Shown here: positions 1-64,000 of the stretch, one piece after another
Layout of the letters: each line of letters opens with the position of its first letter
Numbering within the stretch: the stretch's first letter is position 1
NCBI GenBank assembly: GCA_017475705.1
Contig: JAFVFB010000012.1
Span: forward strand, 60,525 to 124,524
Direction of reading: 5' to 3'
DNA length: 64,000 nucleotides
Source of the DNA: Alphaproteobacteria bacterium
GTDB lineage: Bacteria > Pseudomonadota > Alphaproteobacteria > RF32 > CAG-239
Translations under genes and position numbers: made by a program
Notes under the pieces: generated by a model
The model's input: only the letters and a program-made list of their open reading frames with translations
Told to the model about the DNA's origin: nothing
Databases searched by the model: none

Positions 1-52
1 GAACAATGCCAAAGGATATGCTTTTATAATAGGAATGGAGCTAAGTCTATAA

Positions 53-664
53 ATGGTGATAAATATTTTTTCAGATAATATTCTTTTTTTAGAAGACTTA
101 TCGCAACAAATAAGAATTAATGTTCCAGATAGCATAGTAGAAACAGAAAAATTATCAGAAAAAGCAGATGTCTTGATGCTAGATGAGCATTACAGCAATA
201 TGCCGCAGATTCTGAAACAAAGCAAAGATATTCCGATTGTTCTATTTTCAGCAAAAGGAGAAATCTCTGATATTGCAGATTTAGTTATAAAGAAGCCTTT
301 TAGCTTAAATTCTTTTATAGACGCCTTAAAAAATAATAAATTATTACCCAAAGTTCGCCACAAAGAATGTTTGCTTTTCAAGGAATACTGTGTCTATCCG
401 GTAAAAAAAGAAATTTTTTCTTCTATAACACAAAAAAACACAAAATTAACAGAAAAAGAAATCAATATTATCAAATATCTATATCAAATGGCTCCACAAA
501 TTGTAAGCAAAGAACAACTGTTAGAAAATGTTTGGGGCTATAGTGCGGAAGCAACCACCCACACAGTAGAAACACATATTTATCGATTACGCCAGAAAGT
601 TGAAATGGGTGGAGCCTCACAGCTTATCATTACAGAGAATAATGGATACAGATTAAATATATAG
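53..664 (+). CDS. OmpR-family winged-helix transcriptional regulator with atypical receiver-like N-terminal domain
   Basis: 203 aa. The C-terminus (LTEKEINIIKYL...VWGY...THTVETHIYRLRQKVE) matches the OmpR/PhoB wHTH pattern. The N-terminal ~110 aa is receiver-like but divergent. Confidence 0.55.
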   Translation: MVINIFSDNILFLEDLSQQIRINVPDSIVETEKLSEKADVLMLDEHYSNMPQILKQSKDIPIVLFSAKGEISDIADLVIKKPFSLNSFIDALKNNKLLPKVRHKECLLFKEYCVYPVKKEIFSSITQKNTKLTEKEINIIKYLYQMAPQIVSKEQLLENVWGYSAEATTHTVETHIYRLRQKVEMGGASQLIITENNGYRLNI

Positions 665-1684
665 CTACTTTGCTAAACCAAGCGGAGTAAATGTAAATCT
701 AATTTCTTTCCATTTATCATAGCTGGAGCCACTTTGTTTGGCTAAAACATTAAATACGCCATGAACATCTTGAGCAATGTGAATAGCCCGTTCTGCACTA
801 TCTGCTAAAGCTTGGAAATAAGTATCAGAACGATAACGCTTCATATCTTCAATTTCAACAGCTTGAATTACCCCTTCTTTTGTAAGCTTAACATTAATTA
901 CAACTTCTATATTGCGGTCGTCTTTCCCTCCGGCAATCGTTTTCCAACTCTCTTGAATTTTTGACTTAACAAAGTCAATACCGGATACAGACAATTCACT
1001 AAAATAAGATCCTTTGCTATTACCACCCTCAATACCTAAATTATTAACCGGCTCATCATAACGAACTTGTGCCGGCGCATCTTCTGCCCCAATTTGCTTT
1101 TGCAAATCGTCAACGGAATTCATTAGGCTTTCTAACGGATTGACTTTTTTAATTGGGGCATCTTTTTTCTTAGTTGGTTGAGCCGTATTAGCTTTATCCG
1201 AAGGCGTTGGTTTCTTTTTAGTCTCTGGTTTTTGAGCAGGTTTAATCTGAGGCTTCTTTTGGGGGATTGGTGCAGGCTTTTTCTTTTCTACTGGTTTTTT
1301 TTCTTCTTTACGAGGCTCCTCAACAGAATCTTCCATTTTGGGTGCATCTTCAATCAGCGATGGAGCCTTTATATCAGGTTCTTTAATGATTTCTGGTTCA
1401 GGTTCTTCTTTAACAACAGGTTCTGGTTCAGACTTTGATTGTTTAGGTGCTGCCATTTCTTCAACAGGCTTTTCTTTTCTTGTTGCGGGTTTTCTTTCTT
1501 CTCCGCGGATAGCTTTCTCCGGTATATTGGTTGTATCCGAGATAACGACATCATCAAGATTAACCAAGATGGGTGGCTGGTCTTCAAAATCATGTGTGCT
1601 TTTAAAATAAGGTAAGTCAAATACACATAGAATGAGAACAACTATGTGCAAAGCAACTGATTTATAGACGTACCTTTTTTGCAT
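665..1684 (-). CDS. tolA: TolA-like envelope-spanning protein
   Basis: 339 aa. N-terminal TM, a long E/P/K-rich low-complexity linker and a C-terminal globular domain. Lies immediately downstream of tolQ-tolR on the same strand. Confidence 0.6.
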   Translation of the reverse strand: MQKRYVYKSVALHIVVLILCVFDLPYFKSTHDFEDQPPILVNLDDVVISDTTNIPEKAIRGEERKPATRKEKPVEEMAAPKQSKSEPEPVVKEEPEPEIIKEPDIKAPSLIEDAPKMEDSVEEPRKEEKKPVEKKKPAPIPQKKPQIKPAQKPETKKKPTPSDKANTAQPTKKKDAPIKKVNPLESLMNSVDDLQKQIGAEDAPAQVRYDEPVNNLGIEGGNSKGSYFSELSVSGIDFVKSKIQESWKTIAGGKDDRNIEVVINVKLTKEGVIQAVEIEDMKRYRSDTYFQALADSAERAIHIAQDVHGVFNVLAKQSGSSYDKWKEIRFTFTPLGLAK

Positions 1685-1695
1685 AGATCAACCTT

Positions 1696-2121
1696 TTATT
1701 TCTGCTTCTGACGGGCTTCTGTTTTTAATCCAACTTTGCTAAAACCAGCCTCTTTTAATAAAGCCATAAGACCTATAACACGCCCATAAGCCGAAGAGGC
1801 ATCACCAGAGATTGTAATGGTAACATCATTATTTTCACCTTTAATTGCCATTATTTTATCAATAATTGTCTCTGGCTCAATAGCACTCTGGCCAATATAG
1901 TAGATACCATCTTTATCAACGCTAATGTTGATAGATGTTTCTTTACCATTTAAGGTTCCACCACCAACTTTAGGCAAGTCCAAAGGAATACCGGAGGTCA
2001 TAAGTGGCGCAGCAACCATAAAAACAACCAGTAGAACCATCATGACATCCATAAGGTTAGTCATATTTATATTAGCATTACGGCGGCTATTTTTTCTGAT
2101 GCTTTTTCCGTTAATAATCAT
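1696..2121 (-). CDS. tolR: TolR/ExbD biopolymer transport protein
   Basis: 141 aa with a single N-terminal TM (MMVLLVVFMVAAPL) and a periplasmic domain. Sits in tolQ-tolR-tolA order. Confidence 0.8.
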   Translation of the reverse strand: MIINGKSIRKNSRRNANINMTNLMDVMMVLLVVFMVAAPLMTSGIPLDLPKVGGGTLNGKETSINISVDKDGIYYIGQSAIEPETIIDKIMAIKGENNDVTITISGDASSAYGRVIGLMALLKEAGFSKVGLKTEARQKQK

Positions 2122-2123
2122 AG

Positions 2124-2858
2124 TTATTCTCCAGCCATTTCCGCACGAATTGTCGTATCGTCAATCTCACGAGATAAAATACTAGAAAATTCAGCCATAA
2201 AGTTATCAAGAGTTTTGGCGTAGCGTTCGATGTCAGAAGTAATAATGTTATATGCTACATAAGCTGGAATTGCCGCAATCAGCCCAAAGGCAGTGGTAAA
2301 TAAAGCTTCAGCAATACCTGGAGCAATAGATGTTAGTGAATTGCTCTGTGTTTGAGCAATAGCATTAAAGCAAGAAATAATCCCCCAAACTGTACCAAAA
2401 AGTCCAACCAATGGAGCCACAGAACCTGTAGAAGCCAAAAAGCCGAGATGATTATCAAGTTCATCTAACTCTTTATCCATAGAAACCATCATCGCTTTTT
2501 CGATTCGTTGTTGTAAAGAAACACCTCTCAAGCCTCTATCTGTTTTGGATTTCATAATATTCGTACGACGCCATTCCTTCATTGCTGCAACAAACATAGC
2601 AGACATAGGGTCTTGGGGATTGCCGATAGAATCATATAATTTATCTAAAGAACCGCCAGACCAAAAGCGCTCTTCAAAAAGTTTAGAAAGTTTTTTAACT
2701 TGGCGTAAGGTATTAAATTTTTCAAAGATGATAGCCCAAGACCAAATAGATGCAGCAATTAATCCAATCATAACTGCTTTTGTAATAAGGTCAGAAGACC
2801 ACACCATGCTCCACATAGAAATTTGGTTTGCGACTTCATTAGCTGCTTGTGTATCCAT
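2124..2858 (-). CDS. tolQ: TolQ/ExbB/MotA family proton channel
   Basis: 244 aa with 3 TM. The conserved C-terminal segment (GLFGTVWGII..F...A...SL..IAPGIAEALFTTAFGL) is present. Confidence 0.85.
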   Translation of the reverse strand: MDTQAANEVANQISMWSMVWSSDLITKAVMIGLIAASIWSWAIIFEKFNTLRQVKKLSKLFEERFWSGGSLDKLYDSIGNPQDPMSAMFVAAMKEWRRTNIMKSKTDRGLRGVSLQQRIEKAMMVSMDKELDELDNHLGFLASTGSVAPLVGLFGTVWGIISCFNAIAQTQSNSLTSIAPGIAEALFTTAFGLIAAIPAYVAYNIITSDIERYAKTLDNFMAEFSSILSREIDDTTIRAEMAGE

Positions 2859-2979
2859 TTTTTTCCTCGTTGTTTATTAAATGCAAATTCTCTGAACATA
2901 CCCTTTATCATATAATTGTAAAAAAACAACTAATTAAAACAAAAAATCGTCTCCAAGCAAAGCTTGAAAACGATTTTTT

Positions 2980-3339
2980 TTATAAGCTACCTGCCATCAA
3001 CCTCAAGAAATTATATCCAACATAGATAATAACAAATCCCACAAACAGAAAGGAAATGACACCAATAGCAATCAGAATCCAATGTCCGAAAATTTTATTG
3101 ATTCCTGTCAACCAATAAAGAAAAAACAAGACCCAAAATAAAATTTTTCTCATGGACCATCCGTGGCTATGCACAAAACTCAGCAAACCGCTAAATATAT
3201 TTTCCAGAAAGCCACATTTCATTAGCAACCAAACACTCACCCAAGCACATATAGCGGCCCAGATGAAAGCAAAGATAGACTCTTTCATAATACACACAAT
3301 AACTATTATTTGAGCAGAAAAATAGCACTGTCCAAACAA
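2980..3339 (-). CDS. small integral membrane protein, hypothetical
   Basis: 119 aa ORF with about 4 hydrophobic helices. It occupies the position upstream of tolQ where ybgC is usually found. Confidence 0.35.
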   Translation of the reverse strand: MFGQCYFSAQIIVIVCIMKESIFAFIWAAICAWVSVWLLMKCGFLENIFSGLLSFVHSHGWSMRKILFWVLFFLYWLTGINKIFGHWILIAIGVISFLFVGFVIIYVGYNFLRLMAGSL

Positions 3340-3354
3340 AAATCAAGAAAAATA

Positions 3355-4026
3355 TTAAAATGCAGAAGCCGAAGGTGATTTTTCATCAACAATAGCATCT
3401 TGCCAACGAATTCTTTCTGCACACTCTTTATCATTTGCCCCAACAATTTTGCATTTATGTATATCGATATCTGGAGCGCCGGTTAAATTATAACAAATAT
3501 CACCAATGGTACGAATAGAATGCGTATCTGTCCCTAGAGGTTTTACGTCTCTAAAAATAAAAGCAAAAGTACGCTGTGAATATATTAGATTTAAAGCTAA
3601 AATCCGAAGATGATGATTAAGTTTCGATTTTAACGTAACAGTAAAAGAACAAGAAGGCTGCTGAAAAGCATTTTGAGCAAAATGAAAGCTTCCTTTTGTA
3701 ACCCCAACCAAAAGCTCACCTTCAAGCGGTGGAAGAGGTTCATTGCGCCGTTCTATAGAATTCATCGCTCCTGTTCTTTTTATACTATCTGCCACAACAT
3801 CCATAGCATCATCAAACGTCTTTACTTTTGTGACATCTCTATCTTCTTCGGAGTAATCACTGAACAATTCGTTAAATAAAGCTTCGTCTTGGTCCGTCGC
3901 GTCAGGACGAATCTCTTGCTCAGCAAGAGCCGCATCTTCATCAAGAACTTGCGCCAAACTATTGCGAAAAAGACCGACACAACAGATTAAGACCAAAAGA
4001 AGAAACGCGAACCTATTCATGCGCAA
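3355..4026 (-). CDS. secreted hypothetical protein (signal peptide, Cys-rich C-terminus)
   Basis: 223 aa. N-terminal signal peptide (MRMNRFAFLLLVLICCVGLF...A-QV). No recognisable catalytic motif. Confidence 0.45.
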   Translation of the reverse strand: MRMNRFAFLLLVLICCVGLFRNSLAQVLDEDAALAEQEIRPDATDQDEALFNELFSDYSEEDRDVTKVKTFDDAMDVVADSIKRTGAMNSIERRNEPLPPLEGELLVGVTKGSFHFAQNAFQQPSCSFTVTLKSKLNHHLRILALNLIYSQRTFAFIFRDVKPLGTDTHSIRTIGDICYNLTGAPDIDIHKCKIVGANDKECAERIRWQDAIVDEKSPSASAF

Positions 4027-4033
4027 GCCCTAA

Positions 4034-4768
4034 TTAATTGATATTGTGCAAAGTTTTATCAGAAGTACCTAAGTTTTCAACAATTTTGTTAATAACAGTA
4101 TCAATATCTGACAGCTCATTAAGCTCTATAGCTTTATCTTGAGCAGCTAAATCTGTTGCCGAAAGTTTTTTGAATTGTCCAAAATACTCAGGGTTAGAAA
4201 TACTGACAAATTGGAACATCTGCGAGCATTCTTTGTTATTAAGAGCTTTGCCTGCGTTATTATCAATGTTACGAGCAATGTCACAAGGAGATATAGTGTA
4301 AGATGCATCGCTAAGCATCAGATAGCATTTTTCAGTATCAACATGAGAATGAATAGAAATTTGCTTATCAGCACCAAATGCATTAACTGTTATTGCTGTC
4401 TTTAACGGTTCAGCAGGGGCATCTTCGCCAATAAGGTCCTTCTGGTTAGCAAATTCATCAGCACTCATAATTGATGCCATATAGCGATCAAATTTAAATC
4501 GCTCATCAACCACATCATTCCACTGCATATTAATCGTAAAAGAACGGAAATTAACAGCGGTTCTATTGTAAAGGGTAACAGTATAATCACAACCGGTGAC
4601 TACGCCATCTTGTGTGACCGGCGTAATGTCATGAACCTTAAAAATAACAGCATCATTACGCGTTGTTTGTTCTGGTTCAGGAGCTTTCTCTACCGCATAA
4701 GCAGGCATAGACGCCAATGCCAAGCAACCAAAAGTTAAAGAGACTAGAGACTTAAAAGATTTTTCCAT
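4034..4768 (-). CDS. secreted hypothetical protein
   Basis: 244 aa. Signal peptide ending ...LASMPAYA-VEK. Paired cysteines are present. Confidence 0.45.
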   Translation of the reverse strand: MEKSFKSLVSLTFGCLALASMPAYAVEKAPEPEQTTRNDAVIFKVHDITPVTQDGVVTGCDYTVTLYNRTAVNFRSFTINMQWNDVVDERFKFDRYMASIMSADEFANQKDLIGEDAPAEPLKTAITVNAFGADKQISIHSHVDTEKCYLMLSDASYTISPCDIARNIDNNAGKALNNKECSQMFQFVSISNPEYFGQFKKLSATDLAAQDKAIELNELSDIDTVINKIVENLGTSDKTLHNIN

Positions 4769-4841
4769 GTCGAAACCTCATATTTCGTAATTTATGAGGT
4801 CATAATAAACAAAGAGTGTTTAATTTTTATTAATTCCTAAA

Positions 4842-5654
4842 TTATTTTAATTCATCAATTTTTCTTTTAAGGCGTAACAAATCTGTCCAGGCCTTAGCTT
4901 TTTGTGCAGAACTACGAAGCAAATAGGAAGGATGATACGTTGCAAGAACCTGTATATTCTTATTTTCTACAGAATATTCTAACCATTTTCCACGTGTTCT
5001 TGAAATAGAGTCACTACAATCCATAACAGCCTTTAGGGCTATTCCACCAAGTAGCAATATAATATCTGGATGAATAAGCTCTATTTGTCTTTTCAAGAAA
5101 GGTAAACAAACAGCAATTTCATCGTCCGTAGGAGTTCGATTCCCTGGCGGTCTCCAAGGCAAAACATTAGTAATATAACATTCTTTACGGTTAAATCCTA
5201 TAGCTGCCAGCATTTTATCTAAAAGTCTACCGCACCTTCCTACAAAAGGTAAACCGATTCGATCTTCATCTGCACCTGGTGCTTCTCCTATCAGCATAAT
5301 TTTTGCTGTAGCTGAACCATCACCAAACACAGTTGAAGCAGCTGTATCTTTAAGATTACAGCCGTCAAACGCAAGCATAACAGACTTAAGCTCATCAAGA
5401 GTTTCAACCTTAGCACAAATATCTCGAGCATTTTTCAATGCCGTCAAATTAGTGGAATTTGAATGCACTGGCCGGGATAAAGTATTTTGCACAGTTACTT
5501 TGGATATTGAATTATAGCTTATAGCTGGCTTTTTTTCTAAATTTTCAGACAGGCACACTTTATCCGCGCAGATTTCATCAACCCCCGCCCATAAATACCA
5601 ATCAAGTGTTTCCACAATGTTAATTTGCTTATCCATTAGAACTATTTTTAACAT
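4842..5654 (-). CDS. uracil-DNA glycosylase, family 4, with N-terminal extension
   Basis: 270 aa. Family-4 UDG motifs are present: GEAPGADEDRIGLPFVGRCGRLLDKML and HPDIILLLGGIALK. Confidence 0.8.
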   Translation of the reverse strand: MLKIVLMDKQINIVETLDWYLWAGVDEICADKVCLSENLEKKPAISYNSISKVTVQNTLSRPVHSNSTNLTALKNARDICAKVETLDELKSVMLAFDGCNLKDTAASTVFGDGSATAKIMLIGEAPGADEDRIGLPFVGRCGRLLDKMLAAIGFNRKECYITNVLPWRPPGNRTPTDDEIAVCLPFLKRQIELIHPDIILLLGGIALKAVMDCSDSISRTRGKWLEYSVENKNIQVLATYHPSYLLRSSAQKAKAWTDLLRLKRKIDELK

Positions 5655-5768
5655 ATTACACTTTTTATTGCAATATAAAGCAATTATTTACACAAATATA
5701 ATAAATTTAGTTTAAAGTTAAGAGAAAAGTGATAATCTACATCAATAAATATAGGATTGTGACAACAA

Positions 5769-7553
5769 ATGTTAAAAGCAAGCTACATTATAACCTTACT
5801 AGGCGGAATAGGGATATTTAATTCTTGTACGGGGAATTTTATTAATTTGCCCAAACATCAAGAGTATACAATATCAAAAGCAGAAGAGTCATTATATGGA
5901 AATTATTTAGCCGGGAGAGTTGCTCATATCCGTCAAGAGTATGATGTTGCCTCAAAATACTACGTAAAAACCATAGAAAGAGGGTTTGTTAATGATGATA
6001 TATTAAACAAAACCTATATTATTTTAGCCTCACAAGGCAATATCGATGAAGCTGTAAAATATGCCAATATGTCACGAGATAAAGGGGATAAAAACAATTT
6101 TATTGATGTCATCAATGCCGTCCATTTATTTAAACAAAATAATTACAAAGATGCACGCAAACAGCTAGAGAGAATTAATGAAAAGACATACAAAAATTTA
6201 ATATCTCCACTATTTAATGCATGGAGTTATGTTGGCGAAAATAATTATAACAAAGCTACAAATGAGCTGCAAAAAATATCTTCCGCAGAAGAAATGAAAA
6301 CCGTATACAATTTGCATCGAGGATTGGTGGCAGAAATTTTTGGCTATGAGCAGGAGGCAGAAGGTTTTTATAACAAAATTATAAATGATAAGACAACAGA
6401 TATGTCTTTTCGAGCGTTGCAAATTATTTCTAACTTTTTGGTACGCCAAGGGCAAAAAGAAAAAGCTCTTTCTCTAATAACCAAATACTATGGTTCAAGT
6501 AACATGAAAGAGATGCTGTCAAGCTTGAGTGATAAGATAAAATCAGGTGATGAAAGGACTTCTGCAATAGTAAAAACAGCGGATATTGGCGTTAGCGAAG
6601 TCTTTCTTGAGGTTGCTCTTTTGTTCAAAGCTGTTCCTGTTGGGTACGACTATGCACAAATGTATATGGCAATTTCACAATATTTTAATCCAAACAATGA
6701 TATTGCCAAAATAGCAATGGCGGATATTTGTGAAGAAAGGCAGATGTATAATCAGGCCAATAAATATTACGATTCTATCAGCAAAAAATCAGAAATGTAT
6801 TATCCGGCACAAATCAAAAAAGCAAATAATCTCTCAAATGAGAAGAAATATGATGCAGCTGTTAAGGTGCTGAAAAAGTTATTACGAAACAACCCAAATA
6901 ACTTTCAGATACTATCAAATTTAGGAGATATTTTGCGTATGAGCAATAATCAGCCAGACGCAATAAAATATTATAAAGAGGCTTTAAAATCTATTTTTTA
7001 TGAAAGTGAAAAACATTGGCCTTTATATTATGCACTAGCTGTCTCGTATGACCGCAATAACGAATGGAACAAGGCTGAAGAAAATCTCAAAAAAGCCTTA
7101 GATCTAAGTAATCGCCACCCGCAAGTCTTGAATTATTTGGGATATTCGTGGTTAAAAAACAATATAAATGTAGATAAGGCGGCCTCACTAATCCTAGAAG
7201 CCTATGAAAAAGAACCAAATGATGGGATAATAATGGATAGCCTTGGATGGGTGTATTTTAAAACAGGTGACTATAAAAATGCAATTTCTTACTTGGAAAA
7301 AGCATCAGAACTTAATCCACAAAATGCAATTATCAGTGACCACTTAGGAGATGCTTATTGGCTCGGTGGCCGCAAAAATGAAGCTATTTTCTTATGGAAG
7401 CAGTCATTGCATCAAAAAGAAAATCAAGAAGAACTAAATCCTAGAGTAATCAAACATAAAATACAAAATGGGTTAAAAAACATTGAAGCCTTGCAAATCA
7501 AAGACGAAAAACTGAAACAAAGCCTTCATAGTCTAAATGATATTGCAGACTAA
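5769..7553 (+). CDS. TPR-repeat lipoprotein
   Basis: 594 aa. Lipobox (IFNSC). Multiple TPR-like repeats (...AIKYYKEALK..., ...NAISYLEKASELNPQNA...). Confidence 0.6.
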   Translation: MLKASYIITLLGGIGIFNSCTGNFINLPKHQEYTISKAEESLYGNYLAGRVAHIRQEYDVASKYYVKTIERGFVNDDILNKTYIILASQGNIDEAVKYANMSRDKGDKNNFIDVINAVHLFKQNNYKDARKQLERINEKTYKNLISPLFNAWSYVGENNYNKATNELQKISSAEEMKTVYNLHRGLVAEIFGYEQEAEGFYNKIINDKTTDMSFRALQIISNFLVRQGQKEKALSLITKYYGSSNMKEMLSSLSDKIKSGDERTSAIVKTADIGVSEVFLEVALLFKAVPVGYDYAQMYMAISQYFNPNNDIAKIAMADICEERQMYNQANKYYDSISKKSEMYYPAQIKKANNLSNEKKYDAAVKVLKKLLRNNPNNFQILSNLGDILRMSNNQPDAIKYYKEALKSIFYESEKHWPLYYALAVSYDRNNEWNKAEENLKKALDLSNRHPQVLNYLGYSWLKNNINVDKAASLILEAYEKEPNDGIIMDSLGWVYFKTGDYKNAISYLEKASELNPQNAIISDHLGDAYWLGGRKNEAIFLWKQSLHQKENQEELNPRVIKHKIQNGLKNIEALQIKDEKLKQSLHSLNDIAD

Positions 7554-7558
7554 ATCTC

Positions 7559-8938
7559 CTATTTTTGATATTTTGAGATAAGAGACTTTAGATCTTGAGC
7601 TAACTTTTCAACCAAATGAACATCAGTTCCTTCAACCCGAAGCTTGATAACCGGTTCTGTCCCAGACTTTCTTGCAATAAGATTACTATCATTGCCTAAT
7701 GCCGCCTTTGCTTTATTTAATGCCTGCTTAACATCTTCATGCTCAACGCTTTCCATCATGTATTCTTTAGAAGAAAAACGAATGTTTTCAATTTTGCAGG
7801 GATAAGGTTTAAAGATAGGGAATATTTCACTCATCTTTCTCCCATCTTCTAAATAAGCTAATGATAAAACAACCGCGACAGCAAGGGCATCACCACTTCT
7901 TGCATAATCTGCCAAGACAATATGTCCAACCAATTCTCCGCCCAAAACTGCATCTTTTTCGCGCATCAAATCTATAACATAGCGTTCTCCAACTTTGCTT
8001 TTATAGTGCGCAAAGCCATGGGCTGCCAGAAATTTTCCAAGTCCTAAATTAGACCATTCAGTGCTAATAACAATATCATTCTTTAGTTTATTATGCTTTT
8101 TCAAATACTGCGCCAAAAAACATAGCAACTGATCGCCGTCAATAATTTGCCCACAATCATCAATCAAAATTATTCTATCTCCGTCACCATCAACGGCCAA
8201 ACCAAAATGTGCGTGTGAATCTTTAACAACTTGTGAAAGCTGCTCTGTGTGCTGCGATCCGCAGTCTTTATTAATATTATAGCCATCTGGAGCATTATTA
8301 ATTGCAATAATACCAGCGCCCAAATCCTTAAGTACTTGAGGAAAAATTTGATAATAGGCCCCATTTGCACAATCGAGAACGATTCGCAGCCCTCTTAGTG
8401 CCGCATAACTAGGAGCAATTTGGCGTATTCTCTCACAGTATGCTTCAACTATATTAACGGACTTTTCAACACGTCCAAGGGGGGAAGGGCTTTTATTTTT
8501 GTTATCGTTTCTATTATTGGTTGAGTTATTTTTTTGCTTATTATCTAAAAGCCCTTCAACTCTGGCATAAAACTTATCTGGAAACTTATCACCATTCTTA
8601 TCAATGAGCTTTATGCCGTTATCTTGATATGGATTATGCGATGCTGTAATCATTATCGCCATATCAACATCTAAATGCGGAACAGAATTTGTAATCAAAG
8701 GTGTTGGTACGATTCCAAGAGAAATTACGGAAACACCATTGGCTGTAAAGCCAGCTGTTAATGATGCTTCAAGCATATCACCAGAAATTCTAGTATCCTT
8801 GCCAATAGCAACTTTCTTTTTTTCATGGCAGACTTCAAGACTCAGAATTTCAGCTAAATCAAAAGCAAATTCCGCAATCATCGGGTATTGATTCGCAATA
8901 CCACGAACTCCATCCGTTCCAAATAATTTGTTAACCAT
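7559..8938 (-). CDS. glmM: phosphoglucosamine mutase
   Basis: 459 aa. N-terminus FGTDGVRG and phosphoserine loop TASHNPYQDNGIK. Carries an Asn/Lys-rich low-complexity insertion. Confidence 0.9.
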   Translation of the reverse strand: MVNKLFGTDGVRGIANQYPMIAEFAFDLAEILSLEVCHEKKKVAIGKDTRISGDMLEASLTAGFTANGVSVISLGIVPTPLITNSVPHLDVDMAIMITASHNPYQDNGIKLIDKNGDKFPDKFYARVEGLLDNKQKNNSTNNRNDNKNKSPSPLGRVEKSVNIVEAYCERIRQIAPSYAALRGLRIVLDCANGAYYQIFPQVLKDLGAGIIAINNAPDGYNINKDCGSQHTEQLSQVVKDSHAHFGLAVDGDGDRIILIDDCGQIIDGDQLLCFLAQYLKKHNKLKNDIVISTEWSNLGLGKFLAAHGFAHYKSKVGERYVIDLMREKDAVLGGELVGHIVLADYARSGDALAVAVVLSLAYLEDGRKMSEIFPIFKPYPCKIENIRFSSKEYMMESVEHEDVKQALNKAKAALGNDSNLIARKSGTEPVIKLRVEGTDVHLVEKLAQDLKSLISKYQK

Positions 8939-9027
8939 TAGTCGCAGCTCCTATCTTGTTTGAATATCTAAAAGCTAAAGCCTTCCAAACAAGATTGCAA
9001 GCTTTTATATAAGGGTTGTTGCCAATT

Positions 9028-9645
9028 TTAAAAAACGTATCTAACACCCATATATACTTCATGGTCGGTAATATCTGTACGACCATTATGCATGGATAGA
9101 TCACCCATATCATAATAGCGATAACCAACATCAAGATTCCAATGATTTGTCAATTTTGCAGATAGTCCTGCACCTAATGACCAAGTAAAGCTATTATCTT
9201 TTATAGAATACTTCGTGTCGGCAGTTATATTACGAAAACGCAATTTATTGCGAGTATAACCTACACCAGCATCAATAAATGGCGTAAACCAGTAATTAGG
9301 AAAGAAGTCATAATAGACAACAAACATATAAGAATGAGATTTAAATTCAGCTTTATTCAAACCTATAATTGTCTCTTTGTTTTTTCTTCTCCATACATAT
9401 TCAATTTCTGCACGGAAGTGGCTGTACCGATAACCTAGAGCACCACTTGCCATAAATCTGTCTTTGTCAATAACGTAGTCTGTAGCATCATCACGAACAT
9501 TACTCCGATTATCATCAACTTCATAATTAGCAACACCACCTCGGCCAGCGAGGTAGAAGCCATCACAGCCGGCATAAGCTGGCATTGCCGCACAAATAGA
9601 AGTTGTGGCTAAAAGAGCTACAGCAAAATTAGATCTTTTTATCAT
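9028..9645 (-). CDS. Omp25/Omp31-family outer-membrane beta-barrel protein
   Basis: 205 aa. Signal peptide ...AMPAYA. Alternating beta-strand pattern with an aromatic-rich C-terminus ending in F, typical of the Rhizobiales Omp25/Omp31 family. Confidence 0.8.
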   Translation of the reverse strand: MIKRSNFAVALLATTSICAAMPAYAGCDGFYLAGRGGVANYEVDDNRSNVRDDATDYVIDKDRFMASGALGYRYSHFRAEIEYVWRRKNKETIIGLNKAEFKSHSYMFVVYYDFFPNYWFTPFIDAGVGYTRNKLRFRNITADTKYSIKDNSFTWSLGAGLSAKLTNHWNLDVGYRYYDMGDLSMHNGRTDITDHEVYMGVRYVF

Positions 9646-9795
9646 AAAAAAACTCCATAGTTAAGTTCAAAGTAACTATAGACAAAATATCACAAATTTT
9701 AAACAAAACAAGTAAAAAATTAAAAAACTGTAAAAAAAATAAAAAAAGAACGTCAAAATATAAATTTAGAACTTAATGGTATTGATTTTTAAGAT

Positions 9796-10162
9796 ATAAA
9801 ATGATAGAAAATCCCCAAGGTGGTCGGATAGCTGCGTTGATTTTTTTTCAATGAGGAAAGTCCGAGCGTCGTGGAAACATGATACCGGATAACGTCCGGC
9901 TGGAGAAATCCAAGGGAAAGTGCCACAGAAAATTACCGCCAAATTTATTTGGTAAGGTTGAAAAGGCGAGGTAAGAGCTCACCGCGCACATAGTAATATG
10001 TGTGGCAAGGTAAACCCTATCTGACGCAAGACCAAATTAGGAGAGCGGCTTCGCCGTTTCATAGAGCGTTTCCACTCTACTCCAGAGGTAGGTCGCACGA
10101 GCAGGCTGGCAACAGTTTGCCTAGATGAATAGCTATCGCTTAGAATCTTCACTATTTTAGCG
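9796..10162 (+). ncRNA. rnpB: RNase P RNA (bacterial type A)
   Basis: Conserved blocks GGAAAGTCCGAGC (P4 5' strand), AGGGAAAGTGCCACAGAAA, GGTAAGAGCTCACCGCGC and GCCTAGATGAATAGCTATCGC (P2/P4 3' strands) are present. Ends are approximate (about ±15 nt). The minus-strand ORFs overlapping this region are spurious. Confidence 0.8.
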
Positions 10163-10212
10163 AAGCAAATGATAAGTACAAAACTCGGCTTATAGACCAC
10201 CTAATTTTTTTA

Positions 10213-11076
10213 ATGGAGATATTGATGCAATATACAATAAAAGAAACAACAGAAATAAAAGGAATCGGCTTACATTCTGGTTGCGATTCAACATTAGTAA
10301 TAGAACCAGCCGAAGAAAATTTTGGAATACAATTCTTTCGTAGTGATTTACCTTTAGAACAGCCGATTCGTGCCTTGTATTCCAATGTGGTTGATGTCAG
10401 AAATTGTACCTGCATCGGTTCGTCTCCTCAAAATATCATTAGCACAATAGAACATTTAATGGCAGCACTATATATTCAGGGTATCGATAACGCTAAAATC
10501 TCTATAAACAACCCAGAAATACCGATTCTTGATGGTAGTGCTAAGGTAATTTTAGATAAAATACAGCAAGTTGGCAAAAAACAGCAAAATGCTCCCCGTC
10601 ATTACCTCAAAATAATAAAAGAAATATTCTTTGATGATGGTAAAGGAGGGTCGATAACGCTGCTGCCTGCGGAAAGTTTACATATTTGTTTTGATATAGA
10701 ATTTCCATCAAAAATTGTTGGACATCAACAGTTTGATGAAGATATTACAGTAGAAAATTTTACCAAAGAGATTGCACCTAGCCGCACTTTTTGTGAAAAA
10801 TACCAAGTAGATTACTTAAAATCTATTGGTCTAATAAAGGGTGGTTCTTTAGAAAATGCCGTTGTCTTAGATGGTGAAACAATACTTAATCCAGAAGGAT
10901 TTCGTGTGCAAAATGAATGTGTTAAGCACAAGGTTCTGGATGTGATAGGGGATATGTACACTTCTGGGTATCATATTTTAGCAAAAATAGTTGCTAATAA
11001 AAGTGGACACTATCATAATAACGAAGTATTAAAAAAATTATTTAGTTCAAAAGATAATTATAGAATTATAGAATAA
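10213..11076 (+). CDS. lpxC: UDP-3-O-acyl-N-acetylglucosamine deacetylase
   Basis: 287 aa with LpxC signatures (TIKE....GIGLHSG, HKVLDVIGD) and lpxC-bamD-recN synteny. The true start may be the second Met at 10225. Confidence 0.9.
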   Translation: MEILMQYTIKETTEIKGIGLHSGCDSTLVIEPAEENFGIQFFRSDLPLEQPIRALYSNVVDVRNCTCIGSSPQNIISTIEHLMAALYIQGIDNAKISINNPEIPILDGSAKVILDKIQQVGKKQQNAPRHYLKIIKEIFFDDGKGGSITLLPAESLHICFDIEFPSKIVGHQQFDEDITVENFTKEIAPSRTFCEKYQVDYLKSIGLIKGGSLENAVVLDGETILNPEGFRVQNECVKHKVLDVIGDMYTSGYHILAKIVANKSGHYHNNEVLKKLFSSKDNYRIIE

Positions 11077-11089
11077 AGGGGGATTTATC

Positions 11090-11842
11090 GTGAAAAAATA
11101 TATTTACATATTGCCAATACTTGCGATGTTTTTATTGCCATCATGTGCTAGTCATAGCGAAGATGAAATGTTGGACGAAGATAAAAGTGCCGAAACATTG
11201 TACAATGAAGCATACAATTATCTGGAAAAAACTGCATATCAAAAAGCAGCAGAGGGGTTTGATAAAGTAGAAATGGAGCACCCCTATTCTAAGTGGGCCA
11301 CAAAATCAAAACTAATGGCCGCTTACTCTTATTACAAAGATGAAAAGTATGATGATGCTATAGCTGCATTAGACCGTTATATTCGTTTACACCCTGGTAA
11401 TAAAGATGTTGCATATGCCTATTACATGAGGGGTATATGTTTTTATGACCAAATAGCCCCCTCACAAAAAGAACAATCCGCAACCAAAGACGCTAAAGAG
11501 AGCTTTATGCAAGTGATAAGTATGTTTCCAAATAGTGAATATGCTGCAGATGCCAAATCAAAGATAGCTTTAATAGAAGACCACTTGGCTGGACATGAAA
11601 TGAGTGTCGGTCGCTACTACTTAAAAAATAAAGAATACATTTCTGCCCTAAATCGTTTTTCTATGGTAACAGATAATTACCAAGATACGGCACAATTAGA
11701 GGAAGCAATTTACAGAGAAATTGAGGTCTATAAAATTCTTGGCTTAGCCACAGAGGCTCAACGCAAAGAAGAAATTTTACGCCAAAATTATCCTGATGGG
11801 AAATGGACCAAGCGTGCTTCTAAGTTGATAAGAAAGGACTAA
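11090..11842 (+). CDS. bamD: outer membrane protein assembly factor BamD (ComL)
   Basis: 250 aa. Lipobox LLPSC and TPR-like repeats. Lies downstream of lpxC as in Rhizobiales. Confidence 0.8.
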   Translation: MKKYIYILPILAMFLLPSCASHSEDEMLDEDKSAETLYNEAYNYLEKTAYQKAAEGFDKVEMEHPYSKWATKSKLMAAYSYYKDEKYDDAIAALDRYIRLHPGNKDVAYAYYMRGICFYDQIAPSQKEQSATKDAKESFMQVISMFPNSEYAADAKSKIALIEDHLAGHEMSVGRYYLKNKEYISALNRFSMVTDNYQDTAQLEEAIYREIEVYKILGLATEAQRKEEILRQNYPDGKWTKRASKLIRKD

Positions 11843-11851
11843 TCAACTCTC

Positions 11852-13552
11852 ATGCTAAAATCTCTATCTGTTAAAAATGTTGTTCTCATAGACAGTCTGG
11901 ATATAGATTTTGGACGTGGGCTTATCGTATTAAGCGGAGAAACCGGCGCCGGTAAATCTATTTTATTGGATTCGCTTGGCTTGTTACTTGGCAATAAAAC
12001 AGATACCGGCTTAATTAGAAATGGAGAGGAAAAACTTTCTGTAACAGGAGTCTTTGATGTTTCTCCTCAAAATAAAATATTTGAATTAGCAGAAAAGTAT
12101 GAGTTAGATATTGATGGAGATATTATCATAAAACGCACTATTTCTGCAGATGGAAAAAGTAAAATACTGTTTAATGACCAAATAATAACCCTAAAGTTGC
12201 TTAAAGAACTAGCGCAATACTTGATAGAAATTCATGGTCAGCATGATAATCAGGGTTTACTAAACCCCTCTACCCACCTAAATATTTTAGATGCATATGG
12301 CGGTTATACCAAAGAACTGGATACAGTAAAAAACACTTATTTAGCATATAAAACAGCACAAAAAGAGTTTAACGAAAAATCTGCAAAGTTGCAAAAAGCA
12401 GCTGAAGATGAAGAAAACATTCGTCACTGGGTACAAGAGTTAGAAAAGGTTGCACCTCAAAAAGGAGAAGAAGAAGAACTGCGCCAGCGTCGCAGTGAAA
12501 TGATGAATGCTGAAAAAATCATCGAAAAACTAAATACAGCTTATACAGCATTAAATGCAAACACCTCGGTGATAGATAATATTTCAAAAGCTCGTAATGC
12601 TATAGCTAGAGCCAATGAGATAGTAAACAATAAATATTCAGAGATAGAGCAAATTCTTGAAAACGCATTATACACATTAAGTGAGGCAATAAATCAAATA
12701 GAAGCAAGTTCAACAGAAATCACCATAAACCAAAATGAAATAGATAATATAGAAACACGCCTGTTTTTACTAAAAGACCTTGCTAAAAAACACCAAACGG
12801 AAATCAATCTGTTACCGGAAAAATTACAAGAATTATCAGTAACGCTGAATAATTTAGAACTAGGAGCTGATGATTTAGAAGAGCTAAAAAGAAAAGTAAA
12901 TTCACTGCGTGAAAATTACATATTATCAGCACAAAAACTAAGTCAATCTCGCCAATCAGCTGCAAAAAAGTTAGATAAATCAATTGCAAAAGAGCTCCCT
13001 CCACTTAAAATGGATAAAGCTCATTTTCAAACCACAATAACGCAAAAAAAAGAGGAACATTGGACAGAAGAAGGGTGCGATAACGTTTGTTTTGAGGTAT
13101 CCACAAATCCTAACACGCCTCTGGGGCCATTGAATAAAATAGCCTCAGGAGGAGAGTTATCTCGTTTCATGCTTGCACTAAAAGTTAATTTAGCAGAACA
13201 AAGTCACGAAGAAACATTGATTTTTGATGAAATAGATACAGGAATTGGTGGTGCGACGGCTGAAGCTGTAGGAGAACGGTTATCACGCTTAAGCCAAAAG
13301 GAACAAATATTTGTTGTTACGCACTCTCCGCAAGTGGCTGCATTTAGTAATGAGCATTTTAAGGTTGAAAAGTATACAACCGGCAACATAACAACAACCA
13401 CCTTAACAAAATTGAATAATAAAGGGAAAGTGGAAGAAATTGCCAGAATGTTAGCCGGAGAGAAAATAAGCGAAGAAGCACGAGCCGCAGCATATGTATT
13501 ACTAAACAAAGATTCCAAACAAACCCCTGACCCCAAAAGCAAAGGAGCATAA
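11852..13552 (+). CDS. recN: DNA repair protein RecN
   Basis: 566 aa. Walker A GETGAGKS, a long coiled-coil middle, and the signature/Walker B region (SGGELSRFMLAL...LIFDEIDTGIGG). Confidence 0.9.
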   Translation: MLKSLSVKNVVLIDSLDIDFGRGLIVLSGETGAGKSILLDSLGLLLGNKTDTGLIRNGEEKLSVTGVFDVSPQNKIFELAEKYELDIDGDIIIKRTISADGKSKILFNDQIITLKLLKELAQYLIEIHGQHDNQGLLNPSTHLNILDAYGGYTKELDTVKNTYLAYKTAQKEFNEKSAKLQKAAEDEENIRHWVQELEKVAPQKGEEEELRQRRSEMMNAEKIIEKLNTAYTALNANTSVIDNISKARNAIARANEIVNNKYSEIEQILENALYTLSEAINQIEASSTEITINQNEIDNIETRLFLLKDLAKKHQTEINLLPEKLQELSVTLNNLELGADDLEELKRKVNSLRENYILSAQKLSQSRQSAAKKLDKSIAKELPPLKMDKAHFQTTITQKKEEHWTEEGCDNVCFEVSTNPNTPLGPLNKIASGGELSRFMLALKVNLAEQSHEETLIFDEIDTGIGGATAEAVGERLSRLSQKEQIFVVTHSPQVAAFSNEHFKVEKYTTGNITTTTLTKLNNKGKVEEIARMLAGEKISEEARAAAYVLLNKDSKQTPDPKSKGA

Positions 13553-15168
13553 TGATGATTGAATCAATAAAAAACAGTGATTTTGATGTTGAGGATATAG
13601 TGACGCAAAAATGGAGAAATATATCGGTCCTGTCCAAAAAGTCGTTTCTTTGGATATTTATAATTACTAATATTGTCTTTTTATTTCATACAGTAACATT
13701 TTTTTGGGGAAATCATGATTGGACACTAATAAAAAACGGCTTTGGTATAACAAATGATATGTTAAAATTAGGACGATTTACCAGTGGGGCACTCCAACAA
13801 CTTATGGGCGGAGATATCTTACCGATAGCGAATAATTTATTCTGTTTTGCAGGTTTTACTTTGGCCGCTATATATCTTGCAAAATATTGGAAAATACCAC
13901 AGACCCCAATTACTTATATAATGTTTGGTCTTTTTGTAATAATAACGCCATATACTCTGCCATGGTTATGGTATACCAAACAGACAACTTTATTCTGGAA
14001 TATATTATTTTGTGTTTTAGCTTTAATTTTATCTGAAAAATATAGTCTGATAAAATCAATTATTGCCATAAGTCTCATTACTTTTAACCTAGGGACATAT
14101 GCTTCTTTAATTTCAACACTTTTAATAATGCTTTTAGGACGCATTTTGATAGATATAATGTATGAAGAAAAAAGTCTCAAAATGCTTATAAATAGCTATA
14201 CTAATTCAATAATAAATATAGTCATTGGTAGTGTGCTTTTTCTTATCGTCCTTTTATGGTTAAAATACACAGGAAAAATGGGACAAGGGCAAGCGAATAC
14301 AGATTTTATCTCAATAACAGACTTGAAGCAAAAAATAAGTTATTTGATACATATCAAAAGTATTTTTTACACAGCGACACCATACATTAGCAGCAAATTA
14401 ATGTTTTTAATGACGTTACCTGTATTTGGCGTTTTTTATATTGCAATAAAAAAGCACGTTTTTCTCAAAACGCTTATAGGAATATTGCTTTTATTTATAT
14501 GCAGTCAAATGACAAATTTATTAGCAAAAGAGAATTTTAATCATTACACAAGAGTCGAGTTCTTTTCATATCCATTTTTATTTGCAGCATTTATTGCTGG
14601 TTGCTTAAAGTATACCAAGAGCGTAAAGTCATTAACAATTATCCTCCTCACAGTCATAATCTATTCTTGTGCCCTGTCAGATTTTCGTTTTCAGAGAGTT
14701 AATTATCTGGGAAAAATGGCAGAAATGGAACAATACCAAGATATAAAAGCAAGAATAAAATCAAACAAGGCTTTTCGTAATAAAGAATATATATTAATCA
14801 GTGTCGGCGCAAATACAAAACGTCCACTTTTTTATCATTACAATAAATCTAAAGGCTATGCAGGAGATATATTAAAACACGGTACGATTCGCAATTGGAA
14901 TGAAACAGAATATTATAATTTTTCAGAAGAAAAACCTTTTATAAAAAAGTCGTTTTTATTAAGTAGCAAGAGGTTTATGCCCAAAGATATCAAAACTTTA
15001 ACAGAAATTTCAAACTTTATTTTTCAAAAAGCAAAGCCTTATCCGTATGAAAATTCTGTGTATATTGATAACAAATACATATACATAATATATAATGAAC
15101 AGGGGTTAAAGCAAGCAAAAGAAAATTTACGCGAAATGTTAAAAAAGAAAGGAGTACAATATGAATAA
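13552..15168 (+). CDS. polytopic membrane protein, putative GT-C-fold glycosyltransferase
   Basis: 538 aa. About 11 TM followed by a ~170 aa soluble C-terminal domain. Start overlaps the recN stop and the end overlaps the downstream GtrB-like GT2, which suggests translational coupling. Very AT-rich. Confidence 0.4.
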   Translation: MMIESIKNSDFDVEDIVTQKWRNISVLSKKSFLWIFIITNIVFLFHTVTFFWGNHDWTLIKNGFGITNDMLKLGRFTSGALQQLMGGDILPIANNLFCFAGFTLAAIYLAKYWKIPQTPITYIMFGLFVIITPYTLPWLWYTKQTTLFWNILFCVLALILSEKYSLIKSIIAISLITFNLGTYASLISTLLIMLLGRILIDIMYEEKSLKMLINSYTNSIINIVIGSVLFLIVLLWLKYTGKMGQGQANTDFISITDLKQKISYLIHIKSIFYTATPYISSKLMFLMTLPVFGVFYIAIKKHVFLKTLIGILLLFICSQMTNLLAKENFNHYTRVEFFSYPFLFAAFIAGCLKYTKSVKSLTIILLTVIIYSCALSDFRFQRVNYLGKMAEMEQYQDIKARIKSNKAFRNKEYILISVGANTKRPLFYHYNKSKGYAGDILKHGTIRNWNETEYYNFSEEKPFIKKSFLLSSKRFMPKDIKTLTEISNFIFQKAKPYPYENSVYIDNKYIYIIYNEQGLKQAKENLREMLKKKGVQYE

Positions 15169-16117
15169 CATACCTGATATATCATTTGTTGTTCCAATGT
15201 ACAATGAAGAAGATGTCATCGCAACATTCTTCTCGACCATGGATAAGACACTGAAAAAAATACCTCAATACACTTATGAATTTATATGCGTTAATGATGG
15301 TAGCAAAGATAAAACCCTACCAATATTAAAAGAATATGCCACTAAAGATAGGCGTATAAAAATTATCAGTTTCTCACGTAATTTTTATAAAGAGCAAGCT
15401 CTTTTTGCCGGTCTAGAGGCTTCATCAGGTCGCTGTGTTATTCCGATGGATGCAGATTTACAGGACCCTCCGGCACTAATTCTTAAATTTATAAAGAAAT
15501 GGCAAGAAGGTTATGAGGTCGTTTATGGTGTAAGAACAGAAAGAACTAAAGATACACTAATCAAGCGTATAACAGCTAACCTTTTTTATAAGATATTTAA
15601 TTTTATAGCGGATAGACCCATTCCAGCCAATACTGGAGATTACCGCTTGATGGATAGAAAAGTTGTTGATGCAATTTTACAAATTAAAGAAAATAAGCTA
15701 TTTATGAAAGGAATTTTCAGTTGGGTCGGGTTCAAATCTTGTGGTGTCGAATACCAAAGGCCCAAAAGAGCCGCTGGCAAAACGAAATTTAACTATTGGA
15801 AATTATGGAATTTTGCCCTTGATGGCATTACTGCTTCAACAACATTGCCTTTAAGAATATGGACTTATATAGGAAGCTTTATTGCTGCAATTTCTGGTCT
15901 ATATGCACTTTATATTATTGGTAGAACACTTTTTATGGGGGTATCCGTTCCTGGCTATGCCTCATTACTCGTTTGTATTTTATTTTTCGGCTCTGTACAA
16001 CTAATTGTTCTAGGTATCTTCGGAGAATACATTGGTCGAATATTTATGGAGGTCAAACGCCGTCCACGTTATATCATAGATGAAAAAATCAATTTAATAG
16101 AACATGACAAAATTTAA
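15161..16117 (+). CDS. GT2 polyprenol-phosphate glycosyltransferase (GtrB/ArnC-like)
   Basis: 318 aa with VVPMYNEE...NDGSKDKT...DADLQDP motifs. Two C-terminal TM, as in GtrB/ArnC. Confidence 0.8.
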   Translation: MNNIPDISFVVPMYNEEDVIATFFSTMDKTLKKIPQYTYEFICVNDGSKDKTLPILKEYATKDRRIKIISFSRNFYKEQALFAGLEASSGRCVIPMDADLQDPPALILKFIKKWQEGYEVVYGVRTERTKDTLIKRITANLFYKIFNFIADRPIPANTGDYRLMDRKVVDAILQIKENKLFMKGIFSWVGFKSCGVEYQRPKRAAGKTKFNYWKLWNFALDGITASTTLPLRIWTYIGSFIAAISGLYALYIIGRTLFMGVSVPGYASLLVCILFFGSVQLIVLGIFGEYIGRIFMEVKRRPRYIIDEKINLIEHDKI

Positions 16118-17070
16118 AGAGCTCTTTTTCTTCTTTTTAACCGTGCGAGTTTATAGCTGACAACAGAAGTATCACGACCTGCTTTTGCCAATCTATCATA
16201 CATCCTCTCAATTTCTTTTTCTAAGTAGGCTGTTTCCATATCGCTTTCCAAGGTTGCTTTTTCATCTTCAGAGCCAAAACCTCTGATAGCGCTAACTTCT
16301 CTAATGATATCAATAACATCTTTTCGAGAGTTCTGCCTACGTTTGATGAAATAAGGTAATTCGTAAACAAGCTCACGAGAGCTATCATAGACGCTTTTAA
16401 CGTCTTTATGTGCACTAAATTTAGATTTCAGCAGATTAAAGGCAACTTCAAGTTCGAAGTCATTATCAACCACAATAAAAGGCACAGGGTCGGAGAAGCC
16501 TTTATTGGAAATAGATTTTAAGAATTCCAACAAATGATGAAAGAATCCTCCAATATTATACAAAATAAAGGGTTTCTTTTCAAGCAGCCCATCTTGCATC
16601 GCAACACAATCATAAGCGAGTTCATCAAGTGTGCCCACGCCACCGGGAGCAAAAACAACAAAATCAGCATCAAGTAATTTCTGTTTTCTTTCTTCCAGAG
16701 TTTTAGCAAAAATAACATTTATATGCTTCAACAAATCGTCATTTGAATCATAAAGCTTAAAATATTCCTGAGTTGTAATCCCCTGAATTGGAAAATCTGG
16801 ATTTTCAAAATTACGTTTAGCATTCCAAGCATCCATGACGCCACGAGCAACCGCCCCCATAATGCCCGTATTAGAAAGGCCAAAATCCAATTTAAATCCC
16901 ATCTCAACAATTTTTCTGCCCAAATTATAAGTTTCCCTTATATATAATGGGTTGTTACCCTCACGAGACCCACCAGCAACAAAAACACGAATACCATTTT
17001 TATTGTTTTCTTTAATAAAAGCTGAAAGAAGATCTTCATTGCTTGTAGAATTTAAATTTTTCTTAGTCAT
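16114..17070 (-). CDS. LOG-family (TIGR00730) nucleotide-binding protein
   Basis: Carries VFVAGGSREG...GIMGAVARG...PGGVGTLDEL motifs plus a ~100 aa C-terminal extension. The likely start is the internal Met (MTKKNL) at 17070; the longer ORF starting at 17145 would overlap tgt. Confidence 0.7.
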   Translation of the reverse strand: MTKKNLNSTSNEDLLSAFIKENNKNGIRVFVAGGSREGNNPLYIRETYNLGRKIVEMGFKLDFGLSNTGIMGAVARGVMDAWNAKRNFENPDFPIQGITTQEYFKLYDSNDDLLKHINVIFAKTLEERKQKLLDADFVVFAPGGVGTLDELAYDCVAMQDGLLEKKPFILYNIGGFFHHLLEFLKSISNKGFSDPVPFIVVDNDFELEVAFNLLKSKFSAHKDVKSVYDSSRELVYELPYFIKRRQNSRKDVIDIIREVSAIRGFGSEDEKATLESDMETAYLEKEIERMYDRLAKAGRDTSVVSYKLARLKRRKRAL

Positions 17071-17071
17071 A

Positions 17072-18199
<1,128 letters not shown>

Positions 18200-18207
18200 T
18201 TATCCTA

Positions 18208-19353
18208 TTATTCTTTATAAATTTTACTCCACAGAGGGATATTATTGCCGATTCCCGGAGCCAATTTTTTTGTTTCAATAAAAGCCATTTCCCCATTGTC
18301 AAACATAACGCGCATCCATGCTTTATCTGTTGTATAACCAGTAATTCTTACAGTGGTACCTACTTCAACTTCCCTATATGCATCAAATCCTTTATCAGCG
18401 CCATGCATAGCTGTTGTTTTGGTAATAACATGATATAGCTTATCTTTATCATAAATGTCTACAGGAATATCAAAAATTTTAGCAACAGCAACATCGCTAA
18501 AGGTCTTTTTCCCATCATTAAAGACAACAACTTGCTTAACTTGAGCTTTATCTTCGTTATCTGCACGCAAATAATCTAAATGCCAAATTCCCAAAATTAA
18601 GCACAAAAGACAAGCAAAGCCCCCAAAATAAAAAAGTTGCACCTGACGTAATTTTGCAAAATTCCATTTTCTTATAACAGGTAATTCAAAATTCCCAAGT
18701 TCGTTAATAAACTGATTAATATAAGCAAGTTGTTCTCGGTTGGCATACTGTTTCGCTTGCATAGCAGAAGATGCTGCCTCATTAATCTTTCCCTCTGCTT
18801 GATAAACCAACGCATTGTGCATAAGCAACGTAAGATTATCTTTATCACAATTGAATGCAAAGAGGTTTTGTAAAATAGCTTTAATATTAAGTCCAAAAGC
18901 GGTAATACCCCAAAATCCATAAAGCCAATTATGTTTAGTAATATTACGCACTACATTAATGGCTTCAGCCGGATTACAATAGTATATTTTGTTAATAGAT
19001 TGATGTCCCAAACCTTTTCCGGTAACCTCAATCATATGTATGGCGCGCAGGTTAATATCTTGTTGCCCATGCATATTATAGAGTAGAGCCAATGCCCCCA
19101 TGTCTGGAAAATTTGCTTTATCGTAAATCATGGAAAGAATGGTATATTTTAACCTACTTTGTTTATCTTTCAGAGTTTCATATGCTACAGAAAGGGCTTG
19201 AAACATATCCAATGCATTAGGGGATTTATTATGGTCAGGATGCCAAAATTTAGCAAGCCGACGATAGTTTTGCCTTATGTTTTCTTCAGATGCATCAGGG
19301 GTGACCTCTAAAATCTTAAAATATCCTAATTGATCAAATAAAACCTTATCCAT
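18208..19353 (-). CDS. J-domain (DnaJ-like) protein with TPR-like middle, one TM and C-terminal periplasmic domain
   Basis: 381 aa. Canonical J domain with HPD (YFKILEV...LAKFWHPDHN...AYETLKD). The TM segment is LFYFGGFACLLCLILGIWHL. Confidence 0.6.
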   Translation of the reverse strand: MDKVLFDQLGYFKILEVTPDASEENIRQNYRRLAKFWHPDHNKSPNALDMFQALSVAYETLKDKQSRLKYTILSMIYDKANFPDMGALALLYNMHGQQDINLRAIHMIEVTGKGLGHQSINKIYYCNPAEAINVVRNITKHNWLYGFWGITAFGLNIKAILQNLFAFNCDKDNLTLLMHNALVYQAEGKINEAASSAMQAKQYANREQLAYINQFINELGNFELPVIRKWNFAKLRQVQLFYFGGFACLLCLILGIWHLDYLRADNEDKAQVKQVVVFNDGKKTFSDVAVAKIFDIPVDIYDKDKLYHVITKTTAMHGADKGFDAYREVEVGTTVRITGYTTDKAWMRVMFDNGEMAFIETKKLAPGIGNNIPLWSKIYKE

Positions 19354-19354
19354 A

Positions 19355-20155
19355 TTAGTTATCTGCCTCCATTAGTTTTTGCGCAATATGTCTAATATCT
19401 GTTGCCGCTTCCGAAGATGGATAGCGAGATAATAATAATTCTTTGTTTCTTATAGTATCCCTAATACGAGTATCAAAGCGAACAATACCTAATAAATTAG
19501 GCATTTCCATGTTATGGCGTTCCACAGCTTTATACAACTCTTTATAAATTTTATAACCATCTTCAAACGAATTAACACGGTTAATAATCAAAAAACAGCG
19601 TGAATGAATATTCAGTTGGTAAAATAAGCGTAAAGTATCAAACGTTTTAACGAGATCACTGCTTTTTTCAGAACACATGAGCAAAATTTTCTCTGCAATA
19701 TGGCACAATCCCAACGTTTGTTCATTAATATTAGCGCCGACATCAATGATAGTATGCTGATAATCCTGCGCAAGGATAGCAAGGTCTTCTGCAAAAATAT
19801 GAATCCTTCCCAAAGGCATATTCTCAAGGAAATTATTTCCAGGAGATGCCGTCAAAATGTTAAAATCCTTATTTTTGTAGGCAGTCAAAAGTTGATTAAC
19901 TGTTTTTTGATGAGCGGCATATTCTTCAAGATACAAAGGGTTATTTAATAGAATATATGAGCTGATATTAGCAAGTCCACCATTTCCATCAACCAATAAG
20001 ACACGCTCTTTTTCGAGGTTAAGTGCATGCGCCAAAGTAAGAGCGCACCAGGATGTGCCAATATGCTCTGTTCCTGAAACAAAAGCTGAAATATGTTTAG
20101 GATTGCCGCTTTTTAAGAACAACCTTTTATATACTAAATCTAAATCTTCACTCAC
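19355..20155 (-). CDS. ParA/MinD-family protein with degenerate P-loop
   Basis: 266 aa with a MinD/ParA-like fold. The deviant Walker A position reads VSGTEHIGTS instead of KGGxGKT. Confidence 0.5.
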   Translation of the reverse strand: MSEDLDLVYKRLFLKSGNPKHISAFVSGTEHIGTSWCALTLAHALNLEKERVLLVDGNGGLANISSYILLNNPLYLEEYAAHQKTVNQLLTAYKNKDFNILTASPGNNFLENMPLGRIHIFAEDLAILAQDYQHTIIDVGANINEQTLGLCHIAEKILLMCSEKSSDLVKTFDTLRLFYQLNIHSRCFLIINRVNSFEDGYKIYKELYKAVERHNMEMPNLLGIVRFDTRIRDTIRNKELLLSRYPSSEAATDIRHIAQKLMEADN

Positions 20156-20274
20156 GTTAAAACCTCAAAACAATTTCAGCAAAACAATATTATCAAAAAG
20201 ATAATAGATAAATCTTTTTTTAACATAATACCAATTATATTTAAAATGCAAAGATTCTTTTTAGGAGAGCCAAA

Positions 20275-21207
20275 ATGAGACGCAGTATTTTATCAATTTT
20301 AATCACTTTATGCGGGGTTATAACTTCCAGAGCAGAAACAATACAAATGATAGGTCATGATGAATATGGCTATAATCTCCCGAAATATATCAGCACTGCT
20401 CCCAAAGCCGGTGGTCGCATTAAATTAAGACTAAAAGCACTGGCAGATGATAAAAATTTTCCAATCTCATCACTTGAGCAAGGTTCTGTCTTTAGCAAAA
20501 TTTTTGATGAAATGTTGATAAAAAATTCAATCCAATTTTCAATTATATATCGGCCAGAGACCTATCAAAAGGCTGTAAGAGATTTTGAAAGAAATGAATC
20601 AAGAGAAATAAATGCCCACTTTGGCGTATACTACAAAGATGCGCCGTATTCCAAAAATCAATACATTTATCCAGCGTTCTTTACCAACGATGTTCACATC
20701 ATAACATCTTTACACAATAAGCTTGAACTAGCAACCAAAAATGATTTGAAAAAATATAAAGGTATACATGTGCAAACAGATAAAATATCAGACTTTGTTG
20801 CCAAGGATTTTACTTCCTTTAATATAAAAGAAGTAGAAAGTTTTTCTAAAGCCTTTGAATTGCTATTAACCGGAGAAATAGATTATATAGCCGCAAGTTA
20901 TTATCCAAGCTTAATAGAACTCTATAAAACAGGTATAAGAGATTACGTTGCATACAGCCAAGAGCCAGTATGGAAAATACCAATGTTTATAAGAGTTCAC
21001 CCCCAATTAATGAAATCCCCTAAGATAAAAGAGCTAGAAAATATATTAAAAAGCGATGAATATAAAAAACAAAGAGATGAGCTTTTAACAGAACTTATTG
21101 AAATATATCAAGAAAATACCAGAGGGATAGTTCCACCAAAATATGTAAAAGAAACACCGGATAATACAGCAGAAAGCGAACCACTAAAAGTAAAAGATAA
21201 TTTTTAA
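20275..21207 (+). CDS. periplasmic solute-binding-protein-like (PBP2 fold) protein, orphan
   Basis: 310 aa with a signal peptide. SBP_bac_3-like pattern (...KKYKGIHVQTDKISDFVAKDF...). No adjacent ABC transporter genes. Confidence 0.45.
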   Translation: MRRSILSILITLCGVITSRAETIQMIGHDEYGYNLPKYISTAPKAGGRIKLRLKALADDKNFPISSLEQGSVFSKIFDEMLIKNSIQFSIIYRPETYQKAVRDFERNESREINAHFGVYYKDAPYSKNQYIYPAFFTNDVHIITSLHNKLELATKNDLKKYKGIHVQTDKISDFVAKDFTSFNIKEVESFSKAFELLLTGEIDYIAASYYPSLIELYKTGIRDYVAYSQEPVWKIPMFIRVHPQLMKSPKIKELENILKSDEYKKQRDELLTELIEIYQENTRGIVPPKYVKETPDNTAESEPLKVKDNF

Positions 21208-21275
21208 CAGAAACAAAAGCTTGAAAAAAATAATTTAACGATATAGCATACAAAAGATGTTTTTGGAGAGGAATA

Positions 21276-21941
21276 ATGGTTTTATTGGGTCATCATAGTA
21301 TATCGCCGCAGTCGCGTAAAGTGCGGTTGATTATGGCTGAGAAAAAGATGTTGTTTGTCTTAAAAGAAGAAGATCCATGGAATATCTCCCCAGAAATAAA
21401 AAAAATTAATCCAGCAGGGGATTTACCTATATTAATTTTTGATGGCAATGTCATATCTGGTAATTACGCAATTACAGAATATTTGGAAGAAAGCAATCCA
21501 CAATACAAATTACTGCCAGAAGGCGCAAAAGAACGCGCGGAGATTCGTAGAATAATAGATTGGTTTGATACAAAGTTTTATAATGAAGTTTACAAATATA
21601 TTGTAACAGAAAAAATTATTAAGCGTTTTCAGCTAAGACAGGCTCCTAATTCAAAAGTTTTGAAGGCCGGCCTAAATAACCTCAAATTTCATATGCAATA
21701 TATTGATTATCTAGCAGATAGAAACAACTATATTGCAGGAAGGACATTGAGTTTGGCAGATTTAACCGTCGCAGCTCATTTATCTATCATAGATTATTTA
21801 GGGGATATTTCTTGGAATGAATACAAAAATGCCAAATTATGGTATGCAAAAGTGAAATCAAGGCCGAGTTTTAAAGATATATTAAAAGATAATATTCGTG
21901 GTATTCCCCCCTCTGCTAATTATGCAAATTTGGATTTTTAA
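21276..21941 (+). CDS. glutathione S-transferase
   Basis: 221 aa. N-terminal thioredoxin-like GST domain (LGHHSISPQSRKVRL) and a C-terminal helical domain. Confidence 0.7.
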   Translation: MVLLGHHSISPQSRKVRLIMAEKKMLFVLKEEDPWNISPEIKKINPAGDLPILIFDGNVISGNYAITEYLEESNPQYKLLPEGAKERAEIRRIIDWFDTKFYNEVYKYIVTEKIIKRFQLRQAPNSKVLKAGLNNLKFHMQYIDYLADRNNYIAGRTLSLADLTVAAHLSIIDYLGDISWNEYKNAKLWYAKVKSRPSFKDILKDNIRGIPPSANYANLDF

Positions 21942-21942
21942 G

Positions 21943-22398
21943 ATGAAAAAGGTTCTTTGGATATGTGTTTTGCTATTAATGAGTTCTTGCTCCAGTACTC
22001 ATCGGGGGCAAGTTGTTTTTCACTGGGATAGGCAAAATACAGGCGGAATAAAATTTGCTAGAGATCATTCAGAATGCATGAGAGCGTCAGAAGCTTTTAA
22101 GTTTTGGCCAAGTTTCAAAAGCTGGTTTTATACCGAAGAGCAAAGATATAACATTGTTGTCAAATGGCACAAAGAGCATGGCGTCTGGGCCAGTTTTGTT
22201 CCTTATCCAGGAGCTGTACCAATCATGGTTAATTCTGTAAGGGATGATACAGACGTAAGTCCAAGTAAATATAGAAGGTGTATGATAAATAAAGGATATT
22301 TTGAGCGGAGCACAAATATACCAGAAACAACTAATCTCTTTATCTATAAGCCTCAAAGCGTTAACCAAGATGTGCCGTTGGATAGTACGTATCCATAA
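21943..22398 (+). CDS. lipoprotein, hypothetical
   Basis: Start is likely at the internal Met (MKKVLWICVLLLMSSCSS), which gives a lipobox LMSSC. The gene abuts the GST stop. Confidence 0.45.
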   Translation: MKKVLWICVLLLMSSCSSTHRGQVVFHWDRQNTGGIKFARDHSECMRASEAFKFWPSFKSWFYTEEQRYNIVVKWHKEHGVWASFVPYPGAVPIMVNSVRDDTDVSPSKYRRCMINKGYFERSTNIPETTNLFIYKPQSVNQDVPLDSTYP

Positions 22399-22407
22399 TG
22401 TCTAGAT

Positions 22408-23808
22408 CTATTTTAAATTATAGCCACCTCCCGTCGCTTTATAAAAAGCAATGATAGACTGTAAAATTTGCGCATTACTATCAGCTAAAGAAAGTTGTGC
22501 CTCTAAAAGGTTTTGTTCCGCAGCAGCAACATCTGTAAAATTGACAAGTCCATGTATATATTTTTCATTAGTGAGTGCCATAATTTTTTTCATTTTATAA
22601 AAAGAATTATGTTGGTGAATGTTTGTATTATATGCTTTTTCTACAGCATAAATAGCATTTTTTAATTCGACAAGAGCGGTTAGCAATACATTATTGTAAT
22701 TAAGCAGATATTCTTCACGAATATGCTTTTGCAAATCAATATTATTTTGCAACTGTTTCCAGTGCCAAATAGGCAAAGATAAAGTAGGCGCATAGCCATA
22801 TAATTGCTTTTGTGGGCTAATCAAGGATTTTCCACTAACTGACACATAACCAAAAGAGGCAGATAAATCAACATCAGGATAAAGTTCAGTAATAGCTTTA
22901 TTTACAGCAGCATTTTGCGCACGAATTTCTGCTTCAGCTGCTAAAATGTCTGGTCTGGTTCTTAAGATATTAAGAGGTAATTTATATAAATCTTTAACAG
23001 TGTATTTAAAAGTACTGGCAGTGATATTCTTTGAAGGTTTATCTAAATTGATAGGGAGCCGATTAGGGGTTACACCAAGCAAAACAGCTAAGGAATTTTT
23101 ATTATTTTCGACATCTAATTCAAGCGGTGGAATAGTTGATTTTGTTTGCTCAACACTAAACTGAGCTTGGTTTAAGGCTAAATCATCAGTAATTCCTGCT
23201 GCATGCTTATCAGAAATAGAATTTAAAATATCATTTTGCAGGCTTAGATTGTGCTTGGCAATTTTCAATTGCTCCTGGGCCTTTCTTAAATTAATATAAT
23301 TAGACGCAATTTCTGCCGTTATAATCGCCCTTAAATGCAATAAATTATATTTAGAATTTTTCATTAATTCAAAATATTGTTCGCTAAGGTATTGTCCTTT
23401 TCCCCAAATATCAACTTCCCATACAGAATCAAAGCCGATTTTGAAGGTGTTAATATCTGTAGCATATGAACTCTGAGTATGCGCTTTTTGGTATGTATAG
23501 CCACCCTTAGCATCAATCATAGGAAAACTCTGTTTAGATTGAATAGCAAATTGTAAACGCGATTGTTTCAGTCTTTCAATAGCCTGCTTTATGGTTAAAT
23601 TAGAGTGATTTAAATGGCTGAGCAGTGTATTTAAATCTTTGTCCTTAAACATTTTATACCAATCTGTCGTGATATTTTTTTCAGAAGGCGTAAGTGTTAA
23701 TTCTTTTAACACATCTTGATCTGAAATAAATAGTGGCTGCTGATAATCATGCCCGACATGACAAGCAGTTAGAAGAAAAAATAACAACAAATTTAATGGT
23801 TTAAACAT
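22408..23808 (-). CDS. RND efflux outer-membrane factor (NodT/OprM family)
   Basis: 466 aa with a lipoprotein signal (LLTAC). Two-repeat OEP architecture. It is the last gene of the MFP-RND-OMF operon. Confidence 0.85.
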
Positions 23809-26800
23809 TTTTTTCCTCCAACGATAAATTATCTGACAATTTTATAGGGTAAAAATGCTCTTTAATGCCCTCAAATAGCGCAAAGAGAGCTGGTATAAAT
23901 ATAATGCCGACAAGTGTTGCCGCGATCATACCGCAAAATACTGTGACCCCAATAGAAATTTGAGAATTTGCTCCTGGTCCAGAGGCAATAACCATAGGAA
24001 ACACACCCAAAATAAAAGTCATAGCAGTCATAAGTACCGCTCTAAACCTTTCTTCAGCACCTTTTTCAGAGGCTTCCAAAATACTAAATCCTTGTTCACG
24101 ATAATCTTTAGTAAATTCAACAATAAGAATAGCATTTTTAGCTGCCAAACCAATTAGTAAAACTAAGCCAAGCTGCGCATAAATACTGAGCGATAAGCCA
24201 AATAAATGCAATCCGATAAAAGCACCTAACACCGCAAAAACAGTAGAAAACATCACCGCAAAAGCCAACATCCAACTCTCATATTGCGCCACAAGAAATA
24301 AATAGCAAAACACAATGGCAAGAGAAATAAGAGCTCCAACTAGCCCTTTTGTTTGAGCTTCTTGCAAAGAAAGCCCTGTCCATCTGATGCCAAACCCCTT
24401 TGGCAATTCATGAGCTAGCTGTTCCAACGTCTCCATAGCCTGCCCGCTACTTATATCATCCGCTGCTTGTGCCGTAATTCCAGCTGAGGTATACAAATTA
24501 TAACGGTATATAATTTTAGGGGATATTTGGGTGGCAATATCGGCAAAGCTACCAATTTTAATGAGATCATTATTATTCGTTTTAACATAAAGATTTTTTA
24601 TATCGGAAAGGCTTTGTCTATAATTAAAGTCAGCTTGCAGTATAACCCGATTAATTTGTCCGTTTAAGGTAATATTATTAATATAACTGGCTCCTAAGTT
24701 ACTTTGTAATGTAGCAAACATCTCAGCAACGGATATGCCATAAGAGAGCAATTTTACACGATCAATATTCAAAAATACATGTGGCGTATCAGCTCTAAAA
24801 GTGCTAAAAGCATAAGCAATCTTCTTGTTTTGATTAGCATCATAAAGATATTTTTTGAGCGTATTATCTAAATCCATTGGAGTAAGGGCCGTATCGATGG
24901 CCACCAGTTCAAGAGAGAGGCCATTGCTTTGTCCAATCCCAGGTACAGATGGCGGCGCAAAAAAATTATATTCAATACCATTATGGCTAATAAATTTTTT
25001 TGCGAGCAGCTGTGTGATGGCAGATAGAGATTGCTCTTTAGATTTTCGTTGAGCCCAATCTTCCAAACCGATAACTCCCAAAGCCGCATTTTCCCCACCA
25101 CCGCCAAGCATACTATAACCTGCTACGGTAACCACATATTTAACTCCGTTCATTTTTAGGGCTTCTTTGCTAACATTTTCTAAAATGTGATTAGTTTGAT
25201 TGACACTTGCCGTATTATCAAGCTGGACATTGGCGAAAATGATTCCTTGATCTTCCTCAGGGATAAATGAAGTTGGTGTAATCTTAAAATAGAGAGCAAT
25301 AAACAAAAAAGCAAAAACAATCAAAGTGATAGTGGCATGCATATGAATAACAAAAAATCGCACAACTCTAACATATAAATCACGAGATTTATCCAAAAAG
25401 CTATTAAAGTAATTAAAAAAGGCAAAAGTTTTTTTATTTTTGTTTTCACTTTTCAAAAAAATAGCACATAACGAGGGGCTAAGAGTCAAGGCATTAAAAG
25501 CAGAAAAAACAATAGATGTCGCTATAGCTACAGCAAATTGTTGGTATATTCGACCGGTAATACCAGCCATCAGTCCGACCGGAACAAAAATAGCTAACAA
25601 AACAAAAGTTGTTGCCACAATAGCACTTCCAATTTGTTGCATAGACTTAACAGCAGCATTATAAGCTGATAGAGCTTCATATTGCATTAGATATTGCACG
25701 CGCTCAACAACAATAATAGCATCATCAACCACTAAACCTATAACTAAAATCATTGCAAATAACGTCAAAATATTAATGTCAAATCCAAGCAAATAGATAA
25801 CAATAAAAGTAGCAATCAGTGAAACCGGAATAGTAATCAGTGGAATAAGAGTTGTTTTAATTTTCTGTAAAAATACATATGTTACCAAAACAACCAATAA
25901 AAAGGTAATAAACAATGTCTCAATAATAGCGTCAAGAGATGAGCGAACGTAATCGGTTGAATCATAAACCACCCCAATATTCATATCTTCAGGAAAACTT
26001 TTCTCTAGTTCATTTAGTGCTTCGTGAACATTTTCCATTGTTTGCAAAGCATTGGTATTTGGTGTTTGATTAAGAGCTATAATAACAGCCGGCTCATTAT
26101 TATATTTTGAACTAATGTTATAAGAATCTCTTCCGAGCTCAATACGTGCAACATCTTTTAAATACACGACACCTCCAGCCTCATCAGTAGCGATAATGAT
26201 TTCAGAAAAATCTTTAACGCTGTTAAGCAGTCCTTTAGCTGTAAGGCTAAGGACTAGATTTGTATTTACATGACTAGGTGCAGAGCCAATAGTTCCTACG
26301 GCTGCTTGAACATTTTGATTTTTCACCGCATTAATTACATCAGTGCTATTAAGCCCCAAAGCAGCAAGTTTATCCACATCAAGCCAAATCCGCATACTAT
26401 ACTGAGGACCAAATATTTGCACTTCTCCAATACCATACAATCTGGAGAGAGGATTCTTAATATTTGTGTATGCAAAATTACTTAAAAACAAATCGTCATA
26501 GCTATGGTTAGGTGAACGCAACACAATTAATCCAAGGATATCCGCATTTTCTGTAGAAACGTCGATACCATTTTGTACGACTTCATCTGGAAGCTCACTA
26601 TTAACTTGCTGCAATCGATTTTGAATTTTCACTTGGTCTATATCTGGATTGGAACCAATATCAAACGTTACCGTTAGCGTATAAGATCCATTATCATCAG
26701 AAACAGAAGACATATAAAGCATATCCTCAACACCATTCATTTGATTTTCAATTGGTACTGCAATCGTATCTGCAATAACTTCGGCATTAGCACCCAGATA

Positions 26801-26947
26801 TTTTGTTTTAACACTAACTTGAGGCGGTGTAATATTTGGAAATTGTGAAATTGGTAAAACCTTAATAGCAAGTAGACCCAAAATAACCAAAACTATAGAA
26901 AGAACCATCGCAAAACGTGGTCTATCAATAAAAAATTTAGAAAACAT
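23801..26947 (-). CDS. RND multidrug efflux transporter (AcrB family)
   Basis: 1048 aa with 12 TM, two large periplasmic loops and conserved TM4 acidic residues ([10 protein letters not shown]). Confidence 0.9.
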
Positions 26948-26958
26948 TTTTCCTCCAC

Positions 26959-28086
26959 TTAAGACTGAACAATATTAAAATTTACATGAGTCCCTGGTTT
27001 TATGTTTTCTACCGTGTCTAAGATAAGTAAATCTCCCGCATAAAATATATTTTTAATAACAAACTGATTATCTTTTTCTGAAAGGATATCAACGCGAACA
27101 TTTTCAATATGCTGGTTCCGCCCGATACTTAAAAAATACCCATTATCAGCAAATTTAACAAGGTTTTTATCTAGGATAACAGCGTTTTTAAATGTCTTAT
27201 AAACATCAACCGTCACAAAAGCTTCTGGCATTAAGTCCTCATTTTCATTTTGAAAATAAGCATATATGGCCAATGAATTTGTACCTTTATTAAGTCTATT
27301 ATCTGTGTATTTAAATTGCCCTTCATGTGCAAAAGTCTTCCCGTTAGCTAGAGTAAGTTTGATAACACTGTCTTTAAAAAGTTGCTGACCATCTTTCATA
27401 GTTAAGTACTCATTATCAGATAGAGAAAAAACCACTCTGATGGGATCTGTTTGCACAATACGCAGTAATGGGCTATCGACTGGTGCAACATAGTCCCCCA
27501 CGCTCAAATTAAAATTTCCTATTATTCCGGATATAGGCGCTTTTATTTGTGTATAATTAAGATTTACGTCAGCAAATTTTTTATTAGCAAGAGCACTTTT
27601 GTAAGCGGCTTGTGCCTGCAGAAAATTATTTTTGGCATTGTCAATATCTATTTCCGAAAAGGCTCTCCGACCGGATTTCTGCACGCGATTATAAAAATTT
27701 TGAGCATAGTCAAGTGCTGCAGAGCTTTGCATAACGGCGGCTTCTGCAGCATCAGCTTTTGCTTTATACTCAGCATCATCAATAGTAATAAGCAATTCAC
27801 CCTGTGAAACCTTTTGTCCTGGTTGCACAGCAATATTATCCAAATAACCGCTTATATACGGCACGATTAATACCTGATTAATGGCCTCAACATGTCCAAC
27901 ATAATGGTAAACAACGACAACATCTTCGCCATAAATGGGTATTGCTTTAAGAGTAACATCATCAGAGTTTTGGATGTTTTGTGCAGGATAGACCAAAGAT
28001 TTGTAAAAATAAATACAACTTAAGCCCAAAACACAAAGACATAAAATAACAAGCAGTATTTTGTAAATTCGGCGTTTATTTTCCAT
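26959..28086 (-). CDS. RND efflux membrane fusion protein (AcrA/HlyD family)
   Basis: 375 aa. N-terminal TM, coiled-coil hairpin and beta-barrel domains. Lies upstream of the RND gene. Confidence 0.8.
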
Positions 28087-28150
28087 TACTAATCCTTTAT
28101 TCTAATCAAATTTTTAGAATAAATAATAAGTAATATCCGCAATTCAACCT

Positions 28151-29029
28151 CTACTGCATAAGTTCTATGGCTTTTGTAATCTTTTTAATAGAATTAAGTT
28201 CTATTTGCCTCACTCTTTCTTTTGATATATTATAAAGTTTGCTTAGGTCGTCTAAAGTAATAGTTTTTTCATAGAGACGCCTTTTAAACAAAATATCTTT
28301 TTCACGAGGGTTAAGGACATACAAAGCCTGATTAAACATCTTGCGCCGATATTTAACAGTTTCAGCATGAGCTAAAGTTTCTTCTTGGTTAGGTTTATTA
28401 TCAGAGATAAAGTCCATCCATTCGCTTGTTCCGTCAGAATCAGCATCAACAACAGCGTTTAATGAACCATCATGAGCTTTGAGGCGCATATTCATATCTG
28501 TAACGTCTTGCACGCTGACATCTAATGATTTTGCAATATCAGATAAAACGTATTGAGACATATCTCTATCATCAAGCAGGTTCAGCCTATTTTTGATTTT
28601 ACGTAAATTAAAAAAAAGTTTTTTCTGAGCGGCAGTTGTACCTAATTTAACCAAAGACCAAGAGTTTAAAATATATTTTTGCACTGAAGCCTTAATCCAC
28701 CATAAAGCATAGGTGGAAAAACGAAAACCTTTTTCAGGTACAAACTTATCAATAGCATACATTAAACCAATATTACCCTCAGAAATCATTTCTCCCACAG
28801 GTAAACCATATCCACGATATTTTGAAACGACTTTAACAACTAATCTTAAATGAGAAGTGATAAGTTTATAAGCCAATTCTTTATCTTTTGTCTTTTGGTA
28901 TTCCGAAGCCATTTGAAATTCTTCATCGGGTGTTAAAATTGGAAATTTTTTAATAGATTGAAGATAGCGCGAAAGATTTTCTTCTGGTGAAAAGTCAAGT
29001 CCGGGTAGAGTATTAAGTTGTTCTTTCAT
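28151..29029 (-). CDS. rpoH: RNA polymerase sigma-32 factor
   Basis: 292 aa. Region 2 (GNIGLMYAIDKF..FRFSTYALWWIKAS), the RpoH box (QKKLFFNLRK) and region 4. Confidence 0.9.
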   Translation of the reverse strand: MKEQLNTLPGLDFSPEENLSRYLQSIKKFPILTPDEEFQMASEYQKTKDKELAYKLITSHLRLVVKVVSKYRGYGLPVGEMISEGNIGLMYAIDKFVPEKGFRFSTYALWWIKASVQKYILNSWSLVKLGTTAAQKKLFFNLRKIKNRLNLLDDRDMSQYVLSDIAKSLDVSVQDVTDMNMRLKAHDGSLNAVVDADSDGTSEWMDFISDNKPNQEETLAHAETVKYRRKMFNQALYVLNPREKDILFKRRLYEKTITLDDLSKLYNISKERVRQIELNSIKKITKAIELMQ

Positions 29030-29148
29030 ACTTTTTCTCCTAAAATTTGACTAAAATCAATCATAGGAAAAAAATTTTTTTCCACAACCTAGACAATGGT
29101 TTTATAAATCAATTTGACATTTTCAAATAATATCAAGGTCAATTAGAA

Positions 29149-30132
29149 CTAAAGTATAATTTTTTGCAATGAAGAAACTAGTTCTTGCATATCATCTGGC
29201 AAAGGAACCTTAAATTGTAAAAATTCTTTAGATCTTGGGTGAACAAAACCGAGAGAAGAAGCATGCAGTGCTTGTCTAGGAAATCTATTGACAAAGGCTT
29301 TAAGTGGCTCAGGTAGATTAATTTGCGATTTCTTAGCCTTTGTATACAACTCATCGCCGATTAAATTACAACCGATACTAGAAAGGTGTACACGAATTTG
29401 GTGAGTTCGCCCCGTTTCTAGTTGGCAGCGAATTAGAGCAGCTGCATTTCTATAGTTTTCACAAACTTCATAATGAGTAATAGCTACTTTTCCACCATTT
29501 GCGACAAGAGCCATTTTCTTTCTATCAAAGGAGCTACGGGCGATATTTCCTTCAATAGTCCCTTTGGCTGGTGAAGGGACCCCATACACAACAGCCAAAT
29601 AAGTACGCTCAATGGAGTGCACAAAAAACTGTTCAGCCAAAAATCGATGGGCAATATCATTTTTTGCTACAACCAAAATACCGCTAGTATTCTTATCAAT
29701 CCGATGGACAATTCCAGGTCTGACGACACCTCCAATACCAGAAAGGCTCTCCCTACAATGGTAAAGTAATGCATTAACCAATGTATTCTGATAGTTTCCG
29801 GCAGCGGGATGAACCGTCATACCAGCAGGTTTATTAACAACAATAAGATCATCATCTTCAAAAAGAATGTCTAAAGCAATATTTTGCGGAACAGGCGTGG
29901 CTTCTTGTGGTTCAGGCATAATAACTTGATACACATCACCTAACCGAGTTTTGAAGCTCTTATCATTAATAATTTCATCGTCAGCAAAGACATAACCTTC
30001 CTCAATTAATCTCTGAGCTTGTGCCCGAGAAAAATTGGAAAGATTATCCGCAATAAACTTATCAATTCTAATCTTAACATTATCAAGAGAAACCGGCGGT
30101 GTATAAAAAATATGATTATTTTCTTCAGTCAT
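29149..30132 (-). CDS. rluD: 23S rRNA pseudouridine synthase RluD
   Basis: 327 aa. S4 domain plus a RluA-family catalytic core (HRIDKNTSGILVVAKN). rpoH-rluD adjacency as in Rhizobiales. Confidence 0.85.
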   Translation of the reverse strand: MTEENNHIFYTPPVSLDNVKIRIDKFIADNLSNFSRAQAQRLIEEGYVFADDEIINDKSFKTRLGDVYQVIMPEPQEATPVPQNIALDILFEDDDLIVVNKPAGMTVHPAAGNYQNTLVNALLYHCRESLSGIGGVVRPGIVHRIDKNTSGILVVAKNDIAHRFLAEQFFVHSIERTYLAVVYGVPSPAKGTIEGNIARSSFDRKKMALVANGGKVAITHYEVCENYRNAAALIRCQLETGRTHQIRVHLSSIGCNLIGDELYTKAKKSQINLPEPLKAFVNRFPRQALHASSLGFVHPRSKEFLQFKVPLPDDMQELVSSLQKIIL

Positions 30133-30244
30133 AGCACTTACATTAAGTATATTTTCACCAATAATAAGCTAAGATACATATAAAACAAATATAAATCAAG
30201 CGGATAATAAGCCAATAGACTAAAATAAAGCAACAGGAGGAACA

Positions 30245-31372
30245 ATGGCAGATACAGAATTAGATAATTTCTTTTCAGCAGATTCGCAAACAAAAAAATC
30301 AACCACAGCAAAAAGTACTAAGCAAGAAGAAACCAATGATGACGATGGCTTTGATTTAGAAGATGAATTTTCCAAATTATTAAACGACTTTATTAACCAA
30401 GAAAATACCGCTCCTGTGCTACAAGATAAGTCAGATTCGGTATCAAATAGCCTGGATTCTCTGCAAACACCACAATGCCCTTTGGAATCAATGGTCACAG
30501 CTACACCAGTAGAAGAAACCTCAGCTTTAGATGATTTTGCCCAAACAGCACCAAACAATCAACAAGAAACGATGCTGGATGGTTTTGTTACAGAAAATAC
30601 CGCTGTTCAGACTGGAGCAGAACTAGATACTTTTATAACCAATGAACCTGCATCCTCAGAAATCAACGAAACAGATGGGCATTCAGGTCTAAAGCCGGAA
30701 GAACAAGAATTGGCACGTTCTTTGACCAACTTTCAAGATAGTATTTCCGCAATGGCAAACAAAAAGAACCTTAAATTGCCTAAAACAGACTATGAAGAAA
30801 CGATGTTAATGCCAAACTACAAACCGAGCGTAGGTAAAAAAATTGCTCAATATCTTTTAGACTGCTGGCCAATTATAAACAAATATGACCCTGATAATAT
30901 GAAGCGTCTAGCCCCCACGGCAACAGATGAGGAATATCTTTCTTTTGCAGAAAGCTTAAACGATACCTACATGCAGTTAGCCATAATTTCTTATGTGGAA
31001 ATCTTGATAAACATGGAAATATGCGAAGTTAGCTATGAACAGAAAAAAGCGGAAGTGCTAAAAAATCGTGCTAAAAGAGAGCTTTATGAAGAATATATGG
31101 AACTTCAAGAACGCAAAAAATTGTTTATAGAAAAACTTAAAGAAAAGAATTTTCCCATTGATGCAGAACGGCTGATTAGTAATTATTTTCGAGTCGCTCA
31201 AAAAGATCCAGATGGTTCTTTTGAGGCTCTAACCAAAAATCCTGCAACATTTTCGCCGATTCAAGTTGAAAAAATTCACCCAAAATTCTTTGGCTTAATA
31301 AAAGTAACACCTGAAGACGGAATAAAAGCAAACCAAAAAATAGGAAAGTTTATTAAAAATCTAAAAGTATAA
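30245..31372 (+). CDS. hypothetical protein with acidic disordered N-terminal half and helical C-terminal domain
   Basis: 375 aa. Strong RBS (AGGAGG). The first ~170 aa are D/E/S/T/Q-rich with no TM. First gene of the T4CP cluster. Confidence 0.5.
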   Translation: MADTELDNFFSADSQTKKSTTAKSTKQEETNDDDGFDLEDEFSKLLNDFINQENTAPVLQDKSDSVSNSLDSLQTPQCPLESMVTATPVEETSALDDFAQTAPNNQQETMLDGFVTENTAVQTGAELDTFITNEPASSEINETDGHSGLKPEEQELARSLTNFQDSISAMANKKNLKLPKTDYEETMLMPNYKPSVGKKIAQYLLDCWPIINKYDPDNMKRLAPTATDEEYLSFAESLNDTYMQLAIISYVEILINMEICEVSYEQKKAEVLKNRAKRELYEEYMELQERKKLFIEKLKEKNFPIDAERLISNYFRVAQKDPDGSFEALTKNPATFSPIQVEKIHPKFFGLIKVTPEDGIKANQKIGKFIKNLKV

Positions 31373-31403
31373 AATTTTTCATCGATTCGCATGTTTAAAG
31401 TGG

Positions 31404-31419
31404 ACAAACATTTGTTTGT
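31404..31419. promoter_or_regulatory. perfect 7-2-7 palindrome ACAAACATTTGTTTGT, candidate operator upstream of the J-like protein gene
   Basis: Read directly from the sequence. It sits just upstream of a -10-like TAATAT and the RBS AAGGAGG of the 31462 gene. Confidence 0.3.
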
Positions 31420-31461
31420 ATGCTAATATAACAGATATAAGACGACTCAAGGAGGCAAAAA

Positions 31462-33594
31462 ATGGCATGGTATGATGAAGATGCCCTCAAAAAAAGAAAA
31501 GATTTATATGAGGTACTAGAGATAGATATCAAAAATTGTGCTCGTGAAGAATATGCTAAAGAGGAAATAGAAAAACAATACCAAAAATTAAAAGTAAAAC
31601 ATAAACAAGACAGTGATGATTTGAAAGAACTTGAAGGTGCCTACAAGATATTAAGTGATGATGTTAAGCGTTCAGTTTATAATCAGATGCATAATATTAA
31701 ATTCGGCTTAGATGCTGTAAATCAAGAATTAAAAAATGATATAAATGATTTTCTTGGTAAGCCTGTTTATGATACAGGCACTCAAAAAAAACAAACAACA
31801 GATTCAAATAGTGCAGAAAATACACCGCCAAAAACTTCTCAACAAGATGAACAGGGTGCGAATAAACAACAAAAAACCCAAAGAGAGAATACCTCTCCCA
31901 ATATTGAAGAGTTCACACAGTCTTTTGACGGAGAATCAAAGGCTTATAAAGATATAGAGCTGGATATCTATGGTAATGTAAAAGAAAAAAAGAAAAAAAG
32001 TCAAAGTGCCGGTGGTAAAATTAAAGCACCGGAGCGCAAGCCTTCTAAAGGTGGCGGTGGTGGTGGTAAAACCATTATGGAAGTTTTCTGGAACGAAATT
32101 ATCGTTGCCGCTTATGAAAAGAGCTTAGATTTAGCTGTAGACTTCACATTAGATTTTGCAGATTGGGTTTTATTTAATGCTTATGACCCGCAAACTGTGC
32201 AAAAAGAAGAAGCCCAAAAGGAAAAGAAAAGTATTTGGGACTATGCGCGTGACGTTTACAAAAAATATAGCAAAGATGCAGACGGTAGCATGGAAATATT
32301 CCAAAAAGCTCATACTGAATTAATGAAAAACATAGAACTGGCAAAAAATGGCATAGCCCCGAAATGGAAAGTTTGGCCGAACGAGAAAGAGCCATCGTTC
32401 TTTAAACAAGTCGTAGAAATTGCTAAAAAAGCAGAGGAAGATCCCCATTCCCCGGAAGCGAAAAAATGGGAACGTTTTTGTTCAATGCCGGAAATTATGG
32501 AAAATTTATATGAAAAAGAGCTGCAATTAAGGAAAATGTCTATTTTCTTAGCTACAGAAGAAACACAGCTAAAAATTGCCGCATATAAACATCCATCAGA
32601 AATAACGTACAGGCTAAAAGAAATGAAAGAATTAAAGTTAGGTCCTGAAAAGAACTATGAACTGTACCAAAAAAATATGCAGCGTTTAATCACGGAATTA
32701 AGAGATAAAATCAAAGAGGATACTTCTGTAAATCGCCAGATTGGTGCCCAATTAGATGAGATGGAAAAATTAGTAAATAACAAGGATATTAAGAAAGAGT
32801 TCAATAATATCACATCTGGATTGTCCGCACACATTAAAGCAATCGGCAACATTACACCTGAGTTTACTCTATCACCCTCCATTCTAAAAAATTTAAAAGA
32901 AATAGATAAAATAGGAGGCTCAACCTCTAATATCGATAAATATAAAAAAGCAGTGAGTGCTAAGGTGATTGAAATTCAAAGCTTAGCTAAGGGTAATCAG
33001 CCTATAGATAAAGAAATAAACAAACAATTAGCAGAGATAGAAAAAGCCCTCAAAAATCCTAAAGCAACAGTAGAAGATTTAGTAAAAATAGTTGGCAAAA
33101 CAACAGCTTCAATGCGTGAAATTACGCCTCTTCGCCAAGAAATAGATGAATCAAGCCAAGCTTATTATGATCGCATGCGCAAAAATATCGATAAAATTAA
33201 AGTTATCTATGGTAGAGACCCGGAACAATGCCGTGAAAACATTAAGCAATATCTTAAAAATATTACCGAGAATATTAAGCAAGCTCAACCAGAAATAGAT
33301 AATTTTGCTCATGCCAGCCATTTAAAACGTGCGTTGATAAATACAGGGCATGCTGCATATAATTCTGTTAAAGGGCTAATGGGTAAAAAAGATCCAATAG
33401 CTGCAGATGCTATTATGGATAGGATGGAACAAAAGGCCTCAGATGGTTTCAAAAAAGCAAATTCTATAATCGATGATTTTGAAATAAATGGACGGAGATT
33501 AAGAGACTATGCTGTTGCGACCGAGACACCAAATCCATTTAAGAATAAGCAAAGCGTATTTAATGCATATAAAGATTATTCAGGGGGCCGTTAA
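31462..33594 (+). CDS. large helical protein with N-terminal degenerate J-like domain (HPD replaced by KQD)
   Basis: 710 aa. Residues ~14-75 align to the DnaJ J-domain (DLYEVLEI...EIEKQYQKLKVKHKQD...AYKILSDDVKRSVYNQ), but the HPD tripeptide is absent. Followed by a Q/K/T-rich linker and a G6 run. Confidence 0.5.
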   Translation: MAWYDEDALKKRKDLYEVLEIDIKNCAREEYAKEEIEKQYQKLKVKHKQDSDDLKELEGAYKILSDDVKRSVYNQMHNIKFGLDAVNQELKNDINDFLGKPVYDTGTQKKQTTDSNSAENTPPKTSQQDEQGANKQQKTQRENTSPNIEEFTQSFDGESKAYKDIELDIYGNVKEKKKKSQSAGGKIKAPERKPSKGGGGGGKTIMEVFWNEIIVAAYEKSLDLAVDFTLDFADWVLFNAYDPQTVQKEEAQKEKKSIWDYARDVYKKYSKDADGSMEIFQKAHTELMKNIELAKNGIAPKWKVWPNEKEPSFFKQVVEIAKKAEEDPHSPEAKKWERFCSMPEIMENLYEKELQLRKMSIFLATEETQLKIAAYKHPSEITYRLKEMKELKLGPEKNYELYQKNMQRLITELRDKIKEDTSVNRQIGAQLDEMEKLVNNKDIKKEFNNITSGLSAHIKAIGNITPEFTLSPSILKNLKEIDKIGGSTSNIDKYKKAVSAKVIEIQSLAKGNQPIDKEINKQLAEIEKALKNPKATVEDLVKIVGKTTASMREITPLRQEIDESSQAYYDRMRKNIDKIKVIYGRDPEQCRENIKQYLKNITENIKQAQPEIDNFAHASHLKRALINTGHAAYNSVKGLMGKKDPIAADAIMDRMEQKASDGFKKANSIIDDFEINGRRLRDYAVATETPNPFKNKQSVFNAYKDYSGGR

Positions 33595-33597
33595 AAT

Positions 33598-34089
33598 ATG
33601 AAAAAACTTAAAAACTTTTTCCGCTTTTGCACAATAAGCACCATAACATTGGTGCTTTTAACCATTGTAGCCAGATTTATTTTTCGCATGATATGGCATT
33701 TTGATATCTTAGATAAACACTCATATCAGCTAATGGCAGAATACTGGAATAGTGGCGGCATCTTTAATTCCTTACAAGATTATAGTCTCGGTTTAATGTT
33801 TCTGTCTTTGCCGATTATCTGGCTCTGGATAAGTTATAAAACATATAGATTTGGTTTGATGAGATTATTATCTCTTCCAATTACAAAGATATATCGGTAT
33901 TTAACGCGGCCGGAAACCTATGATGTGGAACACGTGAAAATAAAAAATCTGCGCGGCAAAGAAAAAAATATAGAGGAACTCATCGCTGAAAAGATAAAAG
34001 AAGAAAACCCTAATAGTGGCGCGGCTCATACCGTAAAAAATTTGCGAGCACAAATTTCTGCAAGAATAGGAGAAAATAAAAAACAATAA
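33598..34089 (+). CDS. small membrane protein, paralog of the N-terminal module of the next gene
   Basis: 163 aa with 2-3 TM. Shares the motif WHFDIL...YWNSGG...SLP.IWLW with the N-terminus of the 34145 ORF. Confidence 0.45.
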   Translation: MKKLKNFFRFCTISTITLVLLTIVARFIFRMIWHFDILDKHSYQLMAEYWNSGGIFNSLQDYSLGLMFLSLPIIWLWISYKTYRFGLMRLLSLPITKIYRYLTRPETYDVEHVKIKNLRGKEKNIEELIAEKIKEENPNSGAAHTVKNLRAQISARIGENKKQ

Positions 34090-34107
34090 TCACTTTTTAA
34101 CCAATCA

Positions 34108-34124
34108 TTATCTACAATAGATAA
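34108..34124. promoter_or_regulatory. perfect 7-3-7 palindrome TTATCTACAATAGATAA, candidate operator upstream of the 34145 gene
   Basis: Read directly from the sequence, in the 55-nt intergenic spacer. Confidence 0.3.
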
Positions 34125-34144
34125 TAAGAAAGTCGGAGAATAAC

Positions 34145-35437
34145 TTGAAACCATTGCTAATTATATTAAAAACTCTGATAATAGGCTATCTCTGGAGCAT
34201 CGTCTTCATAGATGGTATCAGGGTTTTGTTGTTAGTAAATTGGCATTTTGATATTTTTTTAAGAGAGCATTGGCGTTTATTAAGTGATAAATGGAATAGC
34301 GGAGCTCCGATTAGCCGCTCAGAGTTTGCATTTTTTCTAATCCTTGTTAGTTCAATACCATTATGGGTAGCCGGCTGGATAGGCTTGTGTTTAATAAAAT
34401 GGGATAGATTTTTCAAAAAGCTATTTATGTGGCCAGTGTATTTATACAAGAAATTAACATTGAAGAAAAAGCCGCCGATCGTAATAAAGAAAAAATCTGT
34501 CACAGAAGAAACAAAAACAACCTCCAAAGCCAGTGTGGCTAAAAAAGTGCCTGTCAAAAAGGTGGGTTTACCTTCAGCAACCTTAATGCAATCAAATGTT
34601 AACAACAATATGTCATCATCAATGCGGCCAACCTCAAATTATATAGCAGCAAGCAAGAAGAATCCAGAAGCACCAACGACGCATGCTTTATTTAATTTTG
34701 ATGACGATGATTTTGATTTGGATTTTGACTTAGATAAAAAAACACCTGAAAAAGAAGATTATGGCATTCCCTCTGCGCTAAAAGTAGACGAACCACAACC
34801 CAAAGAAAAAGCTAAAGATTCAGCAGATAGTATCATTTCAAATTTTGACACCAATTTCTTAGAGAACAAGCCTAAAAACAATAATCACAAAGACAACCAG
34901 TCAAAGCCGAAATCCACACCGGCTCCAGCAAGAGAATCTCACACGCCGATTTTAGATATCCTAAAACAAAAAGGGTATGACATCATTCCATCTGCAGTTA
35001 TTAAAAATACTACCATTGACTATATCGCTGTGTCCAAGCAACAACTGATCCTATGTCTGGTAGATAAAGAAATTGGCGACTGGTTAGCAGACGAGGAGAA
35101 ATTTAATGATGAAGAGCCACTATGGTTTTCAGAAAGTAGCCATAGAATATCTCCAGTACGCAAAATAGATGTTGCAAGAGATATTTTACGTACTAAGCTT
35201 ATTGCTGCAGATATGAATTTTGAAATTGTTTCTTATGTCATCATACAATCAGGCAACATCATTAACGCTGAAGATATGTTTGAAATATGGAGTGAGATGA
35301 ATATTAATGTAACCAGAATTAATCGCGGCAGCCCTAAAGAAATTCGCTTATTTTCTAAATCATTAGAAAATTGTGAAGATAAAATAGATAAAAACATATT
35401 TGAAAAACTTAAAAAACTAATTCGTAGTTTGGCGTAA
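34145..35437 (+). CDS. membrane-anchored protein: shared 2-TM N-module, K-rich disordered linker, C-terminal NERD/restriction-endonuclease-like domain (tentative)
   Basis: 430 aa. N-terminus NWHFDIFL...KWNSGAP...SIPLWVAGW is paralogous to the preceding ORF. The C-terminal ~180 aa (IDYIAVSKQQLILCLVDKEIGDW) resembles a NERD-type core. Confidence 0.45.
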   Translation: MKPLLIILKTLIIGYLWSIVFIDGIRVLLLVNWHFDIFLREHWRLLSDKWNSGAPISRSEFAFFLILVSSIPLWVAGWIGLCLIKWDRFFKKLFMWPVYLYKKLTLKKKPPIVIKKKSVTEETKTTSKASVAKKVPVKKVGLPSATLMQSNVNNNMSSSMRPTSNYIAASKKNPEAPTTHALFNFDDDDFDLDFDLDKKTPEKEDYGIPSALKVDEPQPKEKAKDSADSIISNFDTNFLENKPKNNNHKDNQSKPKSTPAPARESHTPILDILKQKGYDIIPSAVIKNTTIDYIAVSKQQLILCLVDKEIGDWLADEEKFNDEEPLWFSESSHRISPVRKIDVARDILRTKLIAADMNFEIVSYVIIQSGNIINAEDMFEIWSEMNINVTRINRGSPKEIRLFSKSLENCEDKIDKNIFEKLKKLIRSLA

Positions 35438-37629
35438 TTATTTAATAGAGGAATAAATGGTAAGAGAAAGAGGGAAAGAGTGGGAAGAATATGATAAAGC
35501 CGTCCGGTGGATGGCTACCACGTTTATCATATCTGTCGTGGTCGCAATGGTGCTGGTTTATTTGTCTCAGCCTATAGCCTATCTGGTGCAAAAAGGTGTA
35601 TCCAAAGAAAACGTTGATGTTGCAGTAAGATTTCTGAAAAAATCACTGGCAGATCCCGGATTTTTATATGATAGATATATAAGATGGTTCAAGCAAGCAA
35701 TGCGTTACAGTGGAGCTTTTAAGCCCAGCTTATGGATACCGATATTGCCATTTATAATGTTTCCACTGATATTAATTATTGGAGGCATTAAGTGTCCATA
35801 TAAATTCCAGTCCAATATTCATGGTTCTGCACATATCGCTACTTTAAGAGATATCGAAAAGATGGAACTGCTTGGCTTCGATGGATTTTGCATGGTTGTT
35901 GGCAAGTTCCAAGGTAAGATGTTGAAATTAAAAGAAACATTATCAACACTATGCTGTGCACCTCCTGGTACAGGTAAAACAGTAGGTATTGTTATTCCAA
36001 CAATTTTTAATTCTGAAGGTCTGAGTATCATTGTAAACGACCCAAAACCCGAGTTATGCTACAAAACTACGGGAGCAAGAAATAAAGTTGGTCCGGTATT
36101 TGTTATAAACTGGGGGAAAGAAGATAATCCAGAAACTGGTGAATACTATCCAAGCTGGAACCCACTTTCACCAGGGGCCTTGCCAATGCCTGGTCCAGCG
36201 CGAGATTTGTACGTAGATTCAATGTGTAATACGCTGGTAGAAGATCCCAAGGGTAATGCTGACCCGCACTGGTCAAAAACAGGTCGTAGTGCGTTGTGCG
36301 GTTTCATACATTTTATATCTTCAAAATGCGAGAGAGCTCTTGCTAATGAAAAGTTTATCCAAAAAATTTATGAAGGTTCACTAACAGCAGAAGACAAAGC
36401 AGAATTAATTAATTACTATAGTGACATGAGCATGGGTGGCCTGCGTACAAATGCCGCTCAAGCTATTTCAGATATACAAAATGATAATCTGACTATAGAA
36501 AATTATTTACCGATAGGGACATGGAATCTTCTACCGGAAAAATGGATAAATCATGAACCGTGTATGGCTATGATATTGGAATGGATAACCAGTTCACAAA
36601 TAGAGCAGGCTAATGATATTCGCCGCCGACTGGAAGAAGGTGACCAAATGGCTGCAATGGCAGACCCAATGCGAGATTTGCTAGATGCAGCAGTAGAAGA
36701 GGCGAACAATTATGGTTATTCCCGCCGCTGTGTAACGGAGCTAAGTGCCTTAAGTGCAATGCCGGATAAAGAGCGCGGTTCTGTTTTATCAACAGGTTTA
36801 ACCGGTATTGGTATATTTAAGAACTCAGCCGTCGTTGCCCGAACAAGCTTTTCTGATATCCAATTTAAAGATTTGCGAGGGATGAAAGACCCTGTCACTG
36901 GTGAATGGCGGCCAATTTCCGTATATCTTTCTGTAAATCAAACAGATGCGCAAGCCTTAAATCCTATCAGCGCAACATTCGTAGACTTGATGAGTGCTTA
37001 TTTAATTTCTAATCCACCTAATGCGGTTAATAAATCAGATGGCAAAATGGGGCCATTTCCAGTACTATTTGTGCTCGACGAGTTTCCGCAAATGCCAAAA
37101 TTAAAAGCGGTTATAGACGGTCCTGCTGTTGGTCGTGGTCAAAAGGTTGCATATTTATTGATAGGACAAGATTTAGGGCAAATTTCTGGGAAATACGGTA
37201 AGGATGACCTCGAAACAGTTATCTCAACCACGGCCTGCAAAGTTATCTTATCACAAAACAATGAACAAACCGCACAGCGTTTTTCAAAGATGATTGGTAA
37301 TAAAACAGTACAAACCACATCTTTTTCACGCAGTGAAGGAGGTATAAGCAACAAAGACTTTAATCCATTTTCTAAAAATGTAAGTTACCAATTGCAAGGT
37401 GTCTCAGCCATTAGTACCAATGACCTATTGAGTCTACCGATGCTTAAGCAAGTTGTTTTAATGCAAGGCTACATTGATACACCGATTATGGCAGATTCAC
37501 CTCGTTGGTATCTTGATAAAAAGATGAGAGAGCTGGCATCATTACCTCCATCGCCAAATGTTCCGGACTGGATTGTTGCTCAAAGAACAGATGAAAATGA
37601 AGATATACTGTCCAAACTTGGAATAGATT

Positions 37630-40564
<2,935 letters not shown>

Positions 40565-40670
40565 TTAAAATAATGCAGTGTTTCAATAAAAAATAAGTAC
40601 AGCCCAATAAAGATTTTTGTTGCAAGTTGAATTAAGATAGGTATCATATTATATGTAACTAAAATTTTTA

Positions 40671-41222
40671 TTGGAGGCAACAATAGCTACAGAAAACACA
40701 AATGCGCCAGTACGAGAAGCAGACGGACCACGCATAAATCAAGAGATAAAAGTAAAAGAAGTACGTTTAATAAATTATAATGGGGAAAATTTGGGTGTTG
40801 TGCCAATTGCAGAAGCGCTGCACATAGCCTCAGAAGTCGGGCTAGATTTGATAGAAATTTCCCCTCAAGTAACTCCCCCGGTTTGCAAAGTGCTAGACTA
40901 TGGTAAATATAAATATGAGTTACAGAAAAAGAAAAATGAAGCCAAGAAAAATCAAAAGGTTGTTAATATCAAAGAGCTTAAGTTACGCCCGATGATAGAA
41001 GCGCATGATTATGAAGTCAAATTAAAGCAAGCAAAGAAGTTTTTATCGCAAGGTGATAAGGTAAAGTTTACGATGCGCTACAAGGGTCGTGAGCTAAGTG
41101 CTAATGATATGGGCAAAGAAGTCCTAAATAAGTTGATAGAAGATTTAGAAGGTCTATGCAAGGTTGATGCTGCTCCTAAGTTAGAGGGTAAGCAAATGTT
41201 TGTTGTGGTGTCGCCAGCGTAG
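40671..41222 (+). CDS. infC: translation initiation factor IF-3
   Basis: 183 aa. Starts with a non-ATG codon (TTG). Matches IF-3 across N- and C-domains (INQEIKVKEVRLI...PPVCKVLDYGKYKYE...). Confidence 0.9.
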   Translation: MEATIATENTNAPVREADGPRINQEIKVKEVRLINYNGENLGVVPIAEALHIASEVGLDLIEISPQVTPPVCKVLDYGKYKYELQKKKNEAKKNQKVVNIKELKLRPMIEAHDYEVKLKQAKKFLSQGDKVKFTMRYKGRELSANDMGKEVLNKLIEDLEGLCKVDAAPKLEGKQMFVVVSPA

Positions 41223-41245
41223 CAAAATATATATTTTATCAGGTT

Positions 41246-41287
41246 AAGGCAGTTTAATCAAGGATGATTAGCTGCCTTATTTTTTAT
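41246..41287 (+). terminator. intrinsic terminator after infC
   Basis: Long hairpin AAGGCAGTTTAATCA-AGGA-TGATTAGCTGCCTT followed by ATTTTTTAT. Confidence 0.6.
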
Positions 41288-41582
41288 ACTTTACTTTTCT
41301 TATTTTTATTTATAGAGTAAAAGCGGACAGGGTGTTCTTGTCTGGGGTGTGGAAACCTCTTCAAGGAAATAGAAGGAACGTATGATTGTCCGTCTCACAG
41401 TTGTGTTTATTTAAATACATGACTGGAAGGCGACAAAATACGCCGCTTTGAGACTCATATATAACTGCAGATGTATATGCCGTTTAGGCTAATATGTCGC
41501 ACAATCCTTGAATTGTTTCCAACTTCCAGTCGCTTTATAGCGACTTTTTCTTTGACTTAGGAGCTAAAAAAGGAAGTTGATT

Positions 41583-44500
41583 ATGAAGAAACAAAAGAAC
41601 AAGCAAGCTAAAAAAGCATCAAAATTGGCAAAGGCCGAGAACTTAAAGAAAAAACCAGCACAATTTATTACGGTTAAAAATGCCGAGGGTGATCCCGATA
41701 CAACCGCCGAAATCCTCATTCAAAACCAAATCGATTATACGCCGAAAGTATCGGTGATTATTCCAGTTTATAATGTGGAACAATACCTGCGCGAATGCTT
41801 GGATAGTGTTGTTAACCAAACATTGAAAGAGATAGAAATCATCTGCGTGGACGATGGCTCAACCGATTCTTCATTGGAAATCCTCAAAGAATACGCCGCA
41901 AAAGACAAGCGTATGACAGTTATCCGCCAGCAAAATCTCCATGCCGGTGTCGCCCGCAATGCCGGTCTATCACAAGCAAAAGGAGAATACCTCAGCTTCC
42001 TCGATTCCGACGACTTCTTCGAACTCAATATGCTAGAGGAGATTTATGACAAATCTAAGCAAAATGATGACGATATTTTTATTTATAATTATGATTTTTA
42101 TGACAATGACAAGAACTTATACAAAGAATCATATAAATATAATTCAAGGTATTTGCAACAAGAGGGGTTTTCTGCAAAAGATTATCCGAAAAATATCTAT
42201 TTTTTAGCGACACCAAATGCATGGACAAAGCTCTTCAAAAGAACCTTAATTGTAACCAACAGTATTTACTTTGAAAATTGCCCAAGTTGCAACGATATTA
42301 CTTTTGTAGATACGGCTCTTTCTGTTGCGGAAAGGATAAACGTATCAAACAATGTATATGTACATTACAGAATAAATTCAGGTATAAATATATCAAACAA
42401 CAGAGAAGTAAAAGCTTTTTCAATCATTCATGCGATGAAAAAACTAAAGTCAAATCTTGAAAGACTAAAAGTGTATAAAATATTTCGAGATAATTTTGAA
42501 AAGCAGTTAGTTGTTCGTGCAAAATCGGAGATTTTAAAAGCTGATACAGTTTTTAAAACAAAATTCTTAGCAGAATTTAAAAATATTTTTGCTGATGATT
42601 TATACAATGAACTTCTGAAAGAATTAGAGGTAAAAGTCTCAATCATTATTCCAATTTATAATGCTGAAAAATATTTACGTGAATGCTTGGATAGTGTTGT
42701 CAATCAAACTTTAAAAAATATTGAAATTATTTGTGTCAATGATTGTTCTACTGATGGTTCATTAGAAATTATAAAAGAATATGCCAGTAAAGATGGGCGT
42801 ATCATAATTGTCAATAATGATAAAAATACCGGAGCTCCAGGTGCGGTAAAAAATATTGGTATGCAGCATGCCTCAGGTGTATATATTGGTATTGTCGACT
42901 CTGATGATTATATTGATTTAAACTATTTTGAAGAGTTGTATAATGTTGCAGTAAAAAACAATGCTGATATTTCATCTATATCTAGTATTATTAAATTTTC
43001 AGGAAAAAAACAAACACCTATTATACTTGATACAAAAGGGAAAACAATACTTAGCAACCCAAAAGACAAAACCCCACTAATGAGAATATCTAGCACAAAT
43101 TCTGCACGAATATACAGAAGGGAACTACTGGAAAAATACCATCTTAGATGCTATGATAAATTTTCAACAGCAGAAGACAACTTATTTTCGATGGAAGTTA
43201 TGAGTGTGGCTAATAAAATAGCGATGGTGCCAAATATAACTTACCATTATAGGCAACGTGAAGGGAGTGTCACCGGACGAAAGAGAACCAAAGAACATTT
43301 TAATATTTTTGATATTTACCTAATGATAGATAAATTCATATCTAAAACCTTTAGCGGAGAAGAAAAAAACTTATATTTAACAGCTGTTAACGAACGGAAA
43401 AAGTTAGATTTTAAATGGTTTTTAAATTCTTTAGATATCAACTATTTACAAGAATTTAAGGAAAAACTATTAAATGTATTTCCTTTGGTATACAAACACT
43501 TGTTCTTAAATGAAATACCTATAATTTTAGCATCTGATGATAACTATGCGCCATTTATGTACACAACAATGGTATCAATTTTAGAAAATGCAAAAGAAAC
43601 AACTTATTATGACTTTTATCTTATGGTTCCATCTGCATTTTCTAAAAACAACGAAAAAACAATTTTGACCCTAAAAGATAAATACAATTGCGATATTCAA
43701 TTTTTGGATATGAAAGATGCTTTCTCGGACTTGACTATGCAAATATCGCATATTACATCGCCAACTTATTACCGTTTGCTTGCAGGAGATTTATTGCCTA
43801 AAGAATATGATAAATGTATTTATCTGGATGTTGATATCTGTGTTTGCCAAGATTTGAGCGAACTTTATAATATTGACATGGGTAATAATTATATTGCCGG
43901 AGTTGTTGCAGCAGGTTATTATTTTTCTGAAGCGGCAAACTGTAAACGATTAAATCTGCCATCAATGCGAACATATGTTAATGCCGGTGTTTTGCTGATG
44001 AATTTAAAACAAATTCGTCAAGACAGGATGACAGAGAAGTTTGTTGAATTATCTAAGAAAAATTACTCATCTCAAGACCAAGATGTTGTAAATATTGCGT
44101 GTTATGGCAAAATTATAACATTGCCACCTAAATACAATGCGATGACTACGAGGCTACAGCAAAATGACGCGCGTTTAAGAGATTTATATTCAGAAGAAGA
44201 TATTTGGAAAGCAAATAAACATCCATATATTATTCACTATGCAGATAAAAATAAACCATGGAATAGTAGCTTTGTCTATATGGAACAATACTGGTGGAAT
44301 ATTGCAAGAAAAACTCCATATATTGATTTATTTAAAATAGATGCATCATTTTATAAAACTCAGCTAGAGCAATGGTGGTATAGAGCGAAGAAAACTTCAT
44401 TAAACCTAGATAATCCTAAAACTTTTAATGAAAAAATTCAATGGATGAAACTATATGATTCGACACCGCTTAAAACGCGTTTAGCAGATAAATATCTGGT

Positions 44501-46046
44501 GCGTGACTGGGTAAAGGAAAAAATCGGTGAGGAATTTTTGATTCCGCTGTTAGGTGTTTATGATAGGTTTGAAGATATTGATTTTGACAAGCTTCCAAAT
44601 CAGTTTGTCATCAAATGCAATCATGGTAGTGCTTACAATATTATTGTTAAGGATAAATCAAAGCTGGATTTAGTAGATGCAAAAGCAAAACTTGATAAGT
44701 GGATGAATGAAGACTTTGCTTTTAAGTCGGTAGAACTTCATTATCGTGACATAGAACATAAAATCATTATTGAAAAGTATATGGATGATGGAACTGGGGA
44801 TTTAAGAGATTACAAATATACTTGCTTTAATGGAAAACCAGAGTTTATTTGGATAGACAGCGATAGACATACTAAACACAAACGTAATTTATATGACTTA
44901 AACTGGAAACAATTACCATATAAAGTTAATTCGCATTATGACACATTTCCATCACCAGATAAACCAGAACGCTTAGATGAAATGACACAACTTGCTAAGA
45001 TATTAAGCGAAGGATTTTCTTATGTTCGTGTTGATTTCTACATAATAAATGGGAAAATTTATTTCGGAGAAATGACATTTACATCGTCTAGTGGAACTGA
45101 AGATATTGTTCCTGAAAGTTTTGATAGGTATTTAGCTAAAAAGATTAAACTTCCCAAACTCGCCTACAATATTGATACCGGTGAGTATTATAAATTGCCG
45201 AAACCAAGTAAACTCGCCCCATATCTCTTCTTCCCGTATTATCTGTTCAAGGTGGCGCAGATGCGTAAGAAGGTGTTTGCGTTAACAACAGATAAAATAT
45301 TATCTGAATTTACCAAGATGCGGATAGATATTAAAAATAGCGGCACTGCTAAAAATGCTTTGTCTATCACGGCACCAAAAGCAAATATTGATACCCCAGC
45401 TTGGTTTACAAATGCAAGGGGTATCGGACAGATGGTGCAAGGCAATAACCTCAAACAAACCATAAAAATCAAAGCAATTAATGATGGAAAATTAATCTTT
45501 GATTTCCGCGGGCAAGATAAAAGAGATAAAGAAAATCAACGCATTCCGCTATGGTGCGACTATCAGTCTATTAAAATTGATGGCAAAAAGATTAATGATA
45601 AAAAAGAGCAAACATGGCACGATAAACCTTATCACTATGAAATGCCCGTAAAAGATGGGCAAGAGGTTAAAGTTGAAATCGAACAAACCTATCATCGCTA
45701 TATGGAAGGTGATCTTCGCGATACAATATTAGAGCTGTTTCCTAGTGACAAATACATTACCGAAAATATTGATAAATTAACCGCGAAAATCTTTCATTTT
45801 ATAGAATCTAAAGCATCTGCTAAAACATTAAAGCAAAAACTTACAAAAAAAGAGGCGAGCCTAAAGCTATTTAAGGTTTTGCCGATTGCCAGTTTTCGGC
45901 ATAGCGGTGGCAAAAAAGTTTGGAAGATTTTTGGCCTGCCAGTGTTCAAAAAGCGCATGACAAATAATGGAAACACCACAAAATACTACATACTAGGCAT
46001 AAATTTGCTGCAATTAAATAAAAAGACAACCGATGTCTTGCGTTAG
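41583..46046 (+). CDS. multidomain glycosyltransferase: GT2 + GT2 + GT8 + TupA-like ATP-grasp + unknown C-terminal domain
   Basis: About 1487 aa from the ATG 7 nt after the RBS AGGAAG. Two GT-A modules (VIIPVYN..DGSTD..DSDD), a GT8 module (DVDICV, HYADKNKPWN), a TupA-like ATP-grasp module (KCNHGS...) and a ~280 aa C-terminal domain. Confidence 0.8.
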   Translation: MKKQKNKQAKKASKLAKAENLKKKPAQFITVKNAEGDPDTTAEILIQNQIDYTPKVSVIIPVYNVEQYLRECLDSVVNQTLKEIEIICVDDGSTDSSLEILKEYAAKDKRMTVIRQQNLHAGVARNAGLSQAKGEYLSFLDSDDFFELNMLEEIYDKSKQNDDDIFIYNYDFYDNDKNLYKESYKYNSRYLQQEGFSAKDYPKNIYFLATPNAWTKLFKRTLIVTNSIYFENCPSCNDITFVDTALSVAERINVSNNVYVHYRINSGINISNNREVKAFSIIHAMKKLKSNLERLKVYKIFRDNFEKQLVVRAKSEILKADTVFKTKFLAEFKNIFADDLYNELLKELEVKVSIIIPIYNAEKYLRECLDSVVNQTLKNIEIICVNDCSTDGSLEIIKEYASKDGRIIIVNNDKNTGAPGAVKNIGMQHASGVYIGIVDSDDYIDLNYFEELYNVAVKNNADISSISSIIKFSGKKQTPIILDTKGKTILSNPKDKTPLMRISSTNSARIYRRELLEKYHLRCYDKFSTAEDNLFSMEVMSVANKIAMVPNITYHYRQREGSVTGRKRTKEHFNIFDIYLMIDKFISKTFSGEEKNLYLTAVNERKKLDFKWFLNSLDINYLQEFKEKLLNVFPLVYKHLFLNEIPIILASDDNYAPFMYTTMVSILENAKETTYYDFYLMVPSAFSKNNEKTILTLKDKYNCDIQFLDMKDAFSDLTMQISHITSPTYYRLLAGDLLPKEYDKCIYLDVDICVCQDLSELYNIDMGNNYIAGVVAAGYYFSEAANCKRLNLPSMRTYVNAGVLLMNLKQIRQDRMTEKFVELSKKNYSSQDQDVVNIACYGKIITLPPKYNAMTTRLQQNDARLRDLYSEEDIWKANKHPYIIHYADKNKPWNSSFVYMEQYWWNIARKTPYIDLFKIDASFYKTQLEQWWYRAKKTSLNLDNPKTFNEKIQWMKLYDSTPLKTRLADKYLVRDWVKEKIGEEFLIPLLGVYDRFEDIDFDKLPNQFVIKCNHGSAYNIIVKDKSKLDLVDAKAKLDKWMNEDFAFKSVELHYRDIEHKIIIEKYMDDGTGDLRDYKYTCFNGKPEFIWIDSDRHTKHKRNLYDLNWKQLPYKVNSHYDTFPSPDKPERLDEMTQLAKILSEGFSYVRVDFYIINGKIYFGEMTFTSSSGTEDIVPESFDRYLAKKIKLPKLAYNIDTGEYYKLPKPSKLAPYLFFPYYLFKVAQMRKKVFALTTDKILSEFTKMRIDIKNSGTAKNALSITAPKANIDTPAWFTNARGIGQMVQGNNLKQTIKIKAINDGKLIFDFRGQDKRDKENQRIPLWCDYQSIKIDGKKINDKKEQTWHDKPYHYEMPVKDGQEVKVEIEQTYHRYMEGDLRDTILELFPSDKYITENIDKLTAKIFHFIESKASAKTLKQKLTKKEASLKLFKVLPIASFRHSGGKKVWKIFGLPVFKKRMTNNGNTTKYYILGINLLQLNKKTTDVLR

Positions 46047-46050
46047 AAAC

Positions 46051-46090
46051 AAAAAAATCCGCCGATGTTTAATCGGCGGATTCCTTTTCT
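46051..46090. terminator. bidirectional intrinsic terminator between the GT gene and fba
   Basis: AATCCGCCGAT-GTTTA-ATCGGCGGATT hairpin flanked by an A-run and a T-run. Confidence 0.6.
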
Positions 46091-46100
46091 AAATAAAATC

Positions 46101-47141
46101 TTAAGCGCTATATCTTTTAGCCATCACAGACAAAGGAACAGGCTTAATCTTATCGGCATGTCCTGCAGCCCCAAAAGCAACATAACGGCTGATGCATACT
46201 TTCTTCATTTCTTCGATTGCTGGTTTCAAATATTTACGAGGATCAAATTCTTTCGGATTCTCGGTAAACACTTTGCGGATAGCACCAGTAATTGCCATAC
46301 GGCAGTCAGTATCAACATTAACCTTGCGTACGCCGGCTTTAATACCGCGAACAATATCTTCCACTGGCACACCGAATGTTTGCGGAATAGCTCCGCCATA
46401 AGCATTAATTAAATCTTGTAATTCTTGCGGCACAGAAGAAGATCCATGCATAACCATATGTGTATTAGGCAGTTTTGCATGGATTTTTTCAATCACATCA
46501 ATCGCTAGGATATCACCTGTTGGCTTGCGTGTAAATTTGTAAGCACCATGAGAAGTTCCCACAGCAACAGCTAAGGCATCAATATTTGTTTCTGCCACAA
46601 ACCTAGCGGCCTCATCAGGGTCTGTAACCAAACGTTTTTTATCAATGACACCCTCTGCACCGTGTCCGTCTTCTTTATCACCTTTACCTGTTTCTAAAGA
46701 ACCGATAACCCCGAGTTCCGCTTCAACAGATGCGCCGACAGCATGAGCACGAGCCACAACCTCTTTTGTCACCCGGACATTATACTCAAAAGAAGAAGGT
46801 GTTTTACCATCAGCTTCCAAAGAACCGTCCATCATTACAGAGGAATAGCCATTAACCAGTGCAGATTGGCAAATATCAACGGTCGCACCGTGGTCTTGAT
46901 GCAAACAGATTGGCAATTCCGGATACATCTCAATAGCCGCCGCAATCATATGGCGAATCATCGGATCGCCGGCAAATTTTCGTGCACCGGTAGATGTTTG
47001 TATAATTACAGGGGCATTAACCTCTTTAGCAGCTTCACAAACAGCGATAACCTGCTCCATATCATTAATATTAAACGCCGGCACACCATAATTATTTTCT
47101 GCGGCATGGTCCAAAATTTGGCGCATAGAAACTAAAGGCAT
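46101..47141 (-). CDS. fba: fructose-bisphosphate aldolase class II
   Basis: 346 aa. Matches the class II FBA/CbbA family (MRQILDHAAENNYGVPAFN, PVIIQTSTG, HLDHG-like, HGSS). Confidence 0.9.
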   Translation of the reverse strand: MPLVSMRQILDHAAENNYGVPAFNINDMEQVIAVCEAAKEVNAPVIIQTSTGARKFAGDPMIRHMIAAAIEMYPELPICLHQDHGATVDICQSALVNGYSSVMMDGSLEADGKTPSSFEYNVRVTKEVVARAHAVGASVEAELGVIGSLETGKGDKEDGHGAEGVIDKKRLVTDPDEAARFVAETNIDALAVAVGTSHGAYKFTRKPTGDILAIDVIEKIHAKLPNTHMVMHGSSSVPQELQDLINAYGGAIPQTFGVPVEDIVRGIKAGVRKVNVDTDCRMAITGAIRKVFTENPKEFDPRKYLKPAIEEMKKVCISRYVAFGAAGHADKIKPVPLSVMAKRYSA

Positions 47142-47249
47142 ATTTTTCTCCTTATAACTGTTTTTATTAAATCTCCTTCTGAATATATAAAGTTGAGGCA
47201 GATTTGCAAGTAAATTTTCAATAATTATAAGCGATGTGCGTTATTTTAT

Positions 47250-47277
47250 AAAAAAAAGACTCGCGTTTGCGAGTCTT
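47250..47277 (-). terminator. intrinsic terminator for the minus-strand small gene
   Basis: AGACTCGC-GTTT-GCGAGTCT hairpin with an A8 run on the plus strand, which is a U-run for the minus-strand transcript. Confidence 0.5.
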
Positions 47278-47302
47278 CATCGAGGTTTATTTAAGTAAAA
47301 AC

Positions 47303-47521
47303 TTAAGCAACTTCTTTTTGTTTAGTAAAAAGAAAAACATTATTACGCTTTTGTTCAATAGACATTTCCGAGCAGGTGCCACTGCCAATAACTTTATAGC
47401 GGTCGAGCACAATACCATTAACAATTGGTCTGGATTGGCAAATAGACCCAGCAATTTTGTGACCATTAGCTTTCGCAAACGCATTTCTTTTAGTTTGATT
47501 TCTAATTGTTGCCTTAATCAT
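47303..47521 (-). CDS. small basic protein (72 aa), hypothetical
   Basis: Has its own terminator downstream. Basic and Cys-containing. Possibly ribosomal-protein-like, but no family could be confirmed by eye. Confidence 0.35.
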   Translation of the reverse strand: MIKATIRNQTKRNAFAKANGHKIAGSICQSRPIVNGIVLDRYKVIGSGTCSEMSIEQKRNNVFLFTKQKEVA

Positions 47522-47724
47522 ACTTTATTCCTTTCTTATTATTGACATAATAAATGGCAGGTATTTTTGTTTTTGTCAATAAATATTTTCAAGATTTACA
47601 AAATAATTTCCATTACCTATGAAAATAATGAAATAAGATTAAAATAAAGTAAAGAAGAATAAAATTTTGTCCATCATAAAATTTTTATGCAAAAAAAAGA
47701 ACCGCCAACGCGATTCCCAACAAG

Positions 47725-47814
47725 TGGCGGAGTGTACAGGACTCGAACCTGTGCATCCCTATTCAGGATGACGGATTAGCAATCCGCTGCATTACCACTC
47801 TGCCAACACTCCGC
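47725..47814 (-). tRNA. tRNA-Ser (anticodon GCU)
   Basis: The reverse complement folds as a tRNA: acceptor GCGGAGT, D arm GGCAGAGTGG, anticodon loop TTGCTAA, a long variable arm, T-arm GGTTCGAGTCC and genomic CCA. A hairpin plus T-run follows (47690-47724). Confidence 0.85.
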
Positions 47815-47966
47815 AACAGAAACCTATTTACATTAAGTTTTTTTTGCCGTCAATCTTTTTTTGAAATTTTATTGCATTTTGTTATTTATTGATTGTTTTT
47901 TTATTTACTACATTTTAAATATATTGATATAAATTAAGCACAACACAGATTAATTGGAGAAAAAAA

Positions 47967-48404
47967 ATGGATAAAGAATATGACTACATCTCAACATTAA
48001 GTGCTGAAGAGAAGAGAATATTCGTTGAAAGCTTTTGCTGTATGGTTTATACAGATGGTAATGTAGCCAAAGAAGAAATAGAATTCCTCAAAGGGATTGG
48101 TAAGTTATATGGCATCACAGAACAAGAAATTGTTAGTATCCTGAAAAATATGAAAAGAGAAGTTGTAATGGAAAATATAGCCAAGATAACGGATCGTCCA
48201 AAAGCATTACAATTAGTCAAGGAATTATGCTATTTAGCCAATTCAGATACCGGTCTAGATGACAGAGAGATTGATTTTATTATTGATGTAGCAGAAACAG
48301 TTAATATTGATAGTGAAAAATTAAAGCAAATCAATAAATGGGTACTGGATAAGATAGTTCTTCAAAAAACGGGAGAAATTATTTTAGAAACAGAAGGCAA
48401 ATAA
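47967..48404 (+). CDS. TerB-like domain protein
   Basis: 145 aa. Two-repeat helical pattern (EEKRIFVESFCCMVYTDGNVAKEEIEFL... / ...LCYLANSDTGLDDREIDFI) typical of the TerB/DjlA-N-like fold. Confidence 0.5.
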   Translation: MDKEYDYISTLSAEEKRIFVESFCCMVYTDGNVAKEEIEFLKGIGKLYGITEQEIVSILKNMKREVVMENIAKITDRPKALQLVKELCYLANSDTGLDDREIDFIIDVAETVNIDSEKLKQINKWVLDKIVLQKTGEIILETEGK

Positions 48405-48410
48405 AAATCT

Positions 48411-48434
48411 AAGCGGCGTAAGCCGCTTTTTTAT
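48411..48434 (+). terminator. intrinsic terminator after the TerB-like gene
   Basis: AAGCGGC-GTA-GCCGCTT hairpin followed by TTTTTTATT. Confidence 0.55.
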
Positions 48435-48437
48435 TGC

Positions 48438-48466
48438 TTGCAAGTAATATTTTTTTGTGATATAAT
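48438..48466 (+). promoter_or_regulatory. sigma-70-type promoter (TTGCAA-17-TATAAT)
   Basis: Consensus-like -35 and -10 hexamers with 17-nt spacing. They lie ~20 nt upstream of the RBS AAGAGG and the ATG at 48486. Confidence 0.5.
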
Positions 48467-48485
48467 GCCCCGTAAGAGGTTACCA

Positions 48486-49370
48486 ATGGCAGAAGATATT
48501 AGTCGCAAAGAATTACACAATATTATAAACCGTGCAATTGCAAAATGCGGTTCCTATGGCTCATATTCATTAACGAGTGAGATAAATATCTATTGCGAAA
48601 GATATAAATACCGCCAAACAGCAAATCCCCAATTGAATATTTTTGAAGAAACAGTTGCTCAGCCACAAGAAATGTTGGAGGCAAAAAGTTTTTGTGAAGA
48701 CTTAGATGAATACAAAAAATCAATTGACTTAGATGCAAAAGAAGAAACGTTACCAGAAAGTTTTTGTCGCCGGATATACCAAAGATTAGCAGCTTATGAA
48801 CCCTATATATTTCCAGAAAATCAAGAGGTTTATAATCGGTTGCGAAAAAATATAGAGGGTGAACTTCCTGAAAATAAAGAAAAAATGATGATAGAAGCCT
48901 ATTTGTTAGACATCGAAAAAATAGAACGAGTACAAAAGGAATATGCTAAAGAAAAGAGAAAGAACAAAAAAGCATCAAAAGAATATTTAGAAAAATTGAC
49001 CTTAAAATTTTTCAAAGATATACAGCAAGATGAAATGTTAAAAGAATGCAAGGCCAGCCCAGAAAAGATGTCTTTATTTGAAAAAAGTGTTAATTTAGTA
49101 AAAGATTTACCTTTATGGAGTTTGGGACGAATAGCAAGATATGAACTAAAAGTCAATATTTATAACCAAATACAGCAAATAGCAGAAGCTTTGGGGGATA
49201 AATATAAACCAAACGCCATAACAGCACAAAATGAAGCAATACGCTTTCAAAATGCAATACAAAAAACAATAAATATTATTAGCAACCCGATTCCTCGAGA
49301 AACAAAACATACCACAATTTCAACAGAAGCCATAAATAAAATAGCACAAGAAGAATGGTTATATAAATAA
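48486..49370 (+). CDS. hypothetical helical protein
   Basis: The start at the internal Met (MAEDISRKEL) is preferred given the promoter and RBS. K/E-rich and predicted helical. No motif recognised. Confidence 0.45.
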   Translation: MAEDISRKELHNIINRAIAKCGSYGSYSLTSEINIYCERYKYRQTANPQLNIFEETVAQPQEMLEAKSFCEDLDEYKKSIDLDAKEETLPESFCRRIYQRLAAYEPYIFPENQEVYNRLRKNIEGELPENKEKMMIEAYLLDIEKIERVQKEYAKEKRKNKKASKEYLEKLTLKFFKDIQQDEMLKECKASPEKMSLFEKSVNLVKDLPLWSLGRIARYELKVNIYNQIQQIAEALGDKYKPNAITAQNEAIRFQNAIQKTINIISNPIPRETKHTTISTEAINKIAQEEWLYK

Positions 49371-49398
49371 ATCCCAAGCAGATACTTGGGATTTTCTA
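49371..49398. terminator. bidirectional terminator (shared with glgP)
   Basis: ATCCCAAG-CAGATAC-CTTGGGAT hairpin followed by TTTCT. Confidence 0.5.
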
Positions 49399-49406
49399 TA
49401 ACTGAT

Positions 49407-51914
49407 TTAAGCAGATTGTCGTTCTTCTAATTCTTCATATGACAACTCATCACCCGGCACATCGACATGCCAAATCTTGGTTGCATACTCACGTACAGCG
49501 CGGTCACTGGAGAAATATCCCATTTTTGCTACATTTTTAATGGCCATCTTGATCCATTTATTTTGATCAAGATATGTTTTTTCCGCTTTCTTTATAGCTT
49601 TATCAAAGGCCTCTAAATCAGCAAGCACAAAGAAATAATCCCGATTGAGTAGCTCATCAAAAATAGGCTTGAATAATGTGGGGTTTTCCCCTTCACAAAA
49701 CATATTAGAGTTAACAGCATTCAAAATACGTTTTACATATTCTGAGGTCTCATAAATGTGCCGTGGATTATATGTCGGCCGCATTTTTTTAATTTCTTCT
49801 TCTTTTAGACCGAATAAGAAGAAGTTCTCTTTACCAACAGCCTCACGCAATTCAATATTTGCACCATCATATGTACCAGCAGTTAAAGCCCCGTTAAGCG
49901 CAAATTTCATATTGCCAGTGCCAGAGGCCTCAAAGCCAGCAGTTGATATCTGCAGACTCAAATCAGCCGCAGGAATCAGTACCTCAGCCACAGAAACTTT
50001 ATAGTCAGGGATAAATGCCACTTTTAGGGTATCTCCAACCAGAGGGTCATTGTTAACGATATTAGCAACATTATTAATAAGCTTAATGACAAGTTTCGCA
50101 AAAGTATAAGACGGAGCAGCCTTTCCTGCAAAAATATAAGTTTTAGGGCAAATTGGACGAGCATGGTCGCGCACAATAGCCAAATAGTCGCCAATAACCT
50201 GTAAAATAGCCATTAACTGACGCTTATATTCATGAATACGCTTTGCTTGAACAATAAACATGCTTTTTGTAGAAAGTGCCACATTGCTACGTTTATAAAT
50301 TTCTTGCCGTAGGATTTCCTTATTAATTTTTTTGATTTTACTAAATTTATGTACAAATTCCTCGTCATCAGCAAAATCAGCTAATTTTTCTAAAAGCTCT
50401 AAATGGGCAACCCAATCTTTACCGATTTTATCAGAAATCAATGATGCAAGATATGTATTAGCATGTAATAACCAGCGTCTTGGTGTAATGCCATTGGTGA
50501 TGTTTGTAAACTTCTCTGGCCATAATTCATAAAATTCAGGCACCAGAGAAGATTTAATTAATTCAGAGTGGATTTTTGCCACACCATTAACAGAGAATGA
50601 GCCAACAATAGAAAGGTTTGCCATACGCAAGATTTGTGAATCACCTTCACCAGAAACAATAGAGACCTTTGCCAGCTTTTCGGAATTATCACCAAATTTC
50701 TCACGCGCGAATTCCATAAAGCGACGATTAATTTCATAAATAATTTGCAAATGCCTTGGCAACATGATAGAAAAATATTTAGCCGGCCATGTTTCCAACG
50801 CTTCTGGCAACAATGTATGATTTGTGTATGCAAAAACTTTGGTAACAATATCCCATGCATCGTCCCATTCCTGTCCATAAGTATCAATGAGAAGTCTCAT
50901 CATTTCTGCAATTGCTAAAGCCGGATGAGTATCATTCAGCTGAATACACACACTGGTCGGTAATTTTTTGAAATCATTATTTTTCTCAAGGAATCTTCTT
51001 AAAATATCTTGGATAGCGCAAGAAACAAAGAAATACTGCTGTGATAACCGTAAAGCTTTTCCCGCCTCAATAGCATCAGAGGGATACAACACTTTAGAGA
51101 TAGATTCAGTCTTTATTTTATCTTCAACAGCCTCAATATATCCCCCATTGTTAAAGATATCTATATCAAATTCATCGTCTGTTTTTGCAGAAAAGAGTCG
51201 CAAATAATTAACAGATTTACCATTATATCCAACAATAGGAAAATCATATGGCACACCATACAAAATATGGGTGTTCGTCCATACATAAGTGTCTTTACCG
51301 GACGCATCTCTGTATGTTTCAACATGTCCATAGAGAGGAATAGTAATTTTTCGATCCGGCCTTGCCAGTTCCCAAGGTGAAAAATCAGAAACCCAATCAT
51401 CGGCCTGTTCAACTTGCCAACCATTTTCAAACTTTTGCTTAAATACACCGAATTGATAATTAATACCATAGCCAAATCCAGCGATTCCTAAAGATGCCAT
51501 AGAGTCCAAATAACAAGCAGCTAATCGCCCGAGACCACCATTGCCCAAAGCCGGATCATATTCAGTATCAAAAATTTCTTCCAAAGAAAAATCAGGGAAG
51601 TCTTTAATTTTAATTTCTTTAAGAATTTTATATAATCCTAAATTATGAAGGTTGTTCTCTAAAGAGCGACCAATAAGATATTCAATAGAAAGATAATACA
51701 CGCGTTTCGAAGATTTTTTGTTATAGCGCGCCATCGTATTATACAATTCATCCATAGCAAACTCACGCACTGCCAAAGATATAGCATAAAGTGCTTCTTC
51801 TTTAGTAAGTTCACAGGCACGCTTGCCAATAAAATACTTTATATAGTGTTCAATGGAAAGTTGCAAACGAGCTTTTTTCATCTCGTCACTAATTTCTAAT
51901 TTACTTTTTCTCAA
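49407..51914 (-). CDS. glgP: glycogen phosphorylase
   Basis: 835 aa. PLP-site region (...ISTAGFEASGTGNMKFALNGALTAGTYDGANIE...) and N-terminal phosphorylase family conservation. Confidence 0.9.
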   Translation of the reverse strand: MRKSKLEISDEMKKARLQLSIEHYIKYFIGKRACELTKEEALYAISLAVREFAMDELYNTMARYNKKSSKRVYYLSIEYLIGRSLENNLHNLGLYKILKEIKIKDFPDFSLEEIFDTEYDPALGNGGLGRLAACYLDSMASLGIAGFGYGINYQFGVFKQKFENGWQVEQADDWVSDFSPWELARPDRKITIPLYGHVETYRDASGKDTYVWTNTHILYGVPYDFPIVGYNGKSVNYLRLFSAKTDDEFDIDIFNNGGYIEAVEDKIKTESISKVLYPSDAIEAGKALRLSQQYFFVSCAIQDILRRFLEKNNDFKKLPTSVCIQLNDTHPALAIAEMMRLLIDTYGQEWDDAWDIVTKVFAYTNHTLLPEALETWPAKYFSIMLPRHLQIIYEINRRFMEFAREKFGDNSEKLAKVSIVSGEGDSQILRMANLSIVGSFSVNGVAKIHSELIKSSLVPEFYELWPEKFTNITNGITPRRWLLHANTYLASLISDKIGKDWVAHLELLEKLADFADDEEFVHKFSKIKKINKEILRQEIYKRSNVALSTKSMFIVQAKRIHEYKRQLMAILQVIGDYLAIVRDHARPICPKTYIFAGKAAPSYTFAKLVIKLINNVANIVNNDPLVGDTLKVAFIPDYKVSVAEVLIPAADLSLQISTAGFEASGTGNMKFALNGALTAGTYDGANIELREAVGKENFFLFGLKEEEIKKMRPTYNPRHIYETSEYVKRILNAVNSNMFCEGENPTLFKPIFDELLNRDYFFVLADLEAFDKAIKKAEKTYLDQNKWIKMAIKNVAKMGYFSSDRAVREYATKIWHVDVPGDELSYEELEERQSA

Positions 51915-52098
51915 AACAAATCTCCCAAATTAAACATACTTTGCTATCAACAAAGCTAGTGTGAAATAGTTTGAATTTTCGTTAATAATATAAGATATTT
52001 TCCCCAAAATAAAAATAATGTTTGGTTTTTTTTTAGAAATGTTATAATAAATAAGCGAATAATAGATAAGATACTAGTAATTTGAGAGGATTTAAAAT

Positions 52099-53457
52099 AT
52101 GAAAAAACAAGGTGTTATGGTTGCTCTGGGTCTGATGTTTGCGGCAACCATTTCATATGCAGGTACACTAGAAACAGCATTAGCAAAGGCCTATGATTAC
52201 AATCCCGCACTAAAGGCAGCACGTGCCGGTACACAAGCAACAGATGAGAATGTCGCATTAGCCAAATCTGGCTACCGCCCTACTTTAACAGTAGAAGGAG
52301 GGTATTCAGATACCAAAATAAATACCAATGCACCGGTTAAGCCAATAGATGGGTATAATCGTTCTTTAACAGCGACCATTTCACAACCGGTATTTCGTGG
52401 CTTTAAAACAATGAATTCAATAAAATCAGCCAAAAGTTACGCTAAAGCATCTCAGGCAAACCTAATGGCAATAGAGCAAGATGTCATGTTGCAAGCTGCA
52501 ATTGCATATCTTGATGTATTGCAGGATGAGGCAATAGTCAAATTGCAAAAAAACAATGAAAAATTGCTCAAAAAAGAATTGGAAGAGACAAAAGAACGTT
52601 TCAATGTAGGAGAAGTCACCACAACAGACTTGTCACAAGCTCGTGCAAGCTATGCCTCAGCTCAGTCGCAGCGGATTTCTGCAGAAGGTAATTTAGAAGC
52701 ATCTCGCGCAGTATATAAGCAAATTATCGGCGACAATCCAAAAAATATTAGCATTCCCAAACAAATAGAAAAAATGTTTCCCAAAAGCTTGGAAGAGGCG
52801 ATTAGCTATGCAAAGGAGCATAACTATGCACTGGAGGCCGCACGTCATAATCTAAAAGCAAAAAAATATGATGTAAACACCAGTACCGGTGATTTATTAC
52901 CATCCGTGAATGCATATGCAATGGCAGGAAGGCTAAAGAGCCAAAATTATATGTACCACAAAAATCCCACTAATGACGAGGTGGAATTAGGGGTAAACTT
53001 TTCAATGCCGATATATAATGCAGGGGCTAGCAGAGCCAAAATTCGCCAGAGCAAGTATTATCGCTGGCAAGCTCAAGAAAATCTGCTGAATGCAGAAGAT
53101 GCCTTGTACTCAAATATTACCAGCGCATGGGAGTATCTAAATGCAAACAAAGCTCGCATTAATTCAGTAAGAGCGCAAACCAAAGCATATCAAGTCGCAT
53201 TAAACGGCGTTCGTGAAGAAGAATCCCTTGGCAATCGAACAGTCTTAGATGTTTTAAATCAATATCAATATCTGCTGAATTCAGAAGTAGAAGAAGTAAC
53301 CGTTCGGCATGATTACTATGTTTCTGGTTTGACTTTACTTCAAGCAATGGGCAAACTAACCGCCCGTGACATGAAATTAAAGGTTGATTTATATGATATA
53401 GATGCTAATTATAAGAAGACGAGTGGAAAATGGCTTTCTACCGGAATCAAACAATAA
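52099..53457 (+). CDS. tolC: outer membrane channel TolC family
   Basis: 452 aa. Signal peptide and the two-repeat OEP architecture. Confidence 0.8.
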   Translation: MKKQGVMVALGLMFAATISYAGTLETALAKAYDYNPALKAARAGTQATDENVALAKSGYRPTLTVEGGYSDTKINTNAPVKPIDGYNRSLTATISQPVFRGFKTMNSIKSAKSYAKASQANLMAIEQDVMLQAAIAYLDVLQDEAIVKLQKNNEKLLKKELEETKERFNVGEVTTTDLSQARASYASAQSQRISAEGNLEASRAVYKQIIGDNPKNISIPKQIEKMFPKSLEEAISYAKEHNYALEAARHNLKAKKYDVNTSTGDLLPSVNAYAMAGRLKSQNYMYHKNPTNDEVELGVNFSMPIYNAGASRAKIRQSKYYRWQAQENLLNAEDALYSNITSAWEYLNANKARINSVRAQTKAYQVALNGVREEESLGNRTVLDVLNQYQYLLNSEVEEVTVRHDYYVSGLTLLQAMGKLTARDMKLKVDLYDIDANYKKTSGKWLSTGIKQ

Positions 53458-53468
53458 AGAGAGGTCTT

Positions 53469-53696
53469 ATGGCTCAGGCAGCACAAATAGATGAAGCAAC
53501 AGCTCAAATCCGCCAAAGTATCATTAAGAGCAAAAGCGGAAAGCACTGCATCAGAGATTTTAGTGGGGATATCTTTGAACTAACAGCAGATATGTTAGTA
53601 AAGGATCGCTTATTTAATATTAAGCAGGCAAAAGAACTGTCAGGAATAGCAGAAAATATACTACAAAAATATGCGCGCCTATTGTCAGTAAAATAA
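53469..53696 (+). CDS. small hypothetical protein
   Basis: 75 aa from the internal Met (MAQAAQIDE...). The upstream extension would overlap the tolC 3' end. Weak support. Confidence 0.3.
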   Translation: MAQAAQIDEATAQIRQSIIKSKSGKHCIRDFSGDIFELTADMLVKDRLFNIKQAKELSGIAENILQKYARLLSVK

Positions 53697-53698
53697 AA

Positions 53699-54421
53699 TT
53701 AATCAATAACTTTTGCCACAGTCAAAATATCAACAGATTTTGCACCAAACTTCAAAAGAGTTTTGGTGCATTCTTTTGTCGTAGAACCCGTCGTATAAAC
53801 ATCATCAATCAAAACGATTCTCTTTCCTTTTATCCGTTCAGGGTGAGTAATTGTAAAAGCACCTTTAATATTTTTATGTCTTTGTTTCCCATCACACTGT
53901 GTTTGTGGTAGAGTGTATTTAATTTTCTTGAGAACATCATAGTCGACAATAATATTAGTCATTTTTGCCAGTTCACCAGCTAACACTGCAGATTGATTAT
54001 ATTTACGCTTAAGCAGTCTGGTATAGTGCAATGGCACAGGAACAATCAAATCAGCACCAGCCTCAAAGATATCCTTTCCAGCCAGATAGAGCCACCGCGC
54101 CAGCAATTTTTTATTTTCGATGTGCGCTGCAAATTTAAAGTCAAGCACTAGCCGTTTAGAAAAATTATCATATCGAATGGCTGCACGAGAATAGCGGAAG
54201 TTGGGTCTTTTATTAAGGCAAGAAACACAATATAAATCATCTGCCTCAGTGCTGCCAGTATACAAAGGTCGTCCACAACATTTGCAGTATGGTTTAGAAA
54301 TAAATGTAATATTATTAAAGCAGTCAGCGCACAGGCTGTCATGAGAAGCTAAAACTACACCACAGCACAAACACCGATGTGGCAACAAAAAGTTAATGAG
54401 AGTTCGAAAGATATTTATCAT
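53699..54421 (-). CDS. comF: ComF-family phosphoribosyltransferase
   Basis: 240 aa. N-terminal Cys-pairs (CLCCG...CADC; CKCCGRP...CVSC) and a C-terminal PRTase motif (VLIDDVYTTGST). Confidence 0.7.
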   Translation of the reverse strand: MINIFRTLINFLLPHRCLCCGVVLASHDSLCADCFNNITFISKPYCKCCGRPLYTGSTEADDLYCVSCLNKRPNFRYSRAAIRYDNFSKRLVLDFKFAAHIENKKLLARWLYLAGKDIFEAGADLIVPVPLHYTRLLKRKYNQSAVLAGELAKMTNIIVDYDVLKKIKYTLPQTQCDGKQRHKNIKGAFTITHPERIKGKRIVLIDDVYTTGSTTKECTKTLLKFGAKSVDILTVAKVID

Positions 54422-55284
54422 AACCTTGAGAGTTCTTCTATCAAAGAGAGTAAATTATCGACCACAATGATTCCGGCACTTTCTAACAGTTGCTTTTTTT
54501 CAGCAGCAGTTGTAATTCCTCGGCATATAATATCAGAAGCTAAGCCGACATTATTATCCATATAGGCTTGATCATCAACCATTAAAGCAATAACCGGCTT
54601 TTTTTTCGACATATTTTTATAAGCATGAGCCATTTCTATTTCATAATTACCACCGTAGCCCCCAATGGTCACAATAGCCTTTGTCTGCTTATCATTATTA
54701 AATTCTTTAATGATATCAATAAATCCTGTCCCGATAATAAAGTCATCACCAAGGCCAACAATTGTCGATTCGCCAAAACCGGCACGATTAATTTCTAACA
54801 CAGTTTCATATGTAAGAGTAGAAGAACGTGAAATGATGCCAATATTGCCTGAACGATGGATGTTATCAGGAAATGTTCCCATATAAGCCACCTGCGGTGT
54901 GATAATTCCTGGTGTATTAGGCCCGATAAGCAAAGTTTGAGAATTTTCTAACTCATGACGAATTTCCATCATGTCATTAACGGGAATGCCTGAAGTAATA
55001 GCAACAACAAGTTTAAGTTTTGCTCTTATTGCCTCAATAATAGCGTCTTTAGCAAATTTTGCCGGTACAAAAATAACAGAAGCTGTAGCACCAGTTTTAT
55101 CCTTTGCCTCCTGCACCGTATTAAATAAAGGAATTCCCAAATGTTCCTTTTCTTTTTTATTTGGCACAACACCAGCAACGACATTCGTTCCATATTTAAT
55201 AGCGCGCGGCGTATGGAAAGATGCTTGCGTTCCAGTAAGACCTTGTACAATAACTTTAGTATGTTCGTCAACCAGCACAGCCAT
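54418..55284 (-). CDS. sucD: succinyl-CoA ligase alpha-subunit-like protein lacking the catalytic phospho-histidine
   Basis: 288 aa. Good SucD similarity (VQGLTGTQASFHT, GATASVIFVPA, NIGIISRSSTLTYE). Where GHAGAII is expected the sequence reads VGLASDI. Its stop overlaps the comF start (ATGA). Confidence 0.65.
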   Translation of the reverse strand: MAVLVDEHTKVIVQGLTGTQASFHTPRAIKYGTNVVAGVVPNKKEKEHLGIPLFNTVQEAKDKTGATASVIFVPAKFAKDAIIEAIRAKLKLVVAITSGIPVNDMMEIRHELENSQTLLIGPNTPGIITPQVAYMGTFPDNIHRSGNIGIISRSSTLTYETVLEINRAGFGESTIVGLGDDFIIGTGFIDIIKEFNNDKQTKAIVTIGGYGGNYEIEMAHAYKNMSKKKPVIALMVDDQAYMDNNVGLASDIICRGITTAAEKKQLLESAGIIVVDNLLSLIEELSRL

Positions 55285-56493
55285 CTACAAGTCCTCCTCA
55301 ATAGCCTCTTTGAGCAAGGCTAAACCAATCTGAGTATCATTTGCGATCTTAACAGATAAATTAGATGTTTGTAAGATATTTATCGCTTCTTCTTTATTTG
55401 TCCCCTCAAACCGCGCAACAAGAGGAATATTCAGACCAAGGTCGTTAGCCACACTAATAATTCCATCAGCAATAAGGTTACAGCGAGTAAATCCACCTAA
55501 AATATTGATAAAGATACCATCAACTTTCGGGTTGAGCATAATCAATTTAATACCGGCGGTAATTTTATCTCTGTCAACACCACCTTTAATATTTAAAAAA
55601 CACGCCGTACACAGGCCTTGTTTTTCAGCTTCGCTCATAGTATTGAAAGCCAAACCATTACCATTAGAAATTAAGCCGATTCCGTGGTCCAGTTATTTAT
55701 ATTGAAAGCCGTATTTAGCAGCAATGACTTCTCTTTCATCAATTCCTGCATTATCCGTTAGTTTTAGTATATCCTGATGTCGGTATAGTGCATTTTGGTC
55801 AAAAACAATTTTAGCATCTAAAGCCCAAATTTTTCCATATCTATCAATTCCAAAAGGGTTAATTTCAAGCATTGTTGCATCGTAGTGATAAAATATCTTA
55901 AGAGCTTTGTTAAGAAAACTTTTGAGTGAAAGATGATTACCTCTAAATCCCATAAAATCAATAACTTGAGATAGCTGATTTGCAGATATTTCTTTTTGCA
56001 AGCCCAAATTAAGTTTTAAGATATTTTCTGGGTGTTGTTGTGATAAAATAACAATATCATCATTAGTCCTACCATTAACTGCTGTTAGTAGCAACATAAC
56101 AGAAGCAGATATACGGTCGATAATAAATCCGAGATAATACTTTTTGACGACCTTGATATACTCTTCGACATAAACACGGCTAACAAGGCGTCCTTTTGCT
56201 CCAGTCTGGTTCGTAATAAGCATGTTTTCAAGCATTTTGTCAGCGTTTTCATAAACATCATTTAAAGTTTTAGAAAGCCGAATTCCGCCTTTTCTTCCAG
56301 CCCGTTTATCTAAAAATTTACCGATATTACGCGAACCGGCTAAAATTTGTGCTTTAACCATCCACGGTCCGGTAGATGAAATTTTTTGCGCAGCCTTTTG
56401 TGCCTCTAGAGGAGTATAGGCAACCAAACCTGTGGGGATAGGAATTCCAAAATCCTTAAATATTTTTTTTGCCTGATACTCATAAATATTCAT
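55285..56493 (-). pseudogene. sucC: succinyl-CoA ligase beta-subunit-like gene interrupted by one in-frame TAA
   Basis: Two ORFs (55693-56493 and 55285-55653) are in the same frame. They are separated only by a TAA at 55693-55695 (…YGFQYK*LDHGIGLISNGNG…, compare canonical NYVALDGNIGCMVNGAG). The glycine-rich loop is also altered (AGSRNIGK). Confidence 0.6.
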
Positions 56494-56494
56494 A

Positions 56495-56902
56495 CTAGTT
56501 TCCTATAGATTGAGCAGCATAATACTTAATTTTATCAACCATTGAAAGCATACCGCTGCGTCGATTAGGGGTAATATGTTCCCTTAATCCCATTTTATCA
56601 AAAATTTCTTCAACATCAACATCTAAAATTTCTTGTGCAGGTTTATCTTTAAATATAACTAAAACAATAGCAATAATACCTCGTACTATAATTGCATCAC
56701 TATCTCCTTCAAACCAAATACTGGTATTTTCGAAATGTGGCACAATCCAAACCTGAGATTGGCAACCAGGAACCCTCCATTCATCAGTTTTCTTTTCATC
56801 AGGCAGATGAGGCAACTGGTTACCTAATTCAATAAGATATTTATATCTATCTTCCCAAGAGTCGATAAAAGAAAAATTATCAATTAATTCATCAGCTGTC
56901 AT
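56495..56902 (-). CDS. sufE: cysteine desulfuration protein SufE
   Basis: 135 aa. SufE active-site region VPGCQSQVW. Confidence 0.8.
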   Translation of the reverse strand: MTADELIDNFSFIDSWEDRYKYLIELGNQLPHLPDEKKTDEWRVPGCQSQVWIVPHFENTSIWFEGDSDAIIVRGIIAIVLVIFKDKPAQEILDVDVEEIFDKMGLREHITPNRRSGMLSMVDKIKYYAAQSIGN

Positions 56903-56912
56903 AATCTAACCT

Positions 56913-57350
56913 CTAAATCATTTCAAGCATCATTCGAGCTTCATCACTCAAGCGTTCAATTGACCAAGCTGGCTCCCAAACTACTTCAACTTCAACTCTG
57001 CCCACTCCGTCAACAGCAGCGGCCGCATCAGCAACTTGTTGTGGTAGTATTCCTGCAACAGGACAACCTGGAGCTGTTAAAGACATATCTATGTGTAATT
57101 GCCCATCGTCTTGCTGATTTATTTTATAGATTAGTCCTAAATCATAGATATTTATAGGAATTTCCGGGTCAAAAACCGTTTTAAGTGCCTCAACAATATC
57201 ATACATTTTTGCGGGCTTTTCACCCTTTTTTAGATTTTTGCCAGCATGGGCTTTATATGAGGGTAGCTCACCAACATCATCTATACTCATAGCTGTCAGC
57301 AATTGAGCCTCATTTTCATCGATTTGAAATTGTTGTTCAGTATCAGTCAT
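56913..57350 (-). CDS. Fe-S assembly DUF59/SufT-family protein
   Basis: 145 aa. MIP18/DUF59 pattern (DIVEALKTVFDPEIPINIYDLGLIY...TAPGCP) with an acidic N-terminal extension. Confidence 0.7.
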   Translation of the reverse strand: MTDTEQQFQIDENEAQLLTAMSIDDVGELPSYKAHAGKNLKKGEKPAKMYDIVEALKTVFDPEIPINIYDLGLIYKINQQDDGQLHIDMSLTAPGCPVAGILPQQVADAAAAVDGVGRVEVEVVWEPAWSIERLSDEARMMLEMI

Positions 57351-57363
57351 CGTTTAATATCTT

Positions 57364-58590
57364 TTATCTAAAAAATTCTTTCGCTTTATACAATGCTTTA
57401 ACAAAAACATCAATATCTTCTTTAACAGAATATATACCAAGCGAGGCGCGTGTAAGGGAGGTATAACCCAGTTTACGCACTATCGGTTCAGCGCAAAAAT
57501 GCCCAGTTCGCACGGCAACACCTTCTTTTCCCAATACAAAGGCCAAGTCTTGAGGGTGAATATTTTTTACGGCAAAAGAAAATACCCCACCTTTATTTTG
57601 AGCCGTACCGACAATTTTAAGTTCAGGAATCTGAGCGAGTATTTGAGTAGTATAGTCAATTAAAGCTTGTTCATATTTTTCTATATCTTCAAAATCAAAC
57701 TGCATCAAATAGCGAAGAGCCTCTCCTAAGCCAATAGCTTGTACAATAGCAGGTGTTCCTGCCTCAAACTTAGCAGGAGGCAACGCAAATGATGTTTTAT
57801 CATAATAAACATGTTCAATCATATCGCCGCCAAATTGATAAGGGGGCATATCTTTAAGCAAATCATATTTAGCGTATAGTACACCGATACCTGTCGGCCC
57901 ATAAAGTTTATGACCGGAAAAGGCCAAAAAATCACAATCAAATTCTGTAACATCAATTTTTTTATGAACAGCAAATTGACAAGCATCAATAAGAACTTTT
58001 GCGCCAATAGCATGAGCCGCCTGGCAAATTTTTTTTACAGGGAAAATTGTTCCTAAAACATTAGACATAGCAGTAACAGCAACAATTTTAGTTTTGGAAT
58101 TAAGGGCATTAGCAAAATTTTCCCAATTAAAGCTACCGTCTTCATCTAAATCAAAATATTTTAAGGTAGCACCTGTTCTAAGGCACCACTGCTGCCAAGT
58201 GACAAGATTAGCATGATGCTCTGCAACAGAGAGCAACACTTCATCACCAGGTTTTAGGTTTTGCCAGCCAAATGTAGCTGCGACCAAGTTAATGCCCTCA
58301 GTAGCATTACGAGTAAAAATAACTTCATTTTTATTAGTTGCATGAATAAATTTTGCAACAATTTCCCGTGAACTTTCATAGTTTTCTGTGGCAAGTTCAG
58401 AAAGTCGATAGCTACCACGATGAACATTTGCATATTCATCTTTATAGGCTTTTTCGATTCGTTTCAATACAGTCAAAGGTTTTTGCGCTGATGCTGCCGT
58501 ATCCAAATAGGTATTACGTTTACCATCAATCAATTGCCCCAAACTAGGGAAGTCTTTTCTAATTTCATAAGCATCAAACATTTTAAACAC
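57364..58590 (-). CDS. sufS: cysteine desulfurase SufS
   Basis: 408 aa. PLP lysine motif SGHKLYGPTGIGVLY and class II aminotransferase V features. Confidence 0.9.
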   Translation of the reverse strand: MFKMFDAYEIRKDFPSLGQLIDGKRNTYLDTAASAQKPLTVLKRIEKAYKDEYANVHRGSYRLSELATENYESSREIVAKFIHATNKNEVIFTRNATEGINLVAATFGWQNLKPGDEVLLSVAEHHANLVTWQQWCLRTGATLKYFDLDEDGSFNWENFANALNSKTKIVAVTAMSNVLGTIFPVKKICQAAHAIGAKVLIDACQFAVHKKIDVTEFDCDFLAFSGHKLYGPTGIGVLYAKYDLLKDMPPYQFGGDMIEHVYYDKTSFALPPAKFEAGTPAIVQAIGLGEALRYLMQFDFEDIEKYEQALIDYTTQILAQIPELKIVGTAQNKGGVFSFAVKNIHPQDLAFVLGKEGVAVRTGHFCAEPIVRKLGYTSLTRASLGIYSVKEDIDVFVKALYKAKEFFR

Positions 58591-58661
58591 CTCAAATTGG
58601 AGATAAGATAAAACCTCTCACAGATTTTTTCAACATTTAAAAATATTCTCTTTGAGTTTAT

Positions 58662-58690
58662 AAAAAAAAGTCGCACGAAGCGACTCTTTT
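58662..58690 (-). terminator. intrinsic terminator after fabZ
   Basis: AGTCGC-ACGAA-GCGACT hairpin with A8 on the plus strand, which is a U-run for the minus-strand transcript. Confidence 0.5.
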
Positions 58691-58707
58691 AATACAAATC
58701 AAAGGTC

Positions 58708-59160
58708 TTAATCAATAATCATGGCCGTAAATTCTGCTTCAGAAACAACATGGTCATCAACCATTGCCACTCCTCTAAACACGAAGATATTGCGTCTAGC
58801 TTTTACCTTTTCAACGTGCATCCGCAGCTGATCACCAGGTTTTACCTGTTTTCTAAACTTAACCCCATCGATTCCCATAAATAAAACGTTACGTTTTGCA
58901 TTTGCATAATCAGGATTTTGAGAGATAACAACAGCACCAGCAGTTTGTGCCATAGCCTCAATTTGCAATACACCAGGCATAACGGGGTTATTCGGAAAAT
59001 GTCCTTGGAAAAATTCCTCATTCATCGTTACATTTTTAATACCAACCCCTTTTTCACCGGGAACCTCTACCTCTAATCTGTCTACTAACAAAAAAGGATA
59101 GCGATGAGGCAACATTTTCATTATTTCTTCAATAGTGTAAACTTTAACTTCTTCCGACAT
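58708..59160 (-). CDS. fabZ: 3-hydroxyacyl-ACP dehydratase FabZ
   Basis: 150 aa with a hotdog fold. Motifs LPHRYPFLLVDR and HFPNNPVMPGVL. Confidence 0.9.
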   Translation of the reverse strand: MSEEVKVYTIEEIMKMLPHRYPFLLVDRLEVEVPGEKGVGIKNVTMNEEFFQGHFPNNPVMPGVLQIEAMAQTAGAVVISQNPDYANAKRNVLFMGIDGVKFRKQVKPGDQLRMHVEKVKARRNIFVFRGVAMVDDHVVSEAEFTAMIID

Positions 59161-59176
59161 ACCAAACTCCTATAAA

Positions 59177-60196
59177 CTATTTTTTACTATTTTTCTGCAA
59201 AAAGGCAACCTGCCGCATAAAATCTTTAAATGGGACTGTTGGTGTACCCATAACAATTGCACCGGCATCAATATCCCTCATCACACCAGATTGGGCACCA
59301 ATCTGCACCCCACTACCAATATTTAAGTGGTCAGCCAATCCAACCTGTCCGCCACAAACCACATAATCACCGAGCGTACAGCTACCGGCAATACCTGTTT
59401 GAGAAACTAAAATACAGCAACGTCCAATTTTATTATTATGAGCAACTTGAACCAGATTATCAATACGCGTACCATCACCGATAATTGTATCGTCTAATGC
59501 TCCACGGTCAATACATGTATTAGCACCAACCTCAACATCATTGCCAATAATAACCCTGCCAATTTGAGGAATACGCTTGTGTCTCCCATCTACAACAGAG
59601 AAACCAAATCCATCCTGACCGATTCTGGCACCGGTATAGACGTAACAATCATTGCCCATCAAGCAATAAGCAATACTGGCATTATTGGCTATACGACAAT
59701 TGTTTCCAATCTGACAGCCACGAGAAATAACCACATTGGCCTCTATAACGCAATTATCGCCAATAACAACCTCTTCTTCAATAACGACATTGTGACCGAT
59801 ATAACAGTCTTTACCTACTTTTGCAGATGCTGCTATATGCGCGCTAGCCTCAATTTTCGACTTTGGCCGATACTCTTGATAAAAAGCGTCAACCAAATTA
59901 ATAAAGGCAAGCTTGGGATTTTCGCAAACAAGTATAATCACACCGTCCGGTACAATATGCTGCAATTCTTTTGTAGTTATGCAGGCTTTCGCCTTAATTT
60001 TTTCAGCCAACGCCTTATTCTTTTTATCATAAAAGAAACAGATATCTGTTGCACCGGCCGTTTCAATAGAGCAGACATTTTCAATCTGCTCTTTTTCTTT
60101 ACCGGAAGTGATAATTTCTGCATGAGCAATTTCTGCAATCTCTGCAATCGTTTTTGCTGGAGCTTGTTTATAGAAAACTGTATCAGCCATAATCAC
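59177..60196 (-). CDS. lpxD: UDP-3-O-acylglucosamine N-acyltransferase
   Basis: 339 aa. Left-handed beta-helix hexapeptide repeats. bamA-lpxD-fabZ synteny. Confidence 0.9.
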
Positions 60197-60204
60197 CTCT
60201 CACA

Positions 60205-62463
60205 CTACAAACTTGTGCCAAAGTTCAAACGAAATACCTCTGTTTCGTCATATTTTTCTTTAACAATTGGGAACCCAAAGTCGATATCAATTTTGCCCAT
60301 TGGTGAAGTCCACTCAAAACCAAAACCAACAGCGACACGAGGTTTAGAACTATAATCTATATCATTGTTATCAACCTTATCTGGTTTACCTGTTGTACCA
60401 ATATCAACAAAGGTTCTTCCACGGATACCAAGTTCGTCCAATCCCAGAGGGAATGCCAATTCAGCACCACCCCAAACCATCCAGTTGCCGCCGAGGGCAT
60501 CATTGGTATATTTATCACGGGCACTGATGCCGCCAGATTCAAATCCGCGCATTGTGTTTCCACCTAAGAAATATCTTTGGGCTAAGCGTGCATCTCTATC
60601 ACCATAACCTGTAACATAACCCCCATTAACATAAAATTTGAAGGTATAATAATCAGATAGAGTATAGAAAGTGTAAGCTTTAGCGTCAAATTTCAAATAT
60701 TTATCATCACCGCCTAAGCCGGAAATATCATTACCAAAAGACAGATAATATCCCTCACGTGGTTTCATCGTGTTATCACGTTTATCATAAACAATTGTTT
60801 GGCCGACAACAGAGTCAGTAGATTTCCCTTGTTCTCTTTGGATATATTTAGAAGCAGAGCTAACATTCTTAATTTTATCTTGCTTCAATGTATAGCGGAT
60901 ATAATGACTCAAATCATCTGTATAATTCCATCCAAACCGAACACGTCCACCATAAGTATCCATATCATAGTTACTTTCATCTTGGTAGTCTTCTGTTTGG
61001 TAGAAGAGGTCAAAACCAGCACTCAATCTTCTATTTAAGAAATAAGGCTCTGTGAAACTAAAGTTATAATCTGTCGTTCTTTGGGATTTCCCTGCACTTA
61101 AGCTAACTTGTTGCCCTTTTCCTAAGAAGTTATTTTCAGTAATGCCAGCCCTAATCAAAGCGCCATTAACAGTAGAATATCCAACACCAACATTAAAGTA
61201 ACCTGTAGATTTTTCTTCAACATTAACATTAATGTCTGCTTTGTCGTAGTCAACGCGTTCAGAGTCAATATCAACTTTACTAAAATAATTCAGCCGTTCA
61301 ACATTCCTTCTGGATTCTCTAATTTTGGAAGCATTAAATACACTGCCTTCAGAAATACGGAATTCTCTTCTGATTACTTCATCTAAAGTTCTCGTATTGC
61401 CGGTAATATTAATTCGATTAACATAAACTTTTGCATTTTCTTTAATATCAAAAATAGCAATTAACTTCCCTGTTTCTCTATCCTTTTGGATATTAGGAAC
61501 AACCTCAACAAAGACAAAACCCTTCTTAGAAAGTTCTTCTGTTAACTCATTAACTGTTTTTTCAACTTCATCAGAATTATACCAGTCACCTGTCTTAAAG
61601 GTAACATATTTATACCACTGGTCAACATCAACATCAGGCACAGAGGAACGAATTTGGATATCATCAACTTTGTAGCGGCGTCCTTCGTCAATAGTAAATG
61701 TCAAAACAAAAGAGGTCTTGTCTCTGGAAAGTTCTGCAATGGCAGATACAACAGCAAAATCAGCATATCCATGCCGGTTATAAAAACGACGGAGCAACTC
61801 TTGATCATAGTTCATTTTTTCGCGGTCAAAGTTTTCAGCACTTGAAAATAGTCGATACCAACGGCTCTCTTTGCTCATTATTTCGCCTTGCAAATCACTA
61901 CTGGTATAGTGCTTATTACCAATAAAGTTAATCGTATCAATTTTAGCTTCCGGACCTTCCTCAATTTCAAAGATTAAGTCCACGCGGTTTTCAGACTTCT
62001 TGATAATTTTTGGTTCAACCGAAACACCATAACGTCCGGCTCTTTTATAAACATCAAGGATTCTCTGGACATCTTGCTGCACTTTTGCTTTGCTAAAAAC
62101 AGAACGCGGCGCAGATTGTACTTCTGCCTCTAAAATTTTATCGTCAATCTTATCATTGCCATCAAAAGCACGTACACCAATCACCGGATTCTCTGTCACA
62201 TTAATAACAAGCTCAGAACCCTTCGTATCAAAATTAATATCACTAAACAGCCCTGTGTCATAAAGTCTCTTAAGAGCTGCATTCAGGTCTTCAGAAGAAA
62301 CCGGTTTGTTTGTATCGATTCCCGCATAAGAAAGAGCAGTTTCTCTTTCCACACGTTGTAAACCTTGAATATTTATATTTTTAATAGTCTCTTGGGCTAA
62401 TGCCTGTGAGCAGATAGCCAAACTTAATAACGAAATTCCCGCGAATTTAAACTTCATTTTCAT
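60205..62463 (-). CDS. bamA: outer membrane protein assembly factor BamA
   Basis: 752 aa. Signal peptide, POTRA repeats and a C-terminal Omp85 barrel ending in ...RLNFGTSL. Confidence 0.9.
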   Translation of the reverse strand: MKMKFKFAGISLLSLAICSQALAQETIKNINIQGLQRVERETALSYAGIDTNKPVSSEDLNAALKRLYDTGLFSDINFDTKGSELVINVTENPVIGVRAFDGNDKIDDKILEAEVQSAPRSVFSKAKVQQDVQRILDVYKRAGRYGVSVEPKIIKKSENRVDLIFEIEEGPEAKIDTINFIGNKHYTSSDLQGEIMSKESRWYRLFSSAENFDREKMNYDQELLRRFYNRHGYADFAVVSAIAELSRDKTSFVLTFTIDEGRRYKVDDIQIRSSVPDVDVDQWYKYVTFKTGDWYNSDEVEKTVNELTEELSKKGFVFVEVVPNIQKDRETGKLIAIFDIKENAKVYVNRINITGNTRTLDEVIRREFRISEGSVFNASKIRESRRNVERLNYFSKVDIDSERVDYDKADINVNVEEKSTGYFNVGVGYSTVNGALIRAGITENNFLGKGQQVSLSAGKSQRTTDYNFSFTEPYFLNRRLSAGFDLFYQTEDYQDESNYDMDTYGGRVRFGWNYTDDLSHYIRYTLKQDKIKNVSSASKYIQREQGKSTDSVVGQTIVYDKRDNTMKPREGYYLSFGNDISGLGGDDKYLKFDAKAYTFYTLSDYYTFKFYVNGGYVTGYGDRDARLAQRYFLGGNTMRGFESGGISARDKYTNDALGGNWMVWGGAELAFPLGLDELGIRGRTFVDIGTTGKPDKVDNNDIDYSSKPRVAVGFGFEWTSPMGKIDIDFGFPIVKEKYDETEVFRLNFGTSL

Positions 62464-62474
62464 ATCCTTATAAG

Positions 62475-63611
62475 CTATTCAAACCATCTTGTAAATAAAT
62501 GCTTTATGTCATTCCAAGTAGCAAAAATCATTAAAAACAAGATGAAACCAAAACCGAGCTTAAACAAATAATCCTTAAACTTTGCATTAAGCTCACGTTT
62601 TGAAATTATTTCTAACAGATAAATTATTACATGTCCACCATCTAATAAGGGGATTGGGAATAAGTTTATCAAACCCAAGTTAACAGAGAGCAAAGCCATA
62701 AAAGAGAGGAAATTCCAAAAATCTCTATTTTTAGAAATATCCCCTGACATTTCTGCAATGCGAATAATACCGCCGACATCCTCTCCAGAGCGTTCGCCAA
62801 CCAACATCTGTCCAACACCGCGTAAAGTAATGTCTGTCAAATTATAGACTTCTTCAGCTGCTTTAATGAGGGATGGTATAAAGTGAAAATTATCCTTAAC
62901 AATATGAAATTGTTTAGCTTCACCTTTAATTCCAATCATGCGCCGTTTAATAGGCTTTTCATTTTCATCAAAAGCATACTCAATTTCTTCTAACGGTATT
63001 GTTAAAATTTGTGTTGTGCCATTTCTTTCAATTTTGATTTTTACATCATTAATAGAAACGCTAACTTCTTAGGTGATGTCATTCCAATCTTTTATCTCTT
63101 TGCCATTAATTTCAAGAATCTTATCATTCTCTATAACGCCAGCTCTTGCTGCCGGACTGCCTTCAATAACACCAGAAACAACCGGCGGTATATCATAACT
63201 TCCCAAAAAGAAAAATAAACCGAAAAAGACAACAAATGCAAATAAATAGTTAAACAAAGGCCCCGCCACCGCAATGGCAAGTTTTTTATAGGGGGTTTGC
63301 GTAGAAAATAGATGTTTCTTTTCTTCTTCAGAATACTTGCTTAGATCAACTTCTGCAGTAGAGGAAGACTCATCTGCATCACCTAAAAACTGGCAATATC
63401 CCCCCAGCGGAATAGCAGAAATTTTCCAAACGGTTCCTTTCTTATCAGTCGTGCTCCACAAGGTCTTTCCAAATCCTATAGAAAAAGCACTCACTGCAAC
63501 ACCAAGTTTTCGAGCCACAATAAAATGTCCAAACTCATGCACAAAAACAAGTATTCCTAACAAAATAAGAAAGGGAATAACATAATAAACAATATTGAAT
63601 AACCATTCCAT
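62475..63611 (-). pseudogene. rseP: RIP zinc metalloprotease RseP homolog interrupted by one in-frame TAA
   Basis: ORFs 63069-63611 (HEFGHF zinc motif) and 62475-62939 (LDGG motif) are in the same frame. The 44 intervening codons stay open apart from a TAA at 63069-63071. Confidence 0.6.
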
Positions 63612-63637
63612 AACTTTATCTTCCTTTTTTAATATTA

Positions 63638-64000
63638 TTATTCAAATGAAACCAAAGTGAAGTAACAGTAAGCAATTGGTGCGGCAAATATAAGCCCGTC
63701 AATTCGATCAAAAACACCGCCATGTCCAGGAATAATTGAACTGCTGTCTTTAATTTGTAAAAATCTCTTGATGGCAGATTCAATCAAGTCGCCAACTTGT
63801 GCAACCAAAGCAATAATGGCTCCGAGTTGCGCAAATCTTATCTGTTCACGCAAAGGTAATGGCAAGCTATAGATGTTCTTTACCAGATACATATAAATAA
63901 AGCTGACAGCAATAGCTAGTATAACACCGCCAATAAGACCTGACCAAGTTTTGTTTGGGCTAATTTTGGGGGCTAATTTGGGCCCATGTAGAGAGGTGCC
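63638..64000 (-). CDS. cdsA: phosphatidate cytidylyltransferase (C-terminal part; gene continues beyond window end)
   Basis: CdsA C-terminal signature ...IPGHGGVFDRIDGLIFAAP... and cdsA-rseP-bamA synteny. The 5' end lies outside the window. Confidence 0.75.
   Translation of the reverse strand, partial: GTSLHGPKLAPKISPNKTWSGLIGGVILAIAVSFIYMYLVKNIYSLPLPLREQIRFAQLGAIIALVAQVGDLIESAIKRFLQIKDSSSIIPGHGGVFDRIDGLIFAAPIAYCYFTLVSFE

Follow-up and report, generated by a model that had tools for sequence, protein, structure and literature searches.

The closest described counterparts of the locus analysed here come from four areas, namely plasmid conjugation-type ATPases, secretion adaptors, mitochondrial protein import and canonical J-domain proteins. 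Type IV coupling proteins (T4CPs) of the VirD4/TraG type are found on alphaproteobacterial megaplasmids, and the T4CP gene of Sphingosinicella p1, for example, follows genes for a T4SS protein, virB9, virB10 and a T2SS/T4P/T4SS-family (VirB11-like) ATPase. T4SS substrates have to be unfolded for their transfer (PMC5826034). They must be unfolded, or prevented from folding, before the coupling protein passes them into the channel, and to our knowledge only a small number of dedicated chaperones are understood in this respect. In J-domain proteins such as DnaJ/Hsp40, it is established biochemistry that substitutions in the HPD motif abolish the stimulation of Hsp70 ATPase activity. Adaptors encoded beside T4CPs include DotM/DotN/IcmSW/LvgA of Legionella and CagZ of H. 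pylori, which attaches to the all-alpha domain of Cag-beta and controls the ATPase of the latter (PMC9886983). Pam16/Tim16 (Magmas), a J-like subunit of the TIM23 import motor of mitochondria, is an HPD-less J-type fold that acts at a membrane translocase as a regulator or tether rather than as an Hsp70 activator, and it heterodimerises with Pam18 via their J-type domains (PMC3806816, PMC8605242). A 2025 T4SS review contains no occurrence of DnaJ, J-domain or Hsp70, and literature searches found nothing for 'type IV coupling protein' together with 'J-domain' (full text), for RF32 with T4SS, or for NERD with coupling protein.

Here, we describe an uncharacterised operon of six genes (g1 to g6) that combines a T4CP with a membrane-anchored PD-(D/E)xK protein and is fixed between rpoH/rluD and ligA, with emphasis on g2, whose N-terminus resembles a J-domain. 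The operon lies in a window of 64 kb, by which we mean the whole stretch of DNA that was analysed.

The operon around the coupling protein

The genes and the ribosome-binding site of g2 are as follows.

30245-31372, + strand: g1, a 375-aa soluble protein with an acidic N-terminal half carrying repeated LDxF motifs and a conserved helical C-terminal half
31450-31455, + strand: Shine-Dalgarno sequence AGGAGG, read from the sequence, 6 nt 5' of the ATG at 31462
31462-33594, + strand: g2, a 710-aa soluble protein (ORF and translation; GenBank MBR2273807.1, 'hypothetical protein')
33598-34089, + strand: g3, 163 aa, with an N-terminal 2-TM hairpin (hydropathy) paralogous to that of g4 (BLASTP of g3 against g4, E 8e-7)
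34145-35437, + strand: g4, 430 aa, in which an acidic, disordered linker joins a 2-TM hairpin to a NERD / PD-(D/E)xK-like domain at the C-terminus
35457-37679, + strand: g5, a 740-aa VirD4/TraG-type T4CP with 2 TM segments, Walker A GTGKT and an acidic C-terminal tail
37630-38448, + strand: g6, 272 aa, a polytopic membrane protein; the first 50 nt of its gene overlap the end of the T4CP gene

The gene order, rpoH-rluD followed by g1-g2-g3-g4, T4CP-g6 and then ligA, holds as far as the contigs reach in every locus examined, that is in the window, L001-L010 and L012-L015, which include the most divergent family members. The six genes are a vertically inherited, chromosomally fixed and lineage-specific operon, highly conserved in abundant gut Alphaproteobacteria. 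In all of these loci g2 is encoded beside the T4CP and co-conserved with it, which bears out the initial annotation in placing the gene in a cluster with a T4CP. On the + strand, a promoter and terminator scan that performed at chance level gave no terminator-like site from g1 to the T4CP stop and a single match inside g6, and Rfam gave no RNA family match between 28000 and 41000.

The coupling protein g5 matches PF02534 (1.1e-54), PF12696 and PF10412 in Pfam and a VirD4-like family in NCBIfam. These are the same three Pfam T4CP domains that the megaplasmid T4CPs carry, and g5 is 34-38% identical to plasmid T4CPs. Unlike them, it resides in a housekeeping chromosomal setting (rpoH, rluD, ligA, infC) and has five uncharacterised genes as neighbours rather than a relaxase or VirB genes; no T4SS channel genes are present in the 64-kb window. 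Its identity is 86-98% among the operon loci compared and 72-100% among the 120 homolog clusters listed. By comparison, g2 retains only 29-42% identity where the T4CP keeps 86-90%. No other gene of the operon evolves nearly as fast, a feature that the initial annotation had overlooked.

The NERD assignment of g4 draws on its homolog P0266, which scores 24.8 bits against the Pfam profile (gathering threshold 22.1), the window copy reaching 16.5 bits over profile positions 15-109 of 111. A Foldseek search with the AF2 model of g4, predicted with database homologs, returned NucS/EndoMS, AF1548, R2 RLE domains and nickases as top matches (probability at most 0.99, E about 0.02). The putative active site of g4 comprises D292 and D307-K308-E309 and departs from the canonical (D/E)xK pattern. 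For the remaining partners, g1 had no match in Pfam, PDB, PHROG or PADLOC, g6 had no family match in Pfam, and no VirB3, VirB6 or VirB8-type match emerged when g3, g6 and the 2-TM hairpin were compared with Pfam at lenient settings. Neither single-sequence nor profile searches of the PDB gave a match for the T4CP, g4 or g1. A reading of the locus as phage or defence system was dropped because none of the six operon proteins matched PHROGs or PADLOC, and paralogy of g1 and g2 was rejected at an hhalign probability of 0.1%.

The J-like domain of g2

The 710-aa reading frame of g2 is real, as the initial annotation had it, and all the sequence features described there are present. The strong Shine-Dalgarno sequence backs the annotated start, and the J-like N-terminus is therefore translated. 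Hydropathy analysis revealed no hydrophobic 19-mer and no TM segment, and a soluble protein of this kind is compatible with access by DnaK. The features that concern J-domains in the window are the following.

31492-31701, + strand: degenerate J-domain, residues 11-80 of g2, with helices I-IV at residues 15-18, 29-46, 52-65 and 67-76
31603-31611, + strand: K48-Q49-D50, occupying the HPD position between helices II and III (alignments; codons aaa caa gac)
18208-19353, - strand: 381-aa J-protein outside the operon, with HPD intact in the alignment (PF00226 68.5 bits)

In a Pfam scan of the window that kept matches to E 0.1, PF00226 (DnaJ) aligned over its full length (profile positions 1-63 of 63) with residues 14-74 of g2, scoring 18.8 bits (E 0.0018), below the gathering threshold of 27.8 bits; this sub-threshold score speaks against the J reading. 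A search of the PDB with the g2-family profile yielded 35 weak matches, the majority of them J-domain chains, and when hhalign was used to compare the three J-like sequences with a set of true J-domains, the probability was 97.2% (E 3.5e-11), a likeness well beyond chance. In the AF2 model of g2 (mean pLDDT 81.4) the four-helix J fold with its helix II-III hairpin is present, with pLDDT above 90 in helices I-IV, and Foldseek aligned the model with the Ydj1 J-domain over 72 columns (TM 0.60, rmsd 3.3, probability 0.94). The most telling support comes from P0016, a syntenic ortholog of g2 with an N-terminal J-domain of 67.6 bits against PF00226 and an intact HPD (YHPDRN); this true J-protein was retrieved by the g2-family profile at E 1.8e-4 from 1.8 billion sequences. 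Residues 11-80 of g2 are a true but degenerate J-domain, and the J-like region initially placed at residues ~14-75 stands by alignment, fold and ortholog, though not by the curated Pfam score.

Like canonical J-domains (DnaJ/Hsp40, PF00226), that of g2 is N-terminal and four-helical with helices II-IV in the same register, and it retains DLY..L in helix I, Y40 in helix II and AY.ILSD..KR..Y in helices III-IV. The fold-determining residues DLY..L and AY.ILSD..KR..Y are common to the window g2 and the ortholog P0002, which are 42% identical overall. Differences from the canonical domain include an extra 6 residues between helices I and II, a loop after the HPD position that is ~7-8 residues shorter, and the replacement of the equivalents of R22 and K26 by E37 and Q41 and of R36 by S51; helix II retains only two of its four basic residues. 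The G/F region, Zn finger and C-terminal domain of DnaJ are absent from g2.

At the HPD position, alignments and codons agree with the initial annotation that the motif is replaced by KQD. The strain L007/L008, known from independent assemblies, shares the KQD, with Y rather than H in front of it, and the more distant P0002 has DNKD. The loss of HPD is therefore not a sequencing error. As HPD substitutions abolish Hsp70 stimulation, the J-like domain of the window can no longer be a canonical co-chaperone, and it is expected from its sequence to have lost the stimulation of DnaK ATPase. By region, dN/dS is 0.09 for the J-like domain (residues 11-80), 0.24 for the linker (the highest in the gene) and 0.06 for the core, with 0.13 for the whole gene, and the J-like domain is under purifying selection. 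With HPD absent from two independent strains and a 42%-identical ortholog, and with this low dN/dS, the earlier proposal of an adaptor or regulator rather than a co-chaperone is a reasonable inference. The HPD-containing protein at 18208-19353 is, as previously noted, distinct from g2.

The degenerate state in the window lineage is recent and lineage-specific. An exhaustive profile search of 1.8 billion sequences placed g2 in an uncharacterised protein family of 61 representatives (~60 clusters) with lengths of 464-710 aa, where a word-indexed homolog search had given only 3 relatives. A J or J-like domain occurs in only 3 representatives, and ~47 of the 50 full-length ones carry no J-domain at all. 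The J-domain is a rare add-on to a ~500-aa family, which had escaped the initial annotation, and the module is therefore dispensable for the family's basic role. The J-bearing genomes form no clean clade in a neighbour-joining (NJ) tree of flank genes, so a single gain of the domain is not established.

Linker, helical body and sequence tracts

Downstream of the J-like domain, the following features were distinguished in g2.

31753-32061, + strand: disordered polar linker, residues ~98-200, hypervariable between orthologs (dN/dS as above)
31784-31791, + strand: A8 homopolymer in the linker, coding for QKKQ; reads AAAAACCA in L007
31927-31947, + strand: motif D-G-E-S-K-A-Y, residues 156-162
32050-32067, + strand: GGT GGC GGT GGT GGT GGT, encoding Gly197-202; GGA GGC GGC GGT GGT GGT in L007, of the same length
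32068-33591, + strand: all-alpha body, residues 203-710 (AF2 secondary structure)
32647-33231, + strand: diverged tandem duplication of ~95 aa (residues ~396-490 and 491-590), only in this strain pair

The linker has AF2 pLDDT below 50 at residues 100-155 and is replaced by poly-Thr in P0002. Within this otherwise disordered region lies the best-conserved feature of the g2 family, the motif at residues 156-162, in which Y162 is invariant over 50 family members and G157, S159 and A161 are conserved in at least 90%; the AF2 model has a short helix at residues 158-161. The helical body has no detectable relative outside the family: its Foldseek matches in the PDB were generic long-helix ones with E no lower than 0.09, and Pfam gave solely sub-threshold helical-bundle matches. 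The C-terminal tail is conserved (P692, F700).

Part of the extra length of the window g2 stems from the internal ~95-aa duplication, which the initial annotation had missed. MAFFT shows a ~90-aa insertion relative to all orthologs, the two copies score 66 against each other by Smith-Waterman compared with 29.9 +/- 5.3 for shuffles (z 6.8, 0/1000), and the single copy of P0002 aligns with both. Self-BLAST of g2 did not detect the repeat.

Both the A8 tract and the Gly6 run (~32050-32070) are present as first noted, and the proposal attached to them was that slippage at either tract turns g2 on and off, which would make the gene a contingency locus. Both lie inside the reading frame, and the Gly run does vary across distant orthologs, which have G5 or G4 in place of G6. 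For an A/T switch, however, the A8 tract is short; the 64 kb contain 17 A/T runs of 8 bases or longer, this one included, and in the 92%-identical sister strain L007/L008 it is interrupted by substitution to A5CCA (AAAAACCA). The GGT run comprises only four perfect units, triplet slippage there would preserve the frame, and in the sister strain it differs by synonymous changes at unchanged length. The gene is intact at 710 aa in both strains, and the comparison of these two strains gave no sign of tract-length variation. Beyond the A8 and the in-frame triplet repeat, g2 holds no candidate for a hypermutable frame-shifting tract. The two tracts are unremarkable and at chance level, the two sequences compared lend no support to phase variation, and we regard slipped-strand switching of g2 as extremely improbable.

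Proposed role and alternatives

On balance, we lean towards the view that g2 works in the cytoplasm as an accessory or adaptor subunit, within a T4CP module that is chromosomal and lineage-specific, and that its J-domain no longer activates DnaK. The module would consist of g1-g6, with the VirD4-type ATPase, the membrane-anchored NERD/PD-(D/E)xK protein and further membrane partners, to which we infer that g2 docks. The core of g2 would serve as a ~500-aa all-alpha scaffold, preceded by a disordered arm whose conserved G-x-S-x-A-Y motif may mediate docking. The J-domain would have been fused to the N-terminus in a few lineages; in P0016, where HPD is kept, it would bring DnaK to the translocase and activate it there, and in the window lineage, where the J fold is kept with KQD in place of HPD, it may now be a non-catalytic structural or binding module. 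Like CagZ and the DotM/DotN/IcmSW/LvgA adaptors, g2 is clade-restricted, largely helical and encoded beside a T4CP. Unlike them, it is much larger, shares no sequence or fold similarity with them and has a J-type domain; searches of Pfam, NCBIfam, PDB sequences and PDB structures (Foldseek) gave no match to known accessory proteins (CagZ, DotM/N, IcmS/W, LvgA, TraM and similar). Several observations weigh against an adaptor: adjacency is the only link of g2 to the T4CP, g1, g3 and g4, such fast evolution is unusual for a core structural subunit, most of the family does without the J module, the helical body lacks a structural or sequence relative, and the window contains no channel genes to show what the T4CP feeds.

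Three other readings of g2 were weighed against this adaptor role. That the J-like domain is a functionless relic being lost, with the rest of the protein doing the work, would fit the missing HPD, the shortened loop behind it and the J-less majority of the family, and the J-less genome L009 groups with the window clade (89% bootstrap, flank-gene tree), which is compatible with domain loss. A relic is nevertheless unlikely, given a dN/dS over residues 11-80 comparable to that of the conserved core and far under the linker value, a J fold predicted with high confidence and the fold-determining residues common to the window and P0002 at 42% overall identity. We consider it distinctly unlikely that g2 is itself a T4CP-translocated substrate or effector whose J or J-like domain engages the Hsp70 of a recipient, in the manner of HopI1, a J-domain effector of type III secretion. 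The rapid evolution of g2, its extended disordered arm, the spread of lengths from 464 to 710 aa and its conserved C-terminal tail, a possible secretion signal, would suit such a protein, as would the need of T4SS substrates to be unfolded for transfer (PMC5826034). Effector genes are, however, usually scattered, gained and lost, while the position of g2 in the operon is fixed in every lineage, even very divergent ones; moreover, the whole-gene dN/dS reflects purifying selection and not an arms race, the window lacks a T4SS channel, the C-terminus is only weakly basic and the loss of HPD would disable any hijacking of Hsp70.

The initial annotation had likened the domain to Pam16, and in that scenario it would pair with a true J-protein (that at 18208-19353 or DnaJ) and tether DnaK or damp its activation at the translocase. 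The parallel is one of concept, a J or J-like module at a translocation ATPase, and g2 does share with Pam16 a J-type fold without HPD, here under purifying selection and with a true HPD J-protein encoded in the same window. Unlike Pam16, g2 is bacterial and cytoplasmic, its J-like domain is fused to a 600-aa helical protein and its translocase would be a T4CP, not TIM23. The Pam16 family is absent from the Pfam matches of g2 up to E 0.1, which leaves the label an analogy; the HPD J-protein is encoded at a distance of 12 kb in an unrelated setting, and the HPD carried by P0016 itself favours an originally direct J function over pairing. A Pam16-type regulator is very unlikely.

The adaptor reading could be extended to a T4CP-NERD module of gut Alphaproteobacteria in which the adaptor originally brought DnaK to the coupling protein through its built-in J-domain, the window copy being a Pam16-like, HPD-less regulatory derivative. 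We regard this extension as rather unlikely; if true, bacteria would possess an equivalent of the PAM import motor, which Hsp70 drives, and this would be the first case in which an Hsp70 system is wired directly into a type IV coupling ATPase. A J-domain in a protein of a T4CP operon, intact in P0016 and degenerate here, would point to direct use of Hsp70 at the coupling protein. P0016 with HPD and the window g2 without it together provide a natural experiment on a J fold unable to activate Hsp70, and the retention of HPD in this ortholog had gone unnoticed in the initial annotation.

A J fold without HPD at the g2 N-terminus

The protein encoded by g2, the second gene of the operon, is deposited as 'hypothetical protein' from an Alphaproteobacteria MAG (GenBank MBR2273807.1), and the annotated start is very likely the one used in translation, since AGGAGG lies six bases 5' of the ATG. 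The features of this gene are as follows.

31462-33594, + strand: g2 open reading frame, 710 aa
31603-31611: K48-Q49-D50, at the HPD position
31784-31791: A8 homopolymer in g2
32050-32067: GGT GGC GGT GGT GGT GGT in g2, encoding Gly197-202

The initial annotation had described a J-like domain lacking HPD in this protein, and this central point holds, on firmer ground than a reading of the sequence alone could show. Pfam DnaJ (PF00226) aligns over its whole profile (1-63/63) with residues 14-74, although the score (18.8 bits, E 0.0018) falls below the gathering score of 27.8; NCBIfam DnaJ models likewise match the N-terminus weakly, and taken alone these scores are borderline. The J-domain homology is nevertheless solid, because five independent lines beyond the Pfam score support it. 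A profile of g2 and two homologs gave 35 weak matches, mostly J-domain chains, at residues ~7-77 when run against all PDB sequences, and the same profile recovered an unrelated true J-protein (P0062, E 1.8e-4) among 1.8 billion representative proteins. In hhalign, the three HPD-less sequences (the window, the sister strain L007 and the ortholog P0002) aligned to true J-domains over 62 columns (probability 97.2%, E 3.5e-11), the true-J set being small, with three rows from sequences recovered in this analysis and four from elsewhere. The AlphaFold2 model, based on a 50-sequence alignment (mean pLDDT 81.4; residues 11-80 at >90), has helices at 15-18, 29-46, 52-65 and 67-76, which is the J-domain topology, and Foldseek pairs this region with the J-domain of Ydj1 (5vso; 72 columns, TM 0.60, rmsd 3.3 Å, probability 0.94). 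Finally, the ortholog P0016, which sits at the same place in the chromosome (rpoH-rluD / g1 / g2 / g3 / g4), matches PF00226 at the same N-terminal position with 67.6 bits (E 1e-18) and reads YHPDRN; judged by its sequence it carries a bona fide J-domain, and we regard it as the most decisive of the five lines.

All alignments place KQD at the HPD position of g2. This loss is not a sequencing artefact, because L007 and L008, independent assemblies of a 92%-identical strain from a wolf-gut metagenome, read Y-K-Q-D and P0002 (42% identical) reads D-N-K-D, and the motif is therefore truly absent. Relative to E. coli DnaJ, six residues are inserted between helices I and II, the loop past the HPD position is ~7-8 residues shorter, and the equivalents of R22, K26 and R36 are E37, Q41 and S51, while K23, Y25, R27 (as K42), D35 and the helix III-IV signature AY.ILSD..KR..Y are kept.

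Family, body and selection

An exhaustive profile search placed g2 in a family of 61 representatives at 50% clustering, typically 450-640 aa long with an acidic disordered region at the start. A local J-domain HMM, whose underlying alignment (A9) includes the P0016 J-domain and P0062 so that these two match by construction, picked out a J or J-like N-terminus only in P0016 (a true J-domain), P0002, the window protein and the strain variant of the latter. Since only these members match, the J-domain is a rare addition at the N-terminus of a family older than itself. Conserved family-wide are a short G-x-S-x-A-Y motif (g2 residues 157-162) inside a disordered arm, a basic KAPE(R/H)K stretch with a Gly run after it, a long amphipathic helix (205-239), N290, W302, P311 and the C-terminal tail.

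The body is wholly alpha-helical in the AlphaFold2 model and has no relative in Pfam, NCBIfam, PDB sequences or PDB folds, the best Foldseek E-value being 0.09 to generic helical proteins. A helical segment is present as a diverged tandem duplication (residues ~396-490 and ~491-590; score 66 against each other vs 29.9 ± 5.3 for shuffles), both copies of which align to the single P0002 copy, and g2 is therefore ~100 aa longer than P0002. As it has neither hydrophobic segment nor signal sequence, g2 is cytoplasmic. Sub-threshold Pfam matches to MLKL_N (22.7 bits vs GA 27, body scanned alone) and to the RPW8 four-helix-bundle domain occur at 33025-33340 (residues ~522-626); although the MLKL_N match recurs in the family member P0005, both are probably helical-composition noise.

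Among the genes compared, g2 evolves fastest.

Identity to the window protein in five genomes (L001, L002, L005, L009, L010) and, last, in the sister strain L007; the L005 contig stops before T4CP and g6, whose ranges cover four genomes
T4CP: 86-90%; 98% (72-100% across the best 120 homolog clusters)
rpoH: 86-91%; 99%
g4: 69-74%; 95%
g6: 66-68%; 97%
g1: 58-64%; 91%
g3: 51-55%; 91%
g2: 29-42%; 91%

Between the window and the sister strain, dN/dS (NG86) is 0.13 for the whole of g2, 0.06 for its core, 0.09 for the J-like domain and 0.24 for the linker, as compared with 0.03 for the T4CP. These values show purifying selection on g2, and the HPD-less J fold is thus maintained rather than decaying. 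Neighbour joining on flanking and operon genes groups the window, L007 and the P0002 genome, which are exactly the HPD-less copies, with 95% bootstrap. Because L009, which has no J-domain, joins the window clade (89% bootstrap), the HPD-less copies and the HPD-bearing L005 are not a clean clade; a single gain with later losses and two separate gains are both possible.

The operon and possible roles of g2

The T4CP (VirD4/TraG-type type IV coupling protein) noted beside g2 is a stable neighbour. As far as each contig reaches, every recovered locus has the order rpoH, rluD (-) / g1, g2, g3, g4, T4CP, g6 (+) / ligA, including those of P0053 and P0055, the family members that have diverged furthest, and that of a GTDB representative under the label 'uncultured Acetobacter sp.'. 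Besides g2, the operon genes are as follows.

g1, 375 aa: soluble; acidic N-half and well-conserved helical C-half
g3, 163 aa: two-TM hairpin
g4, 430 aa: two-TM hairpin; C-terminal NERD / PD-(D/E)xK-like fold
g5, 740 aa: T4CP (PF02534, 1e-54); two TM helices, Walker A and B, acidic C-terminal tail
g6, 272 aa: polytopic membrane protein; start overlaps the T4CP stop

No + strand terminator-like site was found between g1 and the T4CP stop codon, and the sole + strand match falls within g6. The T4CP ends in a strongly acidic tail, and the last 50 nt of its gene (37630-37679) overlap the g6 start, which suggests translational coupling. The nearest plasmid relatives of g5 (34-38% identity) are T4CPs on alphaproteobacterial megaplasmids; on Sphingosinicella p1 the T4CP follows genes for a 'type IV secretion system protein', virB9, virB10 and a T2SS/T4P/T4SS-family ATPase. 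The 64-kb window holds no VirB/Trb genes, and its remainder is housekeeping chromosome. A phage or known defence system was rejected, as phage and defence searches of the operon proteins gave no matches.

The N-terminal hairpins of g3 (33598-33840) and g4 (34145-34400) are paralogous (BLASTP E 8e-7), share the loop motif WHFDI..W..WNSG and match no Pfam family. Pfam NERD covers the window g4 over the whole profile at 16.5 bits, and the g4 homolog P0266 clears the threshold (24.8 vs 22.1 bits). The best structural matches of the modelled g4 C-terminal domain (AlphaFold2) are NucS/EndoMS, AF1548, R2 restriction-like endonuclease domains and nicking enzymes; probabilities reach 0.99, but the E-values are weak (~0.02). 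At the putative active site (35015-35080; residues 292-309) D292 and D307-K308-E309 are invariant, whereas canonical PD-(D/E)xK has E-x-K, and the site may be non-canonical or inactive. The acidic N-half of g1 (30245-30750) carries 5-6 L-D-(S/G/N)-F (LDxF) repeats conserved across genomes, and in the disordered g4 linker (34680-34740) the block FNFDDDDFDLDFDFD hardly varies; such short acidic-aromatic motifs resemble docking sites.

By established J-domain biochemistry, stimulation of the Hsp70 ATPase is lost when HPD is substituted, so the J-like domain of the window protein is not expected to act as a canonical co-chaperone; a structural or binding role is more likely. We propose that g2 would be an accessory or adaptor subunit of the T4CP module, docking on it plausibly via the G-x-S-x-A-Y arm and/or the C-terminal tail, and that, where HPD is present, the J-domain would bring DnaK to the coupling protein and activate it there. 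T4SS substrates need unfolding for transfer (PMC5826034), and T4CP channels are narrow (PMC9886983). The regulator or adaptor reading of the initial annotation is reasonable but unproven. Its further label, Pam16-type, holds for the HPD-less J fold and as the closest functional analogy, but not as membership, since no Pam16 sequence match was found for g2 in Pfam; Pam16 is an HPD-less J-like protein pairing with Pam18 at the mitochondrial import motor (PMC3806816, PMC8605242). That the domain is likewise a Pam16-like partner of a true J-protein is quite improbable. g2 might also be a translocated effector, which we consider rather unlikely, and a relic, which the lost motif could bring to mind, is an unlikely description of a degenerate domain under selection.

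For the A8 and Gly tracts, proposed as slipped-strand switches, we found no support for such a role. With 17 A or T runs of at least 8 bases in the 64-kb window, A8 is a routine product of a 35% G+C genome, and it sits in a disordered, hypervariable linker where P0002 has a poly-Thr stretch. In the L007/L008 assemblies A8 is broken by substitution, reading AAAAACCA (Lys to Pro), the Gly tract reads GGA GGC GGC GGT GGT GGT at the same length, and g2 is intact at 2133 nt there as in the window; slippage by triplets would in any event keep the frame and so could not turn g2 off. Phase variation of g2 through these tracts is thus extremely improbable.

J-like domains without HPD are already known; we consider as new the presence of a J-type domain on a T4CP-operon protein, along with the g2 family itself and the T4CP-NERD operon of the chromosome. 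Neither DnaJ, J-domain, Hsp70 nor NERD is mentioned in a 2025 review of T4SS nomenclature, and full-text literature searches gave nothing pairing 'type IV coupling protein' with 'J-domain'. CagZ is a known lineage-specific T4CP-binding regulator (PMC9886983). In this uncharacterised module the architecture of an Hsp70 co-chaperone meets a type IV coupling protein, a suggestive connection of which we infer every functional step.

Other loci in the window

18208-20155, - strand: 381-aa J-protein and 266-aa ParA/MinD-like ORF (19355-20155)
55285-56493, - strand: apparently split sucC
41577-46046, + strand: 1489-aa fusion of two GT2 domains, a GT8 domain and a TupA-like ATP-grasp domain

The HPD-containing J-protein reported elsewhere in the window is genuine, with an intact HPD and 68.5 bits to PF00226; it has no DnaJ zinc-finger or C-terminal domains, lies immediately downstream of the ParA/MinD-like ORF and may form a dedicated J-protein/ParA pair with it. 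In sucC, a 266-aa ORF (55693-56493) holds the ATP-grasp N-part, and a separate 122-aa ORF (55285-55653), directly upstream of sucD (54418-55284), resembles the C-terminal CoA-ligase part; the frameshift or stop reflects either a pseudogene or an assembly error. The fusion locus varies between close strains, as the 92%-identical strain has an 872-aa gene with GT8 only at the same place (L007 16131-18749).

What the first reader, a model, noticed from the sequence alone, without database searches (positions are those of the whole stretch)
33598..35437. Tandem paralogs sharing a two-TM 'WHFDI...WNSG' N-terminal module with different C-termini, one with a putative nuclease-like domain
ORF 33598-34089 and the N-terminus of ORF 34145-35437 align convincingly: MIWHFDILDKHSYQLMAEYWNSGGIFNS...SLPIIWLW versus NWHFDIFLREHWRLLSDKWNSGAPISRS...SIPLWVAGW. 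So one membrane-anchoring module is used twice with divergent payloads.

The longer paralog adds a K-rich disordered linker and an acidic DFDLDFDLD stretch. Its C-terminal ~180 aa domain has a core (IDYIAVSKQQLILCLVDKEIGDW) reminiscent of NERD/PD-(D/E)xK-like nuclease folds.

Modular N-terminal anchor plus variable C-terminal domain is the architecture of polymorphic effector, toxin or immunity families.
Basis: seen in the sequence. Interest (0 to 1): 0.6.

Follow-up and report, generated by a model that had tools for sequence, protein, structure and literature searches.

The report
Paralogous membrane partners of a coupling ATPase
Two neighbouring genes are real, ancient paralogues that share a two-helix membrane anchor. 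They sit directly upstream of a type IV secretion coupling ATPase in uncultured gut Alphaproteobacteria. The longer one carries a divergent nuclease-fold domain, so they look like uncharacterised accessory subunits of that ATPase, not polymorphic toxins.

Summary
ORF A (33598-34089, 163 aa) and ORF B (34145-35437, 430 aa) share a homologous ~105-residue N-terminal two-helix membrane module (BLASTP E 8e-7; hhalign 94 %, E 1e-7).

B's C-terminal domain folds confidently (pLDDT 83, then >=95). Its only structural neighbours are restriction-endonuclease-like (PD-(D/E)xK) proteins, all weak. Pfam NERD is borderline. The canonical site reads D292...D307-K-E309, with no lysine, and is only partly conserved. 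The invariant residues lie in a loop signature, W-x-A-D-E...P-x-W-x-S...S-P...N...W.

The polymorphic toxin/immunity reading fails. In 1.84 billion representatives the module occurs in only 156 proteins and essentially two fixed architectures. Both genes are single-copy and syntenic in 84 loci.

B lies immediately upstream of a VirD4/TraG-type coupling protein in four different flanking contexts. In one related clade the cluster also sits beside three VirB6-like genes. A is the truncated descendant of a second full-length B-like paralogue.

Best reading: A and B are inner-membrane accessory subunits of the coupling protein, and the nuclease-fold domain acts as a cytoplasmic receptor or processing module. 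Function is inferred. The family is undescribed. Interest is moderate.

The parts
30245..31372 (+). ORF1, 375 aa. It has an acidic disordered N-terminus and a conserved C-terminal ~130 aa (…NFPIDAERLISNYF…FIKNLKV). It is the first gene of the operon.
   Evidence: There is no Pfam, NCBIfam or PDB match. The C-terminus is conserved in every related cluster with enough 5' flank, including the distant L087, L090, L093 and L094.
31462..33594 (+). ORF2, 710 aa, lysine- and glutamate-rich and probably coiled-coil. It has a weak J-domain-like N-terminus without an HPD motif. Its length varies between relatives and it diverges quickly.
   Evidence: Pfam DnaJ gives E 0.0018, which is below the cut-off. 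Identity in clade 1 is 24-43 %. The gene is not detectable by tblastn in clade 2.
33598..34089 (+). ORF A, 163 aa. It has the N-terminal two-helix membrane module (aa 1-105, nt 33598-33912) and a short charged cytoplasmic tail. It is a truncated paralogue of B.
   Evidence: The A family is conserved, with invariant W33, F35, W50, G53 and P72. The best outgroup match is the full-length B-like paralogue (B') that occupies the same position in L094 (E 3e-6, A 14-163 against B' 15-162).
34145..34462 (+). ORF B, N-terminal membrane module (aa 1-106). It contains TM helix 3-33, a loop helix 40-52 carrying W33-H-F-D…W43…W50-N-S-G53, TM helix 58-83, and a juxtamembrane helix 86-105.
   Evidence: The AlphaFold model has pLDDT 92-98 here. 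W33, F35 and W43 are invariant in 38 diverse members, and W50 and G53 are >=90 % conserved.
34463..34930 (+). ORF B, disordered cytoplasmic linker (aa 107-262). It begins with a basic KKKPPIVIKKKS stretch just after the membrane. It contains the conserved LPSATLMQSN motif and the acidic-aromatic motif HALFNFDDDDFDLDFDLD (aa 180-197, nt 34682-34735). The remainder is a variable K/N/P-rich spacer.
   Evidence: pLDDT is below 50 for most of 122-240 (segments listed). The core residues of the acidic motif are invariant in 24 homologues, and the motif recurs in more distant clades as HSLFNLDDDDDFELDFD and similar. The spacer shows no detectable conservation.
34931..35437 (+). ORF B, C-terminal globular domain (aa 263-430) with a restriction-endonuclease-like (NERD-like) alpha/beta fold. 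The canonical-position residues are D292, D307 and E309. The family signature loop is W313-L-A-D-E…P325-L-W327-F-S…S336-P337 (nt 35081-35155), together with G370, N374 and W382.
   Evidence: The two models give pLDDT 83 with pTM 0.79, and then >=95 for this domain. The Foldseek PDB results are, and the Pfam NERD results. Residue conservation across 42 representatives is.
35457..37679 (+). Type IV coupling protein (VirD4/TraG family), 740 aa, with two N-terminal TM helices, Walker A motif GTGKT and an acidic C-terminal tail. It starts 19 nt after the B stop codon.
   Evidence: Pfam T4SS-DNA_transf gives 1e-54, TraG-D_C 1e-22 and TrwB_AAD_bind 3e-19. NCBIfam matches VirD4/TraG models. Identity is 64-90 % in 84 loci and 57-60 % in L087, L092, L093 and L094.
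37630..38448 (+). ORF6, 272 aa, a multi-spanning membrane protein that overlaps the end of the coupling-protein gene. It is present only in clade 1 and is the last gene before the convergent ligA.
   Evidence: There is no family match. It is found in clade-1 loci only.

Best explanation
A and B are vertically inherited paralogues. They descend from an old tandem duplication (B'-B) that lies immediately upstream of a chromosomal VirD4/TraG-type coupling ATPase.

Both are inner-membrane hairpin proteins. Each has a short basic N-terminus in the cytoplasm and two TM helices flanking a conserved ~25-residue periplasmic helix (WHFD…W…WNSG). The C-terminus is cytoplasmic, following the positive-inside rule, because KKKPPIVIKKK comes directly after TM2.

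B continues with a long disordered tether that carries a conserved acidic-aromatic motif. It ends in a divergent NERD/PD-(D/E)xK-fold domain. A is B' after loss of that domain.

The most likely mechanism has three parts. First, the shared membrane module lets A and B assemble with each other and with the N-terminal transmembrane domain of the coupling protein. Second, the tethered nuclease-fold domain of B sits under the membrane beside the ATPase. Third, that domain acts as a receptor or processing module for whatever the coupling protein feeds to a type IV secretion channel. Functionally this resembles the accessory subunits of other coupling complexes.

Shown here: the paralogy, the fold class, the domain conservation and the persistent B-T4CP gene pairing. 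Inferred: the topology, the physical interaction, the substrate, and whether the domain cuts nucleic acid.
For: Paralogy is shown.

Only two architectures exist in 1.84e9 representatives.

The gene order is operon-like. The ORF2-A gap is 3 nt, the A-B gap 55 nt, the B-T4CP gap 19 nt, and the T4CP gene overlaps ORF6. No + strand terminator-like site occurs before 38097.

The order ORF1-(ORF2)-A-B-T4CP is conserved in 84 loci from two clades of uncultured gut Alphaproteobacteria.

B directly precedes the T4CP in four different flanking contexts:
- rluD…ligA
- rluD…other genes
- next to three divergent TrbL/VirB6-like genes (L087, L093, L094)
- FadL-like…proS (L092)

In the organism of L092 the signature-bearing copy stays with the T4CP, and a degenerate paralogue sits elsewhere in L085.

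The Bc domain (83 % and 67 % median identity in the two clades) and the T4CP (64-90 %) are under strong constraint, comparable to RpoH.

Against: - No interaction was tested.
- In L090 the ORF1-x-B'-B block after rluD is not followed by a T4CP.
- B-like paralogues occur alone in housekeeping contexts in L085 and L089.
- No other T4SS gene lies in the 64-kb window, so it is not shown that this organism has a secretion channel.
- The structural matches are weak, with best Foldseek E of 7e-3 and TM-scores of 0.3-0.4.
Confidence: 0.5

Rival explanations
1. B is a catalytically active, membrane-tethered nuclease. It would nick or process DNA for the adjacent coupling ATPase, as a relaxase-like or DNA-release/uptake function in a locus with no conventional relaxase. 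A would act as a regulatory or scaffolding paralogue.
For: The fold is PD-(D/E)xK and the domain has NERD affinity.

An all-acidic set sits at the canonical positions. Among 38 signature-bearing members, D292 is present in 33 and D307 is D or E in 32. E309 is E or D in 23 and K in 3. D316, E317 and N374 are additionally invariant.

MOBC relaxases are restriction-endonuclease-like and use a D-E-E metal site without lysine (stated in PMC6736028, citing Francia et al. 2013).

No relaxase gene is visible near the T4CP.
Against: - The canonical lysine is absent, and the third site residue is variable.
- Pfam matches nothing other than weak NERD.
- The chromosomal position is fixed between housekeeping genes in every species. 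There are no mobile-element hallmarks, which argues against conjugative DNA processing.
- The model coordinates could not be read, so clustering of the acidic residues is unverified.
Confidence: 0.2
2. A and B are housekeeping envelope proteins unrelated to type IV secretion. On this view their adjacency to the T4CP in this clade is inherited gene order without functional coupling.
For: - B-like genes occur without a neighbouring T4CP after the atp operon (L085), between ymdB and secG (L089), and after rluD in L090.
- The window is otherwise ordinary chromosome.
Against: The unlinked copies in L085 and L089 have a diverged signature loop (NEWIADE and SWMADE instead of GDWLADE). L085 is a second copy in an organism whose GDWLADE-bearing copy (L092) abuts the T4CP. 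B-T4CP adjacency survives four different rearranged contexts, with gaps of 10-130 nt.
Confidence: 0.15
3. One membrane-anchoring module is recombined with variable C-terminal payloads, as in polymorphic toxin, effector or immunity families, with B as a nuclease toxin.
For: A shared N-terminal module with different C-termini is seen in the two window genes. One of them has a nuclease-like fold.
Against: - Only two architectures exist in 156 representatives.
- The C-terminal domain is among the best conserved parts of the protein, at 83 % and 67 % identity, not hypervariable.
- The genes are single-copy with constant synteny in 84 loci.
- No immunity-like cassette, trafficking domain or defence-system match was found.
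- The cytoplasmic orientation inferred from the positive-inside rule is wrong for an exported toxin.
Confidence: 0.03

Closest known systems
NERD domain family (Pfam PF08378), a branch of the PD-(D/E)xK restriction-endonuclease-like superfamily
   Same: The secondary-structure core is alpha-beta-beta-beta-(insert)-alpha-beta. HMM matches are weak but recurrent and cover nearly the whole 111-position profile without large gaps. An aspartate lies on strand 2 and an acidic residue at the end of strand 3. A Ser-Pro precedes the second core helix.
   Different: The window protein scores below the Pfam cut-off (16.5 against 22.1 bits). The (D/E)xK lysine is replaced, giving D307-K-E309. The family-defining invariant residues lie in a 25-residue beta-meander insert, W-x-A-D-E…P-x-W-x-S…S-P. 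The domain is tethered to a dedicated two-helix membrane module and is genetically paired with a T4SS coupling protein.
DotM (IcmP) of the Legionella Dot/Icm type IVB coupling complex
   Same: Both are inner-membrane proteins with N-terminal TM helices and a cytoplasmic C-terminal domain. DotM works as an accessory subunit and substrate-recruiting platform of the coupling ATPase DotL (PMC5802825). That it is encoded next to dotL is from my own knowledge of the icm gene order.
   Different: The DotM cytoplasmic domain is all alpha-helical with no structural homologues (PMC5802825), whereas B is alpha/beta with a PD-(D/E)xK fold. No sequence or Foldseek match to DotM was found. The T4CP here matches VirD4/TraG models.
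MOBC relaxases (pAD1 TraX type), restriction-endonuclease-like DNA-processing enzymes of conjugation
   Same: Both have a PD-(D/E)xK-related fold with an all-acidic metal site (D-E-E) lacking the lysine (PMC6736028). Both have a functional connection to a coupling protein.
   Different: MOBC relaxases are soluble and plasmid- or ICE-borne, and they act at an oriT. B is membrane-anchored and chromosomal, sits in fixed synteny, shows no detectable sequence homology to any relaxase family in Pfam, and has only a partly conserved site.
Polymorphic toxin / effector families with a constant N-terminal module
   Same: The only resemblance is superficial: two adjacent genes share an N-terminal module but differ in their C-termini.
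   Different: There is no C-terminal diversity beyond presence or absence of one conserved domain. There are no immunity genes, no trafficking domains and no strain variability.

Membership tests
NERD (PF08378) | Match to the family HMM above the curated gathering score | tested here: inconclusive
   The window protein gives 16.5 bits and E 0.013, against a cut-off of 22.1. Homologue P0081 gives 24.8 bits. Five of 38 diverse family members match at E<=0.01, the best at 2.9e-5.
NERD (PF08378) | Restriction-endonuclease-like alpha-beta-beta-beta-alpha-beta core fold | tested here: met
   The AlphaFold models are confident (pLDDT 83, then >=95 for the domain). All credible Foldseek PDB neighbours are PD-(D/E)xK proteins, although weak, with E 7e-3 to 0.3.
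NERD (PF08378) | Canonical catalytic motif D…(D/E)-x-K | tested here: not met
   The site is D292…D307-K308-E309. A lysine occupies the third position in only 3 of 38 members, and E309 varies. The register against the NERD profile is inferred from near-gapless match coordinates, not from a printed alignment.
Type IV coupling protein, VirD4/TraG/TrwB (the neighbouring gene 35457-37679) | T4SS-DNA_transf / TraG-D_C / TrwB_AAD_bind domains, a Walker A motif and an N-terminal TM anchor | tested here: met
   Scores are 186.5, 80.6 and 69.5 bits, all far above the cut-offs. GTGKT is present in the translation. NCBIfam scores stay below the equivalog cut-offs and phmmer finds no PDB hit, so this is a divergent member.
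Polymorphic toxin / effector-immunity systems | One N-terminal module fused to many unrelated C-terminal domains | tested here: not met
   The 156 representatives fall into two architectures. Of 58 long proteins, 48 share the same C-terminal domain. The rest are truncated or chimeric calls.
Polymorphic toxin / effector-immunity systems | Strain-variable cassettes with cognate immunity genes and known trafficking or toxin domains | tested here: not met
   Synteny is constant in 84 loci. No Pfam or PADLOC toxin, immunity or trafficking match was found.
DotM/IcmP-like coupling-complex subunit | Gene adjacent to the coupling ATPase; N-terminal TM helices plus a cytoplasmic domain | tested here: met
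   The gap to the T4CP is 19 nt. Adjacency holds in four contexts. The TM hairpin is predicted at pLDDT 92-98.
DotM/IcmP-like coupling-complex subunit | Homology to DotM (all-alpha cytoplasmic domain) | tested here: not met
   B has an alpha/beta fold. No DotM chain appears among the listed top-50 Foldseek PDB hits, and there is no Pfam match. DotM is all alpha-helical (PMC5802825).
DotM/IcmP-like coupling-complex subunit | Physical complex with the coupling ATPase | not testable with these tools
   This needs multimer prediction or biochemistry.
MOBC-type (restriction-endonuclease-like) relaxase | Site-specific nicking at an oriT with an acidic D-E-E metal site | not tested
   Only the fold class and a partly conserved acidic set are seen. 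No oriT or mobile-element context is present.

The most novel reading that the evidence does not exclude
The B family is a previously unrecognised class of coupling-protein partner. It would be a membrane-tethered, lysine-less PD-(D/E)xK enzyme that replaces a conventional relaxase or DNA-processing factor. Together with its truncated paralogue A it would form a new kind of type IV coupling complex. That complex would be a core, vertically inherited trait of a whole order of uncultured gut Alphaproteobacteria.
Probability: 0.12. Interest if true: 0.7.

Novelty: new variant of a known kind. Interest (0 to 1): 0.42.

Why it matters
Coupling proteins decide what a type IV secretion system exports, and their accessory subunits are known for only a few model systems. 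Here an uncharacterised, name-less protein family stays welded to a divergent chromosomal coupling ATPase across several hundred species of uncultured, animal-gut Alphaproteobacteria. There is no Pfam model for the membrane module, and every source that names a member calls it hypothetical. The ATPase is as conserved as RpoH.

If B is a genuine subunit, it adds a nuclease-fold receptor to the repertoire of coupling complexes. It also gives an entry point to the biology of a poorly understood gut lineage, in particular what that lineage secretes or transfers. If the fold is catalytically active, it would link PD-(D/E)xK chemistry to a non-mobile T4SS. Even so, this is an incremental addition to known themes, not a new principle.

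Tried and rejected
- **More module copies in the window:** none found (tblastn).
- **Family searches for A, B, ORF1, ORF2 and ORF6:** Pfam, NCBIfam and PADLOC gave nothing significant except weak NERD for B.
- **Sequence search of PDB:** the diverse B profile returned only low-complexity noise from the linker. The T4CP and ORF1 have no PDB relatives by phmmer.
- **Model coordinates:** they are not exposed, so I could not test whether D292, D307, E309, D316, E317 and N374 form one pocket.
- **Literature:** searches for NERD with type IV secretion, and for RF32 with type IV secretion, found nothing relevant.
- **Other T4SS genes in the window:** none among the 40 ORFs scanned. I could not establish whether the window organism has a channel elsewhere. 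VirB6-like genes are adjacent only in a related clade.
- **Rejected, polymorphic toxin or immunity:** reasons are given under the rival explanations.
- **Rejected, DotM homology:** the fold differs.
- **Rejected, A as a gene-calling artefact or pseudogene:** its family is conserved at full length in all clade-1 and clade-2 loci.
Full report
**1. Observation**

ORF A (33598-34089, ATG, 163 aa) and ORF B (34145-35437, TTG with a GGAG 6 nt upstream, 430 aa) are intact + strand ORFs. BLASTP aligns A 26-78 with B 26-79 at 31 % identity and E 8e-7. I built family alignments for A (12 sequences) and B (24 sequences). hhalign matches A 1-104 to B 1-106 with 94 % probability and E 1e-7. The homology therefore spans both hydrophobic helices, the loop between them (W33-H/N-F35-D…W/Y43…W50-N/E-S-G53) and the juxtamembrane segment (P-x-x-x-I/L-Y-R/K). 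No third copy lies in the window. The K-rich linker, the acidic DDDDFDLDFDLD stretch and a ~170-aa C-terminal domain are all present as described.

**2. Anatomy of B**

AlphaFold was run with a diverse 38-sequence alignment. It predicts:
- helices 3-33, 40-52, 58-83 and 86-105 at pLDDT 92-98;
- a disordered region from about 110 to 265;
- a compact C-terminal domain at pLDDT >=95, built as helix 268-275, strands 279-286, 289-296 and 300-307, a beta-meander 312-335, helix 337-354, strand 360-367, helix 375-384, strand 387-391 and two terminal helices.

A first model of the domain alone gave pLDDT 83 and pTM 0.79.

The N-terminus has K2 and K9, and the strongly basic KKLTLKKKPPIVIKKKS follows TM2. 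By the positive-inside rule this predicts an N-in/C-in hairpin. The conserved WHFD…WNSG helix would then face the periplasm and everything after residue ~85 would be cytoplasmic. This topology is an inference.

**3. The C-terminal domain**

Foldseek against PDB returns only weak hits, with best E of 7e-3 and TM-scores of 0.3-0.4. The credible hits are all restriction-endonuclease-like proteins: AF1548 (1Y88), NucS/EndoMS, the R2 retrotransposon endonuclease domain, Nt.BspD6I, RPA0323, Card1/Cdn1, Hjc, LmuA and FokI. No T4SS protein appears.

Pfam NERD matches nearly end to end but weakly:
- the window protein gives 16.5 bits, below the 22.1 cut-off;
- homologue P0081 gives 24.8 bits;
- 5 of 38 diverse members match at E<=0.01.

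The canonical site is atypical. It reads D292 on strand 2 and D307-K308-E309 at the end of strand 3, so there is no catalytic lysine. Among 38 members that carry the family signature:
- D292 is kept in 33;
- D307 is D or E in 32;
- position 309 is E or D in 23 and K in only 3.

The strictly invariant residues (38 of 38) are W313, A315, D316, E317, W327, S336, P337, N374 and W382. Most lie in the meander inserted between strand 3 and the second core helix. Whether the acidic residues form one metal site could not be checked, because model coordinates are not exposed. All-acidic variants of this fold can be active: BamHI is an example from established knowledge, and the D-E-E site of MOBC relaxases is described in PMC6736028. 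Catalysis is therefore neither shown nor excluded.

**4. Is the module polymorphic?**

A profile of the shared module (23 sequences from both families) was scored against all 1.84e9 cluster representatives. Only 156 proteins reach E<=1e-3. They fall into a short class of about 160 aa and a long class of 340-580 aa.

- Of 58 proteins of at least 200 aa, 48 contain the same C-terminal domain.
- The remaining ten are mostly truncated, frameshifted or chimeric gene calls that still show the B-type acidic motif. One (P0279) may be a genuine alternative.
- None of the 92 short proteins has the domain.

This is a two-member paralogous family, not a module shuffled among payloads. The C-terminal domain is also the best conserved part of B. 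Median identity is 83 % and 67 % in the two clades, against 73 % and 43 % for the membrane module, and the spacer shows none. PADLOC gives nothing.

**5. Genomic context**

The window is ordinary low-GC (~35 %) chromosome carrying lpxC, recN-like, RND efflux, rpoH, rluD, ligA, infC, fbaA, glgP, bamA and others. Between rluD and ligA lie six co-oriented genes with tiny gaps and no + strand terminator-like site before 38097:
- ORF1 (375 aa);
- ORF2 (710 aa, degenerate J-like N-terminus);
- A;
- B;
- a 740-aa VirD4/TraG-type coupling protein (Pfam T4SS-DNA_transf 1e-54, TraG-D_C, TrwB_AAD_bind, Walker A GTGKT);
- ORF6 (272 aa, multi-TM).

B has relatives in 378 species-level genomes. The 80 best, plus four loci fetched earlier, are all uncultured Alphaproteobacteria MAGs. 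Where the isolate names indicate a source, it is gut or rumen. Their titles include CAG:495 and "Acetobacter/Azospirillum sp." MAGs, which from my own knowledge belong to the GTDB order RF32. Every locus with enough flank keeps rpoH-rluD | ORF1-(ORF2)-A-B-T4CP. T4CP identity is 64-90 %, comparable to RpoH at 68-91 %.

**6. Deeper relatives**

In L087, L093 and L094 (GC 44-52 %) the cluster reads ORF1-like, a K-rich protein, B' (a full-length B-like paralogue with a degenerate domain), B (with the WLADEERFNDEEPLW signature), T4CP (57-60 % identical) and two further genes. It is divergently adjacent to three tandem TrbL/VirB6-like genes. The window's A aligns best with B' of L094 (E 3e-6 over A 14-163). 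A is therefore B' after loss of its C-terminal domain.

In another organism the signature-bearing B abuts a T4CP (59 % identical) in a completely different neighbourhood, FadL-like…proS (L092). Its degenerate paralogue sits after the atp operon (L085). B-T4CP adjacency thus survives four independent flanking contexts, which argues for functional coupling and not just inherited order.

There are counter-examples. L090 keeps rluD | ORF1-x-B'-B but is followed by unrelated genes. L089 has a lone divergent copy between ymdB and secG.

**7. Interpretation**

The best-supported model is that A and B are inner-membrane accessory subunits of the coupling ATPase. The shared hairpin would mediate assembly in the membrane, with each other and with the T4CP transmembrane domain. 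The flexible, charged tether would place B's nuclease-fold domain beside the ATPase as a receptor or processing module.

The closest functional analogue is DotM of the Legionella coupling complex, but B is not homologous to it. DotM is all alpha-helical (PMC5802825), and no DotM chain appears in the listed fold-search hits. I put this model at about 0.5.

The main rival, at about 0.2, is that B is an active lysine-less nuclease that processes DNA for the T4CP, reminiscent of restriction-endonuclease-like MOBC relaxases. The fixed chromosomal synteny and the variable third site residue weigh against a conjugative role. A T4CP-independent housekeeping role gets about 0.15. The polymorphic toxin idea gets about 0.03.

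**8. Novelty and verdict**

The membrane module has no Pfam or NCBIfam model. Every source that names a member calls it hypothetical. I found no literature linking NERD-like domains to coupling proteins. The components do belong to known kinds: a PD-(D/E)xK/NERD fold, a VirD4-type T4CP and T4CP accessory proteins.

I rate it a new variant of a known kind, of moderate interest at 0.42. The fold guess is right at superfamily level.

Noticed in passing
window 35457-37679: The coupling protein is a chromosomal, apparently orphan T4CP. No other T4SS gene was found among the 40 window ORFs scanned. It is as conserved across species (64-90 %) as RpoH. phmmer finds no PDB relative, and the Pfam and NCBIfam best stretches fall in residues ~390-716. 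Whether these genomes encode a channel at all is open.
   Followed up: partly
L087 1853-7433 (- strand); L093 10001-14649; L094 10001-15681: Three tandem TrbL/VirB6-like paralogues are divergently adjacent to the ORF1-x-B'-B-T4CP operon in a related, higher-GC clade. From memory, this multiplication of VirB6 resembles that in Rickettsiales rvh systems. In L087 and L093 a double HTH_3 regulator and a large protein (>1200 aa) with no domain hits follow them.
   Followed up: partly
window 30245-31372 (ORF1): The C-terminal ~130 aa of ORF1 is conserved in every T4CP-associated cluster examined, including L090, which lacks the T4CP. It has no family or PDB match. It may be another dedicated component of the same system.
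   Followed up: partly
window 31462-33594 (ORF2): ORF2 is a 710-aa charged, probably coiled-coil protein with a sub-threshold J-domain match at residues 14-74 (E 0.0018) but no HPD tripeptide. Its length varies from about 480 to 710 aa between close relatives, and it is unrecognisable in clade 2.
   Followed up: no
window 34682-34735 (B aa 180-197): The acidic-aromatic linear motif H-A-L-F-N-F-D-D-D-D-F-D-L-D-F-D lies in an otherwise disordered linker. Its core residues are invariant within the clade, and it recurs in diverged form in more distant B proteins. It is absent from the L087-type B. It looks like a docking peptide for an unknown basic surface. The T4CP itself ends in an acidic tail (…[11 protein letters not shown]).
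   Followed up: partly
L090 9394-10431: The B orthologue in L090 carries a homopolymeric K run and homopolymeric D runs (each well over ten residues) in the linker, in place of the mixed basic and acidic motifs. This exaggerates the same charge pattern. In this locus no T4CP follows B.
   Followed up: no
window 41577-46046: This is a 1489-aa multidomain protein that combines two GT2 glycosyltransferase modules, a GT8 domain and a TupA-like ATP-grasp domain. Such a fusion is unusually large.
   Followed up: no
window 37630-38448 (ORF6): This multi-TM ORF overlaps the last 50 nt of the T4CP gene. It is present only in clade 1. Clade 2 and the distant clusters carry different genes downstream of the T4CP.
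   Followed up: no

Follow-up and report, generated by a model that had tools for sequence, protein, structure and literature searches.

A multi-module glycosyltransferase and predicted amidoligase encoded between infC and fba of a gut alphaproteobacterium: a probable surface-polysaccharide synthase related to Campylobacter Cj1438

What does a single giant protein make when it joins three glycosyltransferases to an ATP-grasp module, and its gene stands between infC and fba? The window, the whole 64-kb stretch of DNA analysed here, derives from an uncultured gut alphaproteobacterium; infC lies upstream of the gene and class II fba downstream, on the opposite strand. On the plus strand, to which all coordinates of the gene and its leader refer, the frame is open without a break from either a TTG at 41577 or an ATG at 41583 to 46046. 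A preliminary description of this single giant reading frame gave it 1489 residues. The length is corrected here to 1487 residues (coding sequence 41583–46046, stop codon included), because the ATG at 41583 has a GGAAG ribosome-binding site (41572–41576, 6 nt 5′ of the ATG) and public gene calls begin there. The identical protein is recorded on two contigs (longest contig 183.8 kb), which argues against an assembly frameshift; the possibility, raised earlier, that frameshifts split the frame was not borne out over its 4.46 kb. The NCBI entry, MBR2273814.1, is titled 'MAG: glycosyltransferase [Alphaproteobacteria bacterium]'. An intrinsic terminator identified by terminator scan (46056–46082; 11-bp stem, 6 G–C pairs) follows the gene.

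The preliminary description remarked that rpmI and rplT, expected after infC, are missing, and tblastn indeed finds neither anywhere in the 64-kb window. It also stated that no flippase, polymerase or export gene is adjacent, and a neighbourhood check finds none. Furthermore, the 64-kb window lacks a Wzm/Wzt or KpsMT transporter, an initiating transferase, ugd and every gene typical of a kps-type capsule locus (KpsMT, UDP-GlcA supply, amine-donor enzymes). An ABC2_membrane gene (wzm/wzt-type ABC-2) is found neither in the window nor in loci L014–L031. The window encodes LpxC and a Gtr-type periplasmic glucosylation pair. A VirD4/TraG-type coupling protein is encoded at 35457–37676, 4 kb upstream of the synthase gene, and ligA and infC stand between the two.

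The gap between infC and the reading frame had been described as a terminator. The infC terminator is present as a hairpin, AAGGCAGC...GCTGCCTT, followed by a T-run (41246–41285); its loop is too long for a simple terminator scan, and the hairpin was read directly from the sequence. The gap is not a terminator alone, however, but also holds a conserved structured element of ~230 nt with a second terminator, which the preliminary description overlooked. This candidate cis-regulatory 5′ leader RNA of the glycosyltransferase gene (41320–41550) is predicted to fold into a multi-helix structure with a long-range closing stem of ~17 bp and a 3′ terminator hairpin (41528–41545) followed by a U-run. 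Its minimum free energy is −84.3 kcal/mol, compared with −58.6 ± 4.6 for shuffled sequences (z = −5.6). The leader has ~80% DNA identity to positions 3574–3827 of locus L007, where the copy lies directly 5′ of a second stand-alone member of the same protein family and the gene upstream of the leader differs from that in the window. All 48 of 48 predicted pairs are retained in the two copies, with 3 compensatory changes. An Rfam scan of the leader gave no family at threshold. The candidate sRNA-Xcc1 (RF02221) was rejected, as its score in the window, 31.6 bits, falls below the gathering score of 53, and the L007 copy gave no match to it at E ≤ 1.

The protein starts with a lysine-rich tract and a conserved ITVKNAEGDPDTTAEILIQN motif (together residues 1–50; 41583–41732); the lysine-rich character already reported is evident in 12 K/R among the first 35 residues. 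GT2 module a (residues 51–345; 41733–42617) has a GT-A fold with DSDD at 142–145, and GT2 module b (residues 346–640; 42618–43502) has DSDD at 439–442. Both are recognised by Glycos_transf_2 (PF00535; two stretches, E 1e-79, 266.7 bits versus a cut-off of 23.3), and carry the signatures VSVIIPVYN...DDGSTD...DSDD and VSIIIPIYN...NDCSTD...DSDD, with FLDSDDF at 140–146 and IVDSDDY at 437–443. The PDB relatives of module a are GalT1 (5hea) and chondroitin polymerase (2z86), and that of module b is TarS (5tze). A retaining GT-A module of the GT8 family follows (residues 641–925; 43503–44357), matched by Glyco_transf_8 (PF01501) over residues 647–895 (profile 2–251/253, E 2e-42, 145.9 bits versus a cut-off of 24.3). 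It contains YLDVDICV (747–754; DVD 749–751) and HYADKNKPW (885–893; HY..KPW), and its PDB relatives are WbbM (6u4b, E 1.7e-25) and LgtC (1g9r, E 6e-22). The two GT2 modules and the GT8 module named in the preliminary description, together with its ATP-grasp module, all pass profile searches. No module reaches an NCBIfam equivalog cut-off, and therefore sugar specificity is not transferable. The protein has no transmembrane segment or signal peptide (maximum Kyte–Doolittle 19-residue mean 1.36), in support of the cytoplasmic location proposed for it.

The TupA-like ATP-grasp module (residues 926–1195; 44358–45167), a predicted uronate amidoligase, matches ATPgrasp_TupA (PF14305) at residues 950–1189 over the full length of the profile (1–241/241, E 1e-63, 215.5 bits versus a cut-off of 25). 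The closest characterised relative is Campylobacter jejuni Cj1438, in which a GT2 is joined to an amidoligase of proven action on glucuronate. By BLASTP, residues 945–1193 are 32% identical to the Cj1438 amidoligase domain (E 9e-35), and the alignment runs end to end with Cj1438 470–761, including FV(I/L)K.NH and YVRVD..(I/F)GE(M/L)TFT. Similarly, GT2 module a is 36% identical to Cj1438 residues 6–219 (E 4e-33) and module b 35% identical to the Cj1438 N-domain (E 2e-32); this part of Cj1438 is a GalfNAc transferase domain homologous to both. Residues K1011, E1064, D1151 and E1163 are conserved in 85–99% of 121 family members and, by analogy with ATP-grasp enzymes in general, are predicted to bind ATP and Mg. 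With ATP, the Cj1438 ATP-grasp domain couples serinol-P or ethanolamine-P to GlcA as an amide, a step that has to come before the next glycosyl transfer; ATP-dependent uronate amide formation by a TupA-like domain has been demonstrated only for Cj1438C (PMC11800379). The earlier label of a ligase-like domain was thus right as to the TupA ATP-grasp and too generic as to function: from its homology to Cj1438, the module is better described as a likely amidoligase that would modify a uronic acid of the growing chain.

Residues ~1196–1487 (~290 aa) match nothing in Pfam or NCBIfam, in keeping with the uncharacterised C-terminal domain noted previously. The structure model places a long helix, aromatic then basic, at residues ~1210–1243 (LAPYLFFPYYLFKVAQMRKK...; 45210–45311), with pLDDT above 90 at model residues 28–54. 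Some relatives have a strongly hydrophobic stretch in its place, as in the tails of P0008, P0010 and P0013; the helix is a candidate for contact with the membrane interface. A β-sandwich module follows (residues 1241–1374; 45303–45704), which has CBM35-like topology and belongs to no Pfam family. Its AlphaFold model, a prediction that the preliminary description had called for, has a pLDDT of 96.8 and a pTM of 0.89. CBM35 modules, two of them with a uronic acid bound, give the best PDB matches, at a level below significance (probability 0.94–0.97, TM 0.38–0.46, rmsd 6–7 Å, identity 11–15%, E ~0.03), and there is no sequence-profile match to CBM35. The module resembles CBM35 (e.g. 4qb2 and 2w47, whose ligands are glucuronic or unsaturated galacturonic acid) in size and jelly-roll topology, whereas CBM35 modules work outside the cell as appendages of glycoside hydrolases and the β-sandwich is cytoplasmic and attached to synthases. 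It occurs in 1085 clusters among 1.84e9 proteins, in one to three complete copies per protein by domain count, and is elsewhere joined to a lone GT2 or to DUF6270. The β-sandwich is an autonomous, repeatable module. Beyond it lie 113 residues, with neither a repetitive helical stretch nor an extra catalytic domain. They form a helical segment (residues 1375–1431; 45705–45875; model helices at model residues 186–242) and a basic tail of low structure confidence (residues 1432–1487; 45876–46043; 11 K/R, 1 D/E). The tail contains repeated x-Y/W-x-I/L-x-G-h-x-h motifs (KVWKIFGLPVF, KYYILGINLL), and in relatives the motif lies N-terminal to the coiled-coil extension.

The preliminary description overlooked the very large modular family to which the protein belongs. 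There are 3633 homologs at E ≤ 1e-10, unnamed giant proteins mostly from MAGs of gut Alphaproteobacteria, and the best 120 of these share a common frame with variable GT cassettes. The constant parts are the N-terminus and first GT2 (here module a), and the TupA and C-terminal modules; the cassettes between them, here GT2 module b and the GT8 module, vary. Residues 1–50 of the window protein are 86–90% identical to P0097, P0038, P0001 and P0005, despite different downstream architectures, and the window copy is a recombinant mosaic, a second point that had been missed. In most relatives the family gene closes a GT2–RgpF–GT2 polysaccharide operon: GT2 (336 aa)–RgpF–GT2 (430 aa) precedes it in about 15 independent loci, and these partners are absent from the 64-kb window. 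RgpF extends rhamnan chains in a pathway that depends on an ABC transporter (PMC9574508). Locus L018, the only one with Ugd beside a relative, has UDP-glucose dehydrogenase (UDP-GlcA supply) and UDP-galactopyranose mutase in addition. Within about 10 kb, none of the relatives' loci showed a transporter; an MsbA-like exporter precedes the L007 copy. Many relatives extend into a repetitive coiled-coil-like stretch, judged by eye and with precomputed PF01442 apolipoprotein-repeat matches in four of them, and end in an extra domain. This terminal domain is confirmed as an FkbM methyltransferase in P0017 (E 6e-15), and is class-I-methyltransferase-like in other relatives at below-threshold scores only. 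The window copy is atypical, as a stand-alone mosaic gene behind a structured leader whose product has neither coiled coil nor terminal domain.

It is proposed that the protein is a cytoplasmic, membrane-peripheral, multi-module synthase of a capsule- or O-antigen-like surface polysaccharide, built on the Cj1438 plan, and as a whole this explanation is probably correct. The two inverting GT2 modules and the retaining GT8 module would each add one repeat sugar to a lipid-linked chain at the inner membrane face, one of these sugars being a uronic acid. The ATP-grasp module would activate the C6 carboxylate of the uronic acid with ATP and condense it with an amine, so that the uronamide forms during chain assembly. 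The β-sandwich would probably hold the nascent acidic glycan, or act as a spacer, and the aromatic helix that follows the ATP-grasp, together with the basic tails at both ends of the protein, may anchor the enzyme to the membrane or to partner proteins. Export would use an unlinked transporter. The single-polypeptide assembly line of the preliminary description stands, but its short, defined glycan is not the favoured product, as the relatives' GT2–RgpF–GT2 operons and terminal extensions fit a polymerase layout. Because the window protein has neither coiled coil nor terminal domain, this argument for a polymer is drawn from the relatives.

An assembly line that does not polymerise was the earlier reading and is unlikely. 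In it the three transferases and the amidoligase would act once each, and the product would be a short, defined oligosaccharide, for instance one that extends an LPS core or lipooligosaccharide or caps another polymer. Such an assembly line would suit a protein without coiled coil, capping domain or adjacent transporter. The Gtr-type pair and LpxC indicate that the organism makes LPS, a possible acceptor, and the GT8 enzymes LgtC and LPS 3-alpha-galactosyltransferase work on core or LOS. Same-frame relatives, however, have ruler and terminal-domain extensions that are sensible only for polymers, the homologous modules of Cj1438 belong to polymerising enzymes, and the best structural relative of the GT8 module, WbbM, is a polymerase. 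Very improbable is a decaying remnant, rearranged out of its operon and non-functional after loss of a terminal extension. The gene does stand alone, without the operon partners of its relatives, and the closest relative, P0001, carries a ~585-aa extension that is missing here; but all catalytic motifs are intact in the 4.46-kb frame, the gene has its own RBS, conserved leader and strong terminator, the short tail ending recurs in full-length members P0037, P0054, P0059 and P0082–87, and L007 holds another stand-alone member behind the same leader. Some bacterial toxins use GT-A and GT8-like folds, and the coupling-protein gene and strongly basic tail could suggest an effector delivered by type IV secretion to glycosylate host or bacterial proteins, but this is the least credible reading, since ligA and infC intervene, most relatives have the tail motif at an internal position, the relatives' genes lie in polysaccharide operons alongside those for RgpF, Ugd and Glf, and all homologous characterised modules work on glycans. 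The relatives' operons and their coiled-coil and terminal-domain extensions therefore point to surface-polymer synthesis, not host targeting, and the protein-glycosylation or host-target option of the preliminary description finds no support, the modules being homologous to C. jejuni capsule enzymes.

The proposed polysaccharide synthase can be set beside known polymerases. WbdA/WbdD, WbbB, WbbM and Klebsiella pneumoniae ORF6-O7, of ABC-transporter-dependent O-antigen synthesis, likewise carry several GT modules per polypeptide, one per linkage; the window polypeptide has three, two or more being the mark of such enzymes. WbdD, WbbB and ORF6-O7 combine a terminal extra domain with long repetitive helical sequence, as does the synthase family overall, although the window protein has neither. 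Chain-terminated polymerases of O-antigen and capsule pathways that depend on an ABC transporter have such a polymerase–ruler–terminator layout (PMC11231755). WbbM, the galactan polymerase of one such O-antigen pathway, has a GT8 module homologous to the one here, and an unexplained CBM-like domain has been reported in ORF6-O7 too (PMC11231755). Unlike these systems, no wzm/wzt is linked here or in the relatives examined, and none of them has an amidoligase module. Escherichia coli K4 chondroitin polymerase (KfoC/K4CP) and Pasteurella heparosan synthase also place tandem GT-A modules on one chain and make a uronic-acid-containing polymer, and the GT2 modules match solved glycosaminoglycan polymerases (2z86, E 2e-28; 8vh7, E 2e-12); the alignment is limited to the nucleotide-binding halves, and these enzymes have no GT8, ATP-grasp or β-sandwich.

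The nearest parallel in plan is Cj1438 of C. jejuni NCTC 11168 (HS:2 capsule), with its HS:19 counterpart HS19.11, each a GT2 fused to a TupA-like amidoligase. As in Cj1438, the GT2 is N-terminal and the TupA ATP-grasp lies towards the C-terminus, in the same order and with both parts homologous. Cj1438 is likewise a cytoplasmic multi-domain enzyme; it takes part in making a surface polysaccharide, whose uronic acid it amidates as the chain grows (PMC11800379). In contrast, the window protein is twice as long: an extra GT2 and a GT8 stand between the frame domains, and the ~290 C-terminal residues include the β-sandwich, which Cj1438 lacks. Its gene lies outside any kps-type capsule locus, in an uncultured gut alphaproteobacterium. 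The window protein is thus related to a known capsule enzyme of Campylobacter, in a larger form with its modules reshuffled, and is not a new kind of system.

The glycosyltransferase ORF in the infC–fba interval runs unbroken on the + strand from 41577 (TTG) or 41583 (ATG) to 46046. A GGAAG Shine–Dalgarno sequence precedes the ATG at 41583, and public gene calls use this same start, which yields a protein of 1487 amino acids. As the identical protein is recorded on two contigs and carries the accession MBR2273814.1 ('MAG: glycosyltransferase [Alphaproteobacteria bacterium]'), the frame does not stem from an artefact in a single sequence, and the possibility raised in the preliminary description, that the ORF is split by frameshifts, is answered by a frame that is open throughout. 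The domains proposed there were all recovered by Pfam profile search: Glycos_transf_2 in two stretches, GT2a and GT2b (E 1e-79), Glyco_transf_8 at residues 647–895 (E 2e-42) and ATPgrasp_TupA at residues 950–1189 (E 1e-63), the last spanning all 241 profile positions. Each of the predicted catalytic motifs is present (DSDD at 142–145 and 439–442, DVD at 749–751, HY..KPW at 886–893), and the N-terminus, described as lysine-rich, carries 12 K/R among its first 35 residues. No transmembrane segment was found, as no 19-residue window of the protein is hydrophobic enough (maximum 1.36).

The closest CHARACTERISED relative of the protein is the Campylobacter jejuni capsule enzyme Cj1438. In Cj1438, a GT2 domain (residues 1–325), which is a UDP-GalfNAc transferase, is followed by a linker domain and a TupA-like ATP-grasp domain (residues 453–776), and amidation is obligatory before the next glycosyl transfer (PMC11800379). 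Alignment with the Cj1438 sequence from the supplement of that paper showed 32% identity between the ATP-grasp modules (window protein 945–1193, Cj1438 470–761; E 9e-35), running through the FV(I/L)K.NH and YVRVD...GE(M/L)TFT motifs. GT2a (residues 53–256) and GT2b (351–588) are 36% and 35% identical to the Cj1438 N-domain (E 4e-33 and 2e-32, respectively). Residues K1011, E1064, D1151 and E1163, kept in 85–99% of 121 family members, would by analogy be the expected ATP-grasp lysine, glutamate and acidic residues.

Among solved structures searched by sequence, the GT8 module is most closely related to WbbM (E 1.7e-25), the galactan polymerase in an ABC-transporter-dependent O-antigen pathway (PMC11231755), and to LgtC, and the GT2 modules are akin to GalT1, K4 chondroitin polymerase, TarS and TarP; no solved structure matched the TupA or C-terminal parts. 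At the equivalog level, NCBIfam matched neither the whole protein nor any single module; the top hits, PRK10073 and TuaG, fall far below their cut-offs, so the donor and acceptor sugars cannot be named.

Residues ~1196–1487, set down in the preliminary description as an uncharacterised domain, indeed have no match in Pfam or NCBIfam. An AlphaFold model of residues 1190–1487 (37-sequence alignment, mean pLDDT 84.7) now gives this region a predicted fold of helix, beta-sandwich and further helices. The long first helix (about 1217–1243) opens with the aromatic stretch PYLFFPYYLF, the equivalent of which is strongly hydrophobic in some relatives; the beta-sandwich (about 1246–1369) is followed by helices (1375–1431) and a low-confidence tail. 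A profile of this C-terminal region, run against 1.84 billion representatives, matched 1085 clusters, including 869 at E<=1e-10. By domain count among the proteins collected, complete copies of the module number one in 149 proteins, two in 40 and three in 15, and elsewhere its partner is a lone GT2, DUF6270 or nothing recognisable. Its copy number and variety of partners mark the beta-sandwich as an autonomous module of polysaccharide enzymes, separate from the ATP-grasp.

Among 5.8 billion proteins searched, 3633 are homologous to the window protein at E<=1e-10; the best 120 are nearly all unnamed proteins of 1100–2400 amino acids with GT2 and TupA domains. Relatives occur in 13 species-representative genomes, all of them MAGs of uncultured Alphaproteobacteria and several labelled as gut-derived (HGM, UMGS, goat abomasum, water-deer rectum); a single homolog, P0110, comes from an Elusimicrobiota MAG. 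Mapping the modules onto the best 120 homologs revealed a constant frame of a ~50-residue N-terminal peptide, one GT2, TupA and the C-terminal module. Ahead of TupA lies a variable middle of one to three extra GT2, one or two GT8, or unmatched stretches of ~300 amino acids, and the exact module order of the window protein recurs in only about 8 of the 120.

Compared with its closest relative, P0001, the window protein is 88–95% identical from the N-terminus to GT8, 61% in TupA and 57% in the C-terminal module. Its TupA module is 82–83% identical to those of P0038 and P0006, the GT modules of which match it at only 34–60%. These differing identities indicate that module boundaries have served as recombination points and, on sequence comparison, that the window protein is a recombinant mosaic, with a breakpoint at 44358, the GT8/TupA boundary. 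It ends in a basic tail (residues 1432–1487) that also terminates P0037, P0054, P0059 and P0082-87; in other relatives, this tail precedes a coiled-coil-like stretch.

In about 15 relatives' loci, the family gene is the last of an operon, 10–30 nt after the preceding gene, in the order GT2 (336 aa), RgpF (sometimes two), GT2 (430 aa), family gene. RgpF acts in rhamnan elongation in an ABC-transporter-dependent pathway (PMC9574508). One of these loci, L018, adds UDP-glucose dehydrogenase (a UDP-GlcA source) and UDP-galactopyranose mutase (Glf), the latter also found in L004 and L013. In relatives, the family gene is always directly preceded by a conserved domain of ~150 amino acids without Pfam match, encoded either as the C-terminal part of the 430-aa GT2 or as a free-standing ORF (L015 9526–9978, L018 8420–8866, L022 395–877 and about 14 other loci); it does not occur in the window.

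Many relatives carry a repetitive extension of 250–400 amino acids past the C-terminal module that is coiled-coil-like as judged by eye, and four have precomputed PF01442 apolipoprotein-repeat hits. The extension ends in an FkbM methyltransferase in P0017 (E 6e-15), and elsewhere in a sub-threshold PRTase-like and HAD-like pair or in DUF1796. In P0003, P0005, P0025, P0036, P0038, P0043, P0050, P0083 and P0110, the C-terminal ~220 amino acids form a class-I-methyltransferase-like domain bearing ILEMGLGQ, with sub-threshold Pfam hits only (GXM glucuronoxylan methyltransferase family, spermine synthase), which may be an unannotated chain-capping methyltransferase. Overall, these extensions match the polymerase, coiled-coil ruler and terminator layout of O-antigen systems (PMC11231755). 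No ABC-2 transporter, Wzx, Wzy or Kps genes were seen within about 10 kb of the relatives' loci, so the export route is deduced from enzyme architecture only.

The window protein is probably a cytoplasmic, membrane-peripheral synthase in which three GT-A modules are combined with a chain-amidating ATP-grasp of the Cj1438 type. The GT-A modules would add successive sugars to a lipid-linked chain, and the ATP-grasp module would, like that of Cj1438, amidate a uronic acid of that chain before another sugar is transferred. The nascent glycan may be bound or spaced by the beta-sandwich, and the basic termini and the aromatic helix could tether the synthase to the membrane or to partners. The ruler and terminal-domain extensions of relatives favour a polymer product. 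They weigh against the alternative that the window copy acts once per chain to make the short, defined glycan suggested in the preliminary description; as the window protein itself has neither extension, that alternative keeps some substance, but it is unlikely.

The window copy is atypical within its family. The operon partners RgpF, GT2-336, GT2-430, Ugd and Glf are all absent from the 64-kb window. Past the stop codon, there is no leftover coding sequence, just a strong terminator (46056–46082) and then fba. That the gene is a decaying orphan is very improbable. The host-target option of the preliminary description is likewise very improbable in the form of a host-directed effector, and context and homology led to a T4SS-effector reading being rejected.

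The gene order around the ORF agrees with the infC and fba flanks already described: VirD4-type coupling protein, membrane ORF, ligA(-), infC, the ORF and fba(-), then tRNA-Ser, a TerB protein, an ORF without assigned function and glgP(-). The reported lack of rpmI–rplT after infC extends to the whole window, where tblastn with E. coli protein queries found neither gene. Gene annotation covered the window up to 56 kb; the ORF at 60205–62463 had no encoding-contig record. The only other glycan genes in the window are LpxC and a Gtr-type pair at 13552–16117 (+), which consists of a Glucos_trans_II membrane protein and a 318-aa GT2 for surface-glycan glucosylation and lies directly 3′ of recN, close to LpxC and BamD. 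This pair shows that the organism produces and decorates an outer-membrane glycan, and its GT2 (15161–16117) was the only match in the window to modules of the synthase. Upstream of lpxC, at 9816–10208 (+), is a bacterial class A RNase P RNA (274.5 bits).

The VirD4/TraG-type type IV coupling protein (35457–37676) stands alone in the region 30245–38448 (+), in which no further T4SS component was recognised. Upstream of it are four ORFs of 375, 710, 163 and 430 amino acids without Pfam match, the 710-aa ORF having a sub-threshold DnaJ hit (18.8 bits, cut-off 27.8), and a 272-aa membrane ORF overlaps the coupling-protein gene on its downstream side. Between tRNA-Ser(GCU) and glgP, at 47967–49370 (+), the 145-aa TerB-domain protein precedes a 310-aa ORF without Pfam match, to which the public gene call gives 294 aa.

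Between the infC terminator (41246–41285) and the ORF lies a structured leader element of ~230 nt (41320–41550, +) that is predicted to fold much more stably than shuffled controls (z = -5.6) and ends in a terminal hairpin and U-run (41528–41550) about 30 nt upstream of the ATG. A copy with about 80% DNA identity (L007 3574–3827) sits directly upstream of a reduced family member, a 704-aa protein ~45% identical to the window protein that comprises the N-terminal peptide, GT2, GT8 and tail. The gene upstream of the leader is an MsbA-like ABC transporter in L007 and infC in the window; hence, the leader travels with the glycosyltransferase gene. All 48 pairs of the consensus fold are retained in both copies, with three compensatory double-sided changes, two of them within the 17-bp stem that closes the fold and has its 3′ arm right next to the terminator. 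In a shuffle control, 58 of 500 shuffles reached the observed value, a comparison that with two sequences has no power, so that the structure is plausible rather than proven.

No Rfam family reached threshold in the infC–ORF gap; a resemblance to sRNA-Xcc1 (31.6 bits, threshold 53) was not reproduced by the L007 copy. Because L007 does not conserve the 10-codon ORF at 41383, the idea of a leader peptide was rejected. No further leader copy turned up in two exact-block scans of JGI metagenomes (0 hits), and an nhmmer leader profile over 31 loci returned just the two known copies. As no promoter would fit between the U-run and the ATG, transcription must read through the leader terminator, and the simplest interpretation is a cis-acting attenuator or riboswitch-like element.

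This kind of gut Alphaproteobacteria is known from metagenomes alone; the surface glycans of such bacteria are what the host immune system and phages see. Swapping transferase cassettes inside one giant enzyme may be a route to surface-polymer diversity, and amidation of acidic sugars by the same enzyme may alter surface charge. As a speculative joint reading, the family could be a hypervariable, so far undescribed glycan-synthase system in which uncultured gut Alphaproteobacteria rely on a single polypeptide. Interchangeable transferase cassettes would enter a constant scaffold (N-terminal peptide, GT2, uronate amidoligase and one to three or more copies of a new cytoplasmic, uronic-acid-binding beta-sandwich 'stalk') by recombination, generating surface-antigen diversity, with stand-alone copies switched by the leader RNA as a new riboswitch-like or attenuator element.

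As homologs of Campylobacter enzymes that are amenable to biochemistry, the modules could be expressed and put to use in making amidated uronic-acid glycans chemoenzymatically. Neither the beta-sandwich module (about 1100 clusters) nor the conserved leader RNA is represented in current domain and RNA libraries. What is new is the joining of five parts in a single polypeptide, the large family of modular proteins in uncultured gut Alphaproteobacteria with its evidence of cassette shuffling, the unannotated, repeatable beta-sandwich and the candidate leader RNA; already known are every enzyme type that the protein contains and the GT2–TupA amidoligase fusion.

Follow-up and report, generated by a model that had tools for sequence, protein, structure and literature searches.

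The glycosyltransferase (GT) gene at 41583..46046 of the window (the whole 64,000-nucleotide stretch of DNA analysed here) is probably a recombinational mosaic in a variable chromosomal slot, with a head that comes from a distant allele and keeps its own compositional regime. Read in this way, the gene is an ordinary case of a surface-sugar gene rebuilt by recombination, a known kind of mosaic gene, and not an assembly error. The original prediction had pointed to a sharp switch in codon usage near ~42.05 kb inside this open reading frame, and had offered three origins for it: recent recombination or gene conversion from a higher-GC donor, an acquired N-terminal module, or a chimeric assembly.

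The switch is confirmed, and the GC3 profile of the gene is not flat. In 40-codon windows, GC3 is 0.38-0.53 across codons 1-150 and 0.10-0.35 in later codons. The best single change point in the 1487 codons falls after codon 153 (nt 42041), with a GC3 of 0.471 to the left and 0.271 to the right (LLR 12.2; 0 of 1000 permutations higher, p<0.001). Ranked over every ORF of the 64 kb, the six 100-codon windows with the highest GC3 lie at 41673-41823 (0.46-0.49), and the remaining genes of the window have a mean GC3 of 0.281 (sd 0.045, maximum 0.41). With amino-acid content controlled by expected counts drawn from codon usage in the window itself, codons 1-160 hold 74 G/C-ending codons vs 42.7 expected (z=5.8). 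The same control gives z=-0.4 for codons 161-1487 and z=-1.5 for the duplicate GT2 module (codons 351-455), in agreement with the AT-type codons that had been described for the duplicate and the rest of the gene.

Codon counts in the head bear out the enrichment of CTC (6/14 Leu), GCC (7/13 Ala), CGC (3/4 Arg), and TTC (3/4 Phe) that had been read by eye, and ATC reaches 6/12 Ile (a fraction of 0.50 vs 0.16 in the background). The excess is confined to C-ending codons, with NNC/NNY at 0.50 vs a background of 0.21 and NNG/NNR at 0.30 vs 0.24. Over codons 26-160, NNC/NNY is 0.47 vs 0.21, NNG/NNR 0.23 vs 0.24, and four-fold G 0.18 vs 0.14. Rho loading (C-rich, G-poor) was considered as a reason for this pattern and dropped, the overall GC skew in 41600-42050 being about zero. 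The gene has a second GC3 island, weaker than that of the head, at codons ~1191-1290 (45153-45450; z=3.7), with GC3 of 0.40-0.50 at codons 1181-1260, and a further island is found at the extreme 3′ end. Unlike the head, the C-terminal island is raised in both G- and C-ending codons.

The 1487-residue protein has five predicted modules, in order two GT2 domains, one GT8, one TupA-like ATP-grasp, and a C-terminal domain (Table 1). Judged from domain matches, segment 41583-42060 encodes the lysine-rich leader and then the half of GT2 domain 1 predicted to bind the nucleotide sugar. The head carries the motifs VIIPVYNV, DDGSTD, and DSDD, in that order, and PF00535 (Pfam) scores 266.7 bits against a cut-off of 23.3 in two stretches, the best at residues 57-199. 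This DSDD, at residues 141-144, lines up with that of GalT1 (5HEA; E=3.5e-34), and the conserved half thus ends in the DxD motif of GT2 enzymes. Most matches to solved GT2 structures span only residues ~55-190. The two GT2 modules share an identical 20-mer, as had been seen, with copies at 41793 and 42681; it is their longest exact match. The 60-65% protein identity attributed to the two modules holds only in part, at ~60% over the first ~104 residues, beyond which it is much lower; by segment it runs 84%, 80%, 36%, 44%, and then 12-36%. In the closest homologue, inter-module GT2 identity is about 36% over 238 aligned residues.

Table 1. Predicted features of the glycosyltransferase gene and its surroundings (positions in the window)
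Feature	Position	Strand	Description
5′ leader of inserted islet	41290..41582	+	Absent from the empty slot of L090/L091
Conserved non-coding element	41420-41554		In the 5′ leader; leader 82.6% identical to L005 9796-9937
Terminator-like hairpin	41528-41545		38 nt before ATG (terminator scan)
Lysine-rich leader peptide	41583..41657	+	Codons 1-25, MKKQKNKQAKKASKLAKAENLKKK...; putative resident 5′ anchor common to L088
Conserved head module	41658..42041	+	Codons 26-153; N-terminal donor-binding half of GT2 domain 1; GC3/C3-rich
Variable C-terminal (acceptor-side) half of GT2 domain 1	42042..42617	+	Host-like AT-rich codons
Second GT2 module (internal duplicate)	42618..43502	+	AT-rich; 20-mer copy at 42681
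GT8 domain	43521..44267	+	Residues 647-895; Pfam PF01501, 145.9 bits
TupA-like ATP-grasp domain	44430..45149	+	Residues 950-1189; Pfam PF14305, 215.5 bits
C-terminal domain	45216..46046	+	~276 codons, starts PYLFFPYYLF; putative resident 3′ anchor common to L088
Terminator-like hairpin	46056..46082	+	Between the GT gene and convergent fba; islet right edge (vs L090 empty site)

Upstream of the gene, the stretch of L005 that resembles the leader sits directly in front of a homologous GT. A match of the leader to sRNA-Xcc1 in Rfam (31.6 bits vs a gathering threshold of 53) did not recur in the homologous element of L005 and was taken as chance.

Alignment places the head as the standard conserved front end of a large multidomain glycosyltransferase family in gut bacteria, in which the predicted catalytic modules behind the head differ from gene to gene. 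Across 34 homologues with alignments over 360 residues, amino-acid identity has its change point after residue 153, with a mean of 78% before and 25% after, and the GC3 step coincides exactly with this junction (both after position 153). The acceptor-side half that follows is at most 51% identical to every homologue except P0001. An acquired N-terminal module is thus right in that the head has a history of its own, as set out below, and wrong in that the head is a standard conserved part of the family and not an add-on. A smaller GC3 step occurs at the same junction in most relatives. In most close family members head GC3 exceeds that of the following codons regardless of host GC3 (0.28-0.57), and head GC3 in the family (0.33-0.46) does not track that of the host. 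The heads of the very AT-rich lineages L095, L105, L106, and L113 are fully AT-rich (GC3 0.03-0.23). A genome scan with the head alignment, whose patterns are generic GT2 motifs, brought up mainly ordinary GT2 genes of many phyla and only about seven loci of the close family; in the ordinary genes GC3 simply follows the host. Conservation alone was rejected as the cause of high GC3, because the TupA-like domain is equally conserved (72-86% identity to many homologues) but AT-rich (z=-1.65 for codons 906-1190).

The gene occupies a variable slot between infC and fba in the chromosome of a low-GC gut alphaproteobacterium. In L090/L091 the slot is empty, with infC and fba 68 nt apart; L115 and L116 hold unrelated genes there, and L088 holds a different GT. 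Presence and absence at a conserved chromosomal site across related genomes fit a horizontally acquired islet. Mobility genes or a tRNA target at its borders were not found: 41223-46100 has no integrase or transposase, the nearest tRNA (47728-47812) lies beyond fba, and the islet borders are plain terminators. A 90-nt match of window 47725-47813 to L026 is merely tRNA. As to the identity of the host, LigA shows 81% identity to gut Alphaproteobacteria MAG proteins. The L088 gene shares the 25-27 leader codons and the final ~276 codons but has a different catalytic middle: nucleotide identity is 94% from upstream to about 41663, where it ends, the middle is unrelated, and identity resumes at 93% (92.8%) from 45217 onward, with a dS of 0.30. 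This C-terminal domain carries most of the second GC3 island.

Divergence from the closest homologue, L002 (protein P0001), changes abruptly along the gene. From mismatch density and segment-wise dS, breakpoints were placed at about 41898 and again at about 42078, where mismatch density falls. dS is about 1.0 in codons 1-160 (pS 0.75 in codons 56-112), 0.13-0.24 in codons 161-450, 0.82 in codons 451-540, and 0.15-0.20 in codons 541-770. The second GT2 module has a divergent patch at 42888-43110. Adjacent segments therefore differ in divergence from the same relative, as expected of a recombinant gene. Between the window and L088, a close relative, the backbone has a dS of only 0.20-0.46. Since head dS (~1.0) exceeds this range, the head alleles would have split before the genomes did; here the head value comes from L002 and the backbone value from L088, which share a sample and are not proven to be one genome.

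A junction of this kind could also arise if an assembler had joined the head from one genome to the body of a related gene from another through a shared repeat. The head is an inter-genome repeat. Two other assemblies of the same strain end at 41954/41955, within the head, one of them going on with 56 nt of unrelated GC-rich sequence, and database homologues of the head are in many cases fragments that lie at the end of a contig. Such a join is nevertheless highly improbable, given that independent assemblies support the junction and that both ends of the gene lie in the same backbone. L087, another assembly, confirms continuity from the chromosome through the leader into the head up to 41954 (99.97%), and the 3′ part of the gene rejoins the same backbone at 45217, so a chimera would need two joins. 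The same head-to-body junction is present in L002, a wolf-gut scaffold from another sample, with 100% amino-acid identity at residues 113-176, and an identical 1487-aa protein is encoded on a second contig. Furthermore, head alleles are at least 15% apart at the nucleotide level, too divergent for a join at k=141.

In the recombinational reading, the leader and the C-terminal domain would be resident anchors, between which the catalytic middle would have been swapped relative to the nearest relative (L088). Within that middle, the head (codons ~26-153) would come from a more distant allele than the sequence directly behind it. Its mainly C-ending codons would be the imprint of the compositional regime in which that allele evolved. 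The simplest source may be some other genome from the same gene pool with a preference for C-ending codons, and the head allele would not yet have drifted to the AT-rich usage of its host. The step, its match to the family junction, the breakpoints, the variable slot, and an excess of AT-to-GC changes on the branch of this allele (given below) are observed; the donor and the timing are what we infer from this pattern, and a higher-GC donor is plausible. Among the matches listed, which for the head alone are short fragments and omit the 2008-aa P0001, there is no donor allele closer than 85% in nucleotides (92.5% in amino acids). No sampled host background equals the head in its fractions of CTC and ATC (0.50 each), and no well-sampled background fits the codon signature of the head. 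One thinly sampled background, that of L003, resembles it (NNC 0.46, NNG 0.19, four-fold C 0.35, and four-fold G 0.13, from 581 codons only). Of the origin by recombination or gene conversion first proposed, the mechanism stands, by the breakpoints and dS, whereas 'recent' and 'higher-GC' are not borne out, with no near-identical donor allele found. Also, because the head is GC3-richer than what follows it in most of the close family, at any host GC3, a one-off import would be insufficient by itself.

The recurrence of raised GC3 in family heads could also come from a process that enriches GC locally, for example GC-biased gene conversion, in conserved recombination 'handles' (the head and the C-terminal anchor). 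Cassette swaps would repeatedly resolve in these handles, and heteroduplex repair would drive third positions to G/C in any host. In the window and in L088, the swapped cassette does have a GC3 island at either end, and L002, L083, L084, and L086 again show islands in the head, in the KLPKLAY/PYLFFPYY joint, and in the tails; the independence of head GC3 from host GC3 noted above also fits. Raised GC3 has been reported for recombining bacterial genes (Lassalle et al. 2015, PMC4450053). On the window branch, parsimony polarisation of synonymous third positions gives 10 AT-to-GC changes vs 1 GC-to-AT, as compared with 4 vs 2 on the L002 branch. These counts are small (11 polarised AT/GC changes on the window branch, with outgroups near saturation), and an allele that evolved in a GC-richer genome would show the same excess. 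Under biased gene conversion G should rise along with C, so the strand asymmetry of the head, with C-ending codons up and G-ending codons at background over codons 26-160, counts against it, as do the wholly AT-rich heads of very AT-rich lineages. The genome-wide effects of GC-biased gene conversion reported for bacteria are modest, and the effect here far exceeds them. This process is therefore a possible but rather unlikely cause of the head composition. It is doubtful that the head and the C-terminal anchor are dedicated recombination handles whose GC3 islands are the footprint of repeated biased repair, and just as doubtful that they serve a 'plug-and-play' swapping of GT modules within one ORF, across several gut phyla, that varies surface glycans. 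If this were so, the gene would make a strong and localised form of GC-biased gene conversion visible in bacteria.

Selection on synonymous codons of the head, whether as a translational ramp, for co-translational folding of the Rossmann-like half, or for accuracy at conserved residues, would fit the head being the most conserved part of the protein and the bias being codon-type specific (NNC over NNU). C-ending codons are also retained at the same sites in many alleles, for instance GCC34, ATC87, GCC121, GCC124, and CGC125. However, many C-ending codons of the window are private to this allele, and synonymous sites between alleles are near saturation (the pS given above for codons 56-112). 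The equally conserved TupA-like domain is AT-rich, and the heads of other lineages are fully so. Host genes show no C-ending preference, including fba, sucD, glgP, and infC, which are likely to be well expressed. GC3 peaks at codons 80-150, whereas a ramp predicts the first 30-50. Such selection is accordingly very unlikely to explain the head. A second function of the segment at the DNA or RNA level is scarcely credible. It would draw on an 86-aa antisense ORF (41768..42028), promoter-like matches at 42067-42129, or RNA structure. Promoter-like sites number 4 vs 2.9 in the shuffled expectation, and the near-saturation of synonymous sites between alleles means that nucleotide-level constraint is not visible; the antisense ORF was rejected on this ground. 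It also shares its third positions with the sense frame, an arrangement in which chance ORFs are common.

With recombination between alleles as the favoured reading, the gene offers a clean, quantified intragenic mosaic, in which the compositional step, the family junction, and a breakpoint are at most a few dozen codons apart. The mechanism behind it is not of a new kind; mosaic polysaccharide glycosyltransferase genes are already known. The gene also draws attention to a large and unstudied family, the modular mega-glycosyltransferases of gut Alphaproteobacteria and other gut phyla, whose members probably diversify surface polysaccharides. For genome scans, a sharp switch in codon usage inside an ORF can signal a module junction rather than an assembly error, and the module junctions of such genes are sites where metagenome assemblies tend to break.

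Compared by domain content alone, the architecture resembles that of the capsule-polymerising enzymes of Campylobacter jejuni. Cj1438, Cj1434, and Cj1432, from work of the Raushel laboratory, are multidomain capsule glycosyltransferases with an N-terminal GT2 of ~325 residues, and the TupA-like ATP-grasp domain of Cj1438 amidates glucuronic acid (PMC11800379). The GT2 heads of the Campylobacter paralogues are 87% identical and differ in a block at residues 126-159 (PMC11800379), which is near the junction in the window gene. Like Cj1438, the window protein combines GT2 and TupA-like ATP-grasp in one polypeptide (PF00535 and PF14305 in the same ORF), and a partial Campylobacter protein (P0159) is 75% identical to the head. 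Unlike Cj1438, it has two GT2 modules, a GT8, and an extra C-terminal domain, and its gene stands alone in a chromosomal slot and not in a capsule cluster. Chondroitin synthase K4CP (PDB 2Z86/2Z87), a bifunctional polymerase, also has tandem GT2 modules in one polypeptide, and its alignment takes in the N-terminal half of each module (E=2e-30, in two stretches). However, K4CP lacks the GT8, ATP-grasp, and C-terminal domains, and identity is limited to the donor-binding half. With the GC-biased gene conversion of Lassalle et al. (2015, PMC4450053), the window gene shares recombining segments of raised GC3, but its head excess is C-specific and is absent from heads in AT-rich lineages.

The window gene also resembles mosaic polysaccharide loci in having conserved anchors around variable, AT-rich glycosyltransferase cassettes, in its atypical composition relative to the chromosome, and in close relatives that carry different cassettes at the same site. 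Clusters for O-antigen, capsule, and lipooligosaccharide are themselves mosaic and are rebuilt by homologous recombination in conserved flanks. In the window, by contrast, the anchors and breakpoints lie within a single ORF (leader, head, and C-terminal domain) and not in flanking genes, and one anchor departs from the host towards higher GC3 and not towards AT.

Codon usage changes sharply inside the GT gene close to 42.05 kb, as the original prediction held. Windows of 40 codons have GC3 values of 0.38-0.53 within codons 1-150 and of 0.10-0.35 thereafter, and all other ORFs of the window lie at 0.21-0.34. When a 100-codon frame was slid along the ORFs (1441 positions), the six highest GC3 values (0.46-0.49) all fell at 41673-41823; the mean for the other genes is 0.281 (sd 0.045, maximum 0.41). 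A likelihood scan places the change point after codon 153 (nt 42041; GC3 0.471 to the left vs 0.271 to the right), with an LLR of 12.2 that was reached by none of 1000 permutations. With the amino-acid sequence held fixed and the window's own codon usage as expectation, codons 1-160 carry 74 G/C-ending codons vs 42.7 expected (z=5.8); z is -0.4 in the gene beyond codon 160 and -1.5 in the duplicated GT2 module. The excess in this head consists of C-ending codons: NNC/NNY is 0.50 vs 0.21 in the window background, 4-fold C 0.31 vs 0.16, and ATC/Ile 0.50 vs 0.16, with NNG/NNR at 0.30 vs 0.24 and 4-fold G at 0.15 vs 0.14.

Residues 1-160 comprise a lysine-rich leader and the donor-binding GT-A half (motifs VIIPVYNV, DDGSTD, and DSDD). 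The solved structures nearest to this segment are those of GalT1 (5HEA, E=3.5e-34) and of chondroitin synthase K4CP, a two-module enzyme. The two GT2 modules do share an identical 20-mer, whereas the 60-65% protein identity first proposed for them holds, at ~60%, over the first ~104 residues only and is far lower beyond. A whole-protein search returned 3633 homologues, and the best 120 of these are nearly all multidomain proteins of ~1150-2460 residues with shuffled architectures. When 34 homologues that share this leader were aligned to window residues 1-360, they averaged 0.59-0.95 identity to the window per 20-residue bin up to residue 160 and 0.15-0.36 beyond, with a least-squares change point after residue 153 (0.78 before, 0.25 after). 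Since both changes fall at 153, the compositional step coincides exactly with the conserved/variable junction of the family. Conservation alone does not explain the high GC3, because the TupA domain is as conserved as the head (72-86% identity) yet AT-rich.

The step is not peculiar to the window gene. GC3 drops at about the same codon in relatives on four contigs of other assemblies (L002, L083, L084, and L086) and more weakly in L003; their heads have GC3 of 0.28-0.46 vs 0.12-0.27 downstream and 0.28-0.57 in their hosts. A metagenome scan blind to codon usage, with the peptide FLDSDDFFELNML as query, yielded 27 alleles with mean GC3 of 0.31-0.33 upstream of the junction vs 0.21-0.27 in the next ~250 codons. 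The window head, at 0.46-0.47 in a host of 0.28, marks the upper end of the range for close leader-bearing members. In very AT-rich lineages (L095, L105, L106, and L113) the heads are as AT-rich as the bodies, and high GC3 is therefore no intrinsic requirement of the head module. Codon-level selection acting on the head is disfavoured by these AT-rich heads, by the AT-rich TupA domain, and by synonymous sites that are near-saturated between alleles.

The closest homologue, P0001, is encoded on L002; this scaffold and contig L088 derive from one wolf-gut sample. Between window and L002, dS is ~1.0 in codons 1-160 (pS 0.75 in codons 56-112; dN 0.045), 0.13-0.24 in 161-450, 0.82 in 451-540, 0.15-0.20 in 541-770, 0.65 in 771-905, and >1 beyond 906; mismatch density drops at ~41898 and again at ~42078. 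Backbone genes of window and L088 differ by dS of 0.20-0.46. The head dS exceeds this, so the two head alleles predate the genome split, and the sequence just behind the head, within the backbone range, is no older than that split. From these contrasts, recombination with a more distant allele probably replaced at least one head, that of the window or that of L002. A divergent patch in the second GT2 module (23-33% at the nucleotide level, dN 0.16, in surroundings 95-98% identical to L002) is either another short recombination tract or an acceptor loop under rapid evolution. Synonymous third-position changes, polarised with L083, L084, L086, and L003 as outgroups, comprise 10 AT-to-GC (6 T-to-C) vs 1 GC-to-AT on the window branch, and 4 vs 2 on the L002 branch. 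Many C-ending codons are unique to the window allele (e.g., CTC Leu45, 101, 137, 140; ATC Ile44, 50, 100), and a few are common family-wide (e.g., GCC121, GCC124, CGC125).

In L002, as in L083, L084, and L086, the gene lies in the usual family context GT2-RgpF-GT2-megaGT, operon-like with only 20-30 nt before the mega-GT start; the window copy is detached from it. Elsewhere in the window, a GT2 gene and a gene for a GtrII-like membrane protein have ~75% nucleotide identity to the L083 genes after the mega-GT, which suggests that part of the same glycan locus survives here as a dispersed remnant. Directly upstream of the window GT gene, a conserved non-coding leader (MFE z-score -2.4) is 82.6% identical to one preceding a homologous GT on L005, from an Alphaproteobacteria MAG. 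It is closed by a terminator-like hairpin and T-run 38 nt before the ATG, and could be an attenuator or riboswitch-like element. Assignment to sRNA-Xcc1 was rejected (Rfam 31.6 bits, below the gathering score of 53; no such match in L005).

Features in the window and in related contigs
Feature	Sequence	Position	Strand	Remarks
GT gene	window	41583..46046	+	1487 residues
Two GT2 modules	GT gene		+	Pfam
Shared 20-mer	window	41793 and 42681
GT8 domain	GT gene	residues 647-895	+	Pfam
TupA-like ATP-grasp domain	GT gene	residues 950-1189	+	Pfam
C-terminal stretch	GT gene	~300 residues after ATP-grasp domain	+	no Pfam assignment
Divergent patch	window	42888-43110
GC3 islands 2 and 3	window	45153-45450; 45840-46043		GC3 0.40-0.50
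Non-coding leader	window	41420-41560
Non-coding leader	L005	9796-9945
Terminator-like hairpin	window	41528-41545
infC-fba slot	window	41223-46100		1487-aa GT
infC-fba slot	L088	6266-9304		LigA 97%, backbone 93-94% nt; 872-aa GT8 protein
infC-fba slot	L090 / L091	9223-9291 (L090)		LigA 84%; empty, 68-nt gap, one common terminator
infC-fba slot	L115	8547-9290		LigA 84%; unrelated 122-aa ORF
infC-fba slot	L116	6811-8280		LigA 83%; unrelated 413-aa gene, GC3 ~0.5
GT2-RgpF-GT2-megaGT	L002	3140-14027
GT2-RgpF-GT2-megaGT	L083	5828-13525
GT2-RgpF-GT2-megaGT	L084	5754-15487
GT2-RgpF-GT2-megaGT	L086	5868-14797
GtrII-like protein and GT2 gene	window	13552-16117
VirD4/TraG-type coupling protein gene	window	35457-37679
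RNase P RNA, class A	window	9816-10208		274.5 bits
tRNA	window	47728-47812	-

The LigA adjoining the GT gene is 81% identical to gut Alphaproteobacteria MAG proteins, including 'Acetobacter sp. 46_36', and LpxC, BamD, and BamA confirm a diderm host. The order ligA-infC-[slot]-fba is kept across related genomes with differing cargo, and this clade thus has an insertion hotspot in the infC-fba interval; no mobility gene was found in the slot of the window, L088, L090, L115, or L116. A gene for a type IV secretion coupling protein adjoins ligA, a position kept in all relatives examined (L088, L090, L115, and L116); the RNase P RNA and tRNA are ordinary housekeeping RNAs. The L088 slot gene aligns with both ends of the window GT gene, at 94% identity as far as 41663 (codon 27) and at 93% identity from 45217 (codon ~1212) onward; the middles are unrelated. 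Only the two gene ends are shared, which indicates a resident leader and ~276 resident C-terminal codons between which the catalytic middle was swapped. In L088 the resident C-terminal part has GC3 of 0.38-0.53, and the cassette is very AT-rich (0.10-0.25).

A second GC3 island in the window gene covers codons ~1191-1290 (z=3.7). The C-terminal islands, elevated in G-ending as well as C-ending codons, extend across the 3′ breakpoint of the cassette (~45216) and are conserved in L088. Biased gene conversion at the recombination handles, which would raise GC3, has the most weight among the rivals, ahead of codon-level selection and then assembly chimera: GC3 islands flank the cassette on either side and recur at module joints in several relatives, but the process should raise G and C alike, whereas the head raises C-ending codons.

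An assembly chimera joining the head to a foreign body, one origin first put forward, is disfavoured. The NCBI MAG contig L087 is 99.97% identical to window 38166-41954, making chromosome, leader, and head continuous; the 3′ end of the gene returns to the same backbone, the same head-to-body junction occurs on L002, and the exact 1487-residue protein is encoded on a second contig. The ENA metagenome contig k141_249864 has one mismatch to the window over the 16,464 nt of contig compared. Nevertheless, two other same-strain assemblies stop inside the head at 41954/41955 (the L087 end and L114), and L114 positions 1-56 are 56 nt of unrelated GC-rich sequence past the break. Assemblers clearly struggle with the head, which seems to behave as an inter-genome repeat at which metagenome assemblies break or are mis-joined.

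The evidence best supports a modular GT gene rebuilt by homologous recombination. The head allele would have evolved under a different codon regime, one favouring C-ending codons, and would have been fused to a host-like body where the family passes from conserved to variable sequence. Of the proposed recombination from a higher-GC donor, the dS contrasts bear out the recombination, while searches, which were not exhaustive, returned no donor allele above 85% nucleotide identity to the head; we therefore infer both donor and timing. The L003 host background resembles the head (NNC 0.46, NNG 0.19, 4-fold C 0.35, 4-fold G 0.13; 581 codons only), and the head's CTC and ATC fractions are matched by none of the host backgrounds compared.

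It is well established that O-antigen, capsule, and lipooligosaccharide loci contain compositionally atypical mosaic genes that swap cassettes between conserved anchors. The window GT differs from these in that a single ORF contains the anchors and breakpoints, and in that GC3 in one anchor exceeds that of the host. Its architecture is similar to that of Cj1438, Cj1434, and Cj1432, capsule enzymes of C. jejuni in which a GT2 head is combined with additional domains, among them a TupA-like ATP-grasp amidoligase; their paralogous heads are 87% identical, with a differing block at residues 126-159 (PMC11800379).
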